In this document: piece by piece, positions 1 to 64,000 of the stretch
Position numbering within the stretch: position 1 is the stretch's first letter
Layout: the number at the start of each line of letters is the position of its first letter
Source of the DNA: a virus
Taxonomy: Duplodnaviria; Heunggongvirae; Uroviricota; Caudoviricetes
Direction: 5' to 3' (one strand)
IMG/VR virus record: IMGVR_UViG_2576861193_000004
Coordinates: 42,259-106,258 of that record
DNA length: 64,000 bases
Made by a program: the position numbers and the translations under genes
Notes under the pieces: model-generated
What the model saw: the letters and a program-made list of their open reading frames with translations, nothing else
What the model was told of the DNA's origin: nothing
Databases searched by the model: none

Positions 1-306
1 CCACGGAACTTCCGTCGTTTCGCAGCCTGCACGATCGGCATAAGATGCTTCTGCTGATTCATCAGTATGTGAATGCCAGATTGCGATAACATCACCCGCA
101 TCCTCTGCCGCCATAATGTCGTCAACGTGCATTACAAAAGTGTTCTGCGGGTTCTCCGAAACATTCCGCGCTTCCATAAAGCGATATTTGTCGCCATTAG
201 TTCTAACCAGAAAGCCACACGCTTCATTAGGGTAGCGATTTATGGCGCAGAGATAGATTTGCTGCATAACGTCAGAGCCAAGCTCAGGGATTGCTTTATT
301 ACCCAT
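1..306 (-). CDS. tail assembly protein K-like (JAB/MPN N-terminal part); 3' end lies beyond window start
   Basis: Minus-strand translation from ATG at 304-306: MGNKAIPELGSDVMQQIYLCAINRYPNEACGFLV...IWHSHTDESAEASYAD, a JAMM-type HxH..S..D motif; start overlaps stop of the L-like gene as in lambda; absent from ORF track because truncated. Confidence 0.55.
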   Translation of the reverse strand, partial: MGNKAIPELGSDVMQQIYLCAINRYPNEACGFLVRTNGDKYRFMEARNVSENPQNTFVMHVDDIMAAEDAGDVIAIWHSHTDESAEASYADRAGCETTEVPW

Positions 307-1030
307 ACCGCGTAGCTCCAATAAATCCGCCAAAATGGATCACACCGTCGGCAAAATAATTCCGACGCGCATTACAGGCGTCATAACGTTTTGTGCAGTA
401 ATCCGCACCAGACATAGACGTCTGCTGGTTATTTTTGTCGAAATATGGACCGGTATAGCCGCATTCTGGCCCTCGGTATTTCCACGGGCAGGTGTTTTTA
501 ATGATCTGACGATACGGCAGTTGCACCCCCATCAAATCGAACACACTGGACAATTCAAACTCGACAACCTGATGAGTTTCGAGAGTTTTCTGTTCGATAA
601 ACCACATTTCATCCGGGAAATGTTGGTTTGGATCTGCTGTTGGGTTGCCGTCTTTAAAATTAACGGCATCGAGGAAGCGAGCCAGCGTCATCTTGCGAAT
701 AATGCGGCAGCCAACAAGATCGTCGTTCGCCTGAACTTCCGCAGAGACGGTTCCGGCAAAGTTCGATACCTGAATTTTTGGACGTGGCAACGTTCCCTGG
801 CCAGTTTTGTCAAAGCCTGATGCTTTGATTGGCCACGGCTCGTATGTCACTCCTTGCCAGACGACCGGTTGCATCAGTTCGTTTGTTCCGGCGTGGAAGA
901 ATAGCTTCCCCCCTGAAGTTGTGTTCGACATATCCAATACGAACAACTCAATGAGTGCAGAGGGAGATAAGCTCTGAATATCAGCTTTAATTCCCATTGT
1001 TTCATCCTTGAAATAAGTAGGCGCTAACAT
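299..1030 (-). CDS. minor tail protein L-like
   Basis: 243 aa; sits between M-like and K-like genes; Cys cluster CPWKYRGPECGY..C..C consistent with the Fe-S site of the gpL family. Confidence 0.65.
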   Translation of the reverse strand: MLAPTYFKDETMGIKADIQSLSPSALIELFVLDMSNTTSGGKLFFHAGTNELMQPVVWQGVTYEPWPIKASGFDKTGQGTLPRPKIQVSNFAGTVSAEVQANDDLVGCRIIRKMTLARFLDAVNFKDGNPTADPNQHFPDEMWFIEQKTLETHQVVEFELSSVFDLMGVQLPYRQIIKNTCPWKYRGPECGYTGPYFDKNNQQTSMSGADYCTKRYDACNARRNYFADGVIHFGGFIGATRYG

Positions 1031-1079
1031 CCTGTCAGCGCCACAATGATAGTAAATTAGTACTTACTTATCCAGATGC

Positions 1080-1415
1080 TTAAGCCTCAAATACTTGTCT
1101 GAATGTAGCAGTTAAGACACAGTACCCCTGATATCGCTTGACCGTATGACTGTCACATACAACTACAATCTGCTTGCCTCTTGGATTAACCCAATAGAAC
1201 GATTCAACACCTGATCGCTCAGTCAGGAAGTCATCGATTGCATTAATTTCGTTGTATGATCTGGTAAAGGTTAACGACCATTCTTCTTTAATACGATTAA
1301 GACCTTGAGCCTGTCGCTGCTCGTAGTCATCACCAAAATTAAGTACCGTTACATTCGGTTTTACGCTCTTTTCAGATTCGTAATCTGGATACCAATTAAA
1401 CGTTTGTCTTTCCAT
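1080..1415 (-). CDS. minor tail protein M-like
   Basis: 111 aa ORF directly downstream of tape measure gene and upstream of L-like gene; size and synteny of lambda gpM. Confidence 0.6.
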   Translation of the reverse strand: MERQTFNWYPDYESEKSVKPNVTVLNFGDDYEQRQAQGLNRIKEEWSLTFTRSYNEINAIDDFLTERSGVESFYWVNPRGKQIVVVCDSHTVKRYQGYCVLTATFRQVFEA

Positions 1416-1457
1416 CTCACATCCTTGTGAGACTGCCCCGGTCGGGGCAGTCGATAG

Positions 1458-4400
1458 TTAGTTACGTTGAGTGTTTGGGTTGAGTGATCCGCCAGGGCGT
1501 TTCTCTTGAGCGATAGTCTCAAGCGCGATTGCTTTCATCCGTTGAGCGGCATTGTTCCATATGCTTTCTGTATCGCCGGATTCTGTCGTGCTACCGTCAC
1601 TATGGACGTTGATCTCAATTGATACAGGAGAAAGAACATTTCCGCCTCCACTCATACCATCGGTACTGAGCGTTACAGGGATTGTTCGGCCATCAGGCAA
1701 TGGAACATACGCCTCATTCATAGAACCTTCCCCAAACAACGCTAATTGAGGCGAGTTAGCAATACCGCCTTTCTGGTATGCCCGGAGCGGGATCACGCCG
1801 TCTTTTCCGAATATTCCTCCATTTGCAAACTTCGGGATTGCAGGAATGCCTTTAGTTCCGTCAGCCACACTGCTGGTTGCGGTTTTAGCAGAGCTTGATG
1901 TCACGCTGTCGAAACCACCGCCAGCCCAAGCTGAAACAAGACCAGATGCAACCGTTGCTCCAAAACTCAACCACTTATTACCAGAGCCGGAAGCATTAGC
2001 TCCAAGCATTGCAAACGCGGCAGACAGCGCGCCGGTAACAGAGCTTAGGTTCTGCATCGAGAAGATGGAGTCCTTCACTGCTTTTGTCTCAGCATCTTTG
2101 GCTTCAGTGCTATCAAATAGCCCTGATACCCAGCTACCAATCGCATTTGTTGCTGTGCCAATTGCGCTGGTGGTCTGCTGTGTTGTTTGCCCCAATCCAG
2201 TTACCGAACTGGACGTCTCCTTCGTGGCTTCTCCTACTGACTTGTCGCCGTTAACAGTGTTACCCATTCGTACACCTTGATTGGCAACTGCGGAAGCAAC
2301 CCCGGTGAGCAAATTACCACTCTGTAAACTACCAGCTGCGGTGGTTCCCATCCCCAACATGTTCATTAGAGGCAGCGTGATCTGCGACTTCACGACCATA
2401 TTGGTGATATCTTTCAAAATGGACTGAGATAGGCTGGAGAAGCTCATCTTCCCGTTAATAACGAAATCAGTCAGGACATCAGTTAAGCCACTAAACAAAT
2501 CAGTCCAGGTGCTTTCGATCTGCTCTGCCAGGTTTTCGTATTCCAGTGCCAACTTCTGCGTCGCAGTCCCCGTCTCTTTAATAAGCGCGGTATTGCCAGC
2601 AGCAATCAGTTGATTGATTTTCTTTGTATAAAGCGCCACAACTTTAGGATCAGACGCCTTATCACGAAGTTCTATCAACGCTTTGAGATTGCGGTTGTAG
2701 GTGTCTTCGAAATCAGCAACTTTCTCTTCACGAGACGGCGTATAGCCAGCACTAATAATGGAATCCGACTCCGGTGCCCAGGTGGAGATCATTTGCTCAA
2801 CATTGCGGCGATTAAACATCTCGCGATATTCAGGTGTCGCATTTTTGAGGTCTTCAAGACGTTTTTTCGCCTTGTCGATCATCTCTTGAGTGATGAACTC
2901 GTTAGGAACCGCATTAGCCAAATCAGTCAGCGATTTCGTTGTATCGCGAAGAGACTGATCAAACGATACCGTAGCCTTAGAGCTTTCACCCATTTGCCCC
3001 ATAAGCTGATCGGCTTTGTCCAGAGCCTTCTGGTATCCGGCTGCCAGTTTCTGTTGCGCTGCCTGTTCCTTCTTGGCCGCACGCTGCGAGGCGTTAGCTG
3101 ATCGTTGGGCTGCTTTCTCGGCTGCTGCTGCATCCTGTTCACGAGCTTTAGTCAGTGCGGCAATGGCTGCGGCACGCTCTTCATCGCTCATTTTCTCCAG
3201 AGAGCTGGCACTGGATGCTTTCTGCAAATTAAGCTGCGTCTTGAGTTGTTTAGGCCCAATAATCGGCTTACCTTCGAAGTCCATCATCGGAGTGCCGTCA
3301 GGCAAAGTACGTTGATAAGTCGCAGAATCCATCTGGTTTCGCATATATTGCGCCAGCGCCTTCTGAGCTGCTTTATCAGTTGTACCTAACCCCAGAACAG
3401 TCCCCTGGTTTGACATTACGCCCTTACCAGTTTTGGCCGCGTTATCTCTCTCGAACTCTGCCTGAGTCAGTTCCTGAGCGACGACTTCCAAATTCTCCTG
3501 ATAACCACGAATACTGCCTTGCAGTTTCTTGATCTGCTCGGTGTTTCCTTCCTTTTTCGCTTTTTCAAGCTGATCATTAAGAGTGGCTATTTGCCCCTCG
3601 ACAGCATTCTTACGAGAAGAAAGTGAATCAACCAGTTTTTGCGCAGGCTCCAGATAGCTTTTGTTTACCGTTTCACGTAACGGTGCCAATAGTTTGTTCT
3701 TTTCGTCATCAGAAAGTGAATCGTCATCATTGATTTTTTGGATCTTCTCCAGAGCCTCTTGACGAGCTTTAGCGAATGTTGCCGCAAAGTCTCTATTCTC
3801 TTCCCGTATTTTCTCTATCTGTGATTCTGCCGCATCTTTTGCAAGACGTTTGGCTACAGCAATGTCTCCGCGTTCAATTGCCCCAGTAGTTTTATCGCGT
3901 TTCTTACGAAGGTCATTTAGCTCATTTTCTATACGCTTACGTTCATCCTGATTAATCTTTACTGTAGTTCCGGCCATACCCGGCCCATAAACCACCTTTT
4001 CGCCAGATTTTAACTCTTGTTCCTTTTGCGTGATTTGTTGCTCAAGACGCGCTTTATACTCCGCCATTTGTGCACGTTTGGCCGCTGTCATCGCTTCTGG
4101 TATTTTCCTAATCTCGTCAACGACCTTTGAAGTTTCGCTGCGGAGCATGGTCATGTACGTGATTAGGCCAGCAACAGCTACAGTGGCAACTGTAAATGCT
4201 GCCCCTATAGGGTTTGCTGCAATGAACGCCGTTAATCCAGCAAAAGCGCCTTTAAGCCCCGTAATCGCCCCACGGATGGCGAAAATAAGAGAGGGGATCG
4301 GAGCCAGCCCCATACGTGCCGCACGATTGAATCGAGTTACTGCTGTAGCGCCGAGGTTAAATGGAGTCTGTATGGCGGTCGCCATCGTGGCAAAGGTGCT

Positions 4401-6038
4401 AACCATCTGGCTGCCTGCGCCAACTACCCCCATGATCCCTGCTCGCATCAGTTTGAACGCAACCATCGCGGCCACGACCTTACCGAGATTAATTACCAGC
4501 TCTTGGTTCTTTGCTAACCATTGAGCAAGCTGACGCAACCCATCGATTGCCGTCGTTAACCCCGAACCTAAAGAATTGGCAAACGAAATCCCTTCGGCGC
4601 TATTCATGATTGAAGCCAGTTCTTTCATCCCCTTCGATAGAGAATCCAGATATCCGGCCTGACCAACCCGATCAGCAAATAACGTGAATGACGTCTGAAG
4701 TTGCGCCAGCGCACCTGTGTAGGTTTGCATCATGTCTTTCGCTGCGTTCTCATTCTCCGCACGCAGACCAACAAACATCAGAGACAACGCCTGTTTTGCC
4801 TCAACCGTACCGCTGGCAACGGCTTTAGTCAGTTCCCCCATAGTGATGCCTGCGGCGTCTGCCATTGCCTGCATCGCGTTAGGAACGGCTTCACCTAATT
4901 GCTGACGTAGCTCTTCCATTGACACAACGCCCTTACCGGACATCTGCTGAACGGCCACAGCCGCACGTTTCAACAGCTCACTATCACCACCAAAACGAGC
5001 AACGGAGTCCACCAGCGCCTTCAGAGAACCATCGGTTGGATCTAAGCCAGCAGAACGAAACTTCACGAAGGAGTCTGTTAACGCCTGCATCGCGAACGGC
5101 GCATTTTGAGCCATGTCTACGATGTACTTCATATCATCAGCGGCAGCCTGGCCCGGGTTGGACTTCTCCTTATTCAACCCTCGAAGCATCACCCGCATAC
5201 GTTCCATTTCGGCCGCAGCTTCAACAATAGGCTTCTGCCACCCAAACATGATGTCAGTAACCGTTCTGGCTGCATCTCCGATCTCGCCAAGCAGGAAAAT
5301 GTTGCCACGAAGGCCAGAGAACATACCTCCTTCGTTACTTTTACCGCTATGGCCAGAAGCGCCGCTACGCCGCCCGCTACCACCATCGCCACTTCCAGAT
5401 GTACGAACGCGTACCGGCTTGCTAATCAGTTGCTGACGTCCGATAACTTCGTCCATCTGCTCACGAACCTTTTTCAGTCCCTCGGCAGCCTGACTCGTTG
5501 TGACACCCCAATTACTGAGTCGCTTCGTCGTGGTATTAAGGCGCGTATTCATGCCACTCACGGACGCAGAGGCTTCTTTGACCTCCGTACCAAAGCGGCT
5601 TGCGCTTTTGCTTGCATAGGTCGCCCAATCAGAGAAATCATTTAGCTCTGATTGCACTTTACGTAATGACGCGGTGAGTTTATCTACTGAAGAAGTTGTC
5701 GTATCGACGCGCTCAATCAGGGCTTTAAGACCAGAATTGAGGCTGGTGATGTTGCCACGCATTTTACGCGTAGCATCTGAAGCAAGCTCAAAACCGGCAG
5801 CTACATCCTGTAGTTTATCTGCCGTAGAATCGAGCTTGCTTTCCAGAACGCCAATGATACGGGCGACCGAACCCAAAGAGCGTTCAAAGGTTTGGATTTT
5901 TTGAGCAGGCTTTGTTACCTGCTCACCAAATCGAGTAAGCAGTTTCCCCGCACGATCGATTGACGCTGTAAACTGTTTGTCTTCCAGCGACAGGATAAAC
6001 TCTACGTTTTGTGACATTCCCTTGTCATCCTCTGCCAA
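1458..6038 (-). CDS. tail tape measure protein
   Basis: 1526 aa, long alpha-helical/coiled-coil regions with Gly/Ala-rich hydrophobic segments, between chaperone and M/L/K genes. Confidence 0.85.
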   Translation of the reverse strand: MAEDDKGMSQNVEFILSLEDKQFTASIDRAGKLLTRFGEQVTKPAQKIQTFERSLGSVARIIGVLESKLDSTADKLQDVAAGFELASDATRKMRGNITSLNSGLKALIERVDTTTSSVDKLTASLRKVQSELNDFSDWATYASKSASRFGTEVKEASASVSGMNTRLNTTTKRLSNWGVTTSQAAEGLKKVREQMDEVIGRQQLISKPVRVRTSGSGDGGSGRRSGASGHSGKSNEGGMFSGLRGNIFLLGEIGDAARTVTDIMFGWQKPIVEAAAEMERMRVMLRGLNKEKSNPGQAAADDMKYIVDMAQNAPFAMQALTDSFVKFRSAGLDPTDGSLKALVDSVARFGGDSELLKRAAVAVQQMSGKGVVSMEELRQQLGEAVPNAMQAMADAAGITMGELTKAVASGTVEAKQALSLMFVGLRAENENAAKDMMQTYTGALAQLQTSFTLFADRVGQAGYLDSLSKGMKELASIMNSAEGISFANSLGSGLTTAIDGLRQLAQWLAKNQELVINLGKVVAAMVAFKLMRAGIMGVVGAGSQMVSTFATMATAIQTPFNLGATAVTRFNRAARMGLAPIPSLIFAIRGAITGLKGAFAGLTAFIAANPIGAAFTVATVAVAGLITYMTMLRSETSKVVDEIRKIPEAMTAAKRAQMAEYKARLEQQITQKEQELKSGEKVVYGPGMAGTTVKINQDERKRIENELNDLRKKRDKTTGAIERGDIAVAKRLAKDAAESQIEKIREENRDFAATFAKARQEALEKIQKINDDDSLSDDEKNKLLAPLRETVNKSYLEPAQKLVDSLSSRKNAVEGQIATLNDQLEKAKKEGNTEQIKKLQGSIRGYQENLEVVAQELTQAEFERDNAAKTGKGVMSNQGTVLGLGTTDKAAQKALAQYMRNQMDSATYQRTLPDGTPMMDFEGKPIIGPKQLKTQLNLQKASSASSLEKMSDEERAAAIAALTKAREQDAAAAEKAAQRSANASQRAAKKEQAAQQKLAAGYQKALDKADQLMGQMGESSKATVSFDQSLRDTTKSLTDLANAVPNEFITQEMIDKAKKRLEDLKNATPEYREMFNRRNVEQMISTWAPESDSIISAGYTPSREEKVADFEDTYNRNLKALIELRDKASDPKVVALYTKKINQLIAAGNTALIKETGTATQKLALEYENLAEQIESTWTDLFSGLTDVLTDFVINGKMSFSSLSQSILKDITNMVVKSQITLPLMNMLGMGTTAAGSLQSGNLLTGVASAVANQGVRMGNTVNGDKSVGEATKETSSSVTGLGQTTQQTTSAIGTATNAIGSWVSGLFDSTEAKDAETKAVKDSIFSMQNLSSVTGALSAAFAMLGANASGSGNKWLSFGATVASGLVSAWAGGGFDSVTSSSAKTATSSVADGTKGIPAIPKFANGGIFGKDGVIPLRAYQKGGIANSPQLALFGEGSMNEAYVPLPDGRTIPVTLSTDGMSGGGNVLSPVSIEINVHSDGSTTESGDTESIWNNAAQRMKAIALETIAQEKRPGGSLNPNTQRN

Positions 6039-6294
6039 ATATTTGCATCAGTTGCTCTTTGGCGTCAGGGTCTGCCTTATCCTGGCTTGGATCGTAGACT
6101 TTATCTGTTACGACTGGTCTTCCAATCCTGAGTTGCAAACCCTCCATGAACGCCTTCACAGCCTCGCCATCCGCCTGGGACGCACGAGCGACTTGTAAGT
6201 TGCGGACATCCTCTTCCGCACGCAGACGGTCTATATTGCGACTGAGCATCCAGAACATCGTGAGAGGAACGTTCAGTAGCTCTAATGGCGACAC
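6025..6294 (-). CDS. probable frameshift extension of tail assembly chaperone (gpT-like part of G/GT)
   Basis: Alternate-frame ORF between gpG-like gene and tape measure start, overlapping tape measure start by 14 nt; lambda-like G-T synteny. Confidence 0.35.
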   Translation of the reverse strand: MSPLELLNVPLTMFWMLSRNIDRLRAEEDVRNLQVARASQADGEAVKAFMEGLQLRIGRPVVTDKVYDPSQDKADPDAKEQLMQIFGRG

Positions 6295-6374
6295 GGCGTA
6301 GTGAGCAACTACACGACTGAAATAGAATCCGAGATCTATTGAGACGGTCCTTGTCCCGGATTCATCGCGGGAAA

Positions 6375-6692
6375 TTACTTTGCCCCTTCGCCAGCCGCTT
6401 TTTCGTTTTCTTCATCAATCACTTCCATAGCGAAGGTGAAGATCTGCTGGAGTTGCGGAACAGTCAGTTTTTCAAGAACTTCGTCAGGTACTGAAGGGAT
6501 AACCTTACGAACCAGATCTGCATAAGCTGTCACTTGCTCAACAGGAGACATGTTCTTGAGATCTTTGCCTTCCATCTGCTTGATGGAAACAAAGAGGCCG
6601 ACGGTCATTTCAACGATGGGATATTCTTTGCCACCAAATTTGATGCTTTTTTTCGGCGGCAGAATGGAGTCGAGATCGAGTAATTTGGTCAT
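6375..6692 (-). CDS. tail assembly chaperone (gpG-like)
   Basis: 105 aa with acidic C-terminus, located between major tail and tape measure genes. Confidence 0.55.
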   Translation of the reverse strand: MTKLLDLDSILPPKKSIKFGGKEYPIVEMTVGLFVSIKQMEGKDLKNMSPVEQVTAYADLVRKVIPSVPDEVLEKLTVPQLQQIFTFAMEVIDEENEKAAGEGAK

Positions 6693-6753
6693 GGTTTAAA
6701 TCCTTTTAAACTCATACAGAGGCCCATCCATGGGCCTCTTGGGTTATCACAAT

Positions 6754-7500
6754 TTAGCTTGCGGCAGTTACAGAGACGGCTTTGGTCGCCTTCTTGGCAC
6801 CGTCATTAGTTGTGAAGGTGATATTGGCTGAACCGACAGCTTTACCAGTTACCAGTCCGTTCTGATCTACGGTCGCTTTATCAGTCGCATCAGAGCTCCA
6901 CACGCCAGTCTTATTGGTTGCATCGGCCGGGGTGAAGGTTGCGCTCAATTGAACTTTAGTGCCCACTTTTACGGTCGGTGAAGACGGGGTCAGCGTGACG
7001 CTCTCAACCGGCTTTGGGAGGCTCATTTTCCCCAACACGCCAGCGTCGTCCGGGTAAGCGGAAAACTCAACTGAGAACACGCGAACGTCGTCAGACTGGT
7101 AGGTCATGGTGAAGTTACCCGCGGTTGCTGCTTTAGGGATGGTCAGAACATAATCCGTCGCATCCTGCGGGGTCAGCACCAACTCTTTCGCAACGTCGAT
7201 CAGGTTCACTCCCTGCGCAGACGTGATGGTTACGGTATCTTCGCCAGAACTCAGCGTGGAACCTGGCATCAGATCGACCATGTTTTTCAACACGGATTCA
7301 GCCAGCGGCGCAGTAATGGTGATGTTGCGGCCCTGGATCAGCTCGGAGATCGTGGTCTGGCCCAGCTGGTCTACGGTCACTTTCAGCGTTTCGGTTGCGA
7401 TTTCAACCTGAACACCACCTTTGGTGTAACCCAAATCCACACCACCAAACGACACCTTACAGGCACCAAGTTTGATGTTTTTTACATGGGTATTAGACAT
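6754..7500 (-). CDS. major tail protein with C-terminal Ig-like (Big_2-type) domain
   Basis: Start taken at MSNTHVKNIK (ATG 7498-7500); C-terminal VTLTPSSPTVKVGTKVQLSATF..TNKTGVWSS..ATVDQNGLVTG..GSANITF is an Ig-like repeat pattern; synteny. Confidence 0.7.
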   Translation of the reverse strand: MSNTHVKNIKLGACKVSFGGVDLGYTKGGVQVEIATETLKVTVDQLGQTTISELIQGRNITITAPLAESVLKNMVDLMPGSTLSSGEDTVTITSAQGVNLIDVAKELVLTPQDATDYVLTIPKAATAGNFTMTYQSDDVRVFSVEFSAYPDDAGVLGKMSLPKPVESVTLTPSSPTVKVGTKVQLSATFTPADATNKTGVWSSDATDKATVDQNGLVTGKAVGSANITFTTNDGAKKATKAVSVTAAS

Positions 7501-7546
7501 TGATGGAAAACTCCTTTTTCCGTTAATTCTACGCATTCATTGCGCT

Positions 7547-7570
7547 AATAGTAAGTATATACTTACCAAT
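7547..7570. promoter_or_regulatory. motif-2 palindrome (ATAGGTAA-n-TTACCTAT family)
   Basis: aatagtaagtatatacttaccaat upstream of major tail gene. Confidence 0.45.
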
Positions 7571-7574
7571 TGAG

Positions 7575-7931
7575 TTAATTCAATAAATAGCCAGCAAATT
7601 CAACAGGAATGCCTGCTTCTATTAATGCCCCATCATTTTTGGGATAAATGATTGGCATCGCCATCGGTCGTACAAGTCGAAAATACACACCACCAGATTC
7701 CGTTTCCTCTACTGGAAACATCTCAATGATTTTATTGGCTTTCTCAACCGTCGTAGTAATTGACGAACCACGCACAATGATTGTGAATGATTCGTGATAA
7801 AAGCCCTGTAGCTCATGATCGATGCTGATGCCGGTATTTGGATTAATAAGCAGGACGCCAGATTTCACATTGGCAGGCAAGTAGTGACAGAAAATGTCAG
7901 TCCCGACCGTGCCAATCTTTGCCTTCTGCAT
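7575..7931 (-). CDS. hypothetical tail/head-tail joining protein
   Basis: ORF in structural module; start set at internal ATG (MQKAKIG) just after stop of upstream gene at 7960. Confidence 0.35.
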   Translation of the reverse strand: MQKAKIGTVGTDIFCHYLPANVKSGVLLINPNTGISIDHELQGFYHESFTIIVRGSSITTTVEKANKIIEMFPVEETESGGVYFRLVRPMAMPIIYPKNDGALIEAGIPVEFAGYLLN

Positions 7932-7959
7932 CAAACTTGCAAACGCTTCAATAAACACA

Positions 7960-8433
7960 TTAACCTCTCGTAAATCCGGCTTTTCTGGCAGCCTCAAGAA
8001 TCGCTTCTGAGAACTGCTTCTCGCTAATTTCCACCGCTCTTTCCAGAAAGTGTGGCCCAACACGGGGTTTAACACCGGCAATTGGTGGGTTTGTCACGTT
8101 CTTCATTCGAGAAAGATAACCGAGTCGGTATTTACCCAGCTCCATGTACTTAGCATAGTCACCTACTTCTACACCCGGATGCCCCTGACGTGGTTTTGCT
8201 CCAGACACAGAAAGCTCAATGCGCAGCCCTGAATAACCTTCTTTAATCACCCTGGCAAAGATAGCTGTCTCCAGAGATCCGGTTTCCAGCGGGGCCATTG
8301 CACGGCTGAGGCGCTCAACCAAACGCGCCAGCTTTTCCATGTCCCGAATAAGATATCGCTTAAATGCTTTCTGGCTGTTATTGAGTCTATTCCCCGCACG
8401 TTTGAACTGATGCGCATCGTATTTCAGACCCAT
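7960..8433 (-). CDS. hypothetical head-tail connector / tail completion protein
   Basis: 157 aa ORF in head-tail module; position only. Confidence 0.4.
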   Translation of the reverse strand: MGLKYDAHQFKRAGNRLNNSQKAFKRYLIRDMEKLARLVERLSRAMAPLETGSLETAIFARVIKEGYSGLRIELSVSGAKPRQGHPGVEVGDYAKYMELGKYRLGYLSRMKNVTNPPIAGVKPRVGPHFLERAVEISEKQFSEAILEAARKAGFTRG

Positions 8434-8768
8434 ATATTCGCCCCTACTTCAAGATGCCCAGGTCTTCCTCGTAGCCCCCAGCGGCGATGAACACTGGACA
8501 CCTTTAATTTTTGACCTTCAAGGATCAGTACATCATCAAGTTGTACAGCCGCTTCTAAAGGGACAACTAACACAGCATCAAACAGCTCCAGACTCGCCTT
8601 ACCACGACTACCAGAGCTATCAGCACGAACTGACGATTTCTCATTACTCTGTTCGAACTTAACCACGCCGACATTCGTCTTCCTGACGAATTGTAATTGC
8701 GCCTCACCGTAAACGTTCTTTGCGCCAAAGCGGTAGATCGCAATTTCTGTTTGCCATGAAATATTCAT
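8424..8768 (-). CDS. hypothetical head-tail joining protein
   Basis: Start taken at MNISWQTEIAIY; roughly 115 aa, typical size and position for a head closure/adaptor protein. Confidence 0.35.
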   Translation of the reverse strand: MNISWQTEIAIYRFGAKNVYGEAQLQFVRKTNVGVVKFEQSNEKSSVRADSSGSRGKASLELFDAVLVVPLEAAVQLDDVLILEGQKLKVSSVHRRWGLRGRPGHLEVGANIWV

Positions 8769-8847
8769 GCTCTCTCCCTGTTGTTGTCGGTCGCTCTCAT
8801 TACTGGCCAAAAACCCTTTAGACCAAAAGTAAATAATGCGACTGGCG

Positions 8848-9681
8848 TTACGCACGGCGAACAATCATACGGTTGTTGATGTAACTGACCAGCAAGCGCC
8901 AGGTGCTACGAGCCACATGCACGTTTGCAGCTTTACCGGTACGGTACATGTTGGTTGTTTCACCGATGGACTCTGACAAAATGCCATCCTCTCGTGCTGC
9001 GGCTACATCATTGCCATTTGCGATCTCACACGCTTCGTTGACAACGGCAAGCATCAACGCTTCTTTGAAGTAGTCAGGGAACTCTTCAAACTTCTCCTGC
9101 GTCATCTTTTCCCAATCGACTAAATCATGCCGGTACGCTCCATCTGCTCCCCACGGAATATCATACACATTCAGCATATTTTGAGGGCGATCGTATCGGT
9201 CAAAGTCGATACGTAGAATTTTGCGGATTGAGAACGGTAAAGTTTTAATTCGTCTGGTAGCCTCAATGAGACGCTTGCGCATTAAGCCTTCACCATCCGA
9301 CAGCAAAGTGTCCCCATTCAGCATATCGATCGCCTGCATTTGAGCATCAGCGACAGTTGCAAACGACTGTTCTGGTATCGACAGTTCAAAACTATTCAGC
9401 AGAACATACATTTGCCGCTCTTCATGCGTCAGACCCGATGCAACAGCCTTCACAATGACGTACCGCAGATCTCGCTCTTTCTCAGAGAGCTGGTTATATT
9501 CAGCCGACACGACAACCGGAATCGACATTTGACCGTTGGTAATTTCTAGCGGCTCGCCATCAACGAGAATAGCCCCGGTGCTGTCCTTTACTGTGTAGGT
9601 GGCAGATTCGATATCCAGCACGTTGAAGGCAAATGAAAGAGAAACAGCTTCACCGCTACGATACGAGTCGATCTGCGCCAT
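8848..9681 (-). CDS. hypothetical structural protein
   Basis: 277 aa ORF between capsid-side and tail-side genes. Confidence 0.35.
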   Translation of the reverse strand: MAQIDSYRSGEAVSLSFAFNVLDIESATYTVKDSTGAILVDGEPLEITNGQMSIPVVVSAEYNQLSEKERDLRYVIVKAVASGLTHEERQMYVLLNSFELSIPEQSFATVADAQMQAIDMLNGDTLLSDGEGLMRKRLIEATRRIKTLPFSIRKILRIDFDRYDRPQNMLNVYDIPWGADGAYRHDLVDWEKMTQEKFEEFPDYFKEALMLAVVNEACEIANGNDVAAAREDGILSESIGETTNMYRTGKAANVHVARSTWRLLVSYINNRMIVRRA

Positions 9682-10115
9682 TACTCACCACCTTGTGCTT
9701 TCAGGATGCCGTCAATCATTTCGACAATTCCTTTCGCTTTGACACCAACCTGATTACCAATAACTCGTAGACCGGCAATACCTTCGTTGTCTGCAATTGA
9801 CTCCAGTTCTTCTCGTGTGAAAGTCTGGATCTGTTTGGCCGGTTCATCTGGTGTCCCACGTTTCATTGGCACAATGTCAGGCGCTGCTGGCTCGGTAATC
9901 AGGTCTGCTGTCAATTCACCACGATCACTGTATGCGGCAGACGGAGAAACATTTTTGCCCTCTACTGTTGACGCTCGCATTGAAGCACAAATCCTCTGCT
10001 GATCGATAAAAGGCAACTCCGCTACGGATACCCCGTTCTCGAACTGAACGCCACACAGCATTCCCGAATAACCGGAAAATTGCGGTTCTAATAAAACAAT
10101 TTTTGCTGGTTTCAT
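9681..10115 (-). CDS. hypothetical structural protein
   Basis: 144 aa ORF, end-to-start abutting neighbour at 9681. Confidence 0.3.
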   Translation of the reverse strand: MKPAKIVLLEPQFSGYSGMLCGVQFENGVSVAELPFIDQQRICASMRASTVEGKNVSPSAAYSDRGELTADLITEPAAPDIVPMKRGTPDEPAKQIQTFTREELESIADNEGIAGLRVIGNQVGVKAKGIVEMIDGILKAQGGE

Positions 10116-10159
10116 AACGCTTTCTCTCCACTTGGGCGGCGAAAGCCGCCCAATATCGG

Positions 10160-11080
10160 TTATTCCTGTGCGGCAGTAACTTCTACAGTTGCTGTCGCTT
10201 TGTGGCTACCATCTTGGGTAGTAACCTCGATTGTGGCAGTACCAGCCGCAACGCCAGTTACAACACCGGTTTCGCTATCCACCGTTGCAAACTCGGTATT
10301 TTTGGATTCCCAAGTAACGGTTTTATTTGTGGCTCCTGCCGGCTCGACATTTGCGGTCAGCTGAACAGTTTTGTTTGCCTCAACGGTTGTGCTATTTGGG
10401 TCGATTTCGACGGCGGTAACAGCCACAACAGGCGCAGTTACTTCCACCGTTGCAGTTGCCTTTTTGCTGCCATCTTGGGAAACGATCTCAATCGTCGCAG
10501 TGCCAACTTCTACACCAGTAACGTTCCCGCTCTGGTCTACCGTTGCCTTATCTTCATTTTTGGAAGACCAGGTAACAGCCTTATTCGTCGCATTTGACGG
10601 CTGAACATTCGCTTTCAGACTGACTGATTTCCCTTTCTCAACAGACGTTGATTCTGGCGTTACCGTTACGGATTGAACGGCTACCGGATTTACGGTGACT
10701 TCCACTGAAGCGGAAAGCTGGGTTTCCTGATCAGTTGCAGTAATTTTTACTTTGCCTGGTGCTACGCCAGTTACTAATCCAGTGCCGTTAACGGTTGCAA
10801 TTTGGTCATTTGCTGACTTCCAGGTGAATGAACTGGCACTCTTACCCATACTAATACCTGCACTAAGTTGAACAGTTTTCCCAACCAAAACTGACGGTGA
10901 AGCCGGGGTTATGTTTACGGATTGGGAGAGGGGAACCGCCTGCAAACAAGCAGATAGCTGACTTTGTTGCCGCTCGGTTAAAGGTTCATCGGAGATAGAA
11001 TTGGTAAATCCGGCACGGCACATATGCCCCGTAAAATCCGAAAATGCCTCTTCCGTAATCTTCATCTTTTGTTCTGGCAT
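10160..11080 (-). CDS. Ig-like (Big_2) triple-repeat protein, probable capsid decoration protein
   Basis: Three tandem copies of about 85 aa each (VTV.P..TVE..K.VQL.A.V.P..ATNK.VTW.S....ATVD..G.VTG...GTATI) immediately downstream of major capsid gene. Confidence 0.55.
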   Translation of the reverse strand: MPEQKMKITEEAFSDFTGHMCRAGFTNSISDEPLTERQQSQLSACLQAVPLSQSVNITPASPSVLVGKTVQLSAGISMGKSASSFTWKSANDQIATVNGTGLVTGVAPGKVKITATDQETQLSASVEVTVNPVAVQSVTVTPESTSVEKGKSVSLKANVQPSNATNKAVTWSSKNEDKATVDQSGNVTGVEVGTATIEIVSQDGSKKATATVEVTAPVVAVTAVEIDPNSTTVEANKTVQLTANVEPAGATNKTVTWESKNTEFATVDSETGVVTGVAAGTATIEVTTQDGSHKATATVEVTAAQE

Positions 11081-11153
11081 TTCTCGCTCCTACAAAAAGG
11101 GTGGGCGTATAGCCCACCCTTTAACATAGATAACTACTTATCTACTACACTGA

Positions 11154-12029
11154 TTAAATTTTTACATTGGTCAGTGCAGCGATAGCCTTATCGTGCTTAT
11201 TCGCCAGAGAGCAGTACCACTTCACACGGGTACGTACTGCGTCTTTGTTCTGTACAGTACCAATGTTTTCAACAACGATACCTGCGTTGTCGCCGCCATA
11301 CAGACCAGTAACGCCGTTCTCTTCTGACAGATGCAGGCAGTAGATGCTTGCTTTGCCAGAATCGGTCGGGATGAAGTCGTTGATGATGAACGGAACGCCG
11401 TTATGACACAGCATCGGACGACCGAAGTTCTCCATCATGATTTCAGACGGACCTACGTTTACTGTACGCAGCAGCGCACGGTAAGCACGCAGGTGCTCTG
11501 AACGCATCATGATGCAGTCAGCACCAAGATCTTTCACCGCATCGACCAGTTCGTCGAACATAGAGAAAGTCATAGATGCACCGGCGATATCGATCTTCTG
11601 ATCTGCGTGCATCAGGCGTGGAATGCCGTCAAACGCCTTGTTGTTGGAGCTGGAGTCACCCAAAATCAGGTTGCGACGGAACGCACGAGCCAGACCTTTA
11701 ACTTTCTGACGAACCTGAATAGCCAACTGGTTGTTGGTGTCGGCCATAGTGGTCGCCAGGAATTTATCAACGTCTACGTCACCAGCCAGAATACGCAGTT
11801 TCGCAACGCATTCTTCGAAGGTTGCTGCACCTTCAGGGATGGTGTCGTTAACGTCGATGAAGGTAGCTTCACTCAGCGTTTTTTCACGGTTGTACAGATA
11901 TGCCTTTGAATTAATTTTCATAAAAGGCAGGATGGCAAACAGGTCATCGCGATCGATGATAGTTTCGATCACACCCTGTTCAAGTTCGTTGTTAGACAGC
12001 TTTTCAGCTTCTTCACGCAGTAATGGCAT
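11154..12029 (-). CDS. major capsid protein (HK97 fold)
   Basis: 291 aa, position after scaffold and before decoration protein, composition typical of HK97-fold capsid proteins. Confidence 0.8.
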   Translation of the reverse strand: MPLLREEAEKLSNNELEQGVIETIIDRDDLFAILPFMKINSKAYLYNREKTLSEATFIDVNDTIPEGAATFEECVAKLRILAGDVDVDKFLATTMADTNNQLAIQVRQKVKGLARAFRRNLILGDSSSNNKAFDGIPRLMHADQKIDIAGASMTFSMFDELVDAVKDLGADCIMMRSEHLRAYRALLRTVNVGPSEIMMENFGRPMLCHNGVPFIINDFIPTDSGKASIYCLHLSEENGVTGLYGGDNAGIVVENIGTVQNKDAVRTRVKWYCSLANKHDKAIAALTNVKI

Positions 12030-12054
12030 CTATCAATTCCCTTTGATTTAGATG

Positions 12055-12942
12055 TTACTTAAGTCCAATTTTCCCCAGACCGGAGGCCAACTTATCCATA
12101 GTCGACTTGTTCTTCGGTTGGGATATTGTGTAGGTCGATTTGGAATGTGAGCCTACACCCTGCTTGGCTTCGCTACGCATCAATGCGTCAGCTTCCGGAT
12201 CTGCCCGCACAATGCGTTCAATCGCGGATTCAAACGGCAACGGCTTACCTTCACCGTCAACCAGAACAGCTCGTTCTTTGTGACCTGCCGGTTTGTCATA
12301 ACCCACTACGCTACCGTCTTCACCCACTTCAAAATGAGAACCGTAGATCACGCGGGCTTTTGCCGGGGTCATCAGAACTTTGTCACGTAGGAAGAGAGAG
12401 TTACTGAAGGAAGCGCCCACGGTCATCTCGACTAATTGAGATTTCAGTGATGCGTTTTCACTTTCCAGTGCTGCATAACGTTCGTCACGCTGTGCCAGCT
12501 CTGCCTGGTGTGCTTCGATCATCTGTTTTTTAACAGCATCGAACTCACCACGACGCTCCAGTTCAGCTTGCTCCGCCTCACGACGTGCGTTTTCTGCGGC
12601 CTGTTCAGCTTCTAAAAGCTGGCGAGCACGAGCCGGATCGATATCACCGTACTGAGCAAGCTGATCGGCCAATGTGCGCTCTTTCTCTTTGCGCTTCATG
12701 TTCTCCTTCAGCAGTTCAGCACCAGCTTTCTTGGTTTTACGAAGTTCGGCCAGTAACTCTTCCTGAGTCATGCCAGCGTATTCGTCATCGCCCTTCGGCT
12801 GCTCTTTTTGTTCACCCTGTTTGTCAGGATCTTGTGTACTCTGCTCATTATCAGCAGCTACACCGCCAGCGCCTCCACGCTCATGCGCTTCAGCAACATC
12901 CATCAGACCACGACGGGCCAAAAGCATTTGCCACAGATTCAT
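12055..12942 (-). CDS. head scaffolding protein
   Basis: 295 aa, highly charged helical repeats (AEQAAENARREAEQAELERR, ELAQRDERYAALESENASLKSQL) between portal and capsid genes. Confidence 0.55.
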   Translation of the reverse strand: MNLWQMLLARRGLMDVAEAHERGGAGGVAADNEQSTQDPDKQGEQKEQPKGDDEYAGMTQEELLAELRKTKKAGAELLKENMKRKEKERTLADQLAQYGDIDPARARQLLEAEQAAENARREAEQAELERRGEFDAVKKQMIEAHQAELAQRDERYAALESENASLKSQLVEMTVGASFSNSLFLRDKVLMTPAKARVIYGSHFEVGEDGSVVGYDKPAGHKERAVLVDGEGKPLPFESAIERIVRADPEADALMRSEAKQGVGSHSKSTYTISQPKNKSTMDKLASGLGKIGLK

Positions 12943-12963
12943 AAAAATTCCTTTTGTTACTTA

Positions 12964-14538
12964 TCACTCGTTCTCTTGAGTAGATGAGTCCCCATTCCCT
13001 CGGGGTTGATCTTGCCCGCTTTCTTGGGCCGCACCACGATCATAAGTAAGTACTGACTTATTTTCAAGGGTATTTAGATCATTTTTTGGAGGAAAATTCA
13101 AGAGATCTTTATCAAATTCCTTTTTCATCGCCTCAGTAATGTTCGGGAAAATCTTCTCAATAAGCATTTCCATCTGGTGACGACGTACAGAGTCCGGTGC
13201 CTGAAGTAATGACAGTTTCTCGGCAACAGAAAATTCATCAGTAAGGCCACGAATATCGAAACTTTCTGGATACGCAATTAAAGAGTGGTCTTCGTCCAGA
13301 TCTACCCCCATCCATTTCGCAACCAGTAGCATGATTTGGCGTTCAGCCCTTTCCAGACGCTCTGCTTTTGTGACAAGCAAGCTATTTACACGCTGGAAGT
13401 CATACATTTTTGCGGCACCAGATGAATTATCGATTCCCTGTGCGTTGTCCTGCTTCGTTCGCTCACCAGCTACACCAACTGAATGGTAGATTTCGTTAAT
13501 CACCGTCTTAATCGTAGTGATGATCATCTGAGCTTGTTTCGGGTCTGGTGACAGATAAAACGGCTGGTTTCCACCTTCAGAATCGTAGGTGAAGACTCGC
13601 TTTGTGCCCATTTCAAGCACTTTAGTGTGGTTTTCATCACCAGGTAAAAGCGACTGTACCGGTATAGCCAACTGGCTAAATGTCTGATCCTGAATAATGG
13701 CATCAAGGTTTGACAGATAGTTTGCAACCGCACGATCAAGATAAGCAATATCATCGATCAACGATGGGCTGAAATACGGTGATTCACTTTCTCCAATACA
13801 ATCAACAGGAAACACAGGAACTACGCCGAGATTATGCGCGCCGCTGTCCTCTAAAATAACTTTTGCCTGACGACGACCTGCTCCACCAGCCCCCTTCTTC
13901 ACTTCCTCACGGAACAGATACCACTCGTTTTGTGTCCACAGACGATAACGTTGGTATTCCTGACCTGTAGAAGTAAAAGGATCTGCGTCATCGCGAGCGA
14001 CTTCCACAATTAACGCCCATAACATATTCCCGTCGTCGTCCCATGCCACATCCAGCATTTGCTGAGGTGAAATCCAGTAGGCGTAGGCGCGAGCATCTTT
14101 CTTTTTCTCGTCAGCTACTGACTCAACATCACCACTCATCGTGCTATCGACAACAACCCATATGCGACCGTAAATAGACGACTGCAAATCAATAGCGGCC
14201 ATAAATGAGTCAATAGAGGCATTCTGGCGAGTCGCACGTTTCCAGAAATTGCGGATCTGCTCTGGTGCCTCTTCGATATTTCTATGAATGTCTTCTTTAA
14301 AGAGATATTTGTTGATGAGGTTTACCACCTCACGAGTGTGGTTGAAGCGATAAGCACGCTCAACTCGCTCCTTAAACTCCTGATCTCCCTCTTTAAAGTA
14401 ACGAAAGATATTGTCTGTAAACCAACCACGCCCGCCAGCGTAAGTGCTGGCGAGGAAGTCCCAATGTTCTTTTTTCTTTTCGTATTCCGGGTGGCGTCGC
14501 GCCACCAGATCCTTAATTTGTTTGTCGTTCAATTCCAT
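12964..14538 (-). CDS. portal protein
   Basis: 524 aa ORF directly downstream of large terminase; size and synteny. Confidence 0.8.
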   Translation of the reverse strand: MELNDKQIKDLVARRHPEYEKKKEHWDFLASTYAGGRGWFTDNIFRYFKEGDQEFKERVERAYRFNHTREVVNLINKYLFKEDIHRNIEEAPEQIRNFWKRATRQNASIDSFMAAIDLQSSIYGRIWVVVDSTMSGDVESVADEKKKDARAYAYWISPQQMLDVAWDDDGNMLWALIVEVARDDADPFTSTGQEYQRYRLWTQNEWYLFREEVKKGAGGAGRRQAKVILEDSGAHNLGVVPVFPVDCIGESESPYFSPSLIDDIAYLDRAVANYLSNLDAIIQDQTFSQLAIPVQSLLPGDENHTKVLEMGTKRVFTYDSEGGNQPFYLSPDPKQAQMIITTIKTVINEIYHSVGVAGERTKQDNAQGIDNSSGAAKMYDFQRVNSLLVTKAERLERAERQIMLLVAKWMGVDLDEDHSLIAYPESFDIRGLTDEFSVAEKLSLLQAPDSVRRHQMEMLIEKIFPNITEAMKKEFDKDLLNFPPKNDLNTLENKSVLTYDRGAAQESGQDQPRGNGDSSTQENE

Positions 14539-14550
14539 TTGAATAACCTT

Positions 14551-14570
14551 AGATAATTACTTACCTATCT
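14551..14570. promoter_or_regulatory. motif-2 palindrome
   Basis: agataattacttacctatct between TerL and portal. Confidence 0.45.
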
Positions 14571-15821
14571 AGAACCACCAAGAATAACACGGTTTTTGAC
14601 TGGATACCTACGATGTACTGGATAGCCCAATGCGTCTGCACTATGCTCAATGCCACCTGTCTTATCCATATCTCGTGTTCCAGGCTTGTAGATGACTTTT
14701 TCCAATGAATCAATCAAATGCTTGCACTTCGGATCGATATACAGCCGGATATCTCCAGATGCGGTCATCAGCATTCGGTTAACAGCATTAACACGATCCG
14801 CAATTGGCGGGTGCTTTTTCGAATAATCGACACGTAAGAATCCCTTCTCTTTGAATATGTCGACGTCAGACTCCCCGCGAGCATGTTGGCGATAAGCACC
14901 TGCCGGATCTGGAAATACCGTTATCTGTGATTTCCAGCGCCAGAAGCGTCTCTCAAGCTCATCACAAACCTCTGCCGTGTTAGAGGAAAAGAGCACCAAT
15001 TCATCAATTGCCCATAGCTCACCATTTGGCTGAGGTTGCAAAATTACTGAAGACATCGGGTCAATGTTGAAGTCCTGCCCTACCCATATAGGCAACCGAG
15101 GGTTGAACTGAAGCGGTTTTACATGCACGTTACGATCGAACGGGTAGTAAACGCGCCCGGACATGTTCTCAAAGCTCGCCAGGTACTCCTGAGCGAACGA
15201 TTTCGGGTCCATATCGTTCTTAGCAGCTTCAATTTCCGCCGTAGGCACAAACGGAGAATCGGCAGTTACAAACTGCCAGCTCTTCCACTGTCCCTTTCTT
15301 TGCAGCTCTACGTTCTGGCCTATAGTCCACAGTTTGTGAAATTCCGAGAAGCCTTTTGGCGTACCAATGATCAGTGCACCGCCGCGTGTCGATGAAAGAG
15401 TAGGTCGTAACACCTTGTACCAGGTGTCAGCCTTCATATCCTGAAATTCATCAAGCACTACAAAATGCAACGCTACGCCGCGCAGAGTGTCAGGCTTATC
15501 AGCACCTTTGAGGGCGATCTCCGAACCGTTCTTCAACACGATTGTCATCGTGGTGTCGTTCTTTTTCCTAACCCACTTACGAGGCAGAACTTCCTGTAGA
15601 TCGTCCCACAAAATCTGGCGAGCCATCTGGTAAGTAGGAGCGACATACCAGACCCTTTGCTTTTTTTCCTTTGCCGCCGCACGAATAATAGTGGAGATCG
15701 ACAACCGGGATTTTCCCCAGCGTCGACCAGCACAAACAACTTTAAATCGATGCGGAGACTGGAAGACTTTCATCTGTCCAGAATGCAGTTGCACAAGACT
15801 GAGCGAGGACGGGATTGCCAT
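14565..15821 (-). CDS. terminase large subunit
   Basis: 418 aa; Walker A VVCAGRRWGKS, Walker B-like VVLDEFQD, C-terminal nuclease-like region; start overlaps stop of TerS-like gene. Confidence 0.85.
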   Translation of the reverse strand: MAIPSSLSLVQLHSGQMKVFQSPHRFKVVCAGRRWGKSRLSISTIIRAAAKEKKQRVWYVAPTYQMARQILWDDLQEVLPRKWVRKKNDTTMTIVLKNGSEIALKGADKPDTLRGVALHFVVLDEFQDMKADTWYKVLRPTLSSTRGGALIIGTPKGFSEFHKLWTIGQNVELQRKGQWKSWQFVTADSPFVPTAEIEAAKNDMDPKSFAQEYLASFENMSGRVYYPFDRNVHVKPLQFNPRLPIWVGQDFNIDPMSSVILQPQPNGELWAIDELVLFSSNTAEVCDELERRFWRWKSQITVFPDPAGAYRQHARGESDVDIFKEKGFLRVDYSKKHPPIADRVNAVNRMLMTASGDIRLYIDPKCKHLIDSLEKVIYKPGTRDMDKTGGIEHSADALGYPVHRRYPVKNRVILGGSR

Positions 15822-16453
15822 TATTCGTCCTCCCCTTCACTTCCATCATCTGTCGCATCAAATTCGCTTAGAGCTTCTTCTTCCAACGTCTCAAGCAATT
15901 CGTCATCGATGATTTCAGGCTCGTCGTCTTCCTGACGTAATTTCGCCACCTGGGAAGGCGTAAGCTCACCAAATACCAGGTTCGGAATTTCTTCCTCGTC
16001 ATTTTCCGCATGATCCATGCCCAATGCTTTGGACGAAACTTCAAAGCATTTTGCAAGGGTATTACTGGCTCTCTGTAAGCTCTTGAGAGAATCCTCAATC
16101 GCCCCTAAAGGCCTACCCTCACGTTTGGCCGTAGTGACTTCGACCATCACCATCTGCCCCAACGCATACGCCCAGCCGTCATAACGTGTACGACGTTCTT
16201 CTATCTTTTCCGCACGGGCTTTAGCGCGAAGCTCTGCGTCAGATTTAAGAGACTCACGAACCATCTTCCCAACAGAGTCCGCGCCTTTCTCTAATCCTCG
16301 CTTTTTGAAATGTCTGGAGAGTGTTTCACGACGAATGCCGTACTCTTCCTCCAGCTTTGAGAGTGTATATTCGCCTGACGTCCATTTGGCTTCAGCTTCG
16401 GCCCACTCCGCTGGTGTCAGGCGAGTTTTTACCTCGTCTTTTTCGACCGTCAT
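15821..16453 (-). CDS. terminase small subunit (putative)
   Basis: 210 aa, N-terminal HTH-like segment (TLSKLEEEYGIRRETLSRHFKKRG), acidic C-terminus, translationally coupled to TerL. Confidence 0.5.
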   Translation of the reverse strand: MTVEKDEVKTRLTPAEWAEAEAKWTSGEYTLSKLEEEYGIRRETLSRHFKKRGLEKGADSVGKMVRESLKSDAELRAKARAEKIEERRTRYDGWAYALGQMVMVEVTTAKREGRPLGAIEDSLKSLQRASNTLAKCFEVSSKALGMDHAENDEEEIPNLVFGELTPSQVAKLRQEDDEPEIIDDELLETLEEEALSEFDATDDGSEGEDE

Positions 16454-16492
16454 AGATCCCTCTAAAACACACAGAGCGCGTCCATGCGCTCT

Positions 16493-16508
16493 AAAACAAC
16501 TTGTTTAC
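16493..16508. promoter_or_regulatory. motif-1 palindrome (AAACAAnTTGTTT)
   Basis: aaaacaacttgtttac upstream of TerS-like gene. Confidence 0.45.
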
Positions 16509-16518
16509 TGCATCTGCT

Positions 16519-16534
16519 AACCAACTTGTTTTCT
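16519..16534. promoter_or_regulatory. motif-1 palindrome
   Basis: aaccaacttgttttct. Confidence 0.45.
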
Positions 16535-16649
16535 GGGGTGTTTAATTAGGTCTGGGCATGTCTTATTAAGCCTGCTTCCGTATATATTTAATAAGTTACT
16601 TATTATTTATATATACAGAAGCAGGTCTTTAAATAAGCTCCCAGACCGA

Positions 16650-16916
16650 TTACATCACCAGTAACTTCGCTTTGGCTCGACCTAAAGTGGTTAACCCAAG
16701 AGTTCGGCGGTGATAGCGATTGTCACTGCGTTGGCGCGTATGCCCTTTCTCCACCAGCCCCTTTTTTATCAGAGCGCGAATTGAGAACTGGATACTTTGC
16801 TTGGTTGTCTTGTACGGCAAAACTTCAAGCAATTCGTCCAGATCAAGTAAATGACCTCGCTCATAACCGAGATTGAGCGTTTTGATGATGTCCTTTTGTT
16901 TATCGGTTAACGTCAT
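16650..16916 (-). CDS. small winged-helix DNA-binding protein (putative regulator)
   Basis: 88 aa; helix-turn-helix-like segment TTKQSIQFSIRALIKKGLVEK; last gene of 5-gene operon. Confidence 0.35.
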   Translation of the reverse strand: MTLTDKQKDIIKTLNLGYERGHLLDLDELLEVLPYKTTKQSIQFSIRALIKKGLVEKGHTRQRSDNRYHRRTLGLTTLGRAKAKLLVM

Positions 16917-16925
16917 GGCAAATCC

Positions 16926-17816
16926 TTATGCCGGTAAAGCAATTTCTAACGGTTTATCCAAAGGTTGTTTGTCGAATGCCAGCAGTGGCAGCGTGTCAGG
17001 CAGTCGACGACCAAAGTCAGGGTTTCGGTACACACCATACAACGGAGACGTAAAGCTCAGGTTGTGAATGTCCTTGAGCAGCTTCACAATGCTGGCCTCG
17101 TCCACCAGACTGTCGGCAATGTCCTGAATCGTCGTGCCACGATTCCGCCCAGCTTTTGCCAGGGAACTGTTCTTGTGGTAGTCCGCCACCAGATCACGCA
17201 GTGCACGGCGACGACGAGACTCGCTCATTGCGAACAACTCTTTGACGATCGCCTCGTTATCACCAGGGTCGGAACGGAAATGGCGCTGGAATACACGCAG
17301 TGCACTTTCATAGCTCTTCGGTCGCTCAGGGCGGATGAACTTAAACCCTGCTTTCATGGCGAAGGGATTGTATTTGCTCATCGAGGACTGGATCTCAATG
17401 ATTGGCCGGTCATGCATCCTGCTAACCAGGTTAATCATTCGATAAGAGACGCCTACGCCACGATACTGAGTATCCACAACTGAGCGACTGATCACCGCAA
17501 AGTTGTTATTCACGTACCGACCCCAGTACTGGTTAGCCACGGTGGTATTAGTGGTTGGTTTCAACTTAGGAAACATGCGGTGGCGAGGTGCCAGCAGTAG
17601 TTTCGGGTAAGCCATAACCACGACGCCCACCAGACGGTCATCAAGTTCGCAGCGATAGTAAGTTGGCGCGAAAGGTTTGCCGTCTGTTTTGTAGTGAAGC
17701 GACTTAAGAGCGTGCCAGTCCTCTACAGTTCCCTTTGTGACAGTCATTCGCTCCAGAAAGTCCAGATGACGCGGAAACTCTTCAGGGCGGTAGCGTTTAA
17801 TGATGATGTCCGTCAT
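16926..17816 (-). CDS. GNAT-fold acetyltransferase-like protein with long C-terminal extension
   Basis: 296 aa; acetyl-CoA motif-A-like QYRGVGVS and motif-B-like NPFAMKAGFKF; 4-nt overlap with upstream ATPase gene. Confidence 0.45.
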   Translation of the reverse strand: MTDIIIKRYRPEEFPRHLDFLERMTVTKGTVEDWHALKSLHYKTDGKPFAPTYYRCELDDRLVGVVVMAYPKLLLAPRHRMFPKLKPTTNTTVANQYWGRYVNNNFAVISRSVVDTQYRGVGVSYRMINLVSRMHDRPIIEIQSSMSKYNPFAMKAGFKFIRPERPKSYESALRVFQRHFRSDPGDNEAIVKELFAMSESRRRRALRDLVADYHKNSSLAKAGRNRGTTIQDIADSLVDEASIVKLLKDIHNLSFTSPLYGVYRNPDFGRRLPDTLPLLAFDKQPLDKPLEIALPA

Positions 17817-18478
17817 AAATGAACCTCATCATGACTACCATTGTGATATTCCACCTTCACGCGTTCTTTGTAGTGCTTGGTGATCTGCATATCCGGGCGC
17901 AGCGCGTTCTTCAGGTCTTCGTGAGTCGTCGCCACCATTACCGTCGCACCAACCTTTCGAGCGGCACGCTGGAGGTTAGATGCCACAACCTGAGCGGTTA
18001 CACGGTCTAGAACAGCACCGAACTCGTCAGCAGCCCACACTTTAGCGCCTGACTCAATCAGTTTGGCAATCTTGAGACGATATTTCTGACCGTCTGACAT
18101 TTCAGAAGGCTTGCGAACAAACAGATATGCATCGTTCAGACCAGCCATAGATAACAACCCAAGCGCATCGCTGGTCGTTTTGCCCAACTGATCGATGACG
18201 TTAACCTCATTATCGAAGGTAAAATCATCGATGGAGGCTACAGACAGCCCTTCATCCTTCATCTGTCGTTGCAACTCGCGCAGCACAACGGATTTGCCGG
18301 AACCGGATTGGCCGGTGATGTACACCACATCGCCCTGCTTCACTTCCAGCTCCAGATTGTCGTAAAGCGTCCACTCTTTTTCGTCCAGGCCAAGCCCGAA
18401 CGACTCAGCGATTTCCAACGTGCGCGTGGTTTTATTTACGCGTGTCTGAAACGATACGTTGATGATGTATTTGCTCAT
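17813..18478 (-). CDS. stand-alone ABC-type ATPase
   Basis: 221 aa; Walker A GQSGSGKS, signature-like LSDGQKYR, Walker B VWAADEF, H-loop TTHE; no transmembrane domain. Confidence 0.7.
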   Translation of the reverse strand: MSKYIINVSFQTRVNKTTRTLEIAESFGLGLDEKEWTLYDNLELEVKQGDVVYITGQSGSGKSVVLRELQRQMKDEGLSVASIDDFTFDNEVNVIDQLGKTTSDALGLLSMAGLNDAYLFVRKPSEMSDGQKYRLKIAKLIESGAKVWAADEFGAVLDRVTAQVVASNLQRAARKVGATVMVATTHEDLKNALRPDMQITKHYKERVKVEYHNGSHDEVHL

Positions 18479-19143
18479 GCAGCCATCTCCCCGGAAGAGA
18501 TCTTCTCCGCATATGCCACAAATGCGTCTACACCGCTTTCTCCCGTCATTTCTTCCATATGGGCAAGCAAATCACCAACAACAATGGCAGAGCCAGCAGG
18601 GAGCGTTTTAAAGCCCAATACGTCGACAACACGTACTTCTTCCGCTGCAACTTCATGACTGATCTCGGTGTGTTCATCCTTCTGTCGTTTAGTTTCTTCG
18701 CCAAGATCGATAACTAGCGAGTCGGTGTCCATTTCTTCTGTCATGCTGCCAACGAGAACATTCAACTCACGCTCTTCAAAGCCGAAAACCTCGATATCGT
18801 CCAGAACAAGCGACTCAAGCTCTTTCTGTAGCTTAATTGCATCGTAATCAATGCTGGCAAGTCGGTTATCTTCAAGACGCTTCGCACGAACCTCGTCATC
18901 ACTGAGATCATCGCGAACAATAACCGGTACGCGCTCAAGTCCAGCAAAAATTGCAGCCTCACGGCGGCCGTGGCCAGTAATAATTACGTCGTTCTTATCG
19001 ACCGTAATTGGCTGGTCAAATCCGCGCTTTTTAATGGCTGCGGCCAGATCTCGGATCTGCTGTTCATCATGCTTTTTGGCATTCATCTCATAGGGAATAA
19101 GATCTGCCGGGTCGCGATATACGATTTCAAACTTTTTGGTCAT
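18475..19143 (-). CDS. ParB/Srx-fold (ParB-like nuclease domain) protein
   Basis: Start set at ATG 19141-19143 (TAATG overlap with upstream stop); ParB-box-like IITGHGRREAA. Confidence 0.6.
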   Translation of the reverse strand: MTKKFEIVYRDPADLIPYEMNAKKHDEQQIRDLAAAIKKRGFDQPITVDKNDVIITGHGRREAAIFAGLERVPVIVRDDLSDDEVRAKRLEDNRLASIDYDAIKLQKELESLVLDDIEVFGFEERELNVLVGSMTEEMDTDSLVIDLGEETKRQKDEHTEISHEVAAEEVRVVDVLGFKTLPAGSAIVVGDLLAHMEEMTGESGVDAFVAYAEKISSGEMAA

Positions 19144-19841
19144 TACATACGCTCCTTGTAGTAGTCGACCAGCCACACCAGAGCCTCACCAGCGTTTTCC
19201 ATTTCATTGCCAGTATTAATTGCCTGGTCTTTGATGATGTTTTTTATGGTTTCTGCAACGCGATCTGACGCATCGAAAGTTACTTTGAAGCGCATGGTCT
19301 GATGTTCCGCACCGACACGTTCGGTTTTCTCTCGTTTGTCGGTATCGACAGGCTCATCACTACCACGAGACAACGCCTCCAGTGCTTCAAGGTCGATTGC
19401 CGCCTCTTTTGCTAAAACCATCGAGATTTCGTCGTCATACGGGGCGATTTCAGACAGTTGATAGTCAAGTTCTGACTGAATTTCTTCAATGAAGCGCTGC
19501 AATGCGATTTGGTCGTCTTCACCGTATCGCTCGTTGTCCACCAGTGACATCTGTTTAGCTACGACATCGCTAATTTTGCCCACAGAAAGCACCGGAACCG
19601 TTGAAATTCCTTGCTCAATAGCAGCACGCCAGCGATGTTCGCCGCCGAGGATTTCAAAAAATCCATCTTCAAGTTCACGAGCCAAAATTGGCTTAAAAAA
19701 GCCCAATTTTTCGATAGAACCTTTCAGTTTTTCAAAATTCTGCGCACCAACCGAATTGGTGTTCCAGGTATTCGGGCGAAGGTTGGCAACATCAACCTGC
19801 AAAATCGTGATTTTTACATCCATTTTATTGCTACAATCCAC
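19143..19841 (-). CDS. ParB/Srx-fold (ParB-like nuclease domain) protein
   Basis: 232 aa; ParB box II-like ILGGEHRWRAA; first gene of operon, motif-2 palindrome just upstream. Confidence 0.6.
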   Translation of the reverse strand: MDCSNKMDVKITILQVDVANLRPNTWNTNSVGAQNFEKLKGSIEKLGFFKPILARELEDGFFEILGGEHRWRAAIEQGISTVPVLSVGKISDVVAKQMSLVDNERYGEDDQIALQRFIEEIQSELDYQLSEIAPYDDEISMVLAKEAAIDLEALEALSRGSDEPVDTDKREKTERVGAEHQTMRFKVTFDASDRVAETIKNIIKDQAINTGNEMENAGEALVWLVDYYKERM

Positions 19842-19842
19842 T

Positions 19843-19866
19843 ATGTAATCACTTACTTATTATAAT
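19843..19866. promoter_or_regulatory. motif-2 palindrome
   Basis: atgtaatcacttacttattataat in divergent region between ParB-like operon and helicase. Confidence 0.45.
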
Positions 19867-19905
19867 AGCCAAATAACATACAAAAGGCACTAAGGAAAGA
19901 GGTTT

Positions 19906-21465
19906 ATGACTGTTCGGATTGTATCTAACGCAGTAAATGCACTTATTTCTGGCGCAGATGACAAGGTAAAGCAACTGGTGCAACAGATGTTGAGCTACGA
20001 AGTCGAGACTGGCGACTGGAAGGGCACAAGCACGATGTTCAACTGGAGTAAAAACTCGTTCCCTGCTGGCTTTGCCAAGCCTGTAGCGGCGAACTTGAAC
20101 AAGGCGGGCATCAAATGTGTTCATATCCGCAAAGACAAAGCCCCGGCGCTTGGAAAGCCAAATCCGGCGGTCAACCCATTCCCATACAATCCTGATTATG
20201 CATATCAGGATCAGACTGTGGAAACACTGGTTCGAGAGGGAATGATGATTGCGCAGATCGCTACTGGTGGCGGGAAATCTAATGTTGCCTGCAAAGCAGC
20301 TGCACGTATCGGTCGAATGACATTATTTTTAACAACCCGCTCTGTTCTGATGTTTCAGATGGCCGAAAACTTCCAGAGATCCATCGACTACCGCGCCGAA
20401 AATGGCGAACCGTGGTTAAAAGACCAAAAGGTTGGAGTCATTGGCTCGGGTGAGTTCCAGGTATCACGACATATCAACGTCGCTACAGTTCAAACTCTGG
20501 CAAGTTTCCTTGAAGAACCACCACGCGATGCAACTCCAGATAAGAAGAGCTACCACCTCAAACGTCGGGACTTGGTGAAACGCTTCCTTTCAAGTGTGTC
20601 TCTTCTTATTCTGGAAGAGGCGCATGAGTCTTCAGGCTCTAATTTCTATGACATCGCCAGATTATGTGCGAACGCAGACTATCGCCTGGCGCTTACGGCA
20701 ACGCCGTTCATGAAGGATTCTACGGAAGCCAACATGCGTCTGATGGCAGTGGCCGGGCGAATTGAAATAAAAGTCACGGAAAAGTATCTGATTGATAGAG
20801 GCATTCTGGCAAAGCCATACTTCCTTTATCATAAAGTTGCCTACAAGCCGGACGAGGCCAGAATCAAGGCAGAACTTGCCAACAAACACCTCAATTTTAG
20901 AGTAGGTATGAGCACTGCCTACCAAAAGGCTTATCAGTTGGGGATCGTGTATAATTTGGGACGTAATGAGGCCATTGTTCGCGAAGCATTGCTCTATAAG
21001 CAACATTCTCTCAATTGTATGACTCTGGTTCGTCTTAAACGCCACGGGCAAATCCTGATGGAAATGATGAAAGAGTCCGGCCTTAGAGTTGACTTCATTT
21101 ATGGGGAATCGAACCAGTCGACAAGGCAAGCAAAGCTGAACAGTTTAGCGTCTGGCGACATAGATGTTTTAATAGGCTCGACTATTCTGGATGTCGGTGT
21201 TGATGTGCCAAACGTTGGTGCGGTCATTCTTGCTGGTGGTGGGAAAGCAGAAGTTGAAATGAGACAACGTGTCGGTCGTGGCTTACGAGCCAAGAAGAAT
21301 CAGGCAAACGTGTGTTTTGTCACTGATTTCATTGACATTAGCAACAAATACCTGTTGTCTCACTCTTATGAGCGAAAACACATCATCGACACCACACCTG
21401 GCTTTGCAGAAGGTGTATTGCCTGTTGATGGCGCATTCGATTTTGGAGTTCTGAAACGAGATTAG
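19906..21465 (+). CDS. SF2 DEAD/DEAH-box DNA helicase
   Basis: 519 aa; Walker A ATGGGKS, DEAH-like LEEAHE, TATP motif, QRVGRGLR motif VI; RBS aggaaagagg upstream. Confidence 0.75.
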   Translation: MTVRIVSNAVNALISGADDKVKQLVQQMLSYEVETGDWKGTSTMFNWSKNSFPAGFAKPVAANLNKAGIKCVHIRKDKAPALGKPNPAVNPFPYNPDYAYQDQTVETLVREGMMIAQIATGGGKSNVACKAAARIGRMTLFLTTRSVLMFQMAENFQRSIDYRAENGEPWLKDQKVGVIGSGEFQVSRHINVATVQTLASFLEEPPRDATPDKKSYHLKRRDLVKRFLSSVSLLILEEAHESSGSNFYDIARLCANADYRLALTATPFMKDSTEANMRLMAVAGRIEIKVTEKYLIDRGILAKPYFLYHKVAYKPDEARIKAELANKHLNFRVGMSTAYQKAYQLGIVYNLGRNEAIVREALLYKQHSLNCMTLVRLKRHGQILMEMMKESGLRVDFIYGESNQSTRQAKLNSLASGDIDVLIGSTILDVGVDVPNVGAVILAGGGKAEVEMRQRVGRGLRAKKNQANVCFVTDFIDISNKYLLSHSYERKHIIDTTPGFAEGVLPVDGAFDFGVLKRD

Positions 21466-21467
21466 TT

Positions 21468-21746
21468 ATGAGCGAAAAGAAAACAACTTATTGCCAAGTG
21501 GCATTGTCTGATAAGGCCAATGAAAAACTTGGAAAATTTCAAATAAAACTCAAAGAGAAAAAAATCAAGATGTCTAAGGCTGAAGTTATCAATGCCATTC
21601 TGGAGACGATGACTATGGCTGAATTTGACAAAGTCACATCTGCCGTTGGGGTTTCCGCTAAGACGCGTGAGAAAATCATGCGCATCTATGAGAACTCCAA
21701 TATGACAAAAAAAGATCTAGAGGAAATACTGAGCAGGTTGCCGTAA
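21468..21746 (+). CDS. hypothetical small protein
   Basis: 92 aa ORF starting 3 nt after helicase stop. Confidence 0.3.
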   Translation: MSEKKTTYCQVALSDKANEKLGKFQIKLKEKKIKMSKAEVINAILETMTMAEFDKVTSAVGVSAKTREKIMRIYENSNMTKKDLEEILSRLP

Positions 21747-21811
21747 CATTTCATATTTACCCCCTATCTACTAATTCTATGATGTGCTCACTTGTTAGAA
21801 AGGAGCACATC

Positions 21812-22378
21812 ATGAGTTGGTTAAAAGAATTATCATTTGTTGACACCACTGGCGCTAAGAAAAATCATTCTTTCTGGAAAGTCAGCGATCCTTCTGATTT
21901 TCTTGTTGGTGCTAATGCTGCTTTTGAATTGCTTAACTTTTATCAACGTTATCCTGAAATGAAACACAGTCCACTCCTGTACAGAATAACAAACGATATG
22001 AATAGGTCTGGTTTATTATCAAGTGAGTCAGCGAAAGGCTTTTTTAGCAAAATTACGCCACACATATCATTCGATTCAGCAAACGAAATTGATTATCTAC
22101 CCACGAAACCTCAAGAACAATTATCTGTACCACCTGAGAAAAAAGAAAGACGAATTTCCAGCATTGAAAATATATCGAAAGAGCTTCGCACAACAACGTT
22201 GAGGCTGCTGAACTTTCTTACGCTACTTAATTGGATAGATGATCAAACATTGATTCCATCAACCGATGCGTTGGATAACAGAGTCCTTAGGCTGAACAAA
22301 AAATCGCAATTTGGTTTTGTGTTCACCAAAAAAGGTGAAGATTTAATCAAAAGAAAATATAGATTATTGAATGATTAA
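21812..22378 (+). CDS. hypothetical protein
   Basis: Start set at MSWLKELSF (ATG 21812) preceded by GGAG; ORF track start 21779 would lie inside an inverted repeat. Confidence 0.3.
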   Translation: MSWLKELSFVDTTGAKKNHSFWKVSDPSDFLVGANAAFELLNFYQRYPEMKHSPLLYRITNDMNRSGLLSSESAKGFFSKITPHISFDSANEIDYLPTKPQEQLSVPPEKKERRISSIENISKELRTTTLRLLNFLTLLNWIDDQTLIPSTDALDNRVLRLNKKSQFGFVFTKKGEDLIKRKYRLLND

Positions 22379-22523
22379 TAGTCTACATGCAGGTGTATGA
22401 GAGCACCTGCATGTGACACTCATCACATTTTTTGAAGCACACACCTCCGGCTGAAAAAATTTCTTGATTGGCTGAACGATATTTGTAGGCTTTTCAATTG
22501 ATAACTAAGGTCGGATACTGTAG

Positions 22524-23012
22524 ATGAGTATTTCTATAAACAAAATAATTAACTCTTTACGACATAAAATATCACATGGAAAAGATGTTCTTTTTAAAGA
22601 AAAATATTATCTATTCAACTTAGAGCCGTACAAATGTACAAAATTTTATATCACTCGGAACCGTAAATATTCAGTTTCAATCACAAAAGACATGAAGAAA
22701 ATCTCTTCAGAAGAGTACTTCATATCACATATTTATATCTACCCATTTAAATTAGAACCATTAAATATAATTCTTCCTACAATAAAAGGGGTTGAACTTG
22801 AAGGTTATACTTTAAGCTCTAACTTTAATGATATGGGTGTACAAAAACCAGGGACAAGGTCATACTACGCCTACAAAGTAAAATGCAATAACTACAACGC
22901 ACTTAACATGCTAATCAGCAAACTTGAAACGGAGATAGTCGAAGGAAATCTAAATGATGATCATGAAAAATTAGAACAAATAGAAAAACTTAGAAAGTGT
23001 GATGTTAAATAA
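22524..23012 (+). CDS. hypothetical protein (AT-rich, Lys/Tyr/Asn-rich)
   Basis: 162 aa; first gene of translationally coupled trio; lower GC than flanks. Confidence 0.3.
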   Translation: MSISINKIINSLRHKISHGKDVLFKEKYYLFNLEPYKCTKFYITRNRKYSVSITKDMKKISSEEYFISHIYIYPFKLEPLNIILPTIKGVELEGYTLSSNFNDMGVQKPGTRSYYAYKVKCNNYNALNMLISKLETEIVEGNLNDDHEKLEQIEKLRKCDVK

Positions 23013-23627
23013 TTGGATTATCATGATATGAAAATGAAACTTTCGTTACTCCTTGCTTGTATATACCTCCCGGCGTTTCCCGCCAACGCATTATCAGATT
23101 TCGTCTCTGACATGCAAAAAACGTACAGCATGTTTACCTCCGAAGACGTAGTAGAATACAAATCACGAGGTCTGAATCAGCCAGTTTGGTTCAGATTCTC
23201 AGACAACGCAGAAGAAACAATACTTAATGGAGGAAAAGAAAGATTACGGTTGCAAATTAACGGGACCGCTGTACCAGAAAACGTTAATGTAAGCTCTGAC
23301 GAAGCCATGAAGCCATCTGGAATTGTTTTAGAAGTTCAAGACGGCACACTTTACTGTGATGAAATGGCTACAACAGGTTGCCAAGTAAACATTAGGGTTG
23401 GCAATGAAGAGCCTATCGTTACTTACGCCAAGGCTGAAGGGAATACAAGTGGAAAGGTATTGTTTATCGATGAAAATATCTCAAAACGTATCGTTCGTGA
23501 CATACAGAAAACAGCTAACTCTAAATCCGTCGATAAAAAAATCTATGTTGAGGTTCCCTTCTTTGTCGTTGGTAACAAAGAATTTAAATTTGGGTTGCTG
23601 AAAACACCTCTAAGAGTATCAGAATGA
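23013..23627 (+). CDS. hypothetical secreted protein (Sec signal peptide)
   Basis: N-terminus MKMKLSLLLACIYLPAFPANA with AxA cleavage-like site; start abuts previous stop. Confidence 0.35.
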   Translation: MDYHDMKMKLSLLLACIYLPAFPANALSDFVSDMQKTYSMFTSEDVVEYKSRGLNQPVWFRFSDNAEETILNGGKERLRLQINGTAVPENVNVSSDEAMKPSGIVLEVQDGTLYCDEMATTGCQVNIRVGNEEPIVTYAKAEGNTSGKVLFIDENISKRIVRDIQKTANSKSVDKKIYVEVPFFVVGNKEFKFGLLKTPLRVSE

Positions 23628-24148
23628 GAACATTGGACATCACCTACGGCATACCGGCTGAAGTCTGGCCGCGAGACTACGAACATGCTGAGAACATACT
23701 TATGTTCTGGCGGAAGAACAACATTCCTGTAAGAGTCACGCTTGAAGACGGTCAGGTGTTTTGCATGTACGTTCAGGGGACAATGCCTTCACGCAATAAG
23801 CTAGATTTATGCCCGATTCCATATGATAAAGAAAATCGTATAAGACTCCCACTTGAGCGCATTAGCACAATTGAATCAGGTGTAATCGATGGCATTGCTC
23901 GCGAGTTCAAAGGTAGGCTAACAATACATCCAGACTATGTTGACAATCAGCCATCACGCCGTGACTTTTTTGCGATATGTCGCAAGGCTTATCAAAACGA
24001 CCAATCTATAAGGGTCTACATGACAGACGGTCGTGAAATAGAAGGGGTGTCAAGAGGCGTTGATGCTTGCCAGGTCACTCTTAAGTTAGAAGACGGCAGA
24101 AAAATACTTGTTTTCTTCGATTGGGTTGAACGAATCCTTCCATTTTAA
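23624..24148 (+). CDS. hypothetical protein
   Basis: 174 aa; 4-nt overlap with upstream gene; followed by hairpin terminator. Confidence 0.3.
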   Translation: MRTLDITYGIPAEVWPRDYEHAENILMFWRKNNIPVRVTLEDGQVFCMYVQGTMPSRNKLDLCPIPYDKENRIRLPLERISTIESGVIDGIAREFKGRLTIHPDYVDNQPSRRDFFAICRKAYQNDQSIRVYMTDGREIEGVSRGVDACQVTLKLEDGRKILVFFDWVERILPF

Positions 24149-24160
24149 ATCTATAAGGGT

Positions 24161-24190
24161 AATAACCGGCTAAGTCCGGTTATTATTTTA
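24161..24190 (+). terminator. rho-independent terminator after accessory operon
   Basis: aataaccgg-ctaagt-ccggttatt perfect 9-bp stem followed by atttta. Confidence 0.5.
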
Positions 24191-24341
24191 CATGCCATTC
24201 ATTTAAAACTCTTTCAATGCCACCCCGTATAAATATATAAGGTTAAAGGCCCGAATTGATTATTTATTTAGGGAACACCTTCGACGATCTCGCTTTTATT
24301 TCTAGGACTTTCATCCCTGCAGAAAATTTAAAAAAAAACAC

Positions 24342-24370
24342 TTGCAATCTTTTTTCACGTATTGATAATT
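24342..24370 (+). promoter_or_regulatory. sigma70-like promoter for gene 24444-25094
   Basis: TTGCAA (24342-24347), 17-nt spacer, ATAATT (24365-24370); about 70 nt 5' UTR then AAGGA-ATG. Confidence 0.4.
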
Positions 24371-24443
24371 GAACTCGTCGAAAGCGAGCTGGCTAACGAC
24401 AGTAAAAATAAATTCATTTTAATTTTTCGTAAGGATGTCCATC

Positions 24444-25094
24444 ATGGCTAACATTATCATTTCTAAAAAGTCCATCATTGAAGCTGCTGCCATTGTATCC
24501 GACGAGCTGCGCGAAAAAGCAGATCTGGCAACTCAAACATATAACGAACATTATAAAAATGGTACGCACACAAAAGCAGACAAAGCAAACATGCAAGCTG
24601 CGACCACTAAACTTGCTTACTTCATCAACAACGTTGTGAACGCAGTAGAAGACGAAAAATTATGCTCTGTTTTCTACTATGCGATTAAAGCAAGCAAACA
24701 AGCGCCAGAAGTATTTTTCCGTGATGCAATGACTAATAGTTATTCTCTGGAAAAACTGGTTTATCTGGTTAAATCAATTAAATCTGGTAAATGCGTTTAC
24801 TCCATCGCTGATATGTCTGGATCTCGTGTATTCGCTTTAATCGATATGATTAACGACGAGATCGACACGTTCACCAATGGCGCTGTTTTCGATTTAATGA
24901 ATGAAGCTAAAAAAGCGTGCGAAATTAAATTGGACGCTGGCTATACTCAAGCCAACCAGTTGATCAATCTTTGCGAACGTCTTGGACTTGTTGAGAAAGT
25001 CAAAGGAATGGGAAGCGCAAAAGCTGGTACGCAGCAATATCGCTTTATTAAAAATGATTTCTATAACTATCTGGCTGATGCTTTCAAAGCGTAA
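24444..25094 (+). CDS. hypothetical protein (stand-alone, own promoter and terminator)
   Basis: Start set at MANIIISKK with RBS AAGGA; 217 aa; no family recognised. Confidence 0.35.
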   Translation: MANIIISKKSIIEAAAIVSDELREKADLATQTYNEHYKNGTHTKADKANMQAATTKLAYFINNVVNAVEDEKLCSVFYYAIKASKQAPEVFFRDAMTNSYSLEKLVYLVKSIKSGKCVYSIADMSGSRVFALIDMINDEIDTFTNGAVFDLMNEAKKACEIKLDAGYTQANQLINLCERLGLVEKVKGMGSAKAGTQQYRFIKNDFYNYLADAFKA

Positions 25095-25107
25095 TTAATG
25101 GAATCTT

Positions 25108-25128
25108 GCGCCCACTATGGGCGCTTTT
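25108..25128 (+). terminator. rho-independent terminator (copy 1 of duplicated hairpin)
   Basis: gcgcccactatgggcgc + tttt. Confidence 0.6.
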
Positions 25129-25141
25129 AAGGAGCTTAATC

Positions 25142-25372
25142 ATGTTTATTCTTATCGCTGGCGTTAACGTGCGCAATGAATATTTTGTTAATCGCATCGC
25201 TGGGATCGCTGGTTACGCTGGGCGCGCAGTCGAGTTCATAAATGAAACAACGCGAAGAATTGACTTATTGAACGACCAGGAGCGAAAAAAAGCAGACGTG
25301 AATGACGCTGATATATTTTTAATGTTGAAAGCGTTTGTAGAAATGGGATTCAAAATTAGTTTACACAAATAA
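25142..25372 (+). CDS. hypothetical small protein
   Basis: 76 aa from ATG 25142 with RBS aaggag; flanked by identical hairpins. Confidence 0.25.
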   Translation: MFILIAGVNVRNEYFVNRIAGIAGYAGRAVEFINETTRRIDLLNDQERKKADVNDADIFLMLKAFVEMGFKISLHK

Positions 25373-25378
25373 AATCGA

Positions 25379-25401
25379 GCGCCCACTATGGGCGCTTTTT
25401 T
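25379..25401 (+). terminator. rho-independent terminator (copy 2 of duplicated hairpin)
   Basis: gcgcccactatgggcgc + tttttt; identical 21-bp unit to copy 1. Confidence 0.6.
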
Positions 25402-25860
25402 CGTTTCCAATACTCCCACCATAACGCGCCATCATTGGCGCGTTTTTTATTGTCTTTAACTCGCTCCAACAACATAAAAATAAGCACCAAAATAACGCCA
25501 TAGACGCGCTTTTATATCCTTGTCAGTACATACCCATTACTTAACACATTAACGCGCTTAAAACGCGTTATATTGCGCTATAGAGTATGGTTAATCATTG
25601 GCTTTTAGTCTTGCTATGTGATCCGCGTTTATTTGTCGGCGCGGATCGGCTCTTTGTGTTGTTTTGTATCCGCTCGCGTATTATGTGCGCGTGATTTTTC
25701 ACATAATCACACCACTTAATCACATATGTGATTACGCTACGAAAGAAATCTGGATGTCTCAGGCGACGAAAGTCATCATAATTTTCCCCGCTCACCTGTC
25801 CGACAACCGCTGGTTGGATTCCACCAGCTTCCCGATGTTTTTTCTACATAAAGGCGAATG

Positions 25861-25981
25861 CAGCCGTTTCCCGAAAAAATCCTGGCCGTTTCCCGTCGGC
25901 TCATGAATGCGTTCCTCGCCGTTTCTGAAAATTTCCCTGCGGCAGCTGGTGGCTATAGAGAAAGGGCCGTTTCTGGCCCTC
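25861..25981 (+). repeat. iteron-like direct repeat array (4 copies, GCCGTTTC core)
   Basis: cagccgtttcccgaaaaaa / tggccgtttcccgtcgg / tcgccgtttctgaaaat / gggccgtttctggccc at roughly 21-27 bp spacing. Confidence 0.5.
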
Positions 25982-25988
25982 TTCTCAG

Positions 25989-26471
25989 TTACACGCCATC
26001 AAGGATGTGGATGCGGTTGCTTGCGTATACATTCAGCATAAAGTTAGCGCAAAACAGTTTCCATGTATCAACGCCAGCGGTATACGTAATGTTTTTGCAT
26101 TTAATTGCATTGTTGGCGATCCGCATCCCCTGCGATACTGCTTCATCGTCGGAAAATTTGAACGACGATTGAGTTTTAATCCAGACAGAAATCTGCGTAG
26201 CGAACTCAATCAGCTTGGACTGGCAGAATCGCCCGGAGCGCACCGGAAAGACGAACGTTCCGAATCCAGAATTTACCACATACGCTTTCTCAAATACCCG
26301 CGAGTAACGACGATTGCCAATGATGTCGCGTGCAATAATGCATTTTTCTTGTGCTGACAGTTCTACCGTCTCATTGTCGCGCCATGCACCAAGTACTCGT
26401 TTTTCAATGTCAGAGAACGTTACAGCGATATTGCCATGTGCGGGTGCGTTTACAGTAGCGATAAAATTCAT
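25989..26471 (-). CDS. hypothetical protein
   Basis: 160 aa; motif-1 palindrome 20 bp upstream of start. Confidence 0.3.
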   Translation of the reverse strand: MNFIATVNAPAHGNIAVTFSDIEKRVLGAWRDNETVELSAQEKCIIARDIIGNRRYSRVFEKAYVVNSGFGTFVFPVRSGRFCQSKLIEFATQISVWIKTQSSFKFSDDEAVSQGMRIANNAIKCKNITYTAGVDTWKLFCANFMLNVYASNRIHILDGV

Positions 26472-26490
26472 GATTAATTCCTTATCGTAA

Positions 26491-26508
26491 ATAACAAATT
26501 GTTTTCTT
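26491..26508. promoter_or_regulatory. motif-1 palindrome
   Basis: ataacaaattgttttctt, 20 bp upstream of start at 26471. Confidence 0.5.
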
Positions 26509-26821
26509 GTTGGTGTTAATTATCGTTGTACGAATAAGGCGTCAAAGTGGAAAGTTGCGGTAGCCGGACGGGAACAGGTGGGTTTGTCGGTTGCCTGGAG
26601 GTAAGAGGTTGGTGTTTTTAGCCTGCGGGAAACAGGATGGTCATTTAAGGCCACCAATGCTGATGGCCTTAATAATTATCGCCCTATTACGCTAAGGATC
26701 TTTTCCTCAACTGATTTGTTGTTGCGACTAAACTGCCTTGCGTATCTGATGACAGAAGAGGCGTTTTGCTTTCTGACCAATTCGACTCTTTCCTTCAGGG
26801 TTTTCTTGAAATCGCCCATAT

Positions 26822-27196
26822 TTACCACCAGGCGCAGAAGGTCAGTCTGTTATTGTGAAAGTCGTGGTTCCTGATCAGGTCTTCCACAAGTTTTTTCAGC
26901 TTATCCACGTCATGCCAGTAACCTTCGTCGTACTCCTGACTGCCGAAGAAAAAACCTTCCCGAGTAGGCAAGTACTCTTCGCAATTGCTTTCGTTTATGT
27001 GCATCAAATGAGCTTTCAGAAGACAAATGTCATTCATCGTTAATTCTAAAAGCTCACAATTTTCGACTTCACCTACGTTGCGCTCCATCCACCCAACGAG
27101 CGCATTGAACTTACGGAAGTAAGCAACCTGCTTTCTGGATGCCTCGTTATTCAGATCGTTTTTAGGCTGTGTCTCGATATAGATATCAAGTCCCAT
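26822..27196 (-). CDS. hypothetical acidic protein
   Basis: Start set at MGLDIYIE with RBS AAGGAAACC; motif-1 palindrome upstream; possible 46-aa coupled ORF downstream (about 26684-26821). Confidence 0.3.
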   Translation of the reverse strand: MGLDIYIETQPKNDLNNEASRKQVAYFRKFNALVGWMERNVGEVENCELLELTMNDICLLKAHLMHINESNCEEYLPTREGFFFGSQEYDEGYWHDVDKLKKLVEDLIRNHDFHNNRLTFCAWW

Positions 27197-27252
27197 GATG
27201 GTTTCCTTATTAAGTTGCTTCAGTGAAATCATTTTCACAAATCAGATAAGGC

Positions 27253-27268
27253 AGAAAACAAATTGTTA
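27253..27268. promoter_or_regulatory. motif-1 palindrome
   Basis: agaaaacaaattgtta. Confidence 0.5.
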
Positions 27269-27313
27269 TCGGGCATAATAAAATGGCGCGGTTTACGCGC
27301 CATTTAAAGAGGA

Positions 27314-27709
27314 TTAAGCGAATACGCTTTCAGGGATTAAGGTGTCGGCAGGAATGCCAGAGGTAATGCGCAGACCGTACTGGCCAATCCAGGTGGTGCT
27401 GGTGTTCAGGCTGGAGGCGAATACGGTGTTAACCATATTCATCATGGTTTCAAACACCTCTTCATCAACCTGGCGGAAGTAGTTCTCGATTTTCAGCAGC
27501 AGCGGGTCAGTTGCATCGAGAATGGACTGGTATTGAGTCGCGTACTCGCCGCCGGAGGCATCACCTTTACGCACGATCGTACTGGCCTGGACTTCGGCAC
27601 CAGTTTCGGTGTTGTACGTAACAACGGTAATTTTTGCCACATTCTTACCTTCGGCGGTTTCAGAGGCATAGTAAACATCAACTGTCAGTTTTTCGCGTTT
27701 AACGGTCAT
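27314..27709 (-). CDS. hypothetical protein
   Basis: Start set at MTVKREKL with RBS GGAGAG; motif-2 palindrome upstream. Confidence 0.3.
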   Translation of the reverse strand: MTVKREKLTVDVYYASETAEGKNVAKITVVTYNTETGAEVQASTIVRKGDASGGEYATQYQSILDATDPLLLKIENYFRQVDEEVFETMMNMVNTVFASSLNTSTTWIGQYGLRITSGIPADTLIPESVFA

Positions 27710-27775
27710 TTCACTCTCCGTAGTGTCTTGGTTATTTTTATATTCTATGATCGTAAGTATGTACTTACAATACAA

Positions 27776-27805
27776 AAAAGCCCCGTAAGGATGGCGGGGC
27801 TGTCG
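27776..27805 (-). terminator. rho-independent terminator
   Basis: Minus strand agccccgccatccttacggggct followed by tttttg. Confidence 0.5.
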
Positions 27806-27835
27806 TACGGTCGACTAATTACCACTTGCACATTA

Positions 27836-28147
27836 TCAGGCTATTGCCATCACTGATGCTCTCTGAATCTCTTGCTGGGCCACGCGGTTAACTTCCATCA
27901 AAGCCAGTTCGAGCTGATGTTCCGGCCACATTCTTTGAAATGCCACCCAGCCTTTTCCACGCTGGCGACGAACATTCATTACATAACGAGTAAAGGTGTT
28001 TTTATCGAAAGACACCGCTGTTTCACGGAACAGACGAATAGAGGTTCCATTGGCAACGATGTCCAGCAAAGTTAATTGAGCAACCAGCGCAGGCTTCTCT
28101 TTTCTCTTCTGGTCTTTGTCCAGACCAAGAACCAATGATTTTTTCAT
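27836..28147 (-). CDS. hypothetical basic protein
   Basis: Start set at MKKSLVLGL; motif-1 palindrome immediately upstream. Confidence 0.3.
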   Translation of the reverse strand: MKKSLVLGLDKDQKRKEKPALVAQLTLLDIVANGTSIRLFRETAVSFDKNTFTRYVMNVRRQRGKGWVAFQRMWPEHQLELALMEVNRVAQQEIQRASVMAIA

Positions 28148-28157
28148 CACAACTCCG

Positions 28158-28174
28158 TAAACAACTTGTTTTCT
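28158..28174. promoter_or_regulatory. motif-1 palindrome
   Basis: taaacaacttgttttct preceded by caactccg. Confidence 0.5.
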
Positions 28175-28300
28175 CAATGGCGTAAATAATACCAGTAAGA
28201 AAACGGCTACAAAGCATATTGATCAGGTGCATGAGCGATATGCAGGTTCTTCCCTGCGGCTATAGAGAAATTAAGCCAGCAATGCTGGCTTTGGTTGGGG

Positions 28301-28630
28301 TTACTCGAATACTTCAAGAAACTCCTGAACGTCCCAATGCTGGACGAGGTGAAGATAGACCTTAGAAATCACGTCATTTTCGCTATCGCATGTGAAGTAG
28401 TACTTCTGGCTGCGGTTGTATGTGTCCACACAAAATTCGCTCATATCCATAAAGTCAGCATCTTCACCCATGTCGCAAATCATCAAAGCAGGTGCGTCAT
28501 CACGAGTCATCAGCTCCAGCACCCATCTTGAATTAATCAGAGTGGAAGACCAACCTTCCAGCTCATAGAACTGGTCAAACTCTTTTTGAGTCAATTTCTT
28601 GATTTGGTTGATGTCGATATTTGCAAACAT
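28301..28630 (-). CDS. hypothetical small acidic protein
   Basis: Start set at MFANIDINQ with RBS AAGGA; Asp/Glu-rich; motif-1 palindrome in 5' UTR. Confidence 0.3.
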   Translation of the reverse strand: MFANIDINQIKKLTQKEFDQFYELEGWSSTLINSRWVLELMTRDDAPALMICDMGEDADFMDMSEFCVDTYNRSQKYYFTCDSENDVISKVYLHLVQHWDVQEFLEVFE

Positions 28631-28642
28631 AAAGCAATCCTT

Positions 28643-28658
28643 AAACAACATGTTTTCT
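28643..28658. promoter_or_regulatory. motif-1 palindrome
   Basis: aaacaacatgttttct in 5' UTR of 28301-28630. Confidence 0.5.
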
Positions 28659-28991
28659 TGATGGTGTTATTATCGCAATAACGCACAGGCGAAAAAGGAT
28701 TTTATTCCGGTGAATGTGGTTTTGGCAGTGAGTTTTCAGGTTCAGTACCGAGTACACTTTTTACATTATTCTGATTTAGTGGCCGAAGGTGGCTGGTGGG
28801 CAGAATAATCATCTCCCCGAAAACCTACTGAAATCGATTGTGACCCGCTGACTGTCTGGCACAATTACGCTGTAGTTGGGCATTCAGAGGGAATCCAGCG
28901 GTAAGTAAGTTCGCCTGCACGTGAGCGCCTCTCTTCTTCCCGCACATTACAGGTGGGTAGCCGCAACTCTCCCTATCGCTATACCGGTACG

Positions 28992-29129
28992 CCGCCGTTC
29001 CTGAACCGGCATCGAGCCTTTTCCCGAAATCCACACAGGCAACTCGACCGTTTCCCTGAAAACCTCCAGCCGTTCCCCGAAGGCAACCCAGCCGTTTCTG
29101 TAGCGGGATGCAGCCTTTTCCCTGTATGG
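28992..29129 (+). repeat. iteron-like direct repeat array (6 copies, GCC(G/T)TT(T)CC core)
   Basis: cgccgttcctgaa / gagccttttcccgaaat / cgaccgtttccctgaaaac / cagccgttccccgaagg / cagccgtttctgtagc / cagccttttccctgtat at about 22 bp spacing; same family as array at 25861-25981. Confidence 0.5.
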
Positions 29130-29229
29130 ACCTAAGGCTGACCGTAGGGGTGTTACGGGGGATAAAATCAGGAGTTGATTAAATACGAAAAAGGAGGCGA
29201 CACCCCTCCTTCCCTCCCCACTTATACAT

Positions 29230-29995
29230 ACCTGTCTTGTTCGCTATACATGTTGTGTTTTCTTCGTGTTTTATCTGTCTCAACCTCTCTATAGGCGTTA
29301 ATGCTCACTCCTTCCAGAATGTTCTATACGGCGACTATTTCTGTTGGTGAATTGGGTGTGTTGTTTTCTCTGTCGGTGTATGTGGTTTCGTTCGTTTTGC
29401 GGTGGTTCTTCTATGGGGTGTTCTCGTCGTTTTGGTGATTGTTCTTCTCCGTGTATGGAGTAATGGCAGGTGGGCGATTCCTTTCGTTATTGTGTTTGAG
29501 TTGTTTGTCTGGAGTGTGAAAGGCTTTTGTAGTTATTCGTGTATTGGGTAATGGCGTTTCCCGTGATTGTTATGTTTCGTGTCTTTTGGGATTGAGAGAA
29601 ACCTTGCGGTTACAGGCTTCGTTGGGGTTTCAGTGATTCTGGTGTTTCTTCGCTGTTTGGGTAATGGCGTGTCGTGGGTATCGCGCGTATGAATGTTTTC
29701 GGATTGCCTGTGAAAGTTAGGTTGGTTGTCCGGTAGCCTGGGGAGAAGAGGTGGGTCTTTTCGGTAGCCTGCCATAAAGAGGTTGGTTGTTTTGGGGAAT
29801 GGCATGTGTGTTATTTAGTTGTTTTGTTATGCCTGAAAATAAGTTGTTTATATGGTTGTGTAACGCAACGGGAACGATTTTGAGCGTGTGTTTTTGTTGG
29901 TGGTGTGTTGGGTCGTCTGTGGTGAAAATTGGACGCTGTGGCGCTGTCTGCTGCGTAGAATTACGGGTATAAGAAGTGATGTGTGAATACGTCAA
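29230..29995 (+). other. ORF-free tract with extreme G+T strand bias (C+A-rich on minus strand)
   Basis: Plus strand almost devoid of A and C over about 0.75 kb; only low-complexity ORFs on minus strand; contains CGGTAGCCTG..AGAGGTKGGT motif also present at 26555-26620. Confidence 0.5.
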
Positions 29996-30192
29996 TTTTT
30001 TAGACCAAATCGGGTGAAAGCGTTGACGTTTCGTTGATCTGTTATTCAGTTGTTTTCTTATTGGTATAAACAACGTTAACCTATTGATATTTAAAGGTGT
30101 GATTGCAGGTATGGAAGGAGAGTAGTGGCGATCAACAGATTCTTATAGAAAAGAATCAAATTGTGACCGCCATTATCAATAAGTTGCAACCG

Positions 30193-30762
30193 TTAGTTGT
30201 TCAGATAAACATTTGGAACACGGACGTAGAAGTTCCTGTCGCCGGTAAGTTCCAGAGTAATGTTAATGTCATTACCATTGTCTAGTGTAGCCGTTGCTCT
30301 ATAGAACTTATCCGTCACCTTGTCCTCTATTGTCACCTTCATACATTTTGGTGCAGTCGAACCGTTATTCTCTTTCAGAATAGTTGTCACGAGAGGGCAG
30401 GCTGCTTCTTCAAGAGCAACCTCGTCCTTGTGTGGGATGCCGATGAAGATAATCCAAGCCAGCGACGCAACGATTATGATAAATGGCACTCTGCTGCCTT
30501 TTGTAATAGTCGCGCGCTTCCAGAGATAGACAGGCAGGAGGAATACCCCCCATAGAATTGAAGGTGGTTCACAGCCAGACTCCGATAGAGCCATTCTGTC
30601 AGCTACTAACAAACCGATGGTAGTTACACCCCCAATTATAATAGCGTAATTGGTATACTCTTCCGGCGATACTCCAAAGAAGAAAGGCATGAACGCTAGA
30701 ATCCACGCATAAATGTTATTCAGAGGTTTTGTTTGTTGGTTCTGGGTTTCCATCACATCCAT
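30193..30762 (-). CDS. hypothetical membrane protein (N-terminal TM helices + C-terminal soluble domain)
   Basis: Hydrophobic segments IYAWILAFMPFFFGV, AIIIGGVTTIGLLVA, ILWGVFLLPVYLW, FIIIVASLAWIIFIGI. Confidence 0.35.
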   Translation of the reverse strand: MDVMETQNQQTKPLNNIYAWILAFMPFFFGVSPEEYTNYAIIIGGVTTIGLLVADRMALSESGCEPPSILWGVFLLPVYLWKRATITKGSRVPFIIIVASLAWIIFIGIPHKDEVALEEAACPLVTTILKENNGSTAPKCMKVTIEDKVTDKFYRATATLDNGNDINITLELTGDRNFYVRVPNVYLNN

Positions 30763-30914
30763 TCCATCACATAAAAATCGCGTTTATATATTATCAATTT
30801 TCTCACTTGTATAACCTAAATACGCATCCGTTTATCAATCCACCTTCCACAAACATCAGCTTTAGCTATGAAAAATAACAATCTCAAAGTGAAAACCATT
30901 ATCATAGGAAACGA

Positions 30915-31100
30915 TTAGATGAGATGGTCTAATTCATCATCTATCATTGCTTTAACACTTGAGTCATTAACCCCGTATTGATTTATGAGCCGTTTCAGCT
31001 CCGGTGAAAACTGAAGGTAGATATCGTGAGCGTTTTTCACTGTAGGTTCAACGCCACGCATTTCAAGCGCCTTTAGTAGATATGAGTCTTCTTTAAGCAT
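30915..31100 (-). CDS. hypothetical small protein
   Basis: 61 aa ORF downstream of 31137-31436. Confidence 0.25.
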   Translation of the reverse strand: MLKEDSYLLKALEMRGVEPTVKNAHDIYLQFSPELKRLINQYGVNDSSVKAMIDDELDHLI

Positions 31101-31136
31101 AAATTCTCCGTTATCTAGTATGAAGCGATTGCCGGA

Positions 31137-31436
31137 TTACCATTGCCAGCACTCTAGCCCTTCAACGACCGGTGCACCACAATCAAAATGTACAGAGTCA
31201 AAGCCTACATCAAGTACTTTCTGAATGTTAGCAATCGCGCCTTCGGATATACCATATCGACGCAAGTCATCTTTCCAGACATCATCCTGTAACCCGGCGT
31301 GGACAATACAACCGCCATCAATTTGTGAAACCCAATCCAGCTCATTGCTTGCGATCATGAATCGGCGAGCATCTTCCTCTGATGTATGAGATGAACTGAT
31401 CAATGCCACCTGGTAGGCTTGGGTAATGTTCAACAT
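31137..31436 (-). CDS. hypothetical protein
   Basis: 99 aa; two motif-1 palindromes upstream (31448-31465, 31497-31514). Confidence 0.3.
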   Translation of the reverse strand: MLNITQAYQVALISSSHTSEEDARRFMIASNELDWVSQIDGGCIVHAGLQDDVWKDDLRRYGISEGAIANIQKVLDVGFDSVHFDCGAPVVEGLECWQW

Positions 31437-31447
31437 TTCAACAACTC

Positions 31448-31465
31448 CGAAACAATTTGTTTTCT
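31448..31465. promoter_or_regulatory. motif-1 palindrome
   Basis: gaaacaatttgttttctt preceded by caactccg. Confidence 0.5.
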
Positions 31466-31496
31466 TATGTGGCTTATTATCTCAATCAACAAAAGG

Positions 31497-31514
31497 TAGA
31501 AAACAAATTGTTTT
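31497..31514. promoter_or_regulatory. motif-1 palindrome
   Basis: agaaaacaaattgtttta; last phage-type signal before metG terminator. Confidence 0.5.
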
Positions 31515-31549
31515 AGGGTTTGTTAAAGTCAGAAGGGGTTGTGTCTATA

Positions 31550-31580
31550 TGAAAATGCCCAGCGTGTTGCCGGGCATTGC
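31550..31580 (-). terminator. putative terminator downstream of metG
   Basis: aatgccc-N11-gggcatt 7-bp stem just after metG stop, followed on minus strand by ttcatat. Confidence 0.35.
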
Positions 31581-31597
31581 GAACAGAGGTTGTTTAA

Positions 31598-33631
31598 TTA
31601 CTTAACCTGGTGGCCTGGTTTAGCACCAGCATCCGGGCTTAACAGGAAGATATCTTTCCCGCCGGGGCCAGCAGCCATCACCATGCCTTCGGAGATACCG
31701 AAGCGCATTTTACGCGGAGCCAGGTTAGCCACCATAATGGTGTGACGACCAATCAGTGCCTGTGGGTCTGGATAAGCAGAACGGATGCCTGAGAAGACAT
31801 TACGCTTTTCACCACCGAGATCCAGTGTCAGACGCAGCAGTTTGTCAGAACCTTCGACAAACTCCGCGTTTTCAATCAGCGCCACACGCAGGTCAACTTT
31901 GGCGAAGTCGTCAAAGGTGATGGTTTCCTGAATCGGGTCGTCAGCCAGTGGGCCAGTTACCGGTGCAGCTGTGGCTTTCACTTCTTCTTTGGATGCTTCC
32001 ACCAGTGCTTCCACCTGTTTCATATCGATACGGTTATACAGTGCCTTGAACGGATTCACTTTATGGCCCAGCAGCGGTTGCTGGATACCATCCCAGGTCA
32101 GTTCTGTATTCAGGAATGCTTCTGCACGTTCAGTCAGTTTCGGCAGTACCGGTTTCAGGTACGTCATCAGCACGCGGAACAGGTTAATGCCCATAGAGCA
32201 AATCGCCTGCAGGTCGGCATCGCGGCCTTCCTGCTTCGCCACCACCCACGGAGCCTGTTCATCAACATAGCGGTTAGCCAGGTCAGCCAGTGACATGATT
32301 TCACGGATAGCTTTGCCAAATTCGCGGCTTTCCCACGCTTCACCAATCACTTCAGCGGCATCAGTGAAGGTTTTGTACAGTTGCGGGTCAGCCAGTTCGC
32401 TTGCCAGCACGCCGTCAAAACGTTTGTTGATAAAACCTGCATTACGGGAGGCCAGGTTAACCACTTTGTTCACGATATCGGCATTCACGCGCTGAACAAA
32501 ATCTTCCAGGTTGAGATCGATATCATCAATGCGCGAAGAGAGTTTCGCAGTGTAGTAGTAACGCAGGCTGTCGGCGTCAAAATGATTCAGCCAGGTGCTG
32601 GCTTTAATAAAGGTGCCGCGAGACTTGGACATCTTCGCGCCGTTCACCGTCACATAGCCGTGAACAAACAGGTTGGTCGGCTTGCGGAAGTTGCTGCCTT
32701 CCAGCATGGCAGGCCAGAACAGGCTGTGGAAGTAAACGATATCTTTACCGATGAAGTGGTACAGCTCGGCGGTGGAGTCTTTCTTCCAGTATTCGTCGAA
32801 GCTGGTAGTGTCGCCGCGTTTGTCGCACAGATTCTTGAAGGAACCCATGTAGCCAATCGGCGCGTCCAGCCAGACGTAGAAATATTTGCCCGGTGCGTTC
32901 GGAATTTCAAAACCGAAGTACGGCGCATCGCGGGAGATATCCCACTGTTGCAGGCCAGATTCAAACCACTCCTGCATTTTGTTTGCCACCTGCTCCTGCA
33001 ACGCACCGCTGCGGGTCCATGCCTGCAACATTTCGCTGAAAGAGGGCAGATCAAAGAAGAAGTGTTCAGAATCACGCATTACCGGCGTAGCGCCAGAAAC
33101 CACCGATTTCGGCTCGATCAATTCAGTCGGGCTATATGTTGCGCCGCAGACTTCACAGTTATCGCCGTATTGATCTGGCGCTTTACATTTAGGACAGGTG
33201 CCTTTTACAAAACGGTCCGGCAGGAACATGCCTTTTTCCGGGTCGTACAACTGAGAGATAGTGCGGTTTTTAATAAAACCGTTCTCTTTCAGGCGAGTAT
33301 AGATAAGCTCAGACAACTGACGGTTCTCTTCGCTGTGCGTCGAGTGATAGTTGTCATAGCTGATGTTAAAGCCTGCGAAATCAGTCTGGTGTTCCTGACT
33401 CATTTCGCCAATCATCTGCTCCGGTGTGATACCAAGCTGCTGTGCTTTCAGCATGATCGGCGTACCGTGGGCATCGTCGGCACAGATGAAATTAACCTCG
33501 TGGCCGCGCATTCGCTGGTAACGAACCCAGACATCAGCCTGGATGTGCTCCAGCATATGGCCGAGGTGGATTGAGCCGTTAGCGTACGGCAGCGCGCACG
33601 TCACCAGAATTTTCTTCGCGACTTGGGTCAT
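31598..33631 (-). CDS. metG: methionine--tRNA ligase
   Basis: Translation from [26 protein letters not shown] (HIGH motif) through KMSKS to C-terminal tRNA-binding domain ending [10 protein letters not shown]; 677 aa from ATG 33631; ORF track N-terminal extension rejected. Confidence 0.95.
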
Positions 33632-33788
33632 AGTAGGCATTACTTCTTTGTAGTGAAAAGGGGCTTGATAGTAACAAAATGGCCTTATGTCTGCCATGTG
33701 ATAACAGCATTTCTCATAAATGATTAAATGTCGTAGCTGGAGTACACTACAAGGCGACAATTGCGCAAATTAAAATAAAGGAGACGGG

Positions 33789-34889
33789 ATGAGCGAGTCC
33801 AAATCGCCGGATGCCCTGAGAGCAATGGTAGCCGGTACGCTGGCTAATTTTCAGCACCCAACCCTGAAACACAACCTGACTACGCTTAAAGCGTTACACC
33901 ATGTTGCGTTGATGGATGACACACTGCATGTCGAACTAATCATGCCTTTCGTGTGGAATAAGCCTTTTGAAGACCTGAAAGAGCAATGTAGTGGTGATCT
34001 GCTCCGTATCACTGGCGCAAAGGCTATTGACTGGAAGCTGTCGTACAACATTGCCACGCTTAAGCGCGTCAAAAACCAACCAGGCATTAATGGCGTTAAG
34101 AACATTATCGCCGTCAGCTCAGGCAAGGGCGGCGTGGGTAAATCCTCCACGGCGGTAAACCTGGCACTGGCGTTGGCTGCTGAAGGTGCGAAAGTTGGTA
34201 TTTTGGATGCCGATATCTATGGTCCATCAATTCCAACCATGCTGGGCGCGGAAAACCAACGTCCAACCTCACCTGACGGTACTCACATGGCACCTATCAT
34301 GTCTCATGGCCTGGCAACCAACTCTATTGGTTATCTGGTCACCGACGACAATGCAATGGTGTGGCGTGGACCGATGGCCAGCAAGGCGCTGATGCAGATG
34401 TTGCAGGAAACTCTATGGCCTGATCTGGACTATCTCGTTCTCGATATGCCGCCGGGCACTGGTGATATTCAGTTGACGCTGGCGCAGAACATTCCTGTAA
34501 CTGGTGCGGTTGTGGTAACTACGCCGCAAGACATCGCGCTGATCGATGCGAAGAAAGGCATTGTGATGTTCGAAAAAGTCGAAGTGCCGGTACTGGGTAT
34601 CGTCGAAAACATGAGTGTGCATATTTGCAGTAACTGCGGTCATCACGAGCCAATTTTTGGCACCGGTGGCGCACAGAAACTGGCCGAGAAATACAACACG
34701 CAGTTGTTAGGCCAAATGCCACTTCATATCTCTCTTCGTGAAGATCTGGATAACGGAACACCAACCGTTATTAGTCGTCCAGATAGCGAATTTACGGCTA
34801 TTTATCGTGACCTCGCAGATCGCGTTGCTGCCCAAATGTATTGGCAAGGTGAAGTAATACCTGGCGAAATCGCATTCCGCGCAGTGTGA
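33789..34889 (+). CDS. apbC: Fe-S cluster carrier ATPase ApbC/Mrp
   Basis: 366 aa; Walker A SGKGGVGKS, CxxC-type motif CSNCGH; divergent from metG with a 157-bp intergenic region as in E. coli. Confidence 0.9.
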   Translation: MSESKSPDALRAMVAGTLANFQHPTLKHNLTTLKALHHVALMDDTLHVELIMPFVWNKPFEDLKEQCSGDLLRITGAKAIDWKLSYNIATLKRVKNQPGINGVKNIIAVSSGKGGVGKSSTAVNLALALAAEGAKVGILDADIYGPSIPTMLGAENQRPTSPDGTHMAPIMSHGLATNSIGYLVTDDNAMVWRGPMASKALMQMLQETLWPDLDYLVLDMPPGTGDIQLTLAQNIPVTGAVVVTTPQDIALIDAKKGIVMFEKVEVPVLGIVENMSVHICSNCGHHEPIFGTGGAQKLAEKYNTQLLGQMPLHISLREDLDNGTPTVISRPDSEFTAIYRDLADRVAAQMYWQGEVIPGEIAFRAV

Positions 34890-34890
34890 T

Positions 34891-34920
34891 AAAAAGGCGG
34901 TGCATTGCACCGCCTAATCA
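34891..34920. terminator. bidirectional hairpin terminator between apbC and the umuD'-like gene
   Basis: aaaaa-ggcggtgca-t-tgcaccgcc; A-run on one side gives a U-run for the minus-strand transcript. Confidence 0.5.
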
Positions 34921-34926
34921 GTTCTC

Positions 34927-35316
34927 CTACATCACGGGACAATCATCAAACTCGCCACTTCTTGCGTCGTTGATAATGTGAGTGATCACACCAAACACGG
35001 CATTGCTGCCCGTGCATCCATCGTCATCCTTTGGCAATGCTTCCTTCTTACCGGTTCTTAAATCCTCCAGATGCTGACGTGGGTACTTCCGGTATCTTTT
35101 TACGCGATATTCCCCATCCAGAGCGCATACAAGCAGAGAACCATCAACCGGGGTAAGTGAGGAATCGACCACCAGCAATGCACCCTGTAATATTCCCTCA
35201 CGATGATGACTATCAGCTGCCCTCATGAAGTAGGTCGCTGAAGGATGTCTAATTATCTGCTGATCAAGAGAAATACGGCTCTCAGCATAATCCGCCGCAG
35301 GAGAAGGGAAGCCCAT
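34927..35316 (-). CDS. umuD: UmuD'-like peptidase S24 protein (P1 HumD-like; encoded without the UmuD N-terminal arm)
   Basis: 129 aa starting MGFPSPAADY, which matches UmuD just after its autocleavage region; LexA box 20 bp upstream. Confidence 0.75.
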   Translation of the reverse strand: MGFPSPAADYAESRISLDQQIIRHPSATYFMRAADSHHREGILQGALLVVDSSLTPVDGSLLVCALDGEYRVKRYRKYPRQHLEDLRTGKKEALPKDDDGCTGSNAVFGVITHIINDARSGEFDDCPVM

Positions 35317-35334
35317 AGCGTTTTCACCTCAGAG

Positions 35335-35354
35335 TACTGTTTATCCATACAGTA
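35335..35354 (-). promoter_or_regulatory. LexA (SOS) box
   Basis: Gene-strand TACTGTATGGATAAACAGTA = CTGT-N8-ACAG consensus, followed by GAGG RBS and ATG of the umuD'-like gene. Confidence 0.7.
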
Positions 35355-35414
35355 TACATTAAAGATGCTTGAAGTGTGCAATAGCGCGATGCTTTGCGCT
35401 CGCCTGGTGGCGCG

Positions 35415-35678
35415 TTATTTTTTGGCTATATCTTCTTTCTGATATACCGGATCGTTTCCTTTTGGCAGCAGGAGGCTTAACTGCCGGTAGTGCCGTAGCC
35501 GTTCCATGAAATAGGTGCGCAGGTTCTCAGGTTGCTCACGGGCTACCTGTTCCGCTATGACGGGTATGTTCAATCGCTCTTTGTAGGCAACCCCCCTGGC
35601 AGCCAGGTCAACGTTAACTTTATTCCTTTCTTCCTGGCTTTTAGCTGCTATGTTCCATTCGTTCATATTAAATCCCAT
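35415..35678 (-). CDS. holE: DNA polymerase III theta subunit homolog (P1 Hot-like)
   Basis: [42 protein letters not shown] closely parallels E. coli theta [42 protein letters not shown]; true start may be the internal MNEWNIAAK. Confidence 0.65.
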
Positions 35679-36134
35679 CCAGAATAATTGAATAACGGCT
35701 ATTATTTAGTCGCCGCAATATCTTCAAAGTTTTTTTTCTCACCCCATTGCTTTTTGCGCACAGCTTATCTGGCTTGCGGTGCGCGAAATGTAAATTCGCC
35801 TTCAGAGTTATCCACAAAGTTATGCACTTGCAACGGGGCCATTTTCCTCATACCGTGTTTGCACACACAGGAAATGGATATTTTATTAATTGAATTTTAT
35901 TAAATAATAATGATAAGGAGAAAATTTGAGATGTAATCATGACATTAATAGATAGGGCCTGCATTACAGGCCCCAACTACATCAAGGAATTCACAGTTCC
36001 CTGATTTTTATACCGAAAACATGTGCCGTAAGTTCACGTTAACGACTTTCTTTCACCGAATCCAACTATATAGAGGTTGGGTTTCTACGTCAACGTGAGA
36101 GCACGCAGCTTTACATTAGACGAGGATTACCCTG

Positions 36135-36272
36135 ATGATTGTATTTTTTCAGTTTCTAAGTGCATTTTTAAATGCGCCTGTTCTTAGCCAAGTGCTGGCG
36201 ATTGTCTTCATCGTGGTTCTGATATGGTTTTTCAAGTCAGTGATAAACAGAGGCGTGCGCTGGCTTATTTAA
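36135..36272 (+). CDS. small hydrophobic peptide (45 aa), possible membrane toxin-like protein
   Basis: MIVFFQFLSAFLNAPVLSQVLAIVFIVVLIWFFKSVINRGVRWLI; RBS gagga 8 nt upstream; below ORF-track size cutoff. Confidence 0.3.
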   Translation: MIVFFQFLSAFLNAPVLSQVLAIVFIVVLIWFFKSVINRGVRWLI

Positions 36273-36804
36273 TGTCGCGATGAGATATTAATTCCCTTGC
36301 TGTTTAACCATTTTTTGTGTGTGCTGGTGAGCGTGTGAAGGCTCAATTTGTTGCCCACCAGTATTTACTATTTCTAAGCTCCACAGTGTCACTTCCGCAC
36401 AAACAACTTAGCGCGGAATCAGTATTCGGCCCAAGATGTAAAAAGCCAACCTGCGTTATGGTTCGCATTTCCAAATAGTGTTCTGAACGCCCTTGCCGGG
36501 CGCGAGATGTAGATTAGCGTTCACGCTATGCTGATATACGGCTTTAGACTTTCCATATTGCTGACAGGCTTTATCTGCGGTTTTTTGCAGGCTATCCAGC
36601 CCATACCAGCCATCAGACTGGATGCTTACCTTTTCACCGTCATTGTATTGCACCATCGCGCACCCAAACATGGCTATCATCGCACCGACAATACCACTTT
36701 TCCAAAAAGCTCTAATTAGGTCATTCGTTACCTAATGTCCGAACTGCTAAAGCATCCAAGTTGCTGTAGAATCACCGCCAATTACATAAGCCTGAAATAA
36801 GTGG

Positions 36805-38367
36805 ATGAAAATGACAAGTATTCAACAACGTGCAGAGCTTCATCGTCAAATCTGGCAAATTGCTAACGATGTCAGGGGTTCGGTCGATGGATGGGATTTT
36901 AAGCAATACGTTCTGGGCGCACTTTTCTACCGTTTTATCAGCGAAAATTTTTCCAGTTATATTGAAGCCGGTGATGACAGTATCTGTTATGCGAAACTGG
37001 ATGACAGCGTAATTACTGATGACATTAAAGACGATGCCATCAAAACTAAAGGCTACTTCATCTACCCCAGTCAGCTTTTCTGCAACGTAGCTGCGAAAGC
37101 AAATACTAATGACAGACTGAATGCAGATTTAAACAGCATCTTCGTTGCTATCGAAAGTTCTGCTTACGGTTATCCTTCAGAAGCAGACATCAAAGGTTTG
37201 TTTGCTGATTTCGATACCACCAGTAACCGCCTGGGTAACACCGTTAAAGATAAAAATGCCCGCCTGGCTGCGGTTCTGAAAGGGGTTGAAGGGTTAAAAC
37301 TTGGTGACTTCAACGAACATCAGATTGACCTGTTCGGTGATGCCTATGAGTTCCTGATTTCTAACTATGCGGCAAATGCCGGTAAGTCAGGCGGTGAGTT
37401 CTTTACACCGCAGCACGTCTCCAGGCTGATTGCACAACTGGCAATGCATGGCCAGACCCACGTTAACAAAATCTACGACCCGGCAGCGGGTTCCGGCTCA
37501 CTGTTGTTGCAGGCGAAAAAACAGTTTGATAACCACATCATCGAAGAAGGCTTTTTCGGTCAGGAAATCAACCATACGACCTATAACCTGGCGCGTATGA
37601 ACATGTTTTTGCACAATATCAACTACGACAAGTTTGATATCAAGCTGGGTAATACACTGACTGAGCCGCACTTCAGAGATGAAAAACCGTTTGACGCCAT
37701 CGTATCTAACCCACCGTATTCGGTGAAATGGATTGGCAGCGATGACCCGACGCTGATTAACGATGAGCGTTTTGCCCCGGCTGGCGTTCTGGCCCCCAAA
37801 TCCAAAGCTGACTTTGCGTTTGTATTACATGCACTGAACTATCTTTCTGCCAAAGGTCGTGCTGCGATTGTCTGCTTCCCGGGTATTTTTTACCGTGGCG
37901 GCGCGGAGCAGAAAATCCGTCAGTATCTGGTCGATAATAACTATGTCGAAACCGTGATTTCACTGGCACCGAACCTGTTCTTTGGCACCACCATTGCAGT
38001 AAACATTCTGGTGCTGTCTAAACATAAAACGGATACCAACGTTCAGTTTATTGACGCCAGCGAACTGTTCAAAAAAGAGACTAACAACAATATCCTGACC
38101 GATGCCCATATCGAACAGATTATGCAGGTATTTGCCAGCAAGGAAGATGTTGCTCATCTGGCGAAATCTGTCACGTTTGAGACCGTTGTCGCGAATGACT
38201 ATAACCTGTCGGTAAGCAGCTATGTGGAAGCGAAAGATACTCGCGAAATTATCGATATCGCTGAGTTGAATGCAGAACTGAAAACCACGGTCAGCAAAAT
38301 CGACCAGTTGCGTAAAGATATTGATGCGATTGTGGCTGAAATTGAAGGCTGCGAGGTGCAGAAATGA
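36805..38367 (+). CDS. hsdM: Type I restriction-modification methyltransferase subunit
   Basis: 520 aa; AdoMet motif [10 protein letters not shown], catalytic NPPY (VSNPPYS); start of next gene overlaps stop by 4 nt. Confidence 0.95.
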
Positions 38368-39599
38368 GCGAGTTGAGTTATCTGGAAAAATTGCTGGATG
38401 GGGTTGAGGTTGAGTGGTTGCCATTGGGGAAACTAGGTGAATTAGTTCGTGGAAATGGATTGCCTAAGTCTGATTTTACCGAATCTGGGGTTCCTGCCAT
38501 ACACTATGGTCAGATATATACTTTTTACGGATTATCTACTGAAACAACAAAGTCATTTGTTTCCCATGAAACGGCGAAGAAGCTTAAAAAGGTTAACTCT
38601 GGTGATGTTGTTATTACTAACACAAGCGAAAATTTTACTGATGTTGGTAAGGCGCTTGTTTATCTAGGTAAAGAGCAAGCTGTTACTGGTGGCCATGCAA
38701 CTATTTTCAAGCCAAATAGCACTATTATTGGGAAATACTTTGCCTATTTCACGCAAACGGATTCTTTTGCAAATGAGAAAAGGAAATACTCCAAGGGAAC
38801 TAAAGTAATTGATGTGTCTGCATCGGATATGGCGAAAATTATTATCCCTATCCCCTGTCCGGAAAATCCCAAAAAATCCCTTGCTATCCAGTCTGAAATC
38901 GTTCGGATTCTGGACAAATTTACTGCACTTACCGCTGAGCTTACCGCTGAGCTTACCATGCGTAAAAAACAGTACAACTACTATCGCGACCAATTGCTGA
39001 GTTTTAAAGAAGGTGAGGTTGAGTGGAAAACTTTGGGAGAAGTGGCTCAATACTCGAAAACAAGAATTAGTTTCGAACTACTTGATGAAAGGAATTATGT
39101 TGGCGTAGATAATCTGCTGCAAAACAGAGCAGGAAAATCATTATCTAATCATGTACCCACATCAGGTAAATTAACGGAGTTTATACCTAACGATATACTG
39201 ATTGGGAATATCCGCCCATATTTGAAAAAAATTTGGCAAGCAGATTGTATCGGTGGAACAAATGGCGATGTATTGGTTATTCGTTGCATAGATAGCTCAA
39301 TAAATACCAGATATCTATATCAGATTTTGGCAGATGACAAATTCTTTGAATACAACATGCAGCATGCTAAAGGAGCAAAAATGCCGCGTGGCAGTAAAGA
39401 GGATATAATGAAATACCCAATCCCTGTACCGCCACTCACCTTGCAAGCTCGCATTGTCGAAATACTCAACAAATTCGATACCCTGACAAACTCCATCACT
39501 GAAGGTCTTCCGCGTGAAATCGAATTACGCCAGAAACAATACGAATACTACCGTGATTTACTGTTCAGTTTCCCAAAACCTGAAACTGTCAGTAATTAA
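38364..39599 (+). CDS. hsdS: Type I restriction-modification specificity subunit
   Basis: 411 aa; conserved N-terminal, central ([42 protein letters not shown]) and C-terminal ([35 protein letters not shown]) regions separating two variable target-recognition domains. Confidence 0.9.
38931..38954 (+). repeat. tandem 12-bp repeat (ACCGCTGAGCTT x2) encoding TAEL-TAEL in the HsdS central spacer
   Basis: accgctgagctt accgctgagctt read directly in sequence. Confidence 0.8.
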
Positions 39600-39720
39600 T
39601 TGACCATTGCTACCGACCGGGCCACCTTAACACCCGGTCTGTATATAGACTATTTTTTACGCGCCGGAAGTCACTCTTAACGCCCTTCCGGCCCTTGCCA
39701 GGCGGCACAAAGGATGCGCT

Positions 39721-42700
39721 ATGACTCATCAAACACACACCATTGCTGAATCCAATAACTTTATCGTCCTTGATAAGTACATCAAAGCTGAGCAAACAAG
39801 CGACAGCTACCAGAGCGAATCGGACCTGGAACGTGAACTGATTCAGGACCTGCGGAATCAGGGTTATGAATTTATTTCCGTAAAATCACAGTCGGCAATG
39901 CTGTCCAATGTTCGGGAACAGCTTCAGAGCCTCAATGGTGTGATGTTTAATGACAGCGAGTGGCGGCGCTTCACGGAGCAGTATCTGGACAATCCCAGCG
40001 ATGGTATTCTGGATAAGACCCGTAAAATCCATATCGACTATATCTGCGACTTTATTTTTGACGACGGGCGTCTTGAGAACATCTATCTGATCGATAAAAA
40101 GAATCTCATGCGCAACAAAGTGCAGATTATCCAGCAGTTTGAACAGGCAGGTTCTCATGCTAACCGTTATGACGTCACGATCCTGGTTAATGGCTTGCCT
40201 CTGGTGCAAATCGAACTGAAAAAGCGCGGCGTGGCGATTCGTGAGGCTTTCAACCAGATACATCGTTACAGCAAAGAGAGTTTTAACAGCGAAAATTCCC
40301 TGTTTAAGTATCTGCAACTGTTTGTCATTTCTAACGGCACCGATACCCGTTATTTTGCCAACACCACAAAGCGCGATAAAAACAGTTTTGACTTCACCAT
40401 GAACTGGGCGAAATCAGACAACACGCTGATTAAAGACCTCAAAGACTTTACCGCTACCTTTTTCCAGAAACATACCCTGCTTAATGTTCTGGTGAACTAC
40501 AGCGTGTTTGACAGTAGTCAGACGCTACTGGTGATGCGACCGTACCAGATTGCAGCTACCGAACGGATCTTATGGAAAATCAACAGCTCCTATAAAGCGA
40601 AAAACTGGTCTAACCCCGAAAGCGGTGGCTTTATCTGGCACACCACTGGTTCCGGTAAAACACTGACCAGCTTTAAAGCCGCGCGTCTGGCAACTGAACT
40701 GGACTTTATTGATAAAGTCTTCTTCGTGGTCGACAGGAAAGACCTCGATTACCAGACCATGAAGGAATATCAGCGTTTTTCGCCAGACAGCGTCAACGGC
40801 TCGGAAAATACCGCAGGTCTTAAACGAAATCTGGATAAGGACGATAACAAAATTATCGTCACCACTATTCAGAAACTTAATAACCTGATGAAAGCAGAAA
40901 GCGACCTGCCTGTATACAATCAGCAAGTGGTGTTTATATTTGATGAATGCCACCGCAGCCAGTTTGGAGAAGCGCAGAAAAACCTGAAGAAGAAATTCAA
41001 ACGCTATTATCAGTTTGGTTTTACCGGCACCCCTATTTTCCCGGAAAATGCCTTAGGCTCAGAAACGACCGCCAGCGTATTTGGTCGTGAATTGCATTCG
41101 TATGTAATTACCGATGCGATTCGTGACGAAAAAGTGCTCAAATTCAAGGTGGACTACAACGATGTGCGGCCACAGTTTAAGTCTTTAGAGACAGAAACTG
41201 ACGAGAAAAAACTGAGTGCGGCTGAAAATCAGCAGGCGTTTCTTCATCCCATGCGTATTCAGGAAATCACGCAATATATCCTGAACAACTTCCGCCAGAA
41301 GACTCACCGTACTTACCCCGGCTCCAAAGGTTTTAATGCCATGCTGGCAGTAAGCAGCGTGGATGCCGCGAAAGCCTATTACGCGACGTTTAAACGGTTA
41401 CAAGAGGAAGCCGCTAATAAATCTGCTACCTATAAACCACTGCGTGTTGCGACAATCTTCTCCTTTGCCGCCAATGAAGAACAAAATGCCATTGGTGAAA
41501 TTTCCGATGAAACTTTTGATACCAGCGCAATGGACAGCAGTGCTAAAGAGTTTCTTGACGCTGCAATTCGTGAGTATAACAGCTATTTTAAAACTAACTT
41601 CAGCACCGACAGTAACGGTTTTCAGAACTACTATCGTGATTTAGCCCAACGGGTTAAAAATCAGGATATCGATCTGTTAATTGTCGTTGGGATGTTTTTA
41701 ACCGGCTTCGACGCTCCAACATTGAACACGCTATTCGTCGATAAAAACTTGCGTTTTCACGGCCTGATGCAGGCATTCTCCCGTACCAACCGCATTTATG
41801 ACGCTACTAAAACCTTCGGTAACATCGTCACTTTTCGGGATCTGGAACGCTCAACCATTGATGCCATAACGCTGTTTGGTGATAAAAATACTAAAAATGT
41901 GGTGTTAGAAAAGAGTTATGCAGAGTATATGGAAGGCTTTACTGATGCTGCTACAGGTGAAGCTAAACGCGGCTTTATGGCAGTAGTTTCAGAACTGGAA
42001 CAACGGTTCCCTGACCCTGCCAGTATTGAAAGTGAAAAAGAGAAGAAAGACTTCGTTAAACTGTTTGGCGAATACCTGCGTGCCGAGAACATCCTGCAAA
42101 ACTATGATGAATTTGCCACGCTGAAAGCCCTGCAACAAATCGATCTTAGCGATCCTGTTGCGGTAGAAAAATTCAAAGAAGAACATTATGTGGATGATGA
42201 AAAGTTCGCTGAATTGCAAACGATTCGTCTCCCTGCTGAACGCAAGATTCAGGATTATCGTTCTGCCTATAACGATATTCGTGACTGGCAGCGCCGCGAG
42301 AAAGAAGCTGATAAAAAAGAAAAATCAACCACTGACTGGGATGACGTGGTTTTTGAGGTCGATTTGCTGAAGTCTCAGGAAATAAACCTGGATTATATCC
42401 TTGGACTGATTTTCGAACACAACAGACAAAATAAAGGCAAGGGCGAAATGATCGAAGAGGTCAAACGCTTAATTCGTTCAAGCCTGGGGAACCGGGCGAA
42501 AGAGGGCCTGGTGGTCGATTTTATTCAGCAAACGAACCTGGATGATTTACCAGACAAAGCCAGCATCATTGACGCGTTCTTTACCTTTGCTCAACACGAA
42601 CAGCTACGTGAAGCAGAAGCGTTGATTAAAGAAGAAAATCTCAATGAAGAGGCGGCGAAACGCTATATTCGCACGTCTTTAAAACGCGAATACGCCACCG

Positions 42701-42837
42701 AAAATGGCACAGAATTAAACGAGACATTACCAAAACTTAGTCCGTTAAACCCGCAATATAAAACGAAAAAACAGACGGTTTTCCAGAAAATCGTCACGTT
42801 TATTGAAAAGTTCAAAGGAGTAGGTGGGCAGATATAG
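39721..42837 (+). CDS. hsdR: Type I restriction enzyme R subunit
   Basis: 1038 aa; helicase motifs [12 protein letters not shown] ([11 protein letters not shown]), endonuclease-type N-terminal region; 120-bp gap after hsdS with no intervening gene. Confidence 0.95.
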
Positions 42838-42895
42838 TGTATTAATCTGAACCAGATCTGGCAGATATCTGTGCAAATTGCAGATAGCTGTCAGA

Positions 42896-43306
42896 TCAAG
42901 CCATCGTAGGGATGTCTGTATCCACTTTGAACTCCGGTACACCAACGAACTCTTTAACCTTCATCTGATAGCCGGTTCTGTCAGTTTTGATGACTTCCTG
43001 CTTGCCCTCGATAAATTGCTCACGCCACTCGTCGCGACGGGAAGCTGGCATGATCAGCAAAACGTTAGTCATATCCGTGACCTTCCTCCAGTACTCGGCC
43101 CAAATATTCTGTTTCACCCATTCCAGATCGACTTTATCCAGCCAAGCTCGATTCAAACGTGAGCGATCTTCATCTGGTCGATGGTTTAGTCTCAGCAGGC
43201 GATTAATCATGTTGTGGCGTTCGTCGCCATAAACGAAGTCGTGTACCTGATACATGAAGGCGATCTCTTTCTCGCACTCGGCCACGATTTCGTGGATGAC
43301 ATTCAT
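42896..43306 (-). CDS. hypothetical protein
   Basis: 136 aa ORF; no family recognised. Confidence 0.3.
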   Translation of the reverse strand: MNVIHEIVAECEKEIAFMYQVHDFVYGDERHNMINRLLRLNHRPDEDRSRLNRAWLDKVDLEWVKQNIWAEYWRKVTDMTNVLLIMPASRRDEWREQFIEGKQEVIKTDRTGYQMKVKEFVGVPEFKVDTDIPTMA

Positions 43307-43378
43307 TTCCTGCCGATAGTCGATAGTCGATAGCAGCGTTTGAGTTGGGATCGTCGATGATGGAAAGGGCTGTATTCA

Positions 43379-43420
43379 TAATAGCACCATTAAGAAGTGA
43401 TTTGTTTAATGGTGCTATTA
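43379..43420. other. perfect 15-bp inverted repeat with 12-nt loop
   Basis: taatagcaccattaa-gaagtgatttgt-ttaatggtgctatta; also a 3x gatagtc direct repeat at about 43312-43335. Confidence 0.6.
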
Positions 43421-43482
43421 TTTCAAAAATGAAAAGGTACTAAATAGAAATAAACCGGCAATCCTTCAAATAAAGGCATTGT

Positions 43483-44097
43483 CTAATCATACTTGGAGGT
43501 ATTTATCACCAGAATTTTGTTTGTATAAATCTTCTTAATATCCCATGTGACATTACCGGAATACCATTGGCCGTTATACACTTGGTTTCCAGTTGCACCT
43601 GTCATAGTTACATAGACAGGTCTGTCGTAATCGGTTCGTCTATAGTTATATACCCCAACCATAGCAGGCATTACTGCGCACGGATACCCCATATCTATTG
43701 TAAATTGTGGGTCAGAAATAGTGATAAGTTTCGCATCAAGGGGCATCATCTCACCGTGATACACCATTGCGCCTGCGCTGTTATACATGGCAATGCCATA
43801 GCCAGAATGTGGTAACACCATATCAGAAAAAGCATAAACTGTTATTGTTCCGGGGCTACCATTTACCTGATGCAATCTGAGAGCATTGTATCCGTTACTA
43901 TTTTCATGAATAAACATCATGTTCGCCTTATTACTGCTTTTTATGAAGAAAAAGCATGATTTGTTTGATGGGATTGATGTTTTAAAAACAGAACCTTTAG
44001 ATGCAGACATTGTCCCTTTATTAATCAGATTTTGCGGAGTAAATTCTGGACTCATCCACAAACCTCCATCTGATTGAGTAATTGACATCCCGAACAT
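43483..44097 (-). CDS. hypothetical protein (Gly/Ser/Thr/Asn/Tyr-rich, beta-rich)
   Basis: Start set at MFGMSITQSDGG (ATG 44095-44097) right after stop of upstream gene; low-GC region. Confidence 0.3.
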   Translation of the reverse strand: MFGMSITQSDGGLWMSPEFTPQNLINKGTMSASKGSVFKTSIPSNKSCFFFIKSSNKANMMFIHENSNGYNALRLHQVNGSPGTITVYAFSDMVLPHSGYGIAMYNSAGAMVYHGEMMPLDAKLITISDPQFTIDMGYPCAVMPAMVGVYNYRRTDYDRPVYVTMTGATGNQVYNGQWYSGNVTWDIKKIYTNKILVINTSKYD

Positions 44098-44099
44098 AA

Positions 44100-44381
44100 T
44101 TATCCCCAGTATGTGTATATGTAAGAACCAAGCCCCGTATATAAATTTGACCAACTAACCGTATTTCCATTAATAGTAACTTTCGGAACAGGTAAATTGA
44201 TGTAGTTGTCGTTGTTAAGAGGCATCAATGACCACACGGCATGAAGTGATTTACCCGGTGGCGGATTAGAGTACGTCTTAGAGCCTGATGACGCCGTAAA
44301 TCGATCAAGAAAAAAAATAGGTGTAAGGAAGCCAGTAACGTTAATTCCTTTATTGTTGTAAATCCCTGTACCGTATGCCAT
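44100..44381 (-). CDS. hypothetical protein
   Basis: 93 aa; coupled to downstream gene; low-GC. Confidence 0.3.
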   Translation of the reverse strand: MAYGTGIYNNKGINVTGFLTPIFFLDRFTASSGSKTYSNPPPGKSLHAVWSLMPLNNDNYINLPVPKVTINGNTVSWSNLYTGLGSYIYTYWG

Positions 44382-44435
44382 TTTTCACCCTTGTTTTTAT
44401 CAACACAATATGGCCGATCATGCGGCCATATCAGA

Positions 44436-45005
44436 TCAATTAGAGCTTTGAAAGACTTTGTGTGGTTGTGTTGCGAGGTTATGTCGATGGCTTAACTCAC
44501 GCATCATGTCTTCAAGGCGACTCTTTGTGTCGTCGAGTTGGTCGGCCATTGCTCCCAAAAGCTGACGAACGGCCATCGGATCATCGCTGTTTAGTGATGG
44601 CATTTTATAACCCGCCTGAGAAGACATAAGATTGAACGCAGACATCAACATCGTTAGAGAGGATTTAAGCCCAGCAATTTCACGATCTTTGCTGGCAATA
44701 ATCGCCTCACTCTTGTTAGTGTCATCAGTACGTTGAGTCTCGCTCACCATATCCAAAGTCGCCTGCAACTTATCAGCGAGCTCTTTTTCAGCAAGATAAT
44801 GAACGCCGAAATGATGTGCTAAAGCTACAACCTGAGTTGGTTCTTCAAAGGTGGAATTAAAATTAAGTACTGTAAACAGTCTCTCAAATATGGAAACGTC
44901 TTCTGTTCCCCGAACAATACCTAACATTTTGACAAGTTCATTAGCATCCATTTCTTCGAATAGGGCGTTTTGTTCATCAGCTATTGCTTTGCATTTCTCG
45001 CACAT
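44436..45005 (-). CDS. hypothetical protein
   Basis: 189 aa; 5' UTR AAGGAAAACAC-ATG with motif-1 palindrome upstream, same architecture as the TerB-like gene. Confidence 0.3.
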   Translation of the reverse strand: MCEKCKAIADEQNALFEEMDANELVKMLGIVRGTEDVSIFERLFTVLNFNSTFEEPTQVVALAHHFGVHYLAEKELADKLQATLDMVSETQRTDDTNKSEAIIASKDREIAGLKSSLTMLMSAFNLMSSQAGYKMPSLNSDDPMAVRQLLGAMADQLDDTKSRLEDMMRELSHRHNLATQPHKVFQSSN

Positions 45006-45022
45006 GTGTTTTCCTTAATTCT

Positions 45023-45040
45023 TAAACAAGTTGTTTTCTT
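45023..45040. promoter_or_regulatory. motif-1 palindrome
   Basis: taaacaagttgttttctt upstream of 44436-45005. Confidence 0.5.
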
Positions 45041-45302
45041 ATTGGGTTTATTGTGATGTGGCATATAAGGGGAGCAAGCTAAACGTAAAGGTGCAAACTC
45101 TCTATTTTGGTCAACGAAACACAAGGGCCATTTGGCCCTTGCCATTAACACGTTGCTTTACGGACTAGCGGATAGGCGAAGTAGATCGCCAAACCAATGA
45201 GGACGCCATCAGAAATGACAGACATCATCTTTCCCGTAAAATCCACCAACACCGCCATCACCAGAAGAGCAATGACGGTCACAAGCCGGAATCTCTCAAG
45301 CA

Positions 45303-45728
45303 TTAGAGATAAGCATCCAGTGACAACTGAAGCGCCTGGGCGATCTTTTTCAGTGCCTGCTCTTCTTGTTCACCAATGCCGTCCTGGTCGGCAATATCAA
45401 GGCACAGACACAGAACATCGACCGCCTCTGGAGTGCCCGCAATATCAGCCAGCTCACGCATAGCCTGCGCATTCGCAGAACGAGGGGACGCTTCGTAACG
45501 AGCACGGATATTGGCGCTCATTTGGGCAATTTCACCAGCAAACGGAGAAAACGCAGGCAGAGCTGCAATTGTCTTCTCAAGAATGGCAATTTCTTTTGCG
45601 TCACATGTGCCGTCGGCATAGGAGATCATGTACGCGCCCCACACGGTGGCCTCAACCGCATCACGGTTCTCCATTTTTTTGACTTCGATAACAGCTTTAC
45701 GAGTTTTCTTTTTGAAGAAACCTAACAT
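45303..45728 (-). CDS. TerB-domain protein
   Basis: 141 aa; two TerB-like acidic helical repeats (ISYADGTCDAKEIAILEKTIAAL and LCLCLDIADQDGIGEQEEQALKKIAQAL). Confidence 0.45.
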   Translation of the reverse strand: MLGFFKKKTRKAVIEVKKMENRDAVEATVWGAYMISYADGTCDAKEIAILEKTIAALPAFSPFAGEIAQMSANIRARYEASPRSANAQAMRELADIAGTPEAVDVLCLCLDIADQDGIGEQEEQALKKIAQALQLSLDAYL

Positions 45729-45750
45729 GTGTTTTCCTTTTGTTATTTGT

Positions 45751-45767
45751 CAAAACAAGTTGTTTTA
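45751..45767. promoter_or_regulatory. motif-1 palindrome
   Basis: caaaacaagttgtttta upstream of TerB-like gene. Confidence 0.5.
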
Positions 45768-45821
45768 TAGTTTCATAAATTGCTTACGCAAAGATGGTCA
45801 ATGCATATGCACTAACAACCG

Positions 45822-46010
45822 TCAGAAATAACCAAGTACCGAACCGACTGGAAAAACAAAAATCCCAACTACACGAGCCAAGGTCATGCCAGCCTGAAAC
45901 TTGAGATCACCTGAGCAAACGAGTTTTATAATGTTGGATACCCAACCGGCGGCCATGAGAGCCAGAATTGCCAGCCAAATTTTCCCAAAGTGATTTGAAA
46001 GCCAGTTCAT
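45822..46010 (-). CDS. small membrane protein
   Basis: 62 aa, two hydrophobic segments (IWLAILALMAAGWV, VVGIFVFPVGSVLGYF). Confidence 0.3.
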   Translation of the reverse strand: MNWLSNHFGKIWLAILALMAAGWVSNIIKLVCSGDLKFQAGMTLARVVGIFVFPVGSVLGYF

Positions 46011-46019
46011 ACAACCACC

Positions 46020-46514
46020 TTAGTCACAACATGATCCTGAGTAACTGGATGAACTTGAGGTATCGCATCCACCGTCATCCCATCCAGAGTGACAGGACGC
46101 TCTACTGTAGTGGTGGTAATTGTCGTCGACGGAGGTGTGGTGATGGATGAATCCGGCATCAAAAGGCTCTGACCGGCTGGTACGGTAATCGCTGCCAGAG
46201 TTGCCAAAATCACTCCGTAGGCCATTGGCTTCAGTCGATTTCGTTGAAAATTTTCCATGAGAACTGTCCTTGTGTGTCCGGGTTTCACGCAACACACGAG
46301 AAGCGACGCTATTACGCACCTTCTCCATGCCTACTGTCGTGCCCAGATTAGCTATGGCGGTAGCTTGCGCATTAATGCGCTTCTCCAGTTCAAACACTCG
46401 TTCTTCCAGTTCCGTAAGGCGTGCGGAAACACGACCACTAAACAGCTCGGTCAGCACCAGGCGAATTGAACGGGGACGTTTATTGAAAGAAGTGAAAGAC
46501 GTTTGACGGGCCAT
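46020..46514 (-). CDS. hypothetical protein; C-terminal half overlaps an alternative-frame ORF (46007-46258) so the true end is uncertain
   Basis: N-terminal 80 aa look protein-like (coiled-coil LTELEERVFELEKRINAQATAIANL); C-terminal half is low-complexity; the other frame encodes a hydrophobic N-terminus then a Pro/Thr-rich segment. Confidence 0.25.
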   Translation of the reverse strand: MARQTSFTSFNKRPRSIRLVLTELFSGRVSARLTELEERVFELEKRINAQATAIANLGTTVGMEKVRNSVASRVLRETRTHKDSSHGKFSTKSTEANGLRSDFGNSGSDYRTSRSEPFDAGFIHHHTSVDDNYHHYSRASCHSGWDDGGCDTSSSSSYSGSCCD

Positions 46515-46656
46515 GTGGATTCCATTCAGTGTCAGAAAGAGTTGCGGCTGGCCAAGCCAGCCGCCTTTTGGCGTTCCATCCTGGAACCGTACCTAACCGG
46601 TACTTCGTCATCCTGACGATTTATAAGATACCTGATTTATTATAGTGGGTAAATAC

Positions 46657-47265
46657 TTACTTATCTTTTTGTGACAAAAACCCAATGTCATGCTTGTGAG
46701 GCATATCAGCTGCGGAATAGGCGGCGATCTTCGCCAGACGGTCACACATTTCGTTCTCGCGATGACCTGCATGGCCTTTAACCCACTTCCAGCGGACATT
46801 ATGACGACTGGCGGCCGCGTCGAGACGTTTCCAGAGATCCACGTTTTTGACTGGCTTCTTCTCAGACGTGATCCATCCGTTACGCTTCCAGCCTTTCATC
46901 CAGAGCGTCATGCCGTTTTTAAGATACTGGCTGTCGGAATGCAGGATCACGTTGCAGGGGTACTTCAGACGCTCCAGCGCAATCAGGGCGCCCATCATCT
47001 CCATCCGATTGTTGGTCGTGCTGTGAAAGCCCTCAGAAAGCTCGCGCTCTTCGCCTCGATACTGGAGAACGATGCCGTAACCGCCCGGCCCGCCCGGATT
47101 TTTGAGGCAAGAGCCATCACTGAATACTTTTACGGTTTTGAGCTGGGGATTGAACTCGACTACGGGGGTTTTGAAGTTGGTACGGGATTGCTGGTGGGTT
47201 TGGTATCTGGCTTTGGACTTCGTGCGGCAGCCAGTATGTTGCCGGGCTGGGGTCTTGGTCGTCAT
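46657..47265 (-). CDS. rnhA: ribonuclease HI
   Basis: Core [58 protein letters not shown] parallels E. coli RnhA; start set at MTTKT. Confidence 0.8.
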
Positions 47266-47843
47266 TTTGGCTCCAGAATCGCGCGCCGCGACGATTTTTT
47301 TTTCCCTCGCGCGTGTGCGCACGCGTGCGTGTAAATATTAAAAATTTTTTAGAAAAGAAAAATTACTTCCCAGAACAGGTTTTAATAAAACCTGAACTGA
47401 ACGAACGAAGTGAGTGAAGTTCACCTCGAACGAAGTGAGAGGTTGTCTTTTCAGGTAATACTCTCCCAGGGAGGTGAGTACAAAATTACCTCACCAACCT
47501 GGTCGTTTCATAACCTGAAAAGTTATGACCTAAGTCTACTGCCAGCTTAGGCTTGGGAAGTTATGGATGACAGCACCCCAGAACCGAGATCTTCCCACAC
47601 TTTATGAAGGGGAGTACTGGATTCAACCTCTCGAAACACTCCAGACTCGACAATCATAAAGTGACCCTTCTCTCTGCCCACTTTGGTTCCCCCTTCCCCA
47701 ACCCCTAAACGGTGCCGGTTCTACGCTGGTAGTGAGCTTTTTTAAACCTGACGCCAGTGACGCTATCCCCCACCCATCAGGTCGAGCTGCCAAAAGTATC
47801 CGGAAGCGGATAGATTGTATCACTGGTTAGTGGTGTTTTGAAT

Positions 47844-47858
47844 GGTAAGTACTTACAT
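47844..47858. promoter_or_regulatory. motif-2 palindrome
   Basis: ggtaagtacttacat (perfect GTAAGTACTTAC palindrome). Confidence 0.45.
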
Positions 47859-47859
47859 A

Positions 47860-48090
47860 TTATATTGATTGATTAATTTCTCGCCCATGAAGCTGGACGT
47901 TCAGGGCAAACACCTCATTGATGAGTTCCCCTAACAGCTGCTCCACCAGCTCTTTGTGCTCGCCTGAATGAAGACATTTGAGCGACCATTCGTAGAGACT
48001 GAAAGCCTTATCGCGATCTTTCATCATGTCGCGCACTGTGGCCAGAAAATCGCTCTCAACGAGCGCTACGACGTTCGTCGGGTATACCAT
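47860..48090 (-). CDS. hypothetical small protein
   Basis: 76 aa ORF; motif-2 palindrome near 47844-47858. Confidence 0.25.
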   Translation of the reverse strand: MVYPTNVVALVESDFLATVRDMMKDRDKAFSLYEWSLKCLHSGEHKELVEQLLGELINEVFALNVQLHGREINQSI

Positions 48091-48292
48091 GATAGTTTTC
48101 CTTACTGTGGTTCATAAAATCGATTCTAGAGCGTCTGGAGAGGGGCTCCAGTAGGTTCTGAAGGTGTAAAACGGTCTGGGAGTTGTTTGGAAATCACGTC
48201 TTAAAAAGCCTGCGTCTGTATATATTAATAATTAGTACTTAGTTATTTATATATACGGAAGCAGGTTCTCAAACTAACTCCCAGACTGGTGT

Positions 48293-48886
48293 TTACGCTG
48301 CCTTTTTACGTGGTCTCTTCTTCCTGACAACATTGGCAGGGTCATAACCAACCAGCTTTTTCATCACCGCCAGCGGTATTTTACTGATGGTGTGCCCAGC
48401 TTCCTGACAGTAGCCACGGAAGATAAGCAACATGCTGCCACCAGGGTTGATGTCTACTTCCACCAGCCCAAGTTCAACATCCGGCTCAACAAATGCCACG
48501 CGGCCACCTGACAAGATGACTGTTTCGTTTGCGCACTCAGCCGCACGCTCATACCACCGCGTATCGAGGGATTGTGGTATCAGCATGATCGTCGTCACTC
48601 CACGCGTCTGCTCGCGAATGGCCGCTTCTATCCAGGGGGTGATTTTGGAGTAAGGCGGGTTAAGGAACGCCACAGTGCCAGGTTCTCCCCAACTGCACTT
48701 GAGCGCATCACGCTCAACACCGATAAAGTTCGGCAGGAGAGCATTATCTTTGTTGCAGGCGACGTCCACATCGAACTTTACGCCTATGTAACGTTGGATG
48801 GCGACAAACAACCACTGCGGTGTGCGCCAAAGGTCGCGAAGAGAGGCATCACGCTCTCGCTTTTTGATTTTTTCGGCTGCGATCAT
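48293..48886 (-). CDS. phage-type DNA N6-adenine methyltransferase (Dam-like, orphan)
   Basis: 197 aa; WRTPQWLF N-terminus and catalytic NPPYS motif; no adjacent restriction gene. Confidence 0.7.
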   Translation of the reverse strand: MIAAEKIKKRERDASLRDLWRTPQWLFVAIQRYIGVKFDVDVACNKDNALLPNFIGVERDALKCSWGEPGTVAFLNPPYSKITPWIEAAIREQTRGVTTIMLIPQSLDTRWYERAAECANETVILSGGRVAFVEPDVELGLVEVDINPGGSMLLIFRGYCQEAGHTISKIPLAVMKKLVGYDPANVVRKKRPRKKAA

Positions 48887-48896
48887 TACTTTACTC

Positions 48897-48921
48897 TGAT
48901 AGGTAAATACTTACCTATTTT
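48897..48921. promoter_or_regulatory. motif-2 palindrome
   Basis: tgataggtaaatacttacctatttt: perfect ATAGGTAA-ATAC-TTACCTAT, 10 bp upstream of Dam-like gene. Confidence 0.5.
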
Positions 48922-49041
48922 TTCATTTAATCCAACGGATAGCAAACAAAGAAGAACGCGCCAGATTCGCAAACGGGAAGCTCTCTGGCGCGTTTTATCG
49001 ATGCTGGGTATGCAATGAGCTTACCCAGCGTCCTAAAGCTC

Positions 49042-49914
49042 TCAGGGTGCTTTAGATCGCGCAGAGGAACATTGTTCAATGGAATACTCCGCTATGAATT
49101 TTTTGACGATCGGCGACTCTTTATTAAGCGTTAGATTTCCACCTTCTCTGGTGGCAATGCCTGTGGCCGGAAACACAGCCATCATCTGGCCAGCCTGAGT
49201 CGAAGCCGTGTTAAGTGGATATGGTTTCTCCGGGTAGCTCATTAGCGCCAGTTTAATGCTATTGCTGGTCGCCGTGTTCGTATCAAGAATATGGCGCATT
49301 GCGATTACCGTGTAGACGCTGATTTCCGGGCCACCACTAAACCAGTTCAGGAGGTTTAAGATTTTGTCTTTCGCTTTGACCGGCGCGCCTTCAAATGCGG
49401 CAGTAAAGCGCTCACTATCCAGACCGGCTGTCACATAGAACGATTCATCCTTACCCTCCAGCGTGAAGCGAGGTTTGGTCGGCGCACGCTTTGATTGTGC
49501 CTTCTGGTGTTTTGGCTGCTCTTCTTCAGGTTTAGGCCCAGACTCCACTGAAGGTAAAAGCGTTGGAGCTATATCGGTGGTCTCAGCGCTTCGAGCATCA
49601 AGTTCAGGTGTTGGCTCGTCCACTATCTCCGCAATAGGGCCACGCTCTGGCACCTCGACCTTCACCGATTCGTGTGCAATCTCAAGCTCTTCCAGAACGC
49701 CACTCAGATCGCCGGTAGAGCTGACATTCATGACTTCATCTGCCACCGCCTCGACTGGTTTTGCGATTGCATCATCCAGACCAGAAAGAAGATCGTCGAT
49801 CTCGTCGACACCGCTCATTTTCGCAGCTTTCTGAACCGGTTCTTCGAGAGATTGCAGCATTGCAGTCAATTCATCCAGGTCATCGTTTTTAACAATGTTT
49901 GAAACTGCGCTCAT
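49042..49914 (-). CDS. hypothetical protein
   Basis: Start set at MSAVSNIVKN; acidic/Pro-rich middle region. Confidence 0.3.
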   Translation of the reverse strand: MSAVSNIVKNDDLDELTAMLQSLEEPVQKAAKMSGVDEIDDLLSGLDDAIAKPVEAVADEVMNVSSTGDLSGVLEELEIAHESVKVEVPERGPIAEIVDEPTPELDARSAETTDIAPTLLPSVESGPKPEEEQPKHQKAQSKRAPTKPRFTLEGKDESFYVTAGLDSERFTAAFEGAPVKAKDKILNLLNWFSGGPEISVYTVIAMRHILDTNTATSNSIKLALMSYPEKPYPLNTASTQAGQMMAVFPATGIATREGGNLTLNKESPIVKKFIAEYSIEQCSSARSKAP

Positions 49915-50042
49915 TTTTAACTCCTTATGTTTTCGTTGGTGCATTTCCGCGTTTTGGTTGAGCTTATTCTGGCAAAACCTATCAGGCAGAAAAGTCATAA
50001 CTACAGGCAGTTAAAGGAACTGGAGGCAAAGAAAAAGCGCCA

Positions 50043-50597
50043 TCAGGCGCTTTCGAATGGGAGTTTGAAGAAGCCGTATTTCTCTCGGGCTTTGAAGAAA
50101 CACTGCATCATCAGATCAGTATCGTAGAGAGCACTGTGGGCTTTCTCACGGTCGTAAGTGAACCCAAGTGAGAATGCCAGCTCTTCCAGGCGTGGGCGCT
50201 TCCCATCCTCGGTAGCCCACAGGGAAAATAGAGTGTCAACCAGAGGGATTTCTGGCAATTTCACTCCATAGCTTCCGAACTCGTGGCGAATGAACGGAAG
50301 GTCAAAAGCCTCCCCGTTATGGGCGACTAACGCGCTACATGCCCCCATATATGCAGCAATCTTACCTGCGTGATCAGCCAACAGCGGTTCAGCAGCCAGT
50401 TCTTCCAGAGAGATACCATGTACAGCCTGCGCCTTCGGATCGATGCTACGACGCGGGTTGAAGCGCATCTCAAGGCTGTCAATGCGCTTCTGGGTTTCCA
50501 GTTCATAACGAGATATCGCGATTTCGATAATTTTGTGGCCGGATGTGAAGTCCAGCCCCGTGGACTCAATATCGACGCCACCGACAATCGTGGTCAT
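50043..50597 (-). CDS. DnaQ-like 3'-5' exonuclease (DEDDh)
   Basis: Exo I GVDIESTGLD, Exo II AHNGEAFDLPF, Exo III HSALYDTD. Confidence 0.7.
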   Translation of the reverse strand: MTTIVGGVDIESTGLDFTSGHKIIEIAISRYELETQKRIDSLEMRFNPRRSIDPKAQAVHGISLEELAAEPLLADHAGKIAAYMGACSALVAHNGEAFDLPFIRHEFGSYGVKLPEIPLVDTLFSLWATEDGKRPRLEELAFSLGFTYDREKAHSALYDTDLMMQCFFKAREKYGFFKLPFESA

Positions 50598-50606
50598 TGG
50601 TACTCC

Positions 50607-51041
50607 TTACAGCTTCTTCGCGCCTTTCAGCAGTGCGCCACGCACAAACTGAGCAGCCTTTTTTAGTGCGTCCTCGCCGCTTTCGCAGACGACCGGCTCA
50701 CGCCATTCGCCCGTTGACGTGTTGAGGAGCTGGATTTGGTTAGTCTCCAGGCAAACGGACACATACAAAACCGTACCGCCCGAGAGTTTGAGATGCATAG
50801 GAAACAGAGAGCGCTTGGTGCCGCCATTGAATTGCGACATCGCCGCATTAATGGCTTCACCAACCTCTTCCCCAACAAGACCTTGAACGGACTCAAACAC
50901 TGCTCGGATAGCCAGACGTGCTTCACGTTCACTCATTAAGGAACGGGATTGTTCGTCAGCAATACGGATCAGTGCTTCAATCGCTTTGCGATCTAATTCA
51001 TCCGACAGGGGAAGTTCATCTATCATTCTGTTTTTCCTCAA
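50607..51041 (-). CDS. hypothetical protein
   Basis: 144 aa ORF. Confidence 0.3.
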   Translation of the reverse strand: MRKNRMIDELPLSDELDRKAIEALIRIADEQSRSLMSEREARLAIRAVFESVQGLVGEEVGEAINAAMSQFNGGTKRSLFPMHLKLSGGTVLYVSVCLETNQIQLLNTSTGEWREPVVCESGEDALKKAAQFVRGALLKGAKKL

Positions 51042-51089
51042 TTCATTTCGCGTGTCTTATTGTCACACTGCCCAACAGGGGAACAACAT

Positions 51090-51734
51090 TCAGTGGAAGG
51101 TCACTCGTCCTGTTATACGGCTCTCGATGTTTTCAGTGGCTCTTTCCAGCACACGCAATACCGATCTGGCTCGCGCCTCAACCGTGCGGCACTTTTCAGA
51201 GATAATGAAAACCTGCAAATCGCCGGTATGGGGAAGGGCACTAATTTTCGTCAGCTCGCCACACATAAGTGCATCGATGCGAGCAACATAGAGACGGTCA
51301 AGCGATCCTCGCTGGGGACGCGCGAGATCTTTGCCGGAAAGATCAACGCCCGGGCGAAGACCCGCTATAGCATTAAAGTTGGAAATGGCCGCTTTGTGGC
51401 AAAACTGCTCAATGTCGAGAGCCAGCTCGATGCAGCGGTCTTCGTTGGTCTGGCCGACCAGGTCAAGCGTATAAGCCATGACATCGGCTGGCGTGCGGTC
51501 GATGACAAAACCTTCAACGCCGCGGGTGATCATCTCGATGTGTCTGGCAATCTCCATCTGAACCTGAAGACGCTCGTAAAGGGGCAAACGCTCGCCAACC
51601 TTCACCCCCAGACTGCTCATCAGCTTGCCAACACCGGCATCCACATACGGAATGCCATAGTGCGCATCGATGTACCTTGCCAGGGTTGTTTTCCCACTGC
51701 CCTGTGCGCCAGTGATTCCAATCCGGTAATCCAT
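51090..51734 (-). CDS. P-loop nucleotide kinase-like protein (dNMP kinase-like)
   Basis: Walker A IGITGAQGSGKTTL; 214 aa; sits in nucleotide-metabolism cluster. Confidence 0.45.
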   Translation of the reverse strand: MDYRIGITGAQGSGKTTLARYIDAHYGIPYVDAGVGKLMSSLGVKVGERLPLYERLQVQMEIARHIEMITRGVEGFVIDRTPADVMAYTLDLVGQTNEDRCIELALDIEQFCHKAAISNFNAIAGLRPGVDLSGKDLARPQRGSLDRLYVARIDALMCGELTKISALPHTGDLQVFIISEKCRTVEARARSVLRVLERATENIESRITGRVTFH

Positions 51735-52210
51735 TACGACCTTCTGTATACGATCTGCAAAAAGCCAGGCTCATCCTCATTTGCACGTTGGGTATAAGCC
51801 GTTTCGACTGGTACGAACCCTAAAGAACGCATCATTGGCGCCGGGAAGAACGCATCCGCGCACGGCACATCCACGCCAATATGCGATAGCCAGATCTCTT
51901 CTACGTATGGCAGAAATAGCGAATAAATCTGCCCGCCACCAATCACCCAGACCGGAGCTGGTAGTTTCAAAACGTCATCGATGCCAGCGGGGTAGAAACC
52001 ATTGGGGATATAGCCACGAGAGCGCGTCAAAATGAGGTTATGGCGCTCTGGCAGCGGGCGTTTGAGACTTTCCATCGTCTTACGTCCCATCACGACAGTG
52101 GCGTTTTTGGTGAGTTGTTTGAACAGTTTCAGATCGGTCGGGCAACGCCAGGGAAGTTCGTTGCCAATGCCGATTTCATAGTTGCGGCCGACAGCTGCAA
52201 TCATCTTCAT
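51734..52210 (-). CDS. folA: dihydrofolate reductase
   Basis: MKMIAAVGRNYEIGIGNELPWRCPTDLKLFKQLTKNATVVMGRKTMESL then VWVIGGGQIY; 158 aa. Confidence 0.85.
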   Translation of the reverse strand: MKMIAAVGRNYEIGIGNELPWRCPTDLKLFKQLTKNATVVMGRKTMESLKRPLPERHNLILTRSRGYIPNGFYPAGIDDVLKLPAPVWVIGGGQIYSLFLPYVEEIWLSHIGVDVPCADAFFPAPMMRSLGFVPVETAYTQRANEDEPGFLQIVYRRS

Positions 52211-52620
52211 TGGCTTACCTCATAGATGGTTGGTCGCTGGTGAGAATCTGCCAGCGCAGAACGCAGACGCGGATCATGAACCAGTGCGGCGATAAGTAAG
52301 TCGCCTTTGTGCTCTGCCAGCGTGCGCTTGATATGGGTTTCAAAACTGACACCGCGCGGAACCAGGTGGAGCCAGTCATAATCAATGCCGAAGTCCTTCA
52401 GCCAGCGCTTGGTTGGGCCTTCGAGCGCTTCCGGACGACTACTGATAAGCACCACTTCAGCACCGGAGCGAGCAAAACCACGCAACATGCGGCTGGTGGG
52501 AAAGATGAGTTCATCACCGGCAATGAGAGCGCCTGCATCCGCATCAGGCACTGCTTTGCGATGGCTGGCTCTCGCCAGCACACCTTCAATTTCACACAAC
52601 ACATACATCCCTCTGGCCAT
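52207..52620 (-). CDS. hypothetical protein
   Basis: Start set at internal ATG adjacent to thyA-like stop; coupled to DHFR gene (4-nt overlap). Confidence 0.3.
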   Translation of the reverse strand: MARGMYVLCEIEGVLARASHRKAVPDADAGALIAGDELIFPTSRMLRGFARSGAEVVLISSRPEALEGPTKRWLKDFGIDYDWLHLVPRGVSFETHIKRTLAEHKGDLLIAALVHDPRLRSALADSHQRPTIYEVSQ

Positions 52621-52621
52621 A

Positions 52622-53737
52622 TCACACCGCCACTGGAACCTTGATCCACGGAAGAGGGCTGTAGCCGCACACCTGCACACCTTCCCATTTGAAGTCGTCC
52701 AGTTCGGCCCATTCATGCGGGAAGATGACTACCGGGTCGGACTCTTTGGGCGGCTCGCGCTTCATCAGTTCCTCAACGCCTTCCATGTGGTTGTCGTAGA
52801 GATGAACGTCAAAGCCAAAATGCACGAATGCGCCAGCCATGTGGCCGGTGATCTTCGCGAGGAAGTGGGTGAGAATGCCGTAACCGGCGATGTTGAACGG
52901 CATACCAACAAAGGTATCGACACTGCGTTGAACCAGGCATGAGTTCAGAATGCGTTTCGGGATGCCCAGCTCGTCCAGCATGTTCTCAGTAATGCCGCCA
53001 TCTCTTTCCAGAAGACACAGCATCTGGGTGTAAATGGACTCGTGGCCGTGGCGGTTGTGCTGTATGCCAATGTCGGTGGCCATAGTCAGTCGGGTCTCAA
53101 AGTCCAGCTCGCGACTCCACAGTGAAAACACGAAATGGCATGGCGGCAGCTTCATATCTTCCAGTTCGCCAACATTCCAGGCATTCAGCAGGATGCGACG
53201 ATCTGTAGGGTTGGTGCGAAGCGTGTCAACGATACGCTGTAGCTGGTCAATTTCACGGGACAACACAACGCGATCTTCACTTACGCCCAGATACCCCTCG
53301 ACCTTGTACCCGCGCTCACGGAACGTGTCGATTTTGCGCAGATACTCGCTATGGCTCACGATGCGAGTGTCTTCCCACCGACGCCATTGCTTGCCATAGA
53401 CCGGGCCTAAATCGCCATTTTCATCGGCCCAGGCATCCCAGATTTTGACGCCATTGTCTTTCAGGAACTGGATGTTGCCTGTTCCTTTGAGATACCACTC
53501 CAGCTCAACCAGTAACGGCTTCAGATTGACGGCTTTTCCGGAGATAAGTGGAACAGATCCGCCCGTCAGCATGTAGCAGGAAGGGACATATGAAACACTT
53601 TTTGTGCCGGTTCCGGTGCGATCACCCGCGTGAACGCCAGTGTTGAGCACCGTTTCAACCACTTTGGCATACGAACCACTGGCAAACTGACCGTTCGTAA
53701 AGTCTCGATTCAGTAGGATAGACAAAATCAACCTCAC
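52622..53737 (-). CDS. thyA: thymidylate synthase family protein with two internal insertions
   Basis: DRTGTGT, WADENGDLGPVYGKQWRRW, RRILLNAWNVGELEDMKLPPCH (catalytic Cys), QRSVDTFVGMPFNIAGY, HLYDNH; about 371 aa versus about 264 aa for E. coli ThyA; start is GTG/TTG. Confidence 0.75.
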   Translation of the reverse strand: MRLILSILLNRDFTNGQFASGSYAKVVETVLNTGVHAGDRTGTGTKSVSYVPSCYMLTGGSVPLISGKAVNLKPLLVELEWYLKGTGNIQFLKDNGVKIWDAWADENGDLGPVYGKQWRRWEDTRIVSHSEYLRKIDTFRERGYKVEGYLGVSEDRVVLSREIDQLQRIVDTLRTNPTDRRILLNAWNVGELEDMKLPPCHFVFSLWSRELDFETRLTMATDIGIQHNRHGHESIYTQMLCLLERDGGITENMLDELGIPKRILNSCLVQRSVDTFVGMPFNIAGYGILTHFLAKITGHMAGAFVHFGFDVHLYDNHMEGVEELMKREPPKESDPVVIFPHEWAELDDFKWEGVQVCGYSPLPWIKVPVAV

Positions 53738-53741
53738 ACAA

Positions 53742-53768
53742 GATAAGTAAGCACATACCTATTATTTT
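53742..53768. promoter_or_regulatory. motif-2 palindrome
   Basis: agataagtaagcacatacctattattt immediately upstream of thyA-like start. Confidence 0.45.
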
Positions 53769-53904
53769 ATACAAGTTTATCTGTCAGAAGTGTGTAAGGC
53801 TAGGAGGGGAGTAAAAAAAATGGTGGCTCTTCGGCCACCATTGCAATGAGCAATTAAGAACTTGGACAATAAAACACGCCAAGGCAATATATAATGATAA
53901 GTAC

Positions 53905-54783
53905 TCACTTACAATTATTTTTTACCATCTCGTAAAGAGATGAGGACTTCGCCTTCTCAACAAAGCAAGTCAGATCCACATCGCTGTAGGTGGGAGATTT
54001 GAGGATCTTGCCATCAGAAACCCTGAAACCGATCATCATGTCAGTCCCTTCAGCATGGCAGAAGCCCAGGTCTTCCTTGTCATATTTGCAATTCTCTACC
54101 GCCACACGACGCTCTTCGGCGTCAGCCGGCCACAGCTTGGTCATGTTGGAACGGTGGATTTCTGCCACCAGCTCAACAATATCGATTCCGAGAAAATCAG
54201 CCAGACGGTAGGTCATCATGCAGGCAACGTAGATTTTGTTCATCACGCGGCGCAGCTCCTGCACCAATTCGGAATCGCTTATCGGCTTCGCTTCAAGTTT
54301 GTCAGCCAACGCATTCAGCATTAATGCAGCTTCTTTTGCTTCTTCAAACGGGATAGCCATATCGTCAAAGACCGTGTTGCCCGGAACCATGATGGTGTGG
54401 ATGAAGCGATCAACACTCTGCTCTTGGGTGTAGTAACTCATGCCCGTCGAGATGCCGCCTTTGATGGCCACCATTGTGCCGACGCCCACGTAAAGGAAGT
54501 CAGCCATCGCGTCCAGCAGTGCCGTCATATCCCCATTTTTGGCTGCCGGGATGCCCTCGGTAACTGCTTCTTCGTGGATCAGCTTGGCACGCAGACGCAG
54601 TAATGCCGGATCTGGAATGGCACGGCGTGGGTGCTGAAACAGTGTGTGGAACTGGTCAACCATCAGGTAGATGCTTTCCGTTGTCTTGCCGAAACCGGGA
54701 TTCAACTCGTAAGGCTCTGGTTTAAACCCCACGAGTTTGTCTGCGGCAAGTTTCAGATGATCGGTCAGTTTCGTAAATTTCAT
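53905..54783 (-). CDS. hypothetical protein
   Basis: 292 aa ORF. Confidence 0.3.
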   Translation of the reverse strand: MKFTKLTDHLKLAADKLVGFKPEPYELNPGFGKTTESIYLMVDQFHTLFQHPRRAIPDPALLRLRAKLIHEEAVTEGIPAAKNGDMTALLDAMADFLYVGVGTMVAIKGGISTGMSYYTQEQSVDRFIHTIMVPGNTVFDDMAIPFEEAKEAALMLNALADKLEAKPISDSELVQELRRVMNKIYVACMMTYRLADFLGIDIVELVAEIHRSNMTKLWPADAEERRVAVENCKYDKEDLGFCHAEGTDMMIGFRVSDGKILKSPTYSDVDLTCFVEKAKSSSLYEMVKNNCK

Positions 54784-55048
54784 GTTTTCTTTCCTTTAGA
54801 CTTCTTTTGATACGCCAATTTTGACCCAGCAGCGCCAGGCCACAAAGTGGTTAAACTCGGCTTAGAGGTATTCGAACTGGCTCGGGCCAGTGCAATCGAC
54901 AGCGAACTTTGTCAGCGCTTCATGCAGCTGGCAGCGGCTCGGTGGGCGTTACGTTTTACGATACTTATTATGTGTAGCCCAATTAAAAAGACCACTATAT
55001 ATAGTGGCCTCATGGTAATAGATAAGCACTTACCTATCAATTATCAAC

Positions 55049-55618
55049 TTATAAAATTCCAGCAAGAACATCGCGAACCTGACGGAATTGATCAGTTTGC
55101 ATACCGGTGTAAATCGATGCGACAGCGTCCGCAAGGTGCTCGTTTTTATTCACCAGCACTTCCTTGCCCGATTGCTTCCGGCGCAACCACGGGGCGTTTG
55201 GCTGCTTCTGCGTAGCCCACTGAATGATCTCTTCTTTCGACGTAGTCAGCTTATTCCCGACATAGTACTTAATCTCGTTTGGCGTGACCTGTATCAGTGG
55301 CTTATCCACACACGCCAGTACGCCAAGACAACCACCATAAGAAACCATCGCTCTAGCAGATTGACTGCCTACTGGCAGTTCACAGAACACTAAATGAACT
55401 TGGTCAATCAGTGGCTTAATACCACGCCAAATCTCGTTCAACCGCCGCATATCGTCACTGTTAACGCGAACTTGCTTTTTCGTATCACCAGCTTTCGTCT
55501 CAATGAGATGCAACTTATTGACCTGCAATGCACCTGAATCCAGTTCTATTTCTCCGATGGCAACGCCAAAATTTGACAGAGATGGATCGAGACCTGCAAC
55601 TTTGATTACTTTTTTCAC
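55049..55618 (-). CDS. hypothetical protein, possibly RuvC-fold resolvase-like
   Basis: N-terminus VAGLDPSLSNFGVAIGE resembles RuvC/RNase H-fold start; weak. Confidence 0.3.
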   Translation of the reverse strand: MKKVIKVAGLDPSLSNFGVAIGEIELDSGALQVNKLHLIETKAGDTKKQVRVNSDDMRRLNEIWRGIKPLIDQVHLVFCELPVGSQSARAMVSYGGCLGVLACVDKPLIQVTPNEIKYYVGNKLTTSKEEIIQWATQKQPNAPWLRRKQSGKEVLVNKNEHLADAVASIYTGMQTDQFRQVRDVLAGIL

Positions 55619-56391
55619 TCTGTGACCTCCATTTCAACAAAATGCGGTAGATTGTGCTCTTCGATAAATCGCTTACGCGCTAAGTAAGCCTCCAATTCAT
55701 CGTGACATTGATACAAGAAGACACACTCTCCTTTCCACACAACTCTAGCAACCCAAACCTTGTTCGTTTTGCAGTAATGAACGCCAGTAAACTTCGACGT
55801 ACTACCATCCACTTTCCCTTGTTTATTTGCACTCTGGACGTGCTTGTCAGCCCACCTCAGATTCCCTGGTTCATATCCCTTGCTGGAGTCGATGCGATCA
55901 AGCGTAACCCCCTCTACAACTCTCTCCGTATCGGAAAACGGATAGCCCTCAAGTACGGAAACATACCTGTAAAAATTATCAAAATCCTCGAACCCGGTGG
56001 CGTAAGATATTCCCCGTCCTCCATACTTTTCGTATCTTGCCCGATTTGGATTGTTACAACGCGCCTTCATACTTGCCCAAGTCCAGTACAGAGGGTTTTC
56101 CATGACTTTATATTCTGCGTTCTGGCGATATATTCCGGCACATTTGTTTGAGCAGGTCTTCTGTCTGACTCGCTTCGCGTTCTCAAGGTTTGCAGAGAAT
56201 CGATGACCGCAGATAAAGCATTCAAGCTCAACAATTCGGCGCTTACGCCCCCTTGAATCAAATATTGGCTCCAACTCTCTAATGAAATTTCCGTCGAAAT
56301 CGTCGGGATTGATAGGTTTCGCATCTTTTCTTAATTTTGTCGCTCTTCCTCTCACTTTTGGTCTCCTTACCACGTAGCCCAGGTTGGGCAT
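55615..56391 (-). CDS. HNH-type endonuclease with AP2-like DNA-binding domain (homing-endonuclease-like)
   Basis: Zinc-ribbon CFICGH..CSNKC, HNH-like LDRIDSSKGYEPGNLRWADKHVQ, AP2-like FTGVHYCKTNKVWVARVVWKGECVFLYQCHDELEAYLARKRF. Confidence 0.55.
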   Translation of the reverse strand: MPNLGYVVRRPKVRGRATKLRKDAKPINPDDFDGNFIRELEPIFDSRGRKRRIVELECFICGHRFSANLENAKRVRQKTCSNKCAGIYRQNAEYKVMENPLYWTWASMKARCNNPNRARYEKYGGRGISYATGFEDFDNFYRYVSVLEGYPFSDTERVVEGVTLDRIDSSKGYEPGNLRWADKHVQSANKQGKVDGSTSKFTGVHYCKTNKVWVARVVWKGECVFLYQCHDELEAYLARKRFIEEHNLPHFVEMEVTE

Positions 56392-57113
56392 TCCATTAGT
56401 TTCTGTTCAAGTGTCTTCTCCGGCTCGCGAGTTGGCGGCTTCGGAATGTCGTTAACTACGTGAATGCCATCGTTGATCAGAACGCCTGCAGCAATATCTG
56501 CATCAATAATGCTCTGGCCGATGAAATGCCGCATGATGTCAATAAGTTGGCACGCAGCCTTTTCATTCGCGTTGAATACGTGGGGGAGGAGAACTTCAAT
56601 AATCGCTACTTCACATCCCTTCTCGTAAAAGCAGAGTTTCGCCCGCTTTGAAATTGGCGCGTGCCGGTCATAGTCAACAGAGAAGCTGGCGAAGGCAGCA
56701 CCCGGCATTGCAACGTGATCCGCGCGTGCGTTAGCGTGTCGAATCAGATTAGTGAATGCGGTGCTGATGTGCGTCTCCATTGCATTGAAGAGTGCATTTT
56801 CTTGGATGTTCAGCGTTCCGGTTTCAGGAATCACAACGAACCCCGGCCCAGAATGTGGGAGATATCCACCTTCCGTAAATGGATTAATAAGGATCGGCGC
56901 AGTGCTTCCTGACGGCAGATTAGCCAAGCTCGGCATCAAAGGAGTCGATGACAATAGATTGGTTAATACCGAGAACTGGTTGTCGCTGATGTTTACGTTT
57001 TTCCACAAAAGTGCAGGCGGAGTTACTTTTGCTGTATGGTTGTTTATCAGCTTTATAGACTGCATCACGGCAAACATCTGCAAAAACTGCGTGCGGCTCA
57101 AGTTAAACGACAT
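56367..57113 (-). CDS. hypothetical protein
   Basis: 248 aa ORF. Confidence 0.3.
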   Translation of the reverse strand: MSFNLSRTQFLQMFAVMQSIKLINNHTAKVTPPALLWKNVNISDNQFSVLTNLLSSTPLMPSLANLPSGSTAPILINPFTEGGYLPHSGPGFVVIPETGTLNIQENALFNAMETHISTAFTNLIRHANARADHVAMPGAAFASFSVDYDRHAPISKRAKLCFYEKGCEVAIIEVLLPHVFNANEKAACQLIDIMRHFIGQSIIDADIAAGVLINDGIHVVNDIPKPPTREPEKTLEQKLMECPTWATW

Positions 57114-59019
57114 AGCTGCGCCCCTCTTTAACTTCGACAGTGATAATTTCCCGGAACCACGATTTCATCTCTTTGTGGGAGATGATCATCACTGTGCCAC
57201 GTTCACGCGCTTTGGCTTCCAGAATCCCCATGAGACGCTCCAGACCGGCTGTGTCGAGCGCGTCGTCAATTTCATCACCGATAAATAGCTCGATATTCTT
57301 ACTGGCGCGACTGGCAACCAGATCCTGCAAAGCCAGAGAGCACGCAATACGTACCTTACGCTTCTCACCACCAGACAAAGTCTGGAAGGATTTGCTGGAG
57401 CCTGTTTTGATTACGCTGATATTGAATTTGTCGCGATACTCACCTTTCTTCGTTGTCTCCATTGTCGACCATTCGGCAACGATATTGCCGTCCGACAGCG
57501 TGTTGAGATACTCCGCAGTCCTGATGTTCAGGAAAGGCGTAACGGAGGTCAGGATGTGTGAACGCACGCCTGCTGGGGAGTAAACCTGGCGGGCCTTCTC
57601 CAGCAACAGAGCCTGTTCCTGAATGCTCTTTAACTCATTTTTAAGTACTGCATGATTAGATTTATTGGCAGCCAGGTTGTCTTCATGGCGCTTAATAACG
57701 GCCAGAAATGGGTTTGCTTCCGCCATGATGCGATTCACTTCAGTACGCGCCCGCGCAACCATCGCTTCGACGGCCACAACTTCACGTTCGCGATGACGCA
57801 GCGCACTTAGCTCATTGGTCAGGCGTTCTATTGTGGAGATGATTTCTGAGACGTCGGGTGTGGCTGCGACCAGTGCAGACTCGATACCGAGTGCTTTCTC
57901 AAGACGAGTCTTGTGTTGAGCCACTGCCGCTGCTGATGTCTGCGCAAGGCCGATCTCATTGCGCGCTTGTTCAATGAAGCTCTCCTTCACCGTGGATAAA
58001 TCTTCTTCGCAGTAGGGCTTTCCGCACGTAATGCAGGGTGCCCCGATCTTTGTGCTGACCTCTTCAGCTTTGGTTTTAAACGAGCGAGCACGGTTTATCG
58101 ACTCGTTCTGTGCCGCTTCTGAAGTACGGATGCTTGAGCGGATCTCAGTAATAGCACTGCGCACCTTCAGCAGTTTGGCGTCATGCTCTTCTTTGGAGGC
58201 CAGCTTGCTGCGTTCGCCAGCAATCGCATTTTCCGTATCACGGATCTGTTCTGGCAGCGAGCGAATTTCCATCTCGACTTCAGACAGTGTTACCTCCGCG
58301 CCAGCCAAATCGGCTCGGGCCTTGTCCAGACGCTCGCCGCGATCGCGCTCCCAGCTTTCAGAGGACGCTTTGGCCGCCTCAATCTCTGACTGTGCAGTCT
58401 CGATAAGCGTGAGACAGGCGTCCATTTTGGATTTGGTAACGTCCATACGTGCGGCAGCTGCATTAGCACGCTCGCGGGCAATGGCATAGGCTCGCGTCAA
58501 TCGGTCGACGCCAGCAGCTTCTTCAACGATGGTTTTGAGGCTCTTGTCGGACATACCGGGCAGATCTGGCATCGCTTCCTGACTGGCGTAGATGGACGCC
58601 ATGAACACCTCTTTCGATGCCCCAATCAGACGTTCTACGAACGTCTGTGTCAGCGTGTCCTTGCCTTTGGTCATATCACCGTCTTCACCACGGACGATTA
58701 GTCGGTTCTTGAACTCTTTGTGTTTACGATGGCGAATGATCGCGTATTTCTTACCTTCGTCTTCAACTGTAACCATCACACGGCAGTTCTTCTCATGGCC
58801 CGTCGACAGCACGTCATCGCCTTTGACGCCATGTGCAGTCTCACCATACAGACACCACATTAAGCTATTCATCAGAGTGGATTTCCCGGCGCCATTGCTG
58901 GCAGCAGACGTATCGCCACTGTTCACACCCTGGATCAGCACCAGTCCACGCTGGTCTAACTCGACTTCTGCGCTGGCGATTGCCATAAAATTTTCAACCT
59001 GGAGCTTTAAAAACTTCAT
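57103..59019 (-). CDS. sbcC: SbcC/Rad50-like recombination ATPase
   Basis: Start set at MKFLKLQVENFMAI; Walker A NGAGKST, long coiled coil, signature LSGGEKRKV, Walker B FIGDEIDDALD. Confidence 0.75.
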   Translation of the reverse strand: MKFLKLQVENFMAIASAEVELDQRGLVLIQGVNSGDTSAASNGAGKSTLMNSLMWCLYGETAHGVKGDDVLSTGHEKNCRVMVTVEDEGKKYAIIRHRKHKEFKNRLIVRGEDGDMTKGKDTLTQTFVERLIGASKEVFMASIYASQEAMPDLPGMSDKSLKTIVEEAAGVDRLTRAYAIARERANAAAARMDVTKSKMDACLTLIETAQSEIEAAKASSESWERDRGERLDKARADLAGAEVTLSEVEMEIRSLPEQIRDTENAIAGERSKLASKEEHDAKLLKVRSAITEIRSSIRTSEAAQNESINRARSFKTKAEEVSTKIGAPCITCGKPYCEEDLSTVKESFIEQARNEIGLAQTSAAAVAQHKTRLEKALGIESALVAATPDVSEIISTIERLTNELSALRHREREVVAVEAMVARARTEVNRIMAEANPFLAVIKRHEDNLAANKSNHAVLKNELKSIQEQALLLEKARQVYSPAGVRSHILTSVTPFLNIRTAEYLNTLSDGNIVAEWSTMETTKKGEYRDKFNISVIKTGSSKSFQTLSGGEKRKVRIACSLALQDLVASRASKNIELFIGDEIDDALDTAGLERLMGILEAKARERGTVMIISHKEMKSWFREIITVEVKEGRSYVV

Positions 59020-59248
59020 ATAACACCTCTGATATCGTGTGTTAACTTTTGACCATCTTTCAATCTGAACTCCGTATGCGCGGGGAAGGATCTGCGATTC
59101 AATAAGCCTTTTCTGGTTAGCCTTCCAAGATAAAACGCTACGGGATTTCCTCCTGAAGGGTATGGCTTGTGAAACATAACCGTCTGGCCTTTTTGAAGTT
59201 TTTTCATCACGATGGCAAACTCTCGAAAGCTCCCATAATAACGTTGCC

Positions 59249-60334
59249 TCACACAGCCTCCGCACTCTCTGCTTCGGTCAAGATCTCCTGACACAGTATG
59301 TCCAGCTTGCTCAGGTCGAAGCCACCGTCAGTGTCGTGAACGATCTTGCAGTACGCCGCAACGGACTCGCCCAGGCTGTCAATTTTGCTGGTTTCCGCAG
59401 TACTGGCAGCGCCTTCCATCATCGATGCCTTGCGAATGAAGTTGCAGACGACACCCTTCGCGCCCATTGTTTTCAGGACGTTCTGAAGTTTGATGCCTTC
59501 TTCATCGCTCTCAACAACGGCACGGAAGCGCACGTAGTTGCCGCGAATCTGATCGTCATCTACATCGTCCTCAAGGTTCACGAATTTAGGTGCCGAGGTT
59601 TCGTGGTGAGTGAATGAGCCGTCCGGTTTGACGATCATGAAGCCGGCCAGTGAACCAACATCCCCCCAATTCTGGTGTGTCAGCGCCCCGATACTTACCA
59701 CTCCAGGCAGCACTTCTTTGTGGTTGTGGTAGTGCCCGGACAACAATAAACGGAAGCCGATATCTTTCAGTTCCTGTGCGTCGATGCCGACATCGGGCAT
59801 GGTGGGGATCGCTTTGTTGATTGAGGTATGTACAACAACATCATGGTTGTCACCATCCAGCCCGGAACGCAGCGTTTTGAGATCGCTGATAAGTTCTGCG
59901 TGGTTATTACGCCAGCTAATCAGATGGACGGTTACGTCGCCCATTTTGATGGAATGAGGACGTTTGCCGCAGACGATTTCCACACCGATTGAGCGCAGAG
60001 AGGCTGCTGCATTGGCGCTGTATACGGAATTGTTGGTTTCGAGGTCGTGGTTGCCAGCCAGCATTACCACCTTGAGACCCAACTCTTTGATGATCCACTC
60101 GTAAGTTTCGGTCACGAAATGCAGAACGGAAGGTGATATAGCACCGCGAACATGGAAGGTATCACCAGCTACCAGCATGTGCTTACAGCCAGCAGCTTTC
60201 ATCGCTTTGGCCGCCTCCTTCGTAGCGTCCAGTTGGATCTCCAGCCGAGAGTTAAGCCCGTCAGCGTTTGTTGTCGCAAAAGCATCCCAACGATGATAAT
60301 GGGGATCTGATATTACCCCGTATGGCAATGTCAT
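59249..60334 (-). CDS. sbcD: SbcD/Mre11-like nuclease (calcineurin-like phosphoesterase)
   Basis: Motifs ISDPHYH, VAGDTFH, GNHD, GHYH. Confidence 0.75.
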   Translation of the reverse strand: MTLPYGVISDPHYHRWDAFATTNADGLNSRLEIQLDATKEAAKAMKAAGCKHMLVAGDTFHVRGAISPSVLHFVTETYEWIIKELGLKVVMLAGNHDLETNNSVYSANAAASLRSIGVEIVCGKRPHSIKMGDVTVHLISWRNNHAELISDLKTLRSGLDGDNHDVVVHTSINKAIPTMPDVGIDAQELKDIGFRLLLSGHYHNHKEVLPGVVSIGALTHQNWGDVGSLAGFMIVKPDGSFTHHETSAPKFVNLEDDVDDDQIRGNYVRFRAVVESDEEGIKLQNVLKTMGAKGVVCNFIRKASMMEGAASTAETSKIDSLGESVAAYCKIVHDTDGGFDLSKLDILCQEILTEAESAEAV

Positions 60335-60448
60335 GTGTCTTTTCCTTTGTGGTTATTTTGATACAAATTCTAAGCGTGCATAAGAGGCATACAACCCAGA
60401 CAACACGGCACACAAAAGAATATAAAGGCACATGATAATGACAAAAAA

Positions 60449-60477
60449 ATAAGTAAGTAAATACCTATCAGATAGGG
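60449..60477. promoter_or_regulatory. motif-2 palindrome
   Basis: aataagtaagtaaatacctatcagatagg upstream of SbcD-like gene. Confidence 0.45.
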
Positions 60478-60730
60478 CAGCAACGATTTCTAAACGTCAC
60501 AAGCAATTTTATGAGAGCAGTCATTTACTGATGACAAGAAATGAAAAAGGAGAACGGACGGTGAAGTTGTGAGATGACATCTACGGCGTTTGCGTGTGTC
60601 GTCTTCAAACGCATCCGTCGGCCACAGTTTCTGCTCTTGAATAAAATTCACTCATGCATTAATCCCTAAAGCTCTCAGTGTCTTTCTAAGACACCATATT
60701 TTATGCCCGGTAAAAAGCATGAGTTTGCCT

Positions 60731-61375
60731 TTAAAACGTCTCTGAGGGCTTCTGACGCGCTCTGCTGATGTCTATTACCCCAGCTTTTGGACGAGGGTCT
60801 ACAAGATTCAACTCTTCAGCACTGTGATACTCCGTGTCGAACTCCCGATCGACATGGCGAATGTAAATGGCTGTCAGAAGGCTGTTATCATTCAGAAAGT
60901 GTCCGTAAGATTTGCGAATTACTTCGCCAACCTTCTCAATCTTCTCTCCGCCCATGCAGAGATGGTTAAATCGGCTGTGTTTCCGCAGCATTTCATCCAC
61001 CGGGCCTGAGTAGACCTTATCAACTCTCCCGAACCGGATGATATTTCCGGTATCAGCTTCAACCAGACAAACGAGTTTGCCAGGTTCGACACGATCTCGC
61101 CAAGTGACACCAGAGCGCAGTGTGTTGAAGTAGGGAGCATCCAATCCGATGATCGGTTTACGAAATGCTAGTAGTGGCACGTAACGTATGCAGCTGTTTA
61201 GGTGGAAATGCGCACCGGCGTCGTGGAGTTTAAGCCGGGTTTCGTTAATCGGGCATTTCGAAGCAATGCCGCAAAGGTCGCAGAGCAACTTCTGTTTGTT
61301 CAGACTAGTGTTTGATTCAATGGTGTAGGAGCCATCTTCAAGACGGCGAACCCAGCGCGTGCGTTTAAGATCCAT
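60731..61375 (-). CDS. hypothetical protein
   Basis: 214 aa; Cys pair CDLCGIASKC. Confidence 0.3.
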   Translation of the reverse strand: MDLKRTRWVRRLEDGSYTIESNTSLNKQKLLCDLCGIASKCPINETRLKLHDAGAHFHLNSCIRYVPLLAFRKPIIGLDAPYFNTLRSGVTWRDRVEPGKLVCLVEADTGNIIRFGRVDKVYSGPVDEMLRKHSRFNHLCMGGEKIEKVGEVIRKSYGHFLNDNSLLTAIYIRHVDREFDTEYHSAEELNLVDPRPKAGVIDISRARQKPSETF

Positions 61376-61460
61376 AATTCTTGTTCAAATAATTTTGTCC
61401 GGGGCAACGATAACGGATAAGGCGCACCGGAGTTTGCAAATGCCTGTTTACTTATTCACT

Positions 61461-61677
61461 TTATTCACAGGCCCGATCCAATATTTAGATCCCCAGAGAG
61501 ATCCTACAGAAGATCAAAAGAGATCCCAGATCGTCTCCAGCGCTTGCGGTTACTGGCTTGAGAAGGGGTTACTATCCACTATAGGGAGCAAAATAACCAC
61601 TGTAGAGAGCATAATAACCGCTATGAAGAGCAAAACAACCTCTCTGGAGAGTAGTCGGTATCCACTGTAGTGAGTAG
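61461..61677 (+). promoter_or_regulatory. origin-like region copy 1: DnaA box, GATC cluster, iterons
   Basis: TTATTCACA (61461-61469); six GATC within about 70 bp (61475-61542); then 4-5 iterons with core CCACTRTAGRGAG (61571-61677). Confidence 0.6.
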
Positions 61678-61844
61678 GAGACAATGTTTTAACTGGATAA
61701 CTCCGAGCCTGTTTTTCTGCGGCAGATGGCTGATATTCTTGGAAATATTGTAAATTTTGCGCTGCGGCGTGTTTATTTCGATCACACATTATCCCCAGAA
61801 GGGGAGTGATGCCTGATTTTGTAATTATCTGATTTTTATACACA

Positions 61845-62075
61845 GGCCCGATCCAGTAATTCAGATCCCTGTTAGAACCAAAGAGAACCACAAAGACCCA
61901 AAGAGATCCCCGGCCCCTGCAAACCGTTGTGCCACATGGCTTTAGAGGTTATCGATATCCACTATAGTGAGAATAACAACCACTATAGAGAGTAAATCAA
62001 CCACTATGGAGAGTAGAAAAACCGCTGTAGGCGGTAGGATAACCACTGTGATGGGTGCTACTATCCACTGTAATC
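61845..62075 (+). promoter_or_regulatory. origin-like region copy 2: DnaA box, GATC sites, iterons upstream of repA
   Basis: TTATACACA (61845-61853) followed by cacaggcccgatccagtaattcagatccc (near-copy of 61466-61492), then 5 iterons (61955-62075). Confidence 0.6.
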
Positions 62076-62117
62076 AGTAAAGGCACCCAAGCCGTCGAAT
62101 AAAAAGAGACATTTGGA

Positions 62118-63173
62118 ATGAGCGTAAACGACAATAAAAACATTGCGATAAGCGAAGCATTTTCCGAAACAGACAAAAAGACCGGCGAAGTTGTTACGTT
62201 AGTTCCTAACACCAACAACACAGTTCAGCCTGTTGCTCTGATGCGTCTTGGTCTCTTCGTTCCGACGCTGAAATCGACATCCAGGGGTAGAAAGGGGCAA
62301 ATGGTCTCTATGGACGCCTCCGCTGAACTCAAACAGCTGTCTCTGGCCAAAGCCGAAGGGTACGAGGATATAAGGATTGCTGGTCTTCGTCTTGATATGG
62401 ATAACGATTTCAAAACATGGGTGGGCATCATCCACGCGTTCGCCAAGCACAAGGTTGTTGGTGACACCGTCACGTTGCCGTTCGTCGAGTTCGTCAGACT
62501 TTGTGGCATACCAACAGCCAGATCGTCCGCGAAGTTACGTAAGCGCCTGGACAGCTCTCTAAGTCGTATCGCCACAAACACCATCTCATTCCGCAGCAAA
62601 GGCTCTGAAGAGTATTACGTTACGCACCTTGTGCAGACGGCAAAGTACAGTACCAAGAATGACACGGTCGAACTGAAGGCCGATCCTAAGATTTTCGAAC
62701 TTTACCAGTTCGACAAAAAGGTGCTTTTGCAACTTCGGGCCATCAACGAACTCTCCAGAAAGGAATCCGCGCAGGCGCTCTACACCTTCATTGAAAGTTT
62801 GCCACCAGACCCGGCGCCAATCTCATTGGCTCGCTTACGCGCCAGACTTAACTTAACCAGCCGTACCATTACCCAGAATGCGACAGTCAGGAAGGCGATG
62901 GAGCAACTGCGAGAGATCGGCTATCTCGATTACACTGAAGTGAAACGCGGCAGCTCGGTCTACTTCGTCATCCACTATAGACGGCCGAAGTTACGTTCGG
63001 CACTGCCGCCATCTATGGCCACGCCTGAAGATCCAGAAGATATCTTGTCAGGTGATGATCCGGAGGACATTATCGATGTTGCTCCTGAAGAAAAAGACGG
63101 GGAAATGGTCATGTTGAGCAAGGAAGAACTGGCGATTCTCGAAGAGCTGCGCAAGGCAAAGGCTCGCAAATAG
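62118..63173 (+). CDS. repA: iteron-binding plasmid replication initiator RepA (P1/RepFIB type)
   Basis: 351 aa; [62 protein letters not shown]; flanked by iteron arrays. Confidence 0.75.
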
Positions 63174-63180
63174 CCCAACC

Positions 63181-63790
63181 ACTGTAGAGAGTAAAAAGGC
63201 TCACTATCCACTGTAGTGAGCCTTTTTGTTTATCGGAAATGCAATATCCACTGTAGTGAGTAAAAGAAACCGAAGAATAACCACTGTAGGCAGTGCGCAC
63301 AAATCGCGAAGTAAATGTTAGTGGTTGCAAACATAGATAAAACAAGGGCTGAGAGGTTAGCGGTCACTGGGTATCTCTGTTAAGTCTACTCTCTACAGCG
63401 GTTATCGTCGCTCTCCTCATTGTTGACTATCCACTGTGAAGAGCAGAATTGGCTGACTTGACCTCTATCCACTGTAGTGAGTGGATATCCGTTTAAAACA
63501 GCGAAGATTTACTCTCCATAGTGGATATCCGCTGGAGGGGGCATTCCATCACTCTCTATAGTGGTTGTTTGTAGTCAGTGAACGCCTGTTTACTCACTAC
63601 AGTGTATAGCGACCCCGATAATCACCAATTTACTCACTACAGTGGATAGTTGATATCGTGGCAGAGGGTTTGCTCACTACAGTGGTTGGGGTGCATACCT
63701 GAAGGGTGTTCTACTCGCTACAGTGGTTATGAGCCGGATTCACACGCGGTGAGCTGGCTACTCACCGCAGTGGATAGTGTTATCAGTGGA
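63181..63790. repeat. downstream iteron array (incA-like), at least 9 copies in both orientations
   Basis: Repeated CCACTGTAGTGAG / CTCACTACAGTGG cores about every 40-60 bp. Confidence 0.6.
63193..63227 (+). terminator. rho-independent terminator after repA (hairpin built from an iteron)
   Basis: aaaaa-ggctcacta-tccactg-tagtgagcc-ttttt. Confidence 0.55.
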
Positions 63791-64000
63791 TTTTCTTCAG
63801 CAGACCCCAGAGTGTCCCGGCCTTCGTTGCGAGCTTACCTGTTTCCGGATCGTACATGCGCCATTCACGTCGCTGGTGGACAATATACCCATCTTCACGT
63901 TCCAGTCGTTCCAGTACGCCGGACTGCTTGAACCCTTTGGCACGCCAGGTGATGCTGCCAACTTACTGATTTAGTGTATGATGGTGTTTTTGAGGTGCTC
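63783..64000 (-). CDS. hypothetical protein, C-terminal part only (gene starts beyond window end)
   Basis: Minus-strand frame ending ...WRAKGFKQSGVLERLEREDGYIVHQRREWRMYDPETGKLATKAGTLWGLLKKIH with stop at 63783-63785. Confidence 0.3.

Follow-up and report, generated by a model that had tools for sequence, protein, structure and literature searches.

The window, a stretch of 64,000 nucleotides from a virus (IMGVR_UViG_2576861193_000004:42259-106258), carries two host-type genes, metG and apbC, in divergent orientation on either side of a 157-bp spacer. The metG gene (positions 31598-33631, minus strand) is a second copy of the gene for methionyl-tRNA synthetase (MetRS) and encodes a full-length protein of 677 amino acids, which matched the NCBIfam equivalog NF001100 with 1019 bits (cutoff 587). 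The coding sequence was taken from its ATG, and a 720-amino-acid open reading frame starting from a TTG and extending to 33760 was discarded as an over-extension. We retrieved the Pfam domains tRNA-synt_1g (residues 8-397), Anticodon_3 (416-540) and, at the C-terminus, tRNA_bind (581-674), which is involved in dimerisation, together with matches to the E. coli MetRS structures 1F4L, 1QQT and 1P7P (E = 0). From its sequence, we assign the protein to the class I aminoacyl-tRNA synthetases (aaRS), gamma-proteobacterial dimeric type. The signature motifs HLGH (residue 22) and KMSKS (residue 333), the zinc knuckles CPKC (146) and CEVC (159), and W461 of the anticodon domain (within an intact QAPWV) are all present. 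Compared with E. coli K-12, the gene is 93.9% identical at the nucleotide level and the protein differs at 9 of its 677 residues (98.7% identity), all conservative changes located outside the signature motifs. Only S112T, S151A and V276T are fixed in the lineage of the window copy, and the other phage-plasmid lineage described below does not have them. With this level of identity to the K-12 enzyme and a dN/dS of about 0.01, the MetRS of the element is predicted to be functional in aminoacylation.

Some alleles of metG confer high persistence, namely metG83/87, delta-ETIT and metG630 (G263S/S264F, a deletion of residues 569-572 and a C-terminal truncation); these are reduced-function alleles, and knocking down metG also raises persistence (PMC11004401). 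We considered the copy of the element as a candidate allele of this kind and rejected it, as YMGSFK (containing G263-S264) and IQETITFD (containing ETIT569-572) are intact and the protein has its full 677 residues. Naively, one would expect additional wild-type MetRS to act in the direction opposite to the persistence alleles.

The apbC gene (also named mrp; 33789-34889, plus strand) encodes an Fe-S cluster carrier P-loop ATPase of 366 amino acids (NCBIfam equivalog NF008669, 759 bits, cutoff 348). It carries the deviant Walker A motif GKGGVGKS at residue 112 and the CXXC motif CSNC at residue 280, as expected of NUBPL-type P-loop ATPases, and both motifs are intact in the two phage-plasmid lineages. 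Despite a dS of about 1.5 between the gene of the element and that of K-12, the proteins differ at only 20 residues, none of which falls in the ATPase core (residues 90-298). The N-terminus is shortened in a manner specific to phage-plasmids. The corresponding protein of the phage-plasmid Cyrano is annotated as "MinD", and the one paper listing it gives a septum-site protein. The phage-plasmid literature consulted for this analysis contained no discussion of the role of apbC on the element.

The spacer between the two genes (33632-33788), which is their putative divergent promoter region, was aligned directly with the 131-bp spacer of K-12. It resembles E. coli only in the ~47 bp next to metG, including a -10-like hexamer (TACTAT), and over positions 33639-33770 it is closer to C. 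werkmanii (identity 0.71) than to K-12 (0.48). Downstream of metG, we identified an intrinsic terminator (31549-31578, minus strand, with a hairpin at 31554-31578) composed of a 10-bp GC-rich stem followed by a U-run, with a predicted fold of -20.1 kcal/mol over 71 nt (z -5.25). This terminator is phage-plasmid-specific: it is common to both lineages and unrelated to the chromosomal terminator found in K-12, E1V33 and Citrobacter. On the other side of the block, a GC-rich hairpin (34895-34915) located between apbC and the next gene, humD, was detected by a terminator scan on the minus strand with its T-run (folds of -17.5 and -18.6 kcal/mol, z -4.4 and -4.7). It is a terminator of humD, and could possibly stop transcription in both directions.

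Past the terminator of metG lies an early gene of the DUF5983 family (31137-31436, minus strand, Pfam E-value 7.5e-11). In tblastn searches it was 43% identical to SSU5_105, of which it is a homologue, and 98-99% identical to its counterparts in Cyrano and PhiR41_1. This gene is a conserved phage-plasmid neighbour of metG that also adjoins it in a second deep lineage (L088-L091). Upstream of it, two palindromic operator-like motifs (31448-31464 and 31499-31515, GAAAACAAATTGTTTT-like) form an inverted repeat, I1, conserved in L085 and L089; they are the motifs nearest to metG, ~35-40 bp from its terminator hairpin. In the whole window the motif occurs at ~12 sites (21 strand matches for 1.6 expected from shuffled sequences), a count that rests on one motif reconstructed in this analysis. 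All sites lie at 16.5-31.5 kb and 45.0-45.8 kb, with none between 31.6 and 42.9 kb and none in the metG-apbC spacer.

To the right, humD (UmuD'-like; 34927-35316, minus strand; NCBIfam HumD equivalog, 220 bits, cutoff 120) ends 37 bp past the apbC stop codon (34927 against 34889) and belongs to a P1-type accessory module. It is followed by hot, a homologue of the theta subunit of DNA polymerase III (35415-35678, minus strand; Pfam DNA_pol3_theta, E-value 2.7e-31; NCBIfam PRK10969, 97.4 bits). A type I restriction-modification module then occupies 36805-42837 on the plus strand (hsdM 36805-38367, hsdS 38364-39599, hsdR 39721-42837); it was recognised from its open reading frames and from the collinear plasmid L001, where the M, S and R genes are annotated (96-98% identity). 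This module is variable cargo, and Cyrano, SSU5 and Esc24 have other genes in its place. The original prediction had described this layout from the sequence, and it is confirmed: the identities, coordinates and spacing of metG and apbC, the phage early genes on the left and the humD-hot pair on the right, and the presence of the motif in both arms and its absence in between, here for a single reconstructed motif. The label "P1-like" given to the right flank is right for the humD-hot module only (~83% nucleotide identity to P1); the backbone is SSU5-like and not P1-like.

Homology to bacterial chromosomes spans only the interval from the metG stop codon (31597/8) to ~4 nt before the apbC stop codon (34885-90), and the native neighbours yehE and yehF are indeed replaced. 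We found no transposon-like direct or inverted repeats flanking the metG-apbC block. Compared against databases, the 7-kb region matched closed circular plasmids of 101-116 kb over its full length with 97-98.6% identity, and these plasmids encode capsid, portal, terminase, ParB, nrdAB, thyA and DHFR. The complete set of genes for siphovirus structure and packaging (capsid, portal, large terminase and tail) was recognised in the window through its match to L001, which is 98.8% identical over 10.5-22.5 kb and is annotated with a major capsid protein, a portal and a large terminase. ParB-family genes are present in the collinear part, and RepA and the replicon type rep_cluster_488 are known from relatives, repA itself not having been located in the window. 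The early region is syntenic with that of SSU5, and Cyrano itself is 81% identical to SSU5 over 65% coverage (PMC9928086). The element also carries copies of several housekeeping-type genes (nrdA, nrdB, thyA, a dfrA51-type DHFR gene, rnhA and hot). The 64-kb window contained no tRNA gene, and its 30-43.5 kb part no Rfam family.

In order to assess the distribution of the block, we searched 5426 complete E. coli genomes. Using the portal and terminase as queries yielded 245 places on 237 plasmids and none on a chromosome. The same block with the same junctions was present on 219 plasmids, equal to about 92% of those with this portal type, and was absent from every chromosome. Carriers represent ~4% of the genomes and come from humans, livestock and the environment. 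Identity to the window copy of metG ranged from 93.2 to 94.3% for chromosomal copies and from 95 to 99% for plasmid copies, so that the two ranges do not overlap. A metG match was found in all 5426 genomes, with 5424 places being chromosomal, and carriers therefore keep their chromosomal gene. In PLSDB, ~202 plasmids of 105-115 kb from E. coli, E. albertii, E. marmotae and Shigella have the block, as do four deposited phage genomes with both junctions, including Cyrano (pLF82). A subgroup from E. coli whose portal is 82% identical has no metG-apbC in the slot. In some relatives, der, encoding a ribosome-assembly GTPase, directly follows apbC. A Klebsiella record labelled as a 232-kb plasmid with metG-apbC is not an independent capture but mislabelled chromosomal DNA, with yehUT and yehZYXW as neighbours.

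Full-length plasmid matches, a portal and terminase found only on plasmids, RepA and rep_cluster_488 in relatives and the virions of Cyrano, which has the same block, together identify the element as a phage-plasmid. We thus read the window, with a probability of about 0.8, as a stretch of an E. coli phage-plasmid of the SSU5 supergroup, a temperate siphovirus maintained as a low-copy circular plasmid of ~110 kb, in which metG-apbC is an old and selectively maintained cargo. This cargo occupies a slot immediately next to the conserved DUF5983 gene, in the part of the early region that varies. Among the explanations originally put forward, cargo captured by a phage-plasmid is the one that the plasmid matches bear out, along with the proposed circular, plasmid-sized replicon and the additional metG copy. 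The phage-host-phage order, unusual for an integrated prophage, had also raised the ideas of prophage remnants on either side of a chromosomal metG-apbC locus and of an assembly chimera of chromosome and phage contigs, both of which are excluded by identical junctions in more than 200 independent closed plasmid assemblies and four phage records, separate identity ranges for chromosomal and plasmid metG, no chromosomal place for portal or terminase, chromosomal homology that ends at the two stop codons and a terminator that is not chromosomal.

We then compared the copies carried by phage-plasmids. For both genes, dS reaches 0.24-0.29 with a dN/dS of 0.005-0.026 (0.005-0.018 for metG, ~0.015 for apbC), and none of the copies examined has a frameshift or a premature stop. 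On the element, both genes therefore remain intact and evolve under strong purifying selection. The apbC gene is conserved at least as strongly as metG, and is better expressed. The notion that the block is host DNA picked up by accident and still to be lost would fit with the weak transcription of metG in one lysogen. It is very improbable in view of such dN/dS values accumulated within the element lineage, of the retention of intact genes in two lineages whose apbC copies are separated by a dS of ~1.7, and of the share of plasmids with this portal type that carry the block.

Phage-plasmid copies were monophyletic for metG and for apbC (bootstrap 1.0 in each case). In the second deep lineage (L088-L091), DUF5983 and metG meet at an identical junction and metG ends in the same terminator; its ApbC has the shortened N-terminus as well as 7 shared derived residues at sites that are invariant in five chromosomal species. 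The shared junction, terminator and derived ApbC residues in two deep lineages show a single ancient capture from an Escherichia-like chromosome, trimmed to the two coding sequences and their spacer. In a scan of genome contigs we found no closer chromosomal donor than Escherichia (metG 93-94%, apbC about 82%), apbC being as far from E. coli as another genus would be. A search of ApbC in a set of 5.8 billion proteins, clustered at 90% identity, was for that reason uninformative on the donor.

The two genes appear to have discordant histories, with an Escherichia-like, mosaic metG and a highly diverged apbC. The metG/apbC dS ratio is at most 0.2 between phage-plasmids and chromosomes, for 0.5-0.67 between chromosomes, and L089 is 96.9% identical to K-12 in metG and 73% in apbC. 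Sites of metG that group L089 with the window copy are clustered at 705-1350 and 1962-2031 (runs test, p = 0.006), and the old divergence is kept in the last 74 nt of metG and in the distal spacer. GC3 goes down to 0.53 and 0.43 in apbC and is still 0.61 in metG. The mosaic would be most simply explained by gene conversion from host chromosomes, a case built with few chromosomal Escherichia references (K-12 and E1V33); stronger selection on codon usage in metG could account for part of its lower dS. Between the window and L001, 50 differences in metG were considered as a candidate chromosomal conversion and rejected, as the tract also covers the DUF5983 gene and hence points to an exchange between phage-plasmids.

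In Cyrano lysogens, apbC (CYRAN_99) is transcribed 9-fold above the prophage background and listed as a moron, and metG (CYRAN_100) reaches log2(fpkm+5) values of 4.16/3.85 in LB and ~3 in other conditions, the floor being 2.32 (PMC9928086). A large effect of MetRS dosage in the average cell is doubtful given this weak transcript. With terminators on both sides and no operator motif inside the block, metG-apbC would correspond to an insulated, moron-like cassette; however, a consensus scan made no promoter call in the spacer. A phage-plasmid metG was described as altering growth-state heterogeneity and raising antimicrobial survival in Shigella sonnei (Tam et al., as cited in PMC12452169). This cargo is real and already reported on such elements, in connection with antibiotic survival in Shigella; our analysis adds selection on both genes, a single ancient capture, discordant histories of metG and apbC, and a wild-type-like MetRS.

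Plasmid-borne second aaRS genes are established resistance determinants. It had been suggested that the additional MetRS might buffer the cell against synthetase inhibitors or toxins, in other words that it is a resistant or decoy enzyme facing an inhibitor of MetRS or a toxin targeting MetRS or tRNA-Met, comparable to plasmid-borne MupA or to self-immunity synthetases. An extra enzyme could indeed titrate an inhibitor. The part of the suggestion that requires a resistant enzyme is not supported, since the few differences from K-12 are conservative and leave the HIGH and KMSKS motifs, the zinc knuckles and W461 unchanged, while known resistance synthetases are strongly divergent. The "exception" models for MupA/MupB scored 33 bits (cutoff 1900) and the protein falls in the ordinary equivalog instead. 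As this explanation also leaves the conserved apbC unaccounted for, we regard it as improbable. The enzyme being essentially wild type, only a dosage effect is plausible, and a phenotype would have to stem from dosage or heterogeneity rather than from a resistant or crippled synthetase.

The block may otherwise belong with the nrdAB, thyA, DHFR, RNase H and theta homologue genes of the element as auxiliary genes of the lytic cycle, with the extra MetRS and ApbC acting mainly after induction to ease the dependence on host supply, MetRS contributing capacity for translation initiation and elongation. The many housekeeping-type copies on the element speak for it, as do the presence of der after apbC in some relatives and the low transcription of metG in the Cyrano lysogen, which would fit a gene that matters at the induced copy number. 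We consider it rather unlikely as the main role, because terminators insulate the block and the operator-like motifs that mark the early genes next to it are missing from it, apbC transcripts are already present in the lysogen before induction, and the published phenotype, as related in the citing paper, concerns the lysogen.

We favour a cargo serving the lysogen. The block was captured once, trimmed and provided with a terminator of its own, and strong purifying selection has acted on both proteins as it passed down the phage-plasmid lineage. As a moron-type cassette, bounded by terminators, equipped with a promoter region and devoid of operator motifs, it would not need the phage programme for its expression in the lysogen. 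The host would gain an additional MetRS, essentially wild type, together with an additional ApbC, in doses that would track the copy number of the phage-plasmid (5.5 per cell in Cyrano, and more on induction). Over time, apbC would have evolved independently, and metG would have been repeatedly overwritten by host metG through homologous recombination, keeping the enzyme matched to the host tRNAs. A tentative extension, which we hold to be possible without favouring it, gives the two genes different roles, with an ancient, independent and better-expressed apbC, a metG kept host-matched by recurrent conversion, and a slot beside DUF5983 that would be a hot spot recruiting spare essential translation genes, such as der. 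If true, this family of phage-plasmids would carry a "dosage module" for translation and Fe-S metabolism that shifts the growth state of the host, possibly through effects on lag, tolerance and homocysteine-thiolactone signalling, and the reported effect of metG would be only part of it. The spread of an additional gene for an essential translation enzyme by an infectious mobile element is medically relevant, the cited work connecting metG on phage-plasmids to antimicrobial survival in epidemic S. sonnei. The apbC gene needs to be considered separately from metG. In surveillance, the apparent exchange of metG between phage-plasmids and chromosomes also has a bearing on how reads are mapped, copy numbers called and alleles typed.

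Finally, we compared the locus with known systems. Viral genomes that encode a MetRS are found among giant viruses and some jumbo phages, which carry aaRS genes; the copy described here differs in being recent-looking and host-matched, in a temperate phage-plasmid, with no tRNA gene near it in the window. MupA/IleRS2 is likewise a second aaRS gene on a mobile element, but it is highly divergent and insensitive to its inhibitor, unlike the host-identical active site of the element MetRS. Like prophage morons, the block would be a self-contained unit, set between terminators around a putative promoter region, free of operator motifs and with apbC transcribed in the lysogen (Cyrano); unlike them, it duplicates essential or core housekeeping genes and not a toxin, defence or surface-modification gene. 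SSU5/pHCM2, the prototype of the supergroup, has the same backbone organisation, with the DUF1380/DUF5983 pair (SSU5_104/105) at the equivalent position, but no metG-apbC; its slot is filled by genes such as ydfZ and those for an LprI-family protein and an HD phosphohydrolase, and the same applies to the E. coli subgroup with the 82%-identical portal. Cyrano (pLF82, from the AIEC strain LF82; OV696614) has metG-apbC-humD and DUF5983 in the same order with ~97.6% identity and its MetRS is annotated; in contrast with the window, it lacks hot and hsdMSR and has DUF4942 and Ea22-type genes. Cyrano is a demonstrated phage-plasmid inducible by ciprofloxacin, whose virions were detected by qPCR of encapsidated DNA and electron microscopy, no sensitive host having been found for infectivity (PMC9928086). 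PhiR41_1 was deposited as a phage with K-12 MG1655 as its host. The pWPMR2-type phage-plasmids of the SSU5 supergroup in S. sonnei and E. coli match the window in kind and in their metG cargo, as far as they are described through citations of Tam et al. (2024 preprint, medRxiv 10.1101/2024.10.27.24316207) in PMC12452169 and bioRxiv 10.1101/2025.09.12.675607. We found the same apbC-humD junction in the 109-kb S. sonnei plasmid pMHMC-002 (NZ_CP053753.1), 98.2% identical across the half of the block that aligns there; the other end of this circular record gave a second match, and its replicon type is that of the E. coli relatives, rep_cluster_488. The block of pWPMR2 itself is probably the same. 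As the window carries a type I restriction-modification module and no defence system is reported to have been detected in pWPMR2-like elements, it probably belongs to a neighbouring clade.

From the ORF list and direct reading of the sequence, we confirmed the predicted arrangement, in which metG (31598-33631, minus strand, ATG start at 33631; 677 aa, N-terminus MTQVAKK exactly as in K-12) and apbC (mrp; 33789-34889, plus strand) diverge around a 157-bp spacer, with an early gene on the left and P1-like humD and hot on the right. A TTG-extended metG ORF reaching 33760 was discarded as an artefact of mechanical ORF calling. Both MetRS and ApbC were assigned to equivalog families far over the cutoffs (Pfam, NCBIfam), and solved E. 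coli MetRS structures matched the window MetRS with E = 0. Left of metG lies a DUF5983 gene (31137-31436, minus strand) with two palindromic motifs in front of it. Several relatives carry a DUF1380 gene (SSU5_104 homologue) between these two genes (L085:5599-5841 and L094:2049-2291), which is absent at 31437-31597 of the window and likewise from L001 (the E. coli plasmid p2018-11-1BCC_2, our best match) and from the pLF82 phage Cyrano (OV696614). On the right, humD lies 37 bp past the apbC stop and is followed by hot, both ~83% identical to P1, and then by a type I R-M operon (36805-42837) that is missing whole from Cyrano, Esc24 and SSU5. About 1 kb inside its hsdS gene (38418-39491) could not be aligned to L001, the rest of the operon being 96-98% identical, which suggests a target-recognition domain swap.

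Host-type genes between two phage-like arms had been ascribed to cargo capture by a phage-plasmid, to a chromosomal island or to an assembly chimera. The 7 kb around the metG-apbC block gave full-length matches (97-98.6%) to closed circular plasmids from E. coli, 101-116 kb in size, and positions 10.5-46.3 kb of the window are collinear with L001 at 96-99% identity. The annotation of L001 includes major capsid, portal, large terminase and ParB-family proteins, as well as a UvsW-like helicase, RNase H, Dam, DHFR (dfrA51), ThyA and NrdAB. Across 5426 complete E. coli genomes, the portal/terminase segment was retrieved from 237 plasmid records and 0 chromosomes. Four phage genomes on deposit carry the block too, namely Cyrano, CMS-2020a (two records) and PhiR41_1; Cyrano is pLF82 of the AIEC strain LF82, an SSU5-like phage-plasmid that makes virions, is kept at 5.5 copies per cell and responds to ciprofloxacin with 39-fold induction (PMC9928086). 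The circular plasmid matches, the plasmid-only portal/terminase segment and the phage records together establish the first explanation. The island and the chimera are excluded by the disjoint identity ranges of metG in the same genomes: relative to the window copy, identity is 95-99% for metG on plasmids and 93.2-94.3% for each of the 5420 chromosomal genes. A metG match was found in 5426 of 5426 genomes, 5424 of the places being chromosomal, so that the phage-plasmid metG is a second copy in its carriers. Three PLSDB records matching metG-apbC (OW969824.1, CP148755.1 and NZ_OL790696.1) are mislabelled chromosomes or chromosome fragments on which the native neighbours yehUT and yehZYXW are present; such "plasmid" records can inflate counts of plasmid-borne metG. 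In the right arm, positions 46405-54882 are the counterpart of the L001 segment running from RNase H to DHFR/ThyA, at just 75-78% identity, against 96-99% in the left 36 kb, which indicates a backbone that is a mosaic of distinct phage-plasmid lineages.

Homology to bacterial chromosomes runs from the metG stop to ~4 nt short of the apbC stop and no further, and no transposon-like repeats were found flanking the block. The metG terminator (31554-31578, z = -5.25) is unrelated to the chromosomal one and common to every phage-plasmid copy examined. Compared with K-12, metG of the window is 93.9% identical (9 conservative amino-acid changes, dS ~0.3) and apbC 82% (20 amino-acid changes, dS ~1.5), the latter divergence equalling or exceeding that of E. 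coli from Citrobacter or Salmonella (dS 1.2-1.35); by identity, the distal spacer does not resemble that of E. coli either. In NJ trees of both genes the phage-plasmid copies formed a single clade (bootstrap 1.0) with Escherichia as its sister group, and the stem was long for apbC only. A protein search retrieved a second deep lineage from E. coli assemblies (L088-L091), having the DUF5983-metG-apbC order and the metG terminator of the window, an apbC 73% identical to K-12 and 77% to the window copy (GC3 0.43), and a metG 96.9% identical to K-12. Both lineages share the shortened ApbC N-terminus MS[ED]SKSP, and at sites that do not vary among five chromosomal species they have 7 derived residues in common, which argues for a single ancient capture of the block; at such positions the window ApbC has 0 unshared derived residues. 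These second-lineage sequences are TPA assemblies (e.g. DAFUVE010000025.1; block at L089:5387-9101) whose ApbC has 57 private substitutions at otherwise invariant sites, and their right-hand cargo comprises a BOF-domain protein, hok/gef, a CCP_MauG cytochrome c peroxidase, cytochrome b562 and an IS605-family OrfB.

The two genes have discordant histories. Between chromosomes, dS of metG relative to that of apbC is 0.5-0.67; the same ratio is ~0.2 in the window/K-12 and L089/window pairs and <0.1 in the L089/K-12 pair, in a comparison covering two Escherichia chromosomes. Window-like sites in the L089 metG cluster at 705-1350 and 1962-2031, the remainder being K-12-like (runs test p = 0.006), and the final 74 nt of metG are 85-87% identical to K-12. 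The simplest reading of these patterns is that the metG interior was overwritten by chromosomal alleles via homologous recombination, apbC being too diverged to recombine and having drifted toward the lower GC of the element; codon-usage selection on metG may contribute to the dS pattern. Differences between the window and L001 fall in a 31.1-33.2 kb tract, with nearly none across 33.2-37.1 kb, a distribution indicating that recombination between phage-plasmids occurs too. In three phage-plasmids, one from E. coli and two from E. marmotae, der directly follows apbC and replaces humD (L086:9699-11171, NZ_CP148383.1; L094:6001-7473, E. marmotae NZ_CP072690.1; equivalent to ~34.9 kb of the window). 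Its product is EngA, an essential ribosome-assembly GTPase, and at ~91% identity to E. coli chromosomal der it represents a second translation-related core gene captured at this position.

Evolution on the element alone was assessed by comparing phage-plasmid copies among themselves, yielding dS of at most 0.24 (metG) and 0.29 (apbC) with dN/dS of 0.005-0.026; for apbC, the comparison of one deep lineage with the other gives a dN of 0.11 and a saturated dS. MetRS retains HLGH, KMSKS, both zinc knuckles, W461, and G263-S264 and ETIT569-572, the positions changed in high-persistence metG alleles (PMC11004401). S112T, S151A and V276T are the sole changes fixed in the window-type lineage and are absent from the other. 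ApbC retains Walker A and CXXC, and 0 of its 20 differences from K-12 fall within residues 90-298. Given these motifs and the purifying dN/dS, both proteins are almost certainly active, and the phage-plasmid MetRS is almost certainly functionally wild type.

We scanned the window with the motif GAAAACAAATTGTTTT, reconstructed here from palindromes, allowing up to 3 mismatches. This yielded ~12 sites against 1.6 expected, confined to 16.5-31.5 kb or 45.0-45.8 kb, and 0 sites in 31.6-42.9 kb; the gap predicted for two motif families thus holds for the one family scored, with sites on both sides. Palindromes of the AAACAA-N-TTGTTT type lie at 16492-16533, 24099, 26490, 27254, 28157, 28642, 29835, 31448, 31499, 45022 and 45751, in most cases preceding small early ORFs that read leftward, and the one beside metG is conserved in both deep lineages. 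The palindrome probably serves as the operator for a phage-plasmid regulator.

The block is bounded by terminators, and the operator-like motif seen around neighbouring early genes is absent from it. Among the morons listed for Cyrano is the orthologue of apbC (wrongly annotated there as a septum-site protein), expressed 9-fold above prophage background; metG is weakly transcribed (log2(fpkm+5) of 4.16/3.85 in LB and ~3 elsewhere, floor 2.32), and humD is SOS-inducible (PMC9928086). This insulation and transcription point to a block that is probably a lysogenic-conversion cassette. In LF82 transcriptomes, CYRAN_98 (humD; 34927-35316 in the window) rises from log2 ~7 in LB to ~12 inside macrophages (PMC9928086, S1 Table), which fits SOS control of this gene immediately adjoining apbC. 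The main rival, a role in the lytic cycle, draws on the nucleotide-metabolism genes that the element carries alongside the block. The original suggestion, a second copy that buffers toxins or synthetase inhibitors, is disfavoured as a resistant-enzyme role by the near identity of this MetRS to that of the host. As a lysogenic-conversion cassette, the block would give the lysogen second copies of ApbC and of a host-matched MetRS, at doses tracking element copy number, and its output would be raised antimicrobial survival via population heterogeneity, as reported in the preprint of Tam et al. (medRxiv 10.1101/2024.10.27.24316207) in the summary given by PMC12452169. Persistence alleles and knock-down of metG work through lowered MetRS function (PMC11004401), and a survival route from extra wild-type MetRS is not evident from sequence. 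Candidate routes would be tRNA-Met sequestration by surplus MetRS, expression bursts in cells with amplified copy number, or changed output of homocysteine thiolactone, a MetRS editing product that shortens lag via SdiA (PMC13463772).

Phage-plasmid metG cargo is already described: as summarised in PMC12452169, the same preprint reports multiple, variable metG copies on a phage-plasmid of MDR S. sonnei, whose expression generates a subset of cells prone to acquiring resistance to cephalosporins. A survey assigns that phage-plasmid, pWPMR2, to the SSU5 supergroup and reports it from S. sonnei and E. coli CC131, CC23 and CC73 (bioRxiv 10.1101/2025.09.12.675607). An S. sonnei plasmid in PLSDB has the apbC-humD junction of the window, 98.2% identical across the half of the block that aligns, and a second match at the opposite end of the circular record. 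New here is the analysis of block evolution (boundaries, divergence, second lineage, overwriting), and its value lies in the discordance of metG and apbC, in the occasional addition of der, and in apbC, neglected yet strongly conserved and better expressed. SSU5, the supergroup prototype, and an E. coli subgroup with an 82% identical portal have the same backbone as the window element but differ in the cargo at the block position, where ydfZ, an LprI-family gene, an HD-domain gene and DUF4942 are found. By this comparison, the host-type genes occupy a variable accessory slot in the early region of a phage-plasmid, a simple explanation of the phage-host-phage order.

Follow-up and report, generated by a model that had tools for sequence, protein, structure and literature searches.

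Two neighboring genes on the minus strand of the window (the whole stretch of 64 kb that was analyzed) were identified as homologs of humD and hot of bacteriophage P1. The first encodes an analog of UmuD', the second a homolog of the theta subunit of DNA polymerase III. Downstream of humD lies apbC in convergent orientation; it ends at position 34889 and is separated from the humD stop codon by a gap of 37 bp, which agrees with the initial annotation that apbC adjoins the UmuD-like gene. On the other side, hot is followed by non-coding DNA and by a cluster of restriction-modification genes. The features of the locus and its surroundings are as follows:

34885-34915, minus strand: intrinsic terminator predicted for humD, with a G+C-rich hairpin of 9 bp and a subsequent UUUUUAU
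34927-35316, minus strand: humD, 129-aa HumD-family protein, UmuD' analog without the N-terminal 24 residues
35325-35330, minus strand: Shine-Dalgarno motif GAGGTG, spaced by 8 nt from the ATG of humD
35335-35354: predicted LexA (SOS) box, TACTGTATGGATAAACAGTA on the gene strand and TACTGTTTATCCATACAGTA on the plus strand, an exact TACTGT-N8-ACAGTA
35351-35380, minus strand: promoter-like site, TGCACA-18-TATACT or TTGCAC-19-TATACT, found by a consensus scan with 9/12 matches, a candidate only
35415-35678, minus strand: hot, Pol III theta homolog, maximal open reading frame of 87 aa
35808-35828, plus strand: DnaA-box pair upstream of hot, TTATCCACA then TTATGCACT
36805-38367, plus strand: hsdM, HsdM of 520 aa, Pfam N6_Mtase
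38364-39599, plus strand: hsdS, HsdS of 411 aa, Pfam Methylase_S
39721-42837, plus strand: hsdR, HsdR of 1038 aa, Pfam HSDR_N, SWI2_SNF2 and EcoR124_C
35317-42891: P1-family block with the humD 5'-UTR and operator, hot, upf-like non-coding/small-ORF DNA, and type IC hsdM/S/R
62118-63173: repA, 83% homologous to the repA at the start of the circular plasmid pAPSLC-111K

HumD and the control region of its gene

The humD product matches the NCBIfam equivalog NF051876 ("HumD family translesion DNA polymerase") over its entire length (residues 1-129 of 129) with 219.8 bits, compared to a cutoff of 120. It also matches the Pfam family Peptidase_S24 (PF00717; 37.9 bits, cutoff 23.3), the PDB structure of UmuD' (1UMU; E value 6.7e-23), and the PHROG family phrog_811. 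The protein begins with MGFPSPAADY, and its residue 2 corresponds to Gly25 of full-length UmuD (8GMT_B). It has neither the N-terminal arm nor the Cys24-Gly25 cleavage site, and thus the earlier proposal that it starts where UmuD' starts after cleavage was borne out. A three-way alignment, with the sequence of UmuD checked against that of MG1655, revealed identities of 91% to P1 HumD and of 44% to E. coli UmuD. Ser36 and Lys73 are located at the positions of the Ser60/Lys97 dyad of UmuD, and the C-terminal strand VFGVITHII aligns with VFGVVIHVV of UmuD. The initial annotation had made its assignment dependent on the dyad region and the C-terminal dimerization elements, and because both are present, the assignment stands. 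HumD ends with an acidic extension of 10 residues, which is specific for the HumD family and absent from UmuD. P1 HumD shares all of these features: it likewise has 129 aa, begins at the residue that corresponds to Gly25 of UmuD, and contains the Ser/Lys dyad as well as the extension at the C-terminus. More generally, UmuD/UmuD' and HolE (theta) of E. coli have the same folds and belong to the same families as HumD and Hot of the window, and further HumD homologs exist in N15, phiKO2, HK140, HK639, and other phages.

At the nucleotide level, the humD gene differs from its P1 counterpart at 57 positions, 46 of which are third codon positions, and 41 codons have only synonymous differences while 11 are non-synonymous, indicating purifying selection. 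In contrast, it is identical to CYRAN_98 of phage Cyrano at 390 of 390 nt, and therefore the window contains the allele of the SSU5 lineage. A homolog of umuC was found neither in the window (tblastn, E>1) nor in a related complete plasmid with a 99.7% identical region (tblastn, E>=0.5, and annotation).

The LexA box upstream of humD is the only exact TACTGT-N8-ACAGTA site in the 64-kb window, and none of 100 dinucleotide-preserving shuffles contained any such site. It matches the operator of the E. coli umuDC operon at 17 of 20 positions. The textbook LexA box that had been reported earlier was thus confirmed, but its distance to the humD ATG is 18 nt rather than 20 bp. An alignment of the 5'-UTRs revealed that the box is homologous to the annotated LexA site of P1, where it has the same distance to the gene, and that Cyrano, RCS47, and a P1-like plasmid have boxes as well. 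The gene has been described as a LexA-regulated SOS gene (PMC9603915). At the level of sequence, humD of the window would likewise be placed under SOS control by its LexA operator. The only other CTGT-N8-ACAG site of the window, at 28018, was judged to be a chance occurrence, because its spacer is G+C-rich and the TA flanks are missing.

Several additional signals surround the box. The -10 hexamer of the promoter-like site and the LexA box overlap by 4 nt; the TATACT is retained in all five aligned elements, including P1, RCS47, the P1-like plasmid, and Cyrano, and the TTGCAC is present in the P1-type sequences. The Shine-Dalgarno region is identical in P1, it is the same in RCS47 apart from a spacer to the ATG that is shorter by 1 nt, and it differs in Cyrano. 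The predicted terminator at the gap between the convergent genes apbC and humD has a folding energy of -21 kcal/mol (z -4.3), and none of 200 shuffles was as good. The surroundings of the operator are different in P1, where the LexA box is situated between humD and the divergent gene lxr, and phd-doc follows humD. In the window, the lxr gene (573 bp) is absent and about 35 unrelated bases are found instead, and humD is followed by the terminator and apbC. A neighborhood of humD and hot without lxr is also found in the P1-type phages RCS47 and D6, and in RCS47 hot directly adjoins the operator region of humD, as in the window.

The theta homolog Hot

The initial annotation had stated that the 87-aa protein encoded next to humD aligns with Pol III theta. 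All comparisons were in agreement with this view. The protein matches the Pfam family DNA_pol3_theta (PF06440) with 107.6 bits (cutoff 34.6), NCBIfam NF008207 with 97.4 bits, which is barely above the cutoff of 97, and phrog_1105 (E value 2.4e-40). P1 Hot (PDB 1SE7/2IDO) is matched at 83 of 83 residues from Met5 onwards with about 88% identity (E value 1e-44). E. coli theta (1DU2) is matched with an E value of 4e-18. Like P1 hot, the gene contains two in-frame ATGs, and translation probably starts at the second one at 35666, yielding a product of 83 aa. This shorter form is more likely because a GGATGGG run resembling a ribosome-binding site precedes the ATG, the P1 record contains the alternative start, and the crystallized P1 protein also corresponds to it.

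In comparison to P1, hot has 32 nucleotide differences, 21 of them at third codon positions, with 18 codons carrying only synonymous and 11 carrying non-synonymous differences, a pattern that again points to purifying selection. The gene is intact in the window. However, the close relative pAPSLC-111K has a premature stop codon (Q to stop, 35483 G>A), and hot is frameshifted in another close relative, p.CT29-P1. Therefore, hot may be dispensable in the SSU5-like background.

The upstream region of hot also resembles that of P1, including the DnaA-box pair and a promoter region of the upfN type. The DnaA-box pair is conserved in P1, whose annotation relates it by homology to a region of E. coli where two DnaA boxes are predicted, and it is also conserved in Cyrano, where it is located upstream of humD. 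In contrast, the -22 element of P1 late promoters (AAGTTACTT) is matched at only 6 of 9 positions, and a homolog of Lpa is not annotated in the related complete plasmid. A scan of the window revealed no LexA box upstream of hot. Between hot and humD no convincing terminator was found on the gene strand; the hairpins there are weak, with a z of -1.9, and are not followed by a U-tract, and the T-tract of this region belongs to the opposite strand.

The host element and the origin of the locus

Genes for the tape measure protein, the capsid, the portal, and the terminase are located in the initial 25 kb of the window. Positions 1-25000 have an identity of 95-97% to CMS-2020a/Cyrano and of 80.7% to the Salmonella phage SSU5 over 66% of the length, which verifies the earlier statement that the structural genes are of a siphovirus type and not those of P1. 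E. coli plasmids of 108-114 kb are 97-98% identical across much of the length of the window, and 23 circular E. coli plasmids of this size contain the humD-hot locus with an identity of at least 99%. By its gene content and its relatives, the host element belongs to the SSU5-like siphovirus phage-plasmids of E. coli and is related to phage Cyrano/pLF82. The presence of repA together with siphovirus genes and plasmid relatives identifies it as a phage-plasmid rather than an integrated prophage. Cyrano (pLF82) is known from a published description (PMC9928086) as a phage-plasmid of the SSU5-like siphovirus type, and genotoxic stress induces it.

The gene order metG-apbC-humD is the same in Cyrano. 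The metG/apbC pair has a nucleotide identity of 88% to the mrp-metG region of E. coli K-12, and the encoded proteins are 98% (MetG) and 95% (ApbC) identical. Judging from this similarity, the pair was captured from a chromosome and now belongs to the cargo of the element, and, as it is carried by the element as well as by Cyrano, apbC does not represent a chromosomal flank.

Cyrano/pLF82, CMS-2020a, and PhiR41_1 share the structural genes and the metG-apbC-humD arrangement with the window, but they contain neither hot nor a type IC restriction-modification system. Instead, they have a 5.85-kb set of ea22/eaa-type genes at this site. In a local blastn comparison the homology to Cyrano ends at 35364 and returns at 42892 inside a DUF4942 gene, which is truncated in the window at the right end of the P1-family block. 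The left crossover can be located within positions 35286-35319 at the 5'-end of humD, where a stretch of 34 nt is identical in all alleles compared. Just upstream of the humD ATG, the sequence GAGGTGAAAACGCT equals that of P1 and is different in Cyrano, marking the switch to a P1-type 5'-UTR.

Positions 35426-42837 are 96% identical to a P1-like plasmid, i.e., plasmid unnamed6 of E. coli ETEC1731 (NZ_CP122822.1; local blastn, hsdS variable regions excepted), and the genes from hot to hsdR have the same order in both. The order on that plasmid is phd-doc, humD, two genes of the lxr side, hot, and hsdMSR. It differs from the window in that humD is of the P1-type allele (85% nucleotide identity), phd-doc lies beside humD, and hsdR is interrupted by IS1203. 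The C-terminal domain of HsdR matches EcoR124_C (PF12008) with 242 bits and a relative is annotated as "EcoR124 family" in RefSeq; by these domains, hsdM-hsdS-hsdR is a type IC (EcoR124-family) restriction-modification system.

Taken together, a humD gene identical to that of Cyrano, a block with 96% identity to a P1-like plasmid, and the gap in the Cyrano homology lead to the conclusion that about 7.5 kb of P1-family DNA replaced 5.85 kb of the Cyrano backbone. Based on these comparisons, humD is a resident gene of the SSU5-like lineage, and the operator region, hot, and the type IC restriction-modification genes are derived from the P1-family block. The parallel to the hot and humD pair of P1 that had been drawn before holds, as positions 34928-36329 match P1 with about 82% nucleotide identity at 85.9-88.0 kb, where humD, the LexA site, and hot are annotated. 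The related idea of a P1-like accessory module in a different virion background needs a revision. P1-type genes are indeed combined with an SSU5-type virion, but they did not arrive as one module, because humD is identical to that of Cyrano, in which humD likewise has a LexA box of its own and hot is lacking. The plasmid p.CT29-P1 (H9) was considered as a P1-like donor without lxr, but it proved to be another variant of the SSU5 type, with IS elements in place of metG-apbC.

Proposed roles of HumD and Hot

Identity, anatomy, conservation, and evolutionary origin of the two genes are evident from the comparisons described above. With a probability of about 0.85, we interpret them jointly as accessory DNA-metabolism genes of an SSU5-like phage-plasmid, with a P1-type humD as an SOS unit for a ready-made UmuD' and hot as the gene for a theta homolog. 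The humD gene would be a self-contained SOS unit, comprised of the promoter-like site with the LexA box, the Shine-Dalgarno motif, the coding sequence, and the terminator. In an undamaged cell, the LexA protein of the host would occupy the box and humD would be off. After DNA damage, RecA* would lead to the self-cleavage of LexA, and HumD would be produced. It would already have the form of UmuD' and would not require processing. Because the N-terminal arm and the cleavage site are lacking, no RecA*-dependent activation would be needed, and the slow RecA*-dependent step from UmuD to UmuD' would be skipped. In analogy to P1 HumD, which reportedly substitutes for UmuD' in SOS mutagenesis, the protein would dimerize and join UmuC of the host, and an active translesion polymerase of the Pol V type would thus be available sooner than by the pathway of the host. 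P1 Hot has been reported to bind and stabilize the epsilon subunit of Pol III. By analogy, Hot of the window would bind and stabilize the epsilon proofreading subunit of the host Pol III. The binding of LexA, the partnership with UmuC, and the binding of epsilon are thus all modeled on P1. The experimental studies of the two P1 proteins are those of McLenigan et al. (1999, J Bacteriol 181:7005) and of Chikova & Schaaper (2007, Mutat Res 624:1), both of which are cited in PMC4713147. The hot gene has its own upstream region without a LexA box, and read-through from hot into humD may be possible, as there is no convincing terminator between them.

It is conceivable, but in our view doubtful, that hot is a passenger, which entered this SSU5-like lineage only owing to its position beside the type IC restriction-modification cassette of P1-like plasmids. 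In this case, hot would have no selected role and would not be part of a functional "SOS module" together with humD. In Cyrano and further SSU5-like relatives, apbC-humD is found without hot, and the apbC-humD junction is present in 207 of 5426 complete E. coli genomes versus only 23 records with the full humD-hot-hsd arrangement. In addition, hot through hsdR forms a single block with 96% identity to DNA of a P1-like plasmid, close relatives contain the nonsense and frameshift alleles of hot mentioned above, and a LexA box upstream of hot is missing. However, hot is intact in the window, and 21 of its 32 differences from P1 are at third positions. Furthermore, the adjacency of hot and humD is persistent in P1-type phages (P1, RCS47, and D6), and co-transcription may occur, as no terminator separates the two genes.

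A second alternative, which we regard as unlikely, concerns the role of HumD. It might be mainly a regulator that titrates UmuD/UmuC or modulates RecA filaments and thereby tunes recombination or prophage induction during the SOS response, and not a mutagenic cofactor of Pol V. The absence of umuC from the element and the acidic C-terminal extension of the HumD family, which UmuD does not have, are in line with this possibility, and it is known that UmuD'2C inhibits RecA-mediated recombination. However, the identity of 91% to P1 HumD, the protein reported to replace UmuD' in SOS mutagenesis, and the conservation of the core fold, the dyad, and the dimer strands argue for a cofactor. An origin by chance or decay of the humD and hot reading frames and the LexA box, for which only the short length of the reading frames could be put forward, is hardly conceivable and was rejected, considering that HumD scores far above the cutoff of its curated model (in contrast to 97.4 vs. 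97 for the theta NCBIfam model), substitutions are concentrated at third codon positions, the exact LexA box occurs in 0 of 100 shuffles, and both genes are conserved in hundreds of plasmids.

Two further ideas extend the joint interpretation of humD and hot as accessory DNA-metabolism genes. The first is that Hot might serve a replicase of the element itself by stabilizing a phage proofreader, which would result in a core resembling alpha-epsilon-theta that is assembled from parts of different origin. An exonuclease of the DEDDh type that resembles epsilon and has 184 aa is encoded in the window (50043-50597), and related complete plasmids carry genes for a Pol III alpha (dnaE), a helicase, and a primase of their own. 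Nevertheless, we consider this very unlikely. Better supported is the second idea, that humD, with about 85% nucleotide identity between P1-like and SSU5-like elements, may act as a homology anchor for the movement of a type IC restriction-modification defense cassette between unrelated families of phage-plasmids.

The humD and hot genes of the window represent the already known hot/humD system of P1. The finding is ordinary, because the genes are named in public annotations and are common in E. coli plasmids. In relatives, the RefSeq name of the first gene is "HumD family translesion DNA polymerase" (or "S24 family peptidase"), and that of the second is "DNA polymerase III subunit theta". The very same HumD protein can be found in RefSeq, as a member of the HumD family, and in phage Cyrano, and among the complete E. 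coli assemblies about 700 records match the humD-hot segment. A literature search did not retrieve any papers on humD/hot in SSU5-like phage-plasmids or on a cassette swap from P1 to SSU5. The locus records a clean cassette exchange between P1-like and SSU5-like phage-plasmids, which carried along a restriction system and hot, and this adds a little to what is known about gene flow among phage-plasmids. A LexA-controlled, pre-activated UmuD' encoded by a phage seems to be a stable feature of a common lineage of E. coli phage-plasmids, and it could influence SOS mutagenesis in clinical strains.

Genes carried with hot in the P1-family block

The type IC restriction-modification genes arrived together with hot, the gene for a Pol III theta homolog, within the P1-family block, which also holds two small ORFs between hot and hsdM.

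36805-42837: hsdM/hsdS/hsdR, type IC (EcoR124-family)
36135-36272 (+): 45-aa ORF, strongly hydrophobic, unannotated, MIVFFQFLSAFLNAPVLSQVLAIVFIVVLIWFFKSVINRGVRWLI
36456-36680 (-): 74-aa ORF, phrog_7757 (unknown function), end-to-end match, E 1.7e-51

A DUF4942 gene (42896-43375) was truncated by the insertion of this block with its type IC hsdMSR genes. The sole stretch of the restriction system that diverges from the P1-like plasmid NZ_CP122822.1 is hsdS (about 38418-39464), as is expected for a specificity subunit. The gene hot is intact in the window and broken in some close plasmid relatives, by a Gln-to-stop mutation in pAPSLC-111K, a related complete plasmid (G>A at the equivalent of position 35483), and by a frameshift in the SSU5-type variant p.CT29-P1 (8489-8741 of its record).

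The 45-aa ORF is preceded by a promoter-like TTTACA-18-GATGAT, and its P1 counterpart has equal length and frame, though 31 nt and 18 aa differ. A PHROG match was looked for and none was found; the ORF may specify a small membrane peptide or be toxin-like. The 74-aa ORF is unannotated among the RefSeq relatives inspected.

Replication, nucleotide metabolism and chromosomal cargo

50043-50597 (-): epsilon-like DEDDh 3'-5' exonuclease of the element itself, 184 aa
51734-52210 (-) and neighbours to about 60 kb: nucleotide-metabolism cluster, from positional correspondence with pAPSLC-111K

Among solved structures, the top match of the exonuclease is the N-terminal domain of E. coli epsilon (E 2.8e-11), and pAPSLC-111K encodes dnaE (Pol III alpha), a DnaB-like helicase, a primase, a ligase and a gp32-like SSB (11426-14932 of its record, outside the window). 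The exonuclease and this dnaE together indicate that the theta homolog resides in an element that has an alpha/epsilon-like replicase of its own. The pAPSLC-111K cluster is annotated as dihydrofolate reductase, named trimethoprim-resistant DfrA51, thymidylate synthase, nrdA/nrdB and a RuvC-family protein. The cluster of the window is only about 76-79% identical to it; therefore, the element is itself mosaic, and its dihydrofolate reductase allele is not identical to DfrA51.

The metG-apbC(mrp) genes (31598-34889) are a captured chromosomal locus, divergent as in the native order, with 88% nucleotide identity to E. coli K-12 (MetG 98%, ApbC 95% at the amino acid level). The locus is also kept in the SSU5-like phage-plasmid Cyrano. 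Of 5426 complete E. coli genomes, 207 contain the apbC-humD junction. On the phage-plasmid, metG supplies a second copy of methionyl-tRNA synthetase, and apbC supplies an Fe-S carrier.

DnaA boxes and a second LexA box

35808-35828: DnaA-box pair 5' of hot, TTATCCACA and TTATGCACT

The pair is conserved in P1 and is found upstream of humD in Cyrano, which suggests DnaA-linked control of the surrounding region. Another perfect LexA box (TACTGTATAAGTAAACAGTA), the second, is found outside the window at 20626-20645 of the pAPSLC-111K record, about 27 bp 5' of a tyrosine recombinase/integrase gene. This box suggests that a further gene of the SSU5-like phage-plasmid family is SOS-controlled.

Follow-up and report, generated by a model that had tools for sequence, protein, structure and literature searches.

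Which restriction-modification (R-M) system is encoded by three adjacent hsd genes that occupy a variable slot on an SSU5-like E. coli phage-plasmid, is it complete, and what DNA would it recognise? The window, by which we mean the whole stretch of 64,000 nucleotides that was analysed, also contains a terminase gene, a large ORF of phage-tail type, and iterons together with a Rep3 initiator. On its plus strand lie hsdM (36805..38367), encoding a 520-aa N6-adenine DNA methyltransferase subunit, hsdS (38364..39599), encoding a 411-aa specificity subunit, and hsdR (39721..42837), encoding a 1038-aa ATP-dependent translocase and endonuclease subunit. The first two genes overlap by 4 bp (ATGA), and a plus-strand intergenic region of 121 bp (39600..39720) separates hsdS from hsdR. 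With an upstream leader (36706..36804, plus strand) they form an accessory cassette of 6.1 kb (36706-42837). The M-S-R order and the subunit lengths given in the initial annotation are those of the ORFs found at these positions. Gene callers of the RefSeq type place the HsdM start at the second ATG (36811), giving 518 aa, which matters little. The system is already known, and all three exact proteins are present and correctly annotated in NCBI (EFI1521086.1 for HsdS). Assemblies GCA_015672065.1 and GCA_013128715.1 are among those with an identical HsdS. From these and the following comparisons we conclude that the locus is very probably an intact Type IC (EcoR124-family) R-M system, with target-recognition domains (TRDs) other than those of EcoR124I, carried as an accessory cassette of the phage-plasmid.

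All three subunits aligned end to end with their EcoR124 counterparts, and frameshifts and stops were absent. HsdM was identical to EcoR124 HsdM (PDB 7bst_D) at 517 of 520 positions (99.4%), with the AAGSGS and NPPY motifs visible in the alignment, and it matched the profiles TIGR00497 (649 bits), PF02384 and PF12161 (Pfam, NCBIfam). HsdR was identical at 1010 of 1038 positions (97.3%) to the HsdR of an EcoR124I-type locus, L011, and aligned with PDB 2w00 at a bit score of 2253. It conserves D151/E165/K167, Q179/Y183, GSGKT (K313) and the DECH box (D408/E409), matched TIGR00348 at 760 bits and contains the domains PF04313, PF18766, PF22679 and PF12008 (EcoR124_C; residues 728-1031, E = 1.1e-71). 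HsdS aligned over its full length with EcoR124I HsdS (PDB 7bst_A; E = 2.6e-77) and contains two Methylase_S domains (Pfam).

These proteins have the composition of a Type I system: a gamma-class N6-adenine methyltransferase (HsdM), a specificity subunit that has two TRDs and, between them, conserved helices (HsdS), and a PD-(D/E)xK nuclease joined to an SF2 motor (HsdR). PADLOC called MTase_I, Specificity_I and REase_I, and the Pfam, NCBIfam and PADLOC matches were all well above cut-offs. Within Type I, the HsdM and HsdR identities, the M-S-R order, the HsdS framework with its TAEL repeats and the EcoR124_C domain place the locus in Type IC, and HsdS starts and ends within a conserved region, as Type IC requires. 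The operon had been described as Type IC-like; Type IC stands, while the qualifier does not suit a locus that belongs to the EcoR124 family and is nearly identical to its prototype. No alignment placed the subunits in Type IA, IB or ID. The best non-IC PDB matches were far weaker, the EcoKI-type HsdM matching over the catalytic core only (E = 7e-17, versus E = 0 for EcoR124), and the M-S-R order and the phage-plasmid location likewise speak against these types. Their prototypes (EcoKI, EcoAI and StySBLI, respectively) have the order R-M-S and reside in the chromosomal immigration control region. EcoKI (Type IA) thus shares general Type I architecture and mechanism with the present system but differs in gene order and in its restriction-alleviation control. 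The classical criterion for family membership is genetic complementation or subunit exchange, and at 97-99% identity exchange with EcoR124I would be expected to succeed.

The Type IC archetype, EcoR124I of plasmid R124 (PDB 2W00, 7BST), has the same gene order, the same 4-bp M/S overlap, the same 121-bp gap and the same two TAEL repeats, and the conserved N-terminal, central and C-terminal regions of its HsdS are 95, 95 and 90% identical to those found here. It differs in that both TRDs are unrelated and in that it resides on an IncF plasmid and not on an SSU5-like phage-plasmid. EcoR124II (R124/3) belongs to the same family and has the same subunits but has three TAEL repeats and an N7 spacer, as compared to two repeats here. 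The arrangement typical of the family recurs on IncF plasmids and on a chromosomal island adjoining a tRNA-Leu gene.

The third Type IC relative, EcoprrI (prrABCD), is alike in its hsdM-hsdS-hsdR framework, but only there does the anticodon nuclease gene prrC lie between hsdS and hsdR; its TAEL repeats number three and its target is CCA N7 RTGC (PMC3874165). The initial annotation had seen an empty gap here and drawn attention to the absence of prrC. The gap is indeed empty (no ORF of at least 50 aa within 39600-39720), which sets the locus apart from prrC-coupled Type IC systems. A hidden gene was also considered and rejected, the gap being too short and 121 bp in every context compared. However, the absence of prrC does not distinguish the locus within its family. 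Across five contexts, one of them locus L011, a plasmid with the true EcoR124I HsdS, the gap keeps its length at about 93-100% identity. Uninterrupted S-R junctions were found in 1,234 of 5,426 complete E. coli genomes and account for 1,314 of the 1,342 matching E. coli records (~98%). Therefore, lack of prrC is the family default and the ordinary state of the EcoR124 family, and prrC is an exception confined to EcoprrI (review PMC3874165).

It could be speculated that the cassette nevertheless belongs to an abortive-infection module of the PrrC type, with the anticodon nuclease gene at another place on the element, and PrrC-bearing Type I loci have been reported in P1-like and SSU5-like phage-plasmids (bioRxiv 10.1101/2025.09.12.675607). 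At the locus itself the overlapping hsdM and hsdS and the short S-R gap leave no room for prrC, a Pfam scan of the window's larger ORFs did not find a PrrC-like protein, and on the cassette PADLOC reported nothing but Type I R-M components. The sole ABC/SMC-type ATPase found was the ORF at 57103-59265, which adjoins a metallophosphatase gene. We consider the chance of such a module to be close to nil.

The gap does hold two conserved stem-loops (predicted fold -37.7 kcal/mol, z = -2.4) and one promoter-like hexamer pair (39627-39656), and it presumably carries the hsdR promoter, as would be expected of Type I loci in general. The leader at 36706..36804 is presumed to contain the hsdMS promoter region. 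Consensus scans for promoters and terminators gave counts matching those in shuffled sequence (for promoters, 15 sites versus 11.7 +/- 4.1, no better than chance) and were therefore kept out of the evidence. An Rfam scan of the whole window returned no family at threshold.

In contrast to the near-identical framework, the two domains that would set specificity are of different origin from those of EcoR124I. TRD1 (38430..38843, plus strand; aa 23-160) and TRD2 (39036..39419, plus strand; aa 225-352) have 16% and about 4% identity, respectively, to their EcoR124I counterparts, in agreement with the initial annotation that they are unrelated. Because both differ, the target sequence should differ too, and judged from HsdS it cannot be the GAA N6 RTCG of EcoR124I. 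Each domain behaves as a module: TRD1 recurs at 98-100% identity in many HsdS proteins that have a different TRD2 (e.g., P0058-P0075, P0109), and TRD2 recurs at 99-100% identity joined to four or more other types of TRD1 (e.g., P0017, P0041, P0078, P0090). Reading the specificity from solved structures was rejected. For TRD1 the resemblance to the EcoKI N-TRD is weak (E = 5e-5), and generic S-subunit folds are all that TRD2 matches; with similarity this distant, a half-site is not transferable.

Between the TRDs, a 12-bp tandem repeat, CTTACCGCTGAG, is present in 2.5 copies (38928..38957, plus strand; TRF) and encodes TAEL-TAEL at aa 190-197, the central repeats that had been noticed at first reading. 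The TAEL repeat is the spacer-length determinant, and the roles of TRDs and TAEL repeats are experimentally established in the EcoR124 family (review PMC3874165). Two repeats predict an EcoR124I-like spacing, in which 7 nt would separate the methylated adenines (N6 if the site is 3+4). Other alleles with the same TRD pair differ in this region: P0009 (407 aa) has one TAEL repeat, and the CFSAN061769 allele is 12 bp (4 aa) longer (hsdS 1248 bp, 415 aa). The sequence is TAEL-TAKL-TAEL in P0016 (415 aa), a relative that is more divergent. One TRD pair thus occurs with one repeat, with two, or with four extra residues, and the EcoR124I/II switch operates by TAEL repeat change. One possibility is therefore that the main role of the locus is to switch specificity by phase variation. 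Slippage or unequal crossing-over at the 12-bp repeat would then toggle the spacer, and the system would serve variable epigenetic regulation instead of fixed defence. However, with only 2.5 copies of the unit a low switching rate is expected, and the repeat change in EcoR124 is a rare recombination and not high-frequency phase variation. Such a switch would also be compatible with ordinary defence. We regard a mainly phase-variable role as very unlikely.

How did this specificity come to lie in an SSU5-like element? BLASTN identity with loci L003-L010 of P1-like phage-plasmids starts at 36706, the left edge of the module that they have in common. The P1-like cassettes (e.g., those loci and phages phi456 and vB_EcoM-673R5), which are kept intact, encode a 100% identical HsdS and are 98.6% identical to the present cassette in DNA over 6,132 bp, whereas their flanks consist of phd/doc and pmg-type genes where the present cassette has a humD/hot segment and a DUF4942 gene that is truncated. 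The identity is uneven. A tract at 36731..41285, which takes in the greater part of hsdM, the whole of hsdS and the first half of hsdR, has three mismatches in 4,555 bp against locus L003 (99.9% identical). In the sister SSU5-like plasmid pHXH-2, divergence at 37299-38330 is about 4% (45 differences), and both TRDs are different ones. Beyond 41286, in the 3' third of hsdR, L003 and pHXH-2 are each about 5% diverged. With only three differences from the P1-like cassettes, the tract suggests that homologous exchange took place recently and changed the specificity. A stronger claim, that this exchange was very recent, took place between two unrelated phage-plasmid families and was possibly selected for a common specificity, is conceivable but on balance doubtful. 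If it were true, one common R-M specificity would let phage-plasmids that circulate together infect one another's hosts and would allow them to co-reside without mutual restriction. A literature search for the cassette in P1-like or SSU5-like elements gave no match; surveys refer to R-M and PrrC systems of such phage-plasmids in a general way only.

The boundaries bear on how the cassette moved. To its left, as first annotated, lie minus-strand genes for an S24 peptidase (UmuD/HumD-like; 34927-35316) and a DNA polymerase III theta (hot) homologue (35415-35678), and to its right are phage moron-type genes. The humD/hot segment is P1-like. Adjoining the hsdR stop codon is a scar that marks the boundary: a DUF4942/DNA methyltransferase gene is reduced there to its 5' part (42896..43306, minus strand), which covers only positions 23-150 of the 548-position phrog_6263 'DNA methyltransferase'; in phage Cyrano the same slot holds an intact 561-aa gene, CYRAN_90. 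No direct or inverted repeats were found bracketing the cassette. Transposon-like boundaries were therefore rejected, and homologous recombination is favoured over transposition.

The mosaic structure of hsdR raises the possibility that the cassette is restriction-deficient, with a working M2S enzyme and an HsdR that is inactive or poorly expressed, leaving a modification or epigenetic role only. The 3' third of the gene (41286-42552) is from a different lineage than the remainder, the 28 amino-acid differences from EcoR124I may affect function, and chromosomal copies are sometimes decayed, as in strain S56, where hsdM is interrupted by IS1. On the other hand, HsdR is full length with all known nuclease and ATPase motifs conserved. 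The substitutions are mostly conservative (1024/1038 positives), none falls in a known catalytic motif, and several are also present in HsdR of the P1-like cassette. A restriction-deficient cassette is thus unlikely, and a complete, presumably functional Type IC system is the reading that we prefer.

Such a system would presumably be expressed and active. By analogy with the almost identical EcoR124I enzyme, HsdS and two HsdM would form the methyltransferase, whose two TRDs would read a bipartite asymmetric target and direct methylation of one adenine on each strand. Addition of HsdR would give R1-2M2S1, which would stay bound at an unmethylated target, pull in flanking DNA with ATP and cut at a distance. 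An anticodon nuclease would not be coupled to this activity.

The locus can be labelled confidently as an EcoR124-family Type IC R-M system of non-EcoR124I specificity. Its importance beyond annotation is small, and the finding is real but ordinary. If the recognition motif is uncharacterised, it would be one further entry in the catalogue of Type IC specificities. The locus is a clean example of two well-known processes, the shuffling of TRDs and hsdS and the exchange of defence cassettes at a variable slot, the latter in this case between phage-plasmid families.

The three genes of the restriction-modification (RM) cassette lie on the plus strand, and in the ORF list they occupy exactly the coordinates of the initial annotation: hsdM at 36805-38367 (520 aa), hsdS at 38364-39599 (411 aa), overlapping hsdM by 4 bp, and hsdR at 39721-42837 (1038 aa). 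No frameshifts were found in hsdM, hsdS or hsdR. HsdM matched TIGR00497 (649 bits) together with N6_Mtase and HsdM_N (Pfam, NCBIfam), HsdS matched Methylase_S in two stretches (Pfam/NCBIfam), and HsdR matched TIGR00348 (760 bits), HSDR_N, SWI2_SNF2, a T1R_D3-like domain and EcoR124_C (Pfam, NCBIfam). PADLOC reported Type I RM components and nothing else. The profile and PADLOC assignment of the three products is far beyond chance.

HsdM and HsdR were compared with all PDB chains. Of its 520 positions, HsdM shares 517 with the M subunit of EcoR124 (7bst_D), and HsdR aligned with EcoR124I HsdR (2w00) over residues 1-1038 (2253 bits); 1010/1038 residues are shared with the HsdR of a plasmid encoding the true EcoR124I HsdS. 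The second-ranked HsdM matches in the PDB fell far below EcoR124. Because the EcoR124 match is near-identical while HsdM of EcoKI (Type IA) matched with just E 7e-17, confined to the catalytic core, the Type IC assignment proposed at the outset holds, and placement in Type IA, IB or ID is not borne out by the PDB comparison. HsdM retains the AAGSGS and NPPY motifs, and HsdR keeps the nuclease residues D151, E165 and K167, the QxxxY motif (Q179, Y183), the Walker A motif GSGKT (K313) and the DECH box (D408, E409). The cassette can be classed with confidence as a textbook case of the EcoR124 family (Type IC), and the enzyme is probably expressed and active, given the integrity of its genes and its near-identity to a biochemically characterised enzyme.

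The initial annotation had also remarked on the lack of the anticodon nuclease gene prrC between hsdS and hsdR. The gap (39600-39720, 121 bp) is indeed empty, but this does not set the locus apart: a 521-bp probe running from the hsdS 3′ end across the gap into the hsdR 5′ end was contiguous in 1,314 of 1,342 matching E. coli records. The contiguous junction occurs in 1,234 of 5,426 complete E. coli genomes, on chromosomes and plasmids. The plasmid NZ_LR882053.1, whose HsdS is 99.8% identical to that of EcoR124I, carries hsdM, hsdS and hsdR with an identical 121-bp gap, and when five contexts were aligned (the window, the EcoR124I-type plasmid, a P1-like phage-plasmid, a chromosomal island and the sister plasmid pHXH-2) the gap was about 93-100% identical with no indels. 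An empty gap is the norm and absence of the anticodon nuclease is the default state of the family; prrC is particular to the EcoprrI locus (PMC3874165).

Two predicted stem-loops lie inside the gap (39617-39692; fold z = -2.4) and are kept in all contexts compared. The stems are mostly conserved. Loci differ in the second loop and at one stem pair, which alternates between G-C, G-U and A-U. We take the gap to be a putative hsdR regulatory region. EcoKI is known to transcribe hsdMS and hsdR from distinct promoters, as is EcoR124I. A consensus promoter scan was uninformative.

HsdS aligned over its full length with that of EcoR124I (E 2.6e-77). The conserved parts are 95% (N-terminal, aa 1-22), 95% (central, aa 161-224) and 90% (C-terminal, aa 353-411) identical, whereas the target-recognition domains TRD1 (aa 23-160) and TRD2 (aa 225-352) share 16% and about 4% identity with their counterparts, in line with the earlier reading that the TRDs look unrelated. 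Their similarity to structurally characterised TRDs is remote. The central TAEL repeats seen earlier were recovered in the translation, where a 19-residue stretch forms two repeats, the same number as in EcoR124I, and independently by Tandem Repeats Finder (2.5 copies of a 12-bp unit at 38928-38957). EcoR124I, with two repeats, recognises GAA N6 RTCG, and EcoR124II, with three, recognises GAA N7 RTCG; EcoDXXI and EcoprrI also have three, and half-site specificity moves with a TRD swap (Loenen et al. review, PMC3874165). Read in this light, the unrelated TRDs and two TAEL repeats point to a bipartite target other than that of EcoR124I, with EcoR124I-like spacing.

The same TRD pair occurs in a natural one-repeat allele (P0009, 407 aa) and in a chromosomal allele longer by four residues (strain CFSAN061769, 415 aa), so the known spacer-switch mechanism appears to work on this hsdS allele too. 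TRD1 and TRD2 each recur at 98-100% identity fused to several other partner TRDs, the modular shuffling that is classical for Type IC S subunits.

Neither the cassette nor the TRD1+TRD2 combination is new, and the system is already known. The exact HsdS (EFI1521086.1 / UPI000400C9A9), HsdM (in a 518-aa form) and HsdR (WP_025670503.1) are public and correctly named, and NCBI tags fragments of the same 90% cluster as 'EcoR124 family'. The full combination is uncommon in finished records, with matches of about 96-97% identity in one PLSDB plasmid and six complete E. coli chromosomes.

The window belongs to an SSU5-like phage-plasmid. It carries terminase, thymidylate synthase, metG and apbC-like genes and a 1,526-aa ORF matching in size the tape measure protein of the SSU5 group, and its DNA is 95-97% identical to phage Cyrano, CMS-2020a and E. 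coli plasmids of about 110 kb, pHXH-2 among them. A Rep3-type initiator ORF (62118-63173) is preceded by two 21-bp iteron arrays (61576-61651 and 61959-62030, about 3.5 copies each), and together these form the plasmid replicon of the element. About 850 bp at 29200-30050 are G+T-rich on the plus strand, with no credible ORF and no match to Rfam families; strand bias is strong at 29001-30000 (GC skew +0.24, AT skew -0.35). This stretch may encode a non-coding RNA or serve the SSU5-like backbone as a regulatory region or origin. Positions 21000-25000 have low GC (33-41% versus about 48% in the rest of the window) and several plus-strand ORFs of 160-220 aa, possibly another accessory island.

The corresponding slot in Cyrano and PhiR41_1 is bounded by the S24 peptidase gene and a conserved gene downstream, and contains an intact 561-aa DUF4942 / DNA methyltransferase gene and ea22-like morons. 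In the window this content is replaced, from left to right, by a P1-like segment, a small ORF, the RM cassette and a DUF4942 remnant. The P1-like segment (35300-36330), set in the SSU5-like backbone directly to the left of the cassette, is about 81% identical to humD-hot-upfO-upfN of phage P1 and includes a minus-strand hot homologue with a DNA polymerase III theta subunit domain (35415-35678), in agreement with the hot/umuD′-like module first noted there. The 74-aa ORF (36456-36680, minus strand) is a full-length match to phrog_7757, to which no function is assigned, and lies between this segment and the cassette, just beyond the left edge of the module shared with P1-like loci. The remnant (42896-43306, minus strand) retains the first ~135 codons, as against the intact Cyrano gene. 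The RM island took the place of the rest of the DUF4942 gene and the ea22/eaa-like morons. A chromosomal copy of the cassette also adjoins a DUF4942 gene. No repeats bracketing the cassette were found.

The identical HsdS protein is present on at least 24 public contigs, and all the locations listed are P1-like phage-plasmids in which the cassette adjoins phd/doc. The shared module spans 36706-42837, including the leader upstream of hsdM (36706-36804), at 98.6% identity (BLASTN), and its right edge is exactly the hsdR stop codon. Column-by-column comparison with a P1-like locus (L003), pHXH-2 and the chromosomal copy resolved a mosaic whose breakpoints inside the cassette are sharp. Up to 37298, pHXH-2 is identical to the window bar one site; from 37299 on it is about 4% diverged, with both TRDs different. 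Across 36731-41285, only 3 of 4,555 positions differ from L003 (99.9% identity). The tract 41286-42552 diverges by about 5% from L003 and pHXH-2 alike, which suggests a third parent for this part of hsdR, and is partly nearer the chromosomal copy; 42553-43100 is pHXH-2-like again.

The simplest reading is that a Type IC cassette was already resident, and that homologous recombination with its counterpart on a P1-like phage-plasmid recently replaced the central 4 kb, the whole of hsdS included. Phage-plasmids and plasmids have been described, in general terms, as trading defence systems, RM systems above all (PMC10879196), and both RM and PrrC systems are on record for elements of the P1 and SSU5 groups (bioRxiv 10.1101/2025.09.12.675607). 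The recent inter-family exchange of hsdS would be the sole mildly notable point of this locus.

Follow-up and report, generated by a model that had tools for sequence, protein, structure and literature searches.

A type IC hsdS gene with two TAEL repeat units on an SSU5-like phage-plasmid, and natural copy-number variants of its allele

The TAEL repeat mechanism of type IC restriction-modification systems has been textbook knowledge since 1989. The families are defined by cross-hybridisation, complementation and sequence similarity. In the type IC family hsdM and hsdS are co-transcribed, and hsdR is expressed from its own promoter. The central region of the type IC specificity subunit, HsdS, contains a tetrapeptide repeat, which can be TAEL, LEAT, SEAL or TSEL (PMC10030836; PMC3874165). 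Two TAEL units, as in EcoR124I, specify GAA N6 RTCG and three, as in EcoR124II, specify GAA N7 RTCG, a change attributed to unequal crossing-over at the 12-bp repeat (Loenen et al. review, PMC3874165). EcoDXXI and EcoPrrI each have three repeats, and hybrids of EcoR124I and EcoDXXI with altered repeat number behaved as predicted; the rule that two or three TAEL units set the spacer, which a preliminary description of the present locus had invoked, is therefore established for EcoR124I/II and for these hybrids (PMC3874165). Furthermore, primers for deleting one repeat of EcoR124II show the same 12-bp unit, ACCGCTGAGCTT, as the locus described below (PMC10644984). In NgoAV of N. gonorrhoeae the number of LEAT repeats differs between isolates and tracks N6/N7 methylation motifs (PMC6789123).

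The locus that we consider here lies in a 64,000-nucleotide stretch of viral DNA, which is referred to throughout as the window. Its features are as follows.

36706 to 42837, + strand: mobile hsdMSR cassette, delimited by similarity to copies in P1-like phage-plasmids
36805 to 38367, + strand: hsdM, N6-adenine methyltransferase subunit of 520 aa (Pfam N6_Mtase, HsdM_N)
38364 to 39599, + strand: hsdS, specificity subunit of 411 aa (Pfam Methylase_S, twice), overlapping the end of hsdM by 4 nt
38430 to 38843, + strand: first target-recognition domain (TRD1), HsdS residues ~23-160, by alignment to 7bst_A; unrelated to the GAA-recognising TRD of EcoR124I
38844 to 39041, + strand: central conserved region, residues ~161-226, with the TAEL helix; three differences from EcoR124
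38928 to 38957, + strand: full periodic tract, 2.5 units, with 18 nt of self-homology at offset 12
38931 to 38954, + strand: two copies of ACCGCTGAGCTT, coding for TAEL-TAEL at HsdS residues 190-197
39042 to 39419, + strand: second target-recognition domain (TRD2), residues ~227-352; unrelated, in the 7bst_A alignment, to the RTCG-recognising TRD of EcoR124I
39462 to 39542, + strand: distal (C-terminal) partner helix, 14 residues between conserved flanks
39721 to 42837, + strand: hsdR, translocase/endonuclease subunit of 1038 aa (HSDR_N, SWI2_SNF2, T1R_D3-like, EcoR124_C)

The gene order is thus hsdM-hsdS-hsdR, as in EcoR124I/II of plasmid R124, with hsdS and hsdR separated by 121 nt. HsdM is identical to the EcoR124 M protein (7bst_D) at 517 of 520 residues (99.4%), and HsdR matches EcoR124 HsdR (2w00) over its full length (1038/1038 residues, 2253 bits), residues 1-519 being ~97.5% identical. 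HsdS matches the EcoR124 S subunit 7bst_A at 2.6e-77 and has the expected conserved N-terminal, central and C-terminal regions flanking two variable TRDs; it is near-identical to EcoR124 S in residues 1-22, ~161-226 and ~353-411, whereas the TRDs are divergent. The tandem tetrapeptide repeat of the central conserved region that marks type IC subunits is also present. Taken together, the EcoR124-like M and R subunits, the EcoR124-like HsdS scaffold and the shared 12-bp unit identify the cassette, as judged from its sequence, as an intact hsdM-hsdS-hsdR set of the EcoR124 (type IC) family with a different, uncharacterised TRD pair. This bears out the family placement and the hsdS label given in the preliminary description, the former through the HsdM and HsdR matches, the conserved HsdS regions and the EcoR124_C domain, and the latter through the two Methylase_S domains. 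Moreover, the near-identity of M and R makes it likely that the subunits would complement those of EcoR124I.

The two TRDs have no sequence relation to those of EcoR124I, and the half-sites should therefore be neither GAA nor RTCG; among the searches made, neither domain showed a relation to any solved or named enzyme. TRD1 is also present in E. coli chromosomal alleles, TRD2 recurs in many plasmid alleles, there in combination with a different TRD1 and with three repeat copies, and the central conserved region has matches in 1346 E. coli records. In the gap between hsdS and hsdR there is a weak promoter-like site at 39627-39656 (consensus match 9/12), although such sites are no commoner than in shuffled sequence, and promoter and terminator scans gave nothing above the shuffled background. 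An antisense open reading frame at 38664-39050 (128 aa, TTG start) lies wholly inside hsdS and was treated as spurious.

Within hsdS, positions 38931-38954 hold two perfect tandem copies of the unit on the + strand, the same number as in EcoR124I, and the periodicity is extended by an extra CTT upstream and ACC downstream. Tandem Repeats Finder reports the resulting 30-nt tract with period 12, 2.5 copies, 100% matches, no indels and a score of 60. The repeat is in frame, since position 38931 is the first base of hsdS codon 190. The preliminary description, which had reported a 12-bp tandem repeat coding for TAEL-TAEL in the "central spacer" of hsdS, was therefore correct in both its position and its reading, the spacer being the HsdS central conserved region. 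The tract is the sole perfect tandem repeat of period >7 in the window, and the 12-mer shows no enrichment elsewhere in it. That the tract is a chance repeat of no significance is next to inconceivable, as chance would give a perfect period-12 tract of 30 nt or more only ~8e-7 times per window (none was seen in 300 shuffles of it) and the repeat is conserved in frame across thousands of homologues; on these grounds this explanation was ruled out.

The locus differs from its described relatives in several respects. EcoR124 is carried by an IncFIV conjugative plasmid, and the present system by an SSU5-like phage-plasmid. It shares family and repeat with EcoDXXI and EcoPrrI but has two copies rather than three, and it has no prrC anticodon nuclease gene in the gap between hsdS and hsdR. 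As in NgoAV, a tetrapeptide repeat of the central region varies naturally in number, but the repeat sequence there is different (LEAT/EATL) and NgoAV specificity is also set by a downstream frameshift that truncates HsdS, which is absent from the full 411-aa reading frame of the window. The locus resembles the simple-sequence-repeat phase-variable hsdS and mod loci, where a change in repeat number alters methylation and slipped-strand mispairing is presumed (PMC7383803). However, classical contingency loci consist of long tracts of 1-7-nt units that switch at high frequency, mostly on/off by frameshift, whereas here 2.5 units of 12 nt remain in frame. The pneumococcal shufflons SpnIII/ivr and SpnIV/tvr likewise diversify type I specificity within a lineage (PMC6265443), but they do so by swapping TRDs among partial hsdS genes through site-specific or homologous recombination, and the present cassette has one hsdS, no recombinase and no silent copies.

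Between the ILxKFxxL and RxKQY flanks the central helix is 10 residues long and its C-terminal partner helix 14, so that a third TAEL unit would equalise the two helices. This arithmetic accords with a review in which three TAEL repeats are called the "optimum" number (PMC3874165).

The element that carries the cassette resembles Salmonella phage SSU5 (94% identity from ~42892 onward) and, in its upstream part, phage Cyrano and related phages (97% identity); E. coli plasmids of ~110 kb are 97-98% identical to it over 93% of positions 20000-44900. The element encodes a large terminase subunit and homologues of metG and mrp, together with a Rep3-type initiator that has flanking 21-bp iterons, and on this basis the window is classed as an SSU5-like phage-plasmid. 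The metG gene is full-length (methionyl-tRNA synthetase) and lies with the mrp/apbC-like gene (ParA/NUBPL) at 31598-34889; both are annotated also in related phages such as Cyrano and PhiR41_1 and in the ~110-kb E. coli plasmids. A 21-bp repeat, CCACTATAGAGAGCAAAATAA, forms two arrays at 61576-61651 and 61959-62030 (~3.5 copies each, 78% matches), just upstream of the Rep3-type initiator gene (ORF 62118-63173), and these are probably plasmid-replication iterons.

The cassette itself is 98.6% identical over 6132 nt to copies in P1-like phage-plasmid contigs (L004, L006 and L009) that carry c1, pacAB, lpa and phd/doc and whose HsdS protein is identical to that of the window, and 95.7% identical to copies in E. 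coli chromosomal islands adjoining tRNA-Leu (tRNA-Leu/ahr). In the P1/P7-like phage-plasmid contigs L004-L011 it lies between phd/doc and a HAD_PNKP gene, at 6343-12474. The occurrence of copies on P1/P7-like, SSU5-like and chromosomal loci shows that the cassette moves between two unrelated phage-plasmid families and chromosomes. Just upstream of it in the window, at 34927-35678 on the - strand, are encoded a 129-aa S24 peptidase (UmuD/HumD-like) and an 87-aa homologue of DNA polymerase III theta (like P1 hot). The ~1.1 kb between the theta homologue and hsdM (35680-36800) holds no open reading frame >74 aa; annotations of phage Cyrano and of the E. coli chromosomal islands place a DUF4942 gene near the equivalent position. 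The segment may be what a deletion has left behind, or it may be regulatory or non-coding.

The same TRD pair, at 98% amino acid identity, is found in six complete E. coli chromosomes, of which four have two repeat copies and two have three. Strain S56 (two copies) and CFSAN061769 (three copies) differ in hsdS over 1236 nt solely by the 12-bp unit, and there is one difference between S56 and the three-copy genomes in the 6 kb downstream of hsdS. The two three-copy genomes, CFSAN061769 and Sx181-0-1, have mutually identical hsdS genes, one difference in ~6 kb downstream, and intact M, S and R genes. A one-copy relative also exists (homologue P0009, 96% identical). The presence of two and three copies in the same allele indicates that gain or loss of a unit does occur in this lineage. 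Hence, of the idea in the preliminary description that the repeat may switch specificity, which follows the textbook mechanism, the copy gain and loss proved real, as seen in the S56/CFSAN061769 pair and P0009; the label of contingency site attached to it did not hold up, for reasons given below. In S56 the hsdM gene of the two-copy allele is split by IS1 (L002, 3671-6004), and the system of this strain is probably inactive. The last 53 nt of the window (63948-64000) are 100% identical to L002 4905-4957 in S56, at or adjoining the end of the IS1 that disrupts hsdM, and an IS1 probably starts at the edge of the window.

Copy-number change is not confined to this allele. When 165 full-length homologues were pooled and clustered with the repeat masked, more than one copy number was found in 9 of the 23 TRD-pair groups with at least two members, counts that are biased in that the homologue list was ranked against a two-copy query. 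Seven variants differ from a two-copy allele solely within the tract, one of these pairs being identical at every other nucleotide. A search of 5426 complete E. coli genomes found the central region in 1256, and an evenly spaced sample gave 58 informative E. coli records (13 of them verified by sequence) with ~32 two-copy, 23 three-copy, two four-copy arrays and a single one-copy array; three copies are thus present in ~40% of the sampled E. coli type IC genes. Of the hsdS genes in phage contigs, 26 are two-copy and 15 three-copy. Arrays of 1, 2, 3, 4 and 5 copies exist in nature, the longest being the five TAEL units of a Thiothrix MAG (L146, 3677-3736). The four units of E. coli plasmid pANT_2 (L013) sit in an intact hsdS of 388 aa; two other sampled loci have a truncated hsdS, L012 (ISEc45, with a four-copy array) and L064 (IS1B).

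Some three-unit arrays carry one substitution in the middle unit, giving TAEP, TAAL or TDEL and also TAKL, TAEF or TAEI (homologues P0036, P0069 and P0113, and also P0016, P0090 and P0094), and three such variants have no other amino acid difference from a two-copy allele. Perfect three-copy versions of the alleles behind these variants are not on record. An interrupted array as the normal three-unit state was considered and rejected, as none of the nine three-unit arrays sampled from complete E. coli genomes is imperfect in its protein sequence. The substituted arrays could be "locked" arrays, error-prone duplication products, or a quirk of sequencing or sampling.

The comparison of units across species bears on how the arrays are maintained. 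A codon-degenerate scan of species-representative genomes yielded 71 HsdS arrays from 71 species (48 two-copy, 22 three-copy and one five-copy), spanning Proteobacteria, Firmicutes, Bacteroidota, Spirochaetes, Chloroflexota and one Methanomassiliicoccaceae archaeon. The synonymous codons of the unit differ between species, with 23 distinct units and a mean of 1.93 differences, and units from different species are identical in only 11% of cases, whereas neighbouring units of one gene agree fully in 83 of 96 pairs (86%), with a mean of 0.18 differences; none of 10,000 random pairings reached this identity. Such agreement within genes indicates continual local duplication and loss, or gene conversion, of which it would be the signature. 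Species-specific codon bias could contribute, but an identity of 86% across the four or five synonymous positions is more than it could plausibly produce by itself. Arrays of ACAGCAGAGCTT units also occur in E. coli, and strain 44 (L063) has a hybrid array in which two ACAGCAGAGCT(T/G) units precede one ACCGCTGAGCTT unit, a pattern suggestive of recombination inside the array; both observations point in the same direction as the turnover evidence. The ACAGCAGAGCT(T/G) unit is a second type that circulates in E. coli (L014, L062 and L066).

As a proxy for rate, minimum spanning trees were built for 82 unique homologue sequences in 17 allele groups, and these contained seven copy-number changes against 165 amino acid substitutions. 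On this count a change in the tract would be about as frequent as mutation across a few codons. If the changes are roughly neutral and the mutation rate is the one usual for E. coli, we infer a rate of the order of 1e-8 per generation. In a very large protein collection searched by exact match, the two-copy protein of the window occurs in 16 contigs and that of the S56 type in 396, and one-, three- and four-copy versions of either are not on record there; nor are perfect three-copy versions of ten other common two-copy alleles. Absence from this collection is weak evidence, since it also lacks a three-copy protein that exists in two RefSeq genomes. It may be that new specificities are counter-selected by self-restriction and hence under-sampled, and heterogeneity within populations could be higher than comparative data suggest. 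The accessible literature gave no figure for the switching frequency of R124/R124-3.

These data allow the possible accounts of the tract to be weighed. Were it a true contingency locus, it would switch reversibly between one, two and three copies at ~1e-5 to 1e-2 per generation, with the resulting mixture of specificities serving as bet-hedging. The polymorphism between very close relatives that such a locus should display is indeed seen, in S56/CFSAN061769 and in six further pairs, as copy number varies within one allele with no other nucleotide change; the variation recurs across alleles, the units are homogenised across phyla, and the EcoR124/EcoR124-3 pair was reportedly first found as spontaneous laboratory variants. 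Nevertheless, the tract is neither long enough nor of a type to raise the mutation rate by orders of magnitude, with only 2.5 units of a 12-mer and seven copy changes against 165 substitutions. Variant forms are rare relative to parental ones, as the exact-match searches for the 396 and 16 contigs and for the ten other common alleles illustrate, and the two three-copy E. coli genomes are so nearly identical at the locus that a single event would suffice for both. Moreover, copy changes are always in frame, so that they alter specificity and do not act as an on/off switch. The evidence therefore points against a rapidly switching or classical contingency site, as which the tract had been described at the outset, and we consider that account very improbable. 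At the opposite extreme, the two TAEL units could be a fixed part of the coiled coil, a static linker, and changes in copy number would then be of no biological consequence to the phage-plasmid. Two copies are present in each of the 24 contigs read for the exact protein of the window, although this is so by construction; no variant of that protein is on record, and the differences from close relatives of the window's backbone lie in the TRDs and are not limited to copy number. Against this, there are 98%-identical alleles with three copies and a 96%-identical allele with one, and the effect of copy number was demonstrated in this very scaffold, which is conserved here; we find a static linker distinctly unlikely.

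Alternatively, the copy differences might stem mainly from other type IC hsdS alleles, through homologous recombination or gene conversion in the conserved central region, the exchange by which TRDs are also reshuffled, slippage in situ being minor. Reassortment of TRDs is rampant: many plasmids, and phage phi456, combine the TRD2 of the window with other TRD1s and three copies, homologues P0058-P0075 pair the window's TRD1 with other TRD2s, some E. coli genomes hold up to six type IC central regions, and the hybrid array of L063 combines two unit types. However, the seven variant pairs that are identical outside the tract would each need a donor with identical flanks, for which a local event is simpler, and the homogeneity of the units in 71 species, with codons particular to each, points to duplication and loss at the locus itself. 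Nor are the two routes exclusive, as unequal crossing-over is itself recombination. A leading role for exchange between alleles thus seems unlikely, though it is to be taken more seriously than a fixed linker. We consider it probable, on all of the above, that the tract is the canonical TAEL repeat of a type IC HsdS, here on a phage-plasmid, which acts as a molecular ruler and undergoes recurrent copy change at a low rate.

In the mechanism that we propose, the TAEL helix of the central coiled coil would serve as a ruler between TRD1 and TRD2. For an enzyme with two TAEL units the predicted target is a bipartite site with EcoR124I-type spacing, which would be N6 if the half-sites are of 3 + 4 bp, and each unit gained or lost would shift the gap by 1 bp, if the N6/N7 rule extends, as we infer, to this TRD pair. 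Slippage at replication, or unequal crossing-over between copies, may shift the pairing of the 30-nt periodic tract by one register of 12 nt, which would always leave the reading frame intact. Recurrence of these events on evolutionary time scales would keep the units identical by concerted evolution, at a low rate comparable to that of point substitution in a handful of codons and unlike the high frequency of a classical contingency locus.

The present locus is, then, a new allele of a known repeat system on a phage-plasmid, and as such ordinary biology; the mechanism is long established and little is at stake for the field. A more speculative reading, which we think unlikely, is that the TAEL array is a selectively maintained, low-frequency "specificity vernier", present from Enterobacteria to Firmicutes, Spirochaetes and an archaeon, which phage-plasmids exploit together with the swapping of TRDs. 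If this were true, continual duplication and loss would keep the units perfectly identical, the SSU5-like and P1-like phage-plasmids that share the cassette would use it to diversify their restriction specificity, and the three-unit alleles with a substituted middle unit (TAEP, TAAL, TDEL and others) would be locked forms that no longer slip. For the phage-plasmid of the window, the prediction is of an active-looking EcoR124-type system with an N6-type gap, which may drift to a gap one base longer or shorter. For those concerned with the evolution of restriction-modification systems and with phage-plasmid host range, the results on copy arrays and on the homogenisation of units, and the sharing of one cassette by P1-like and SSU5-like phage-plasmids and chromosomal islands, may be of interest, although none of them is surprising.
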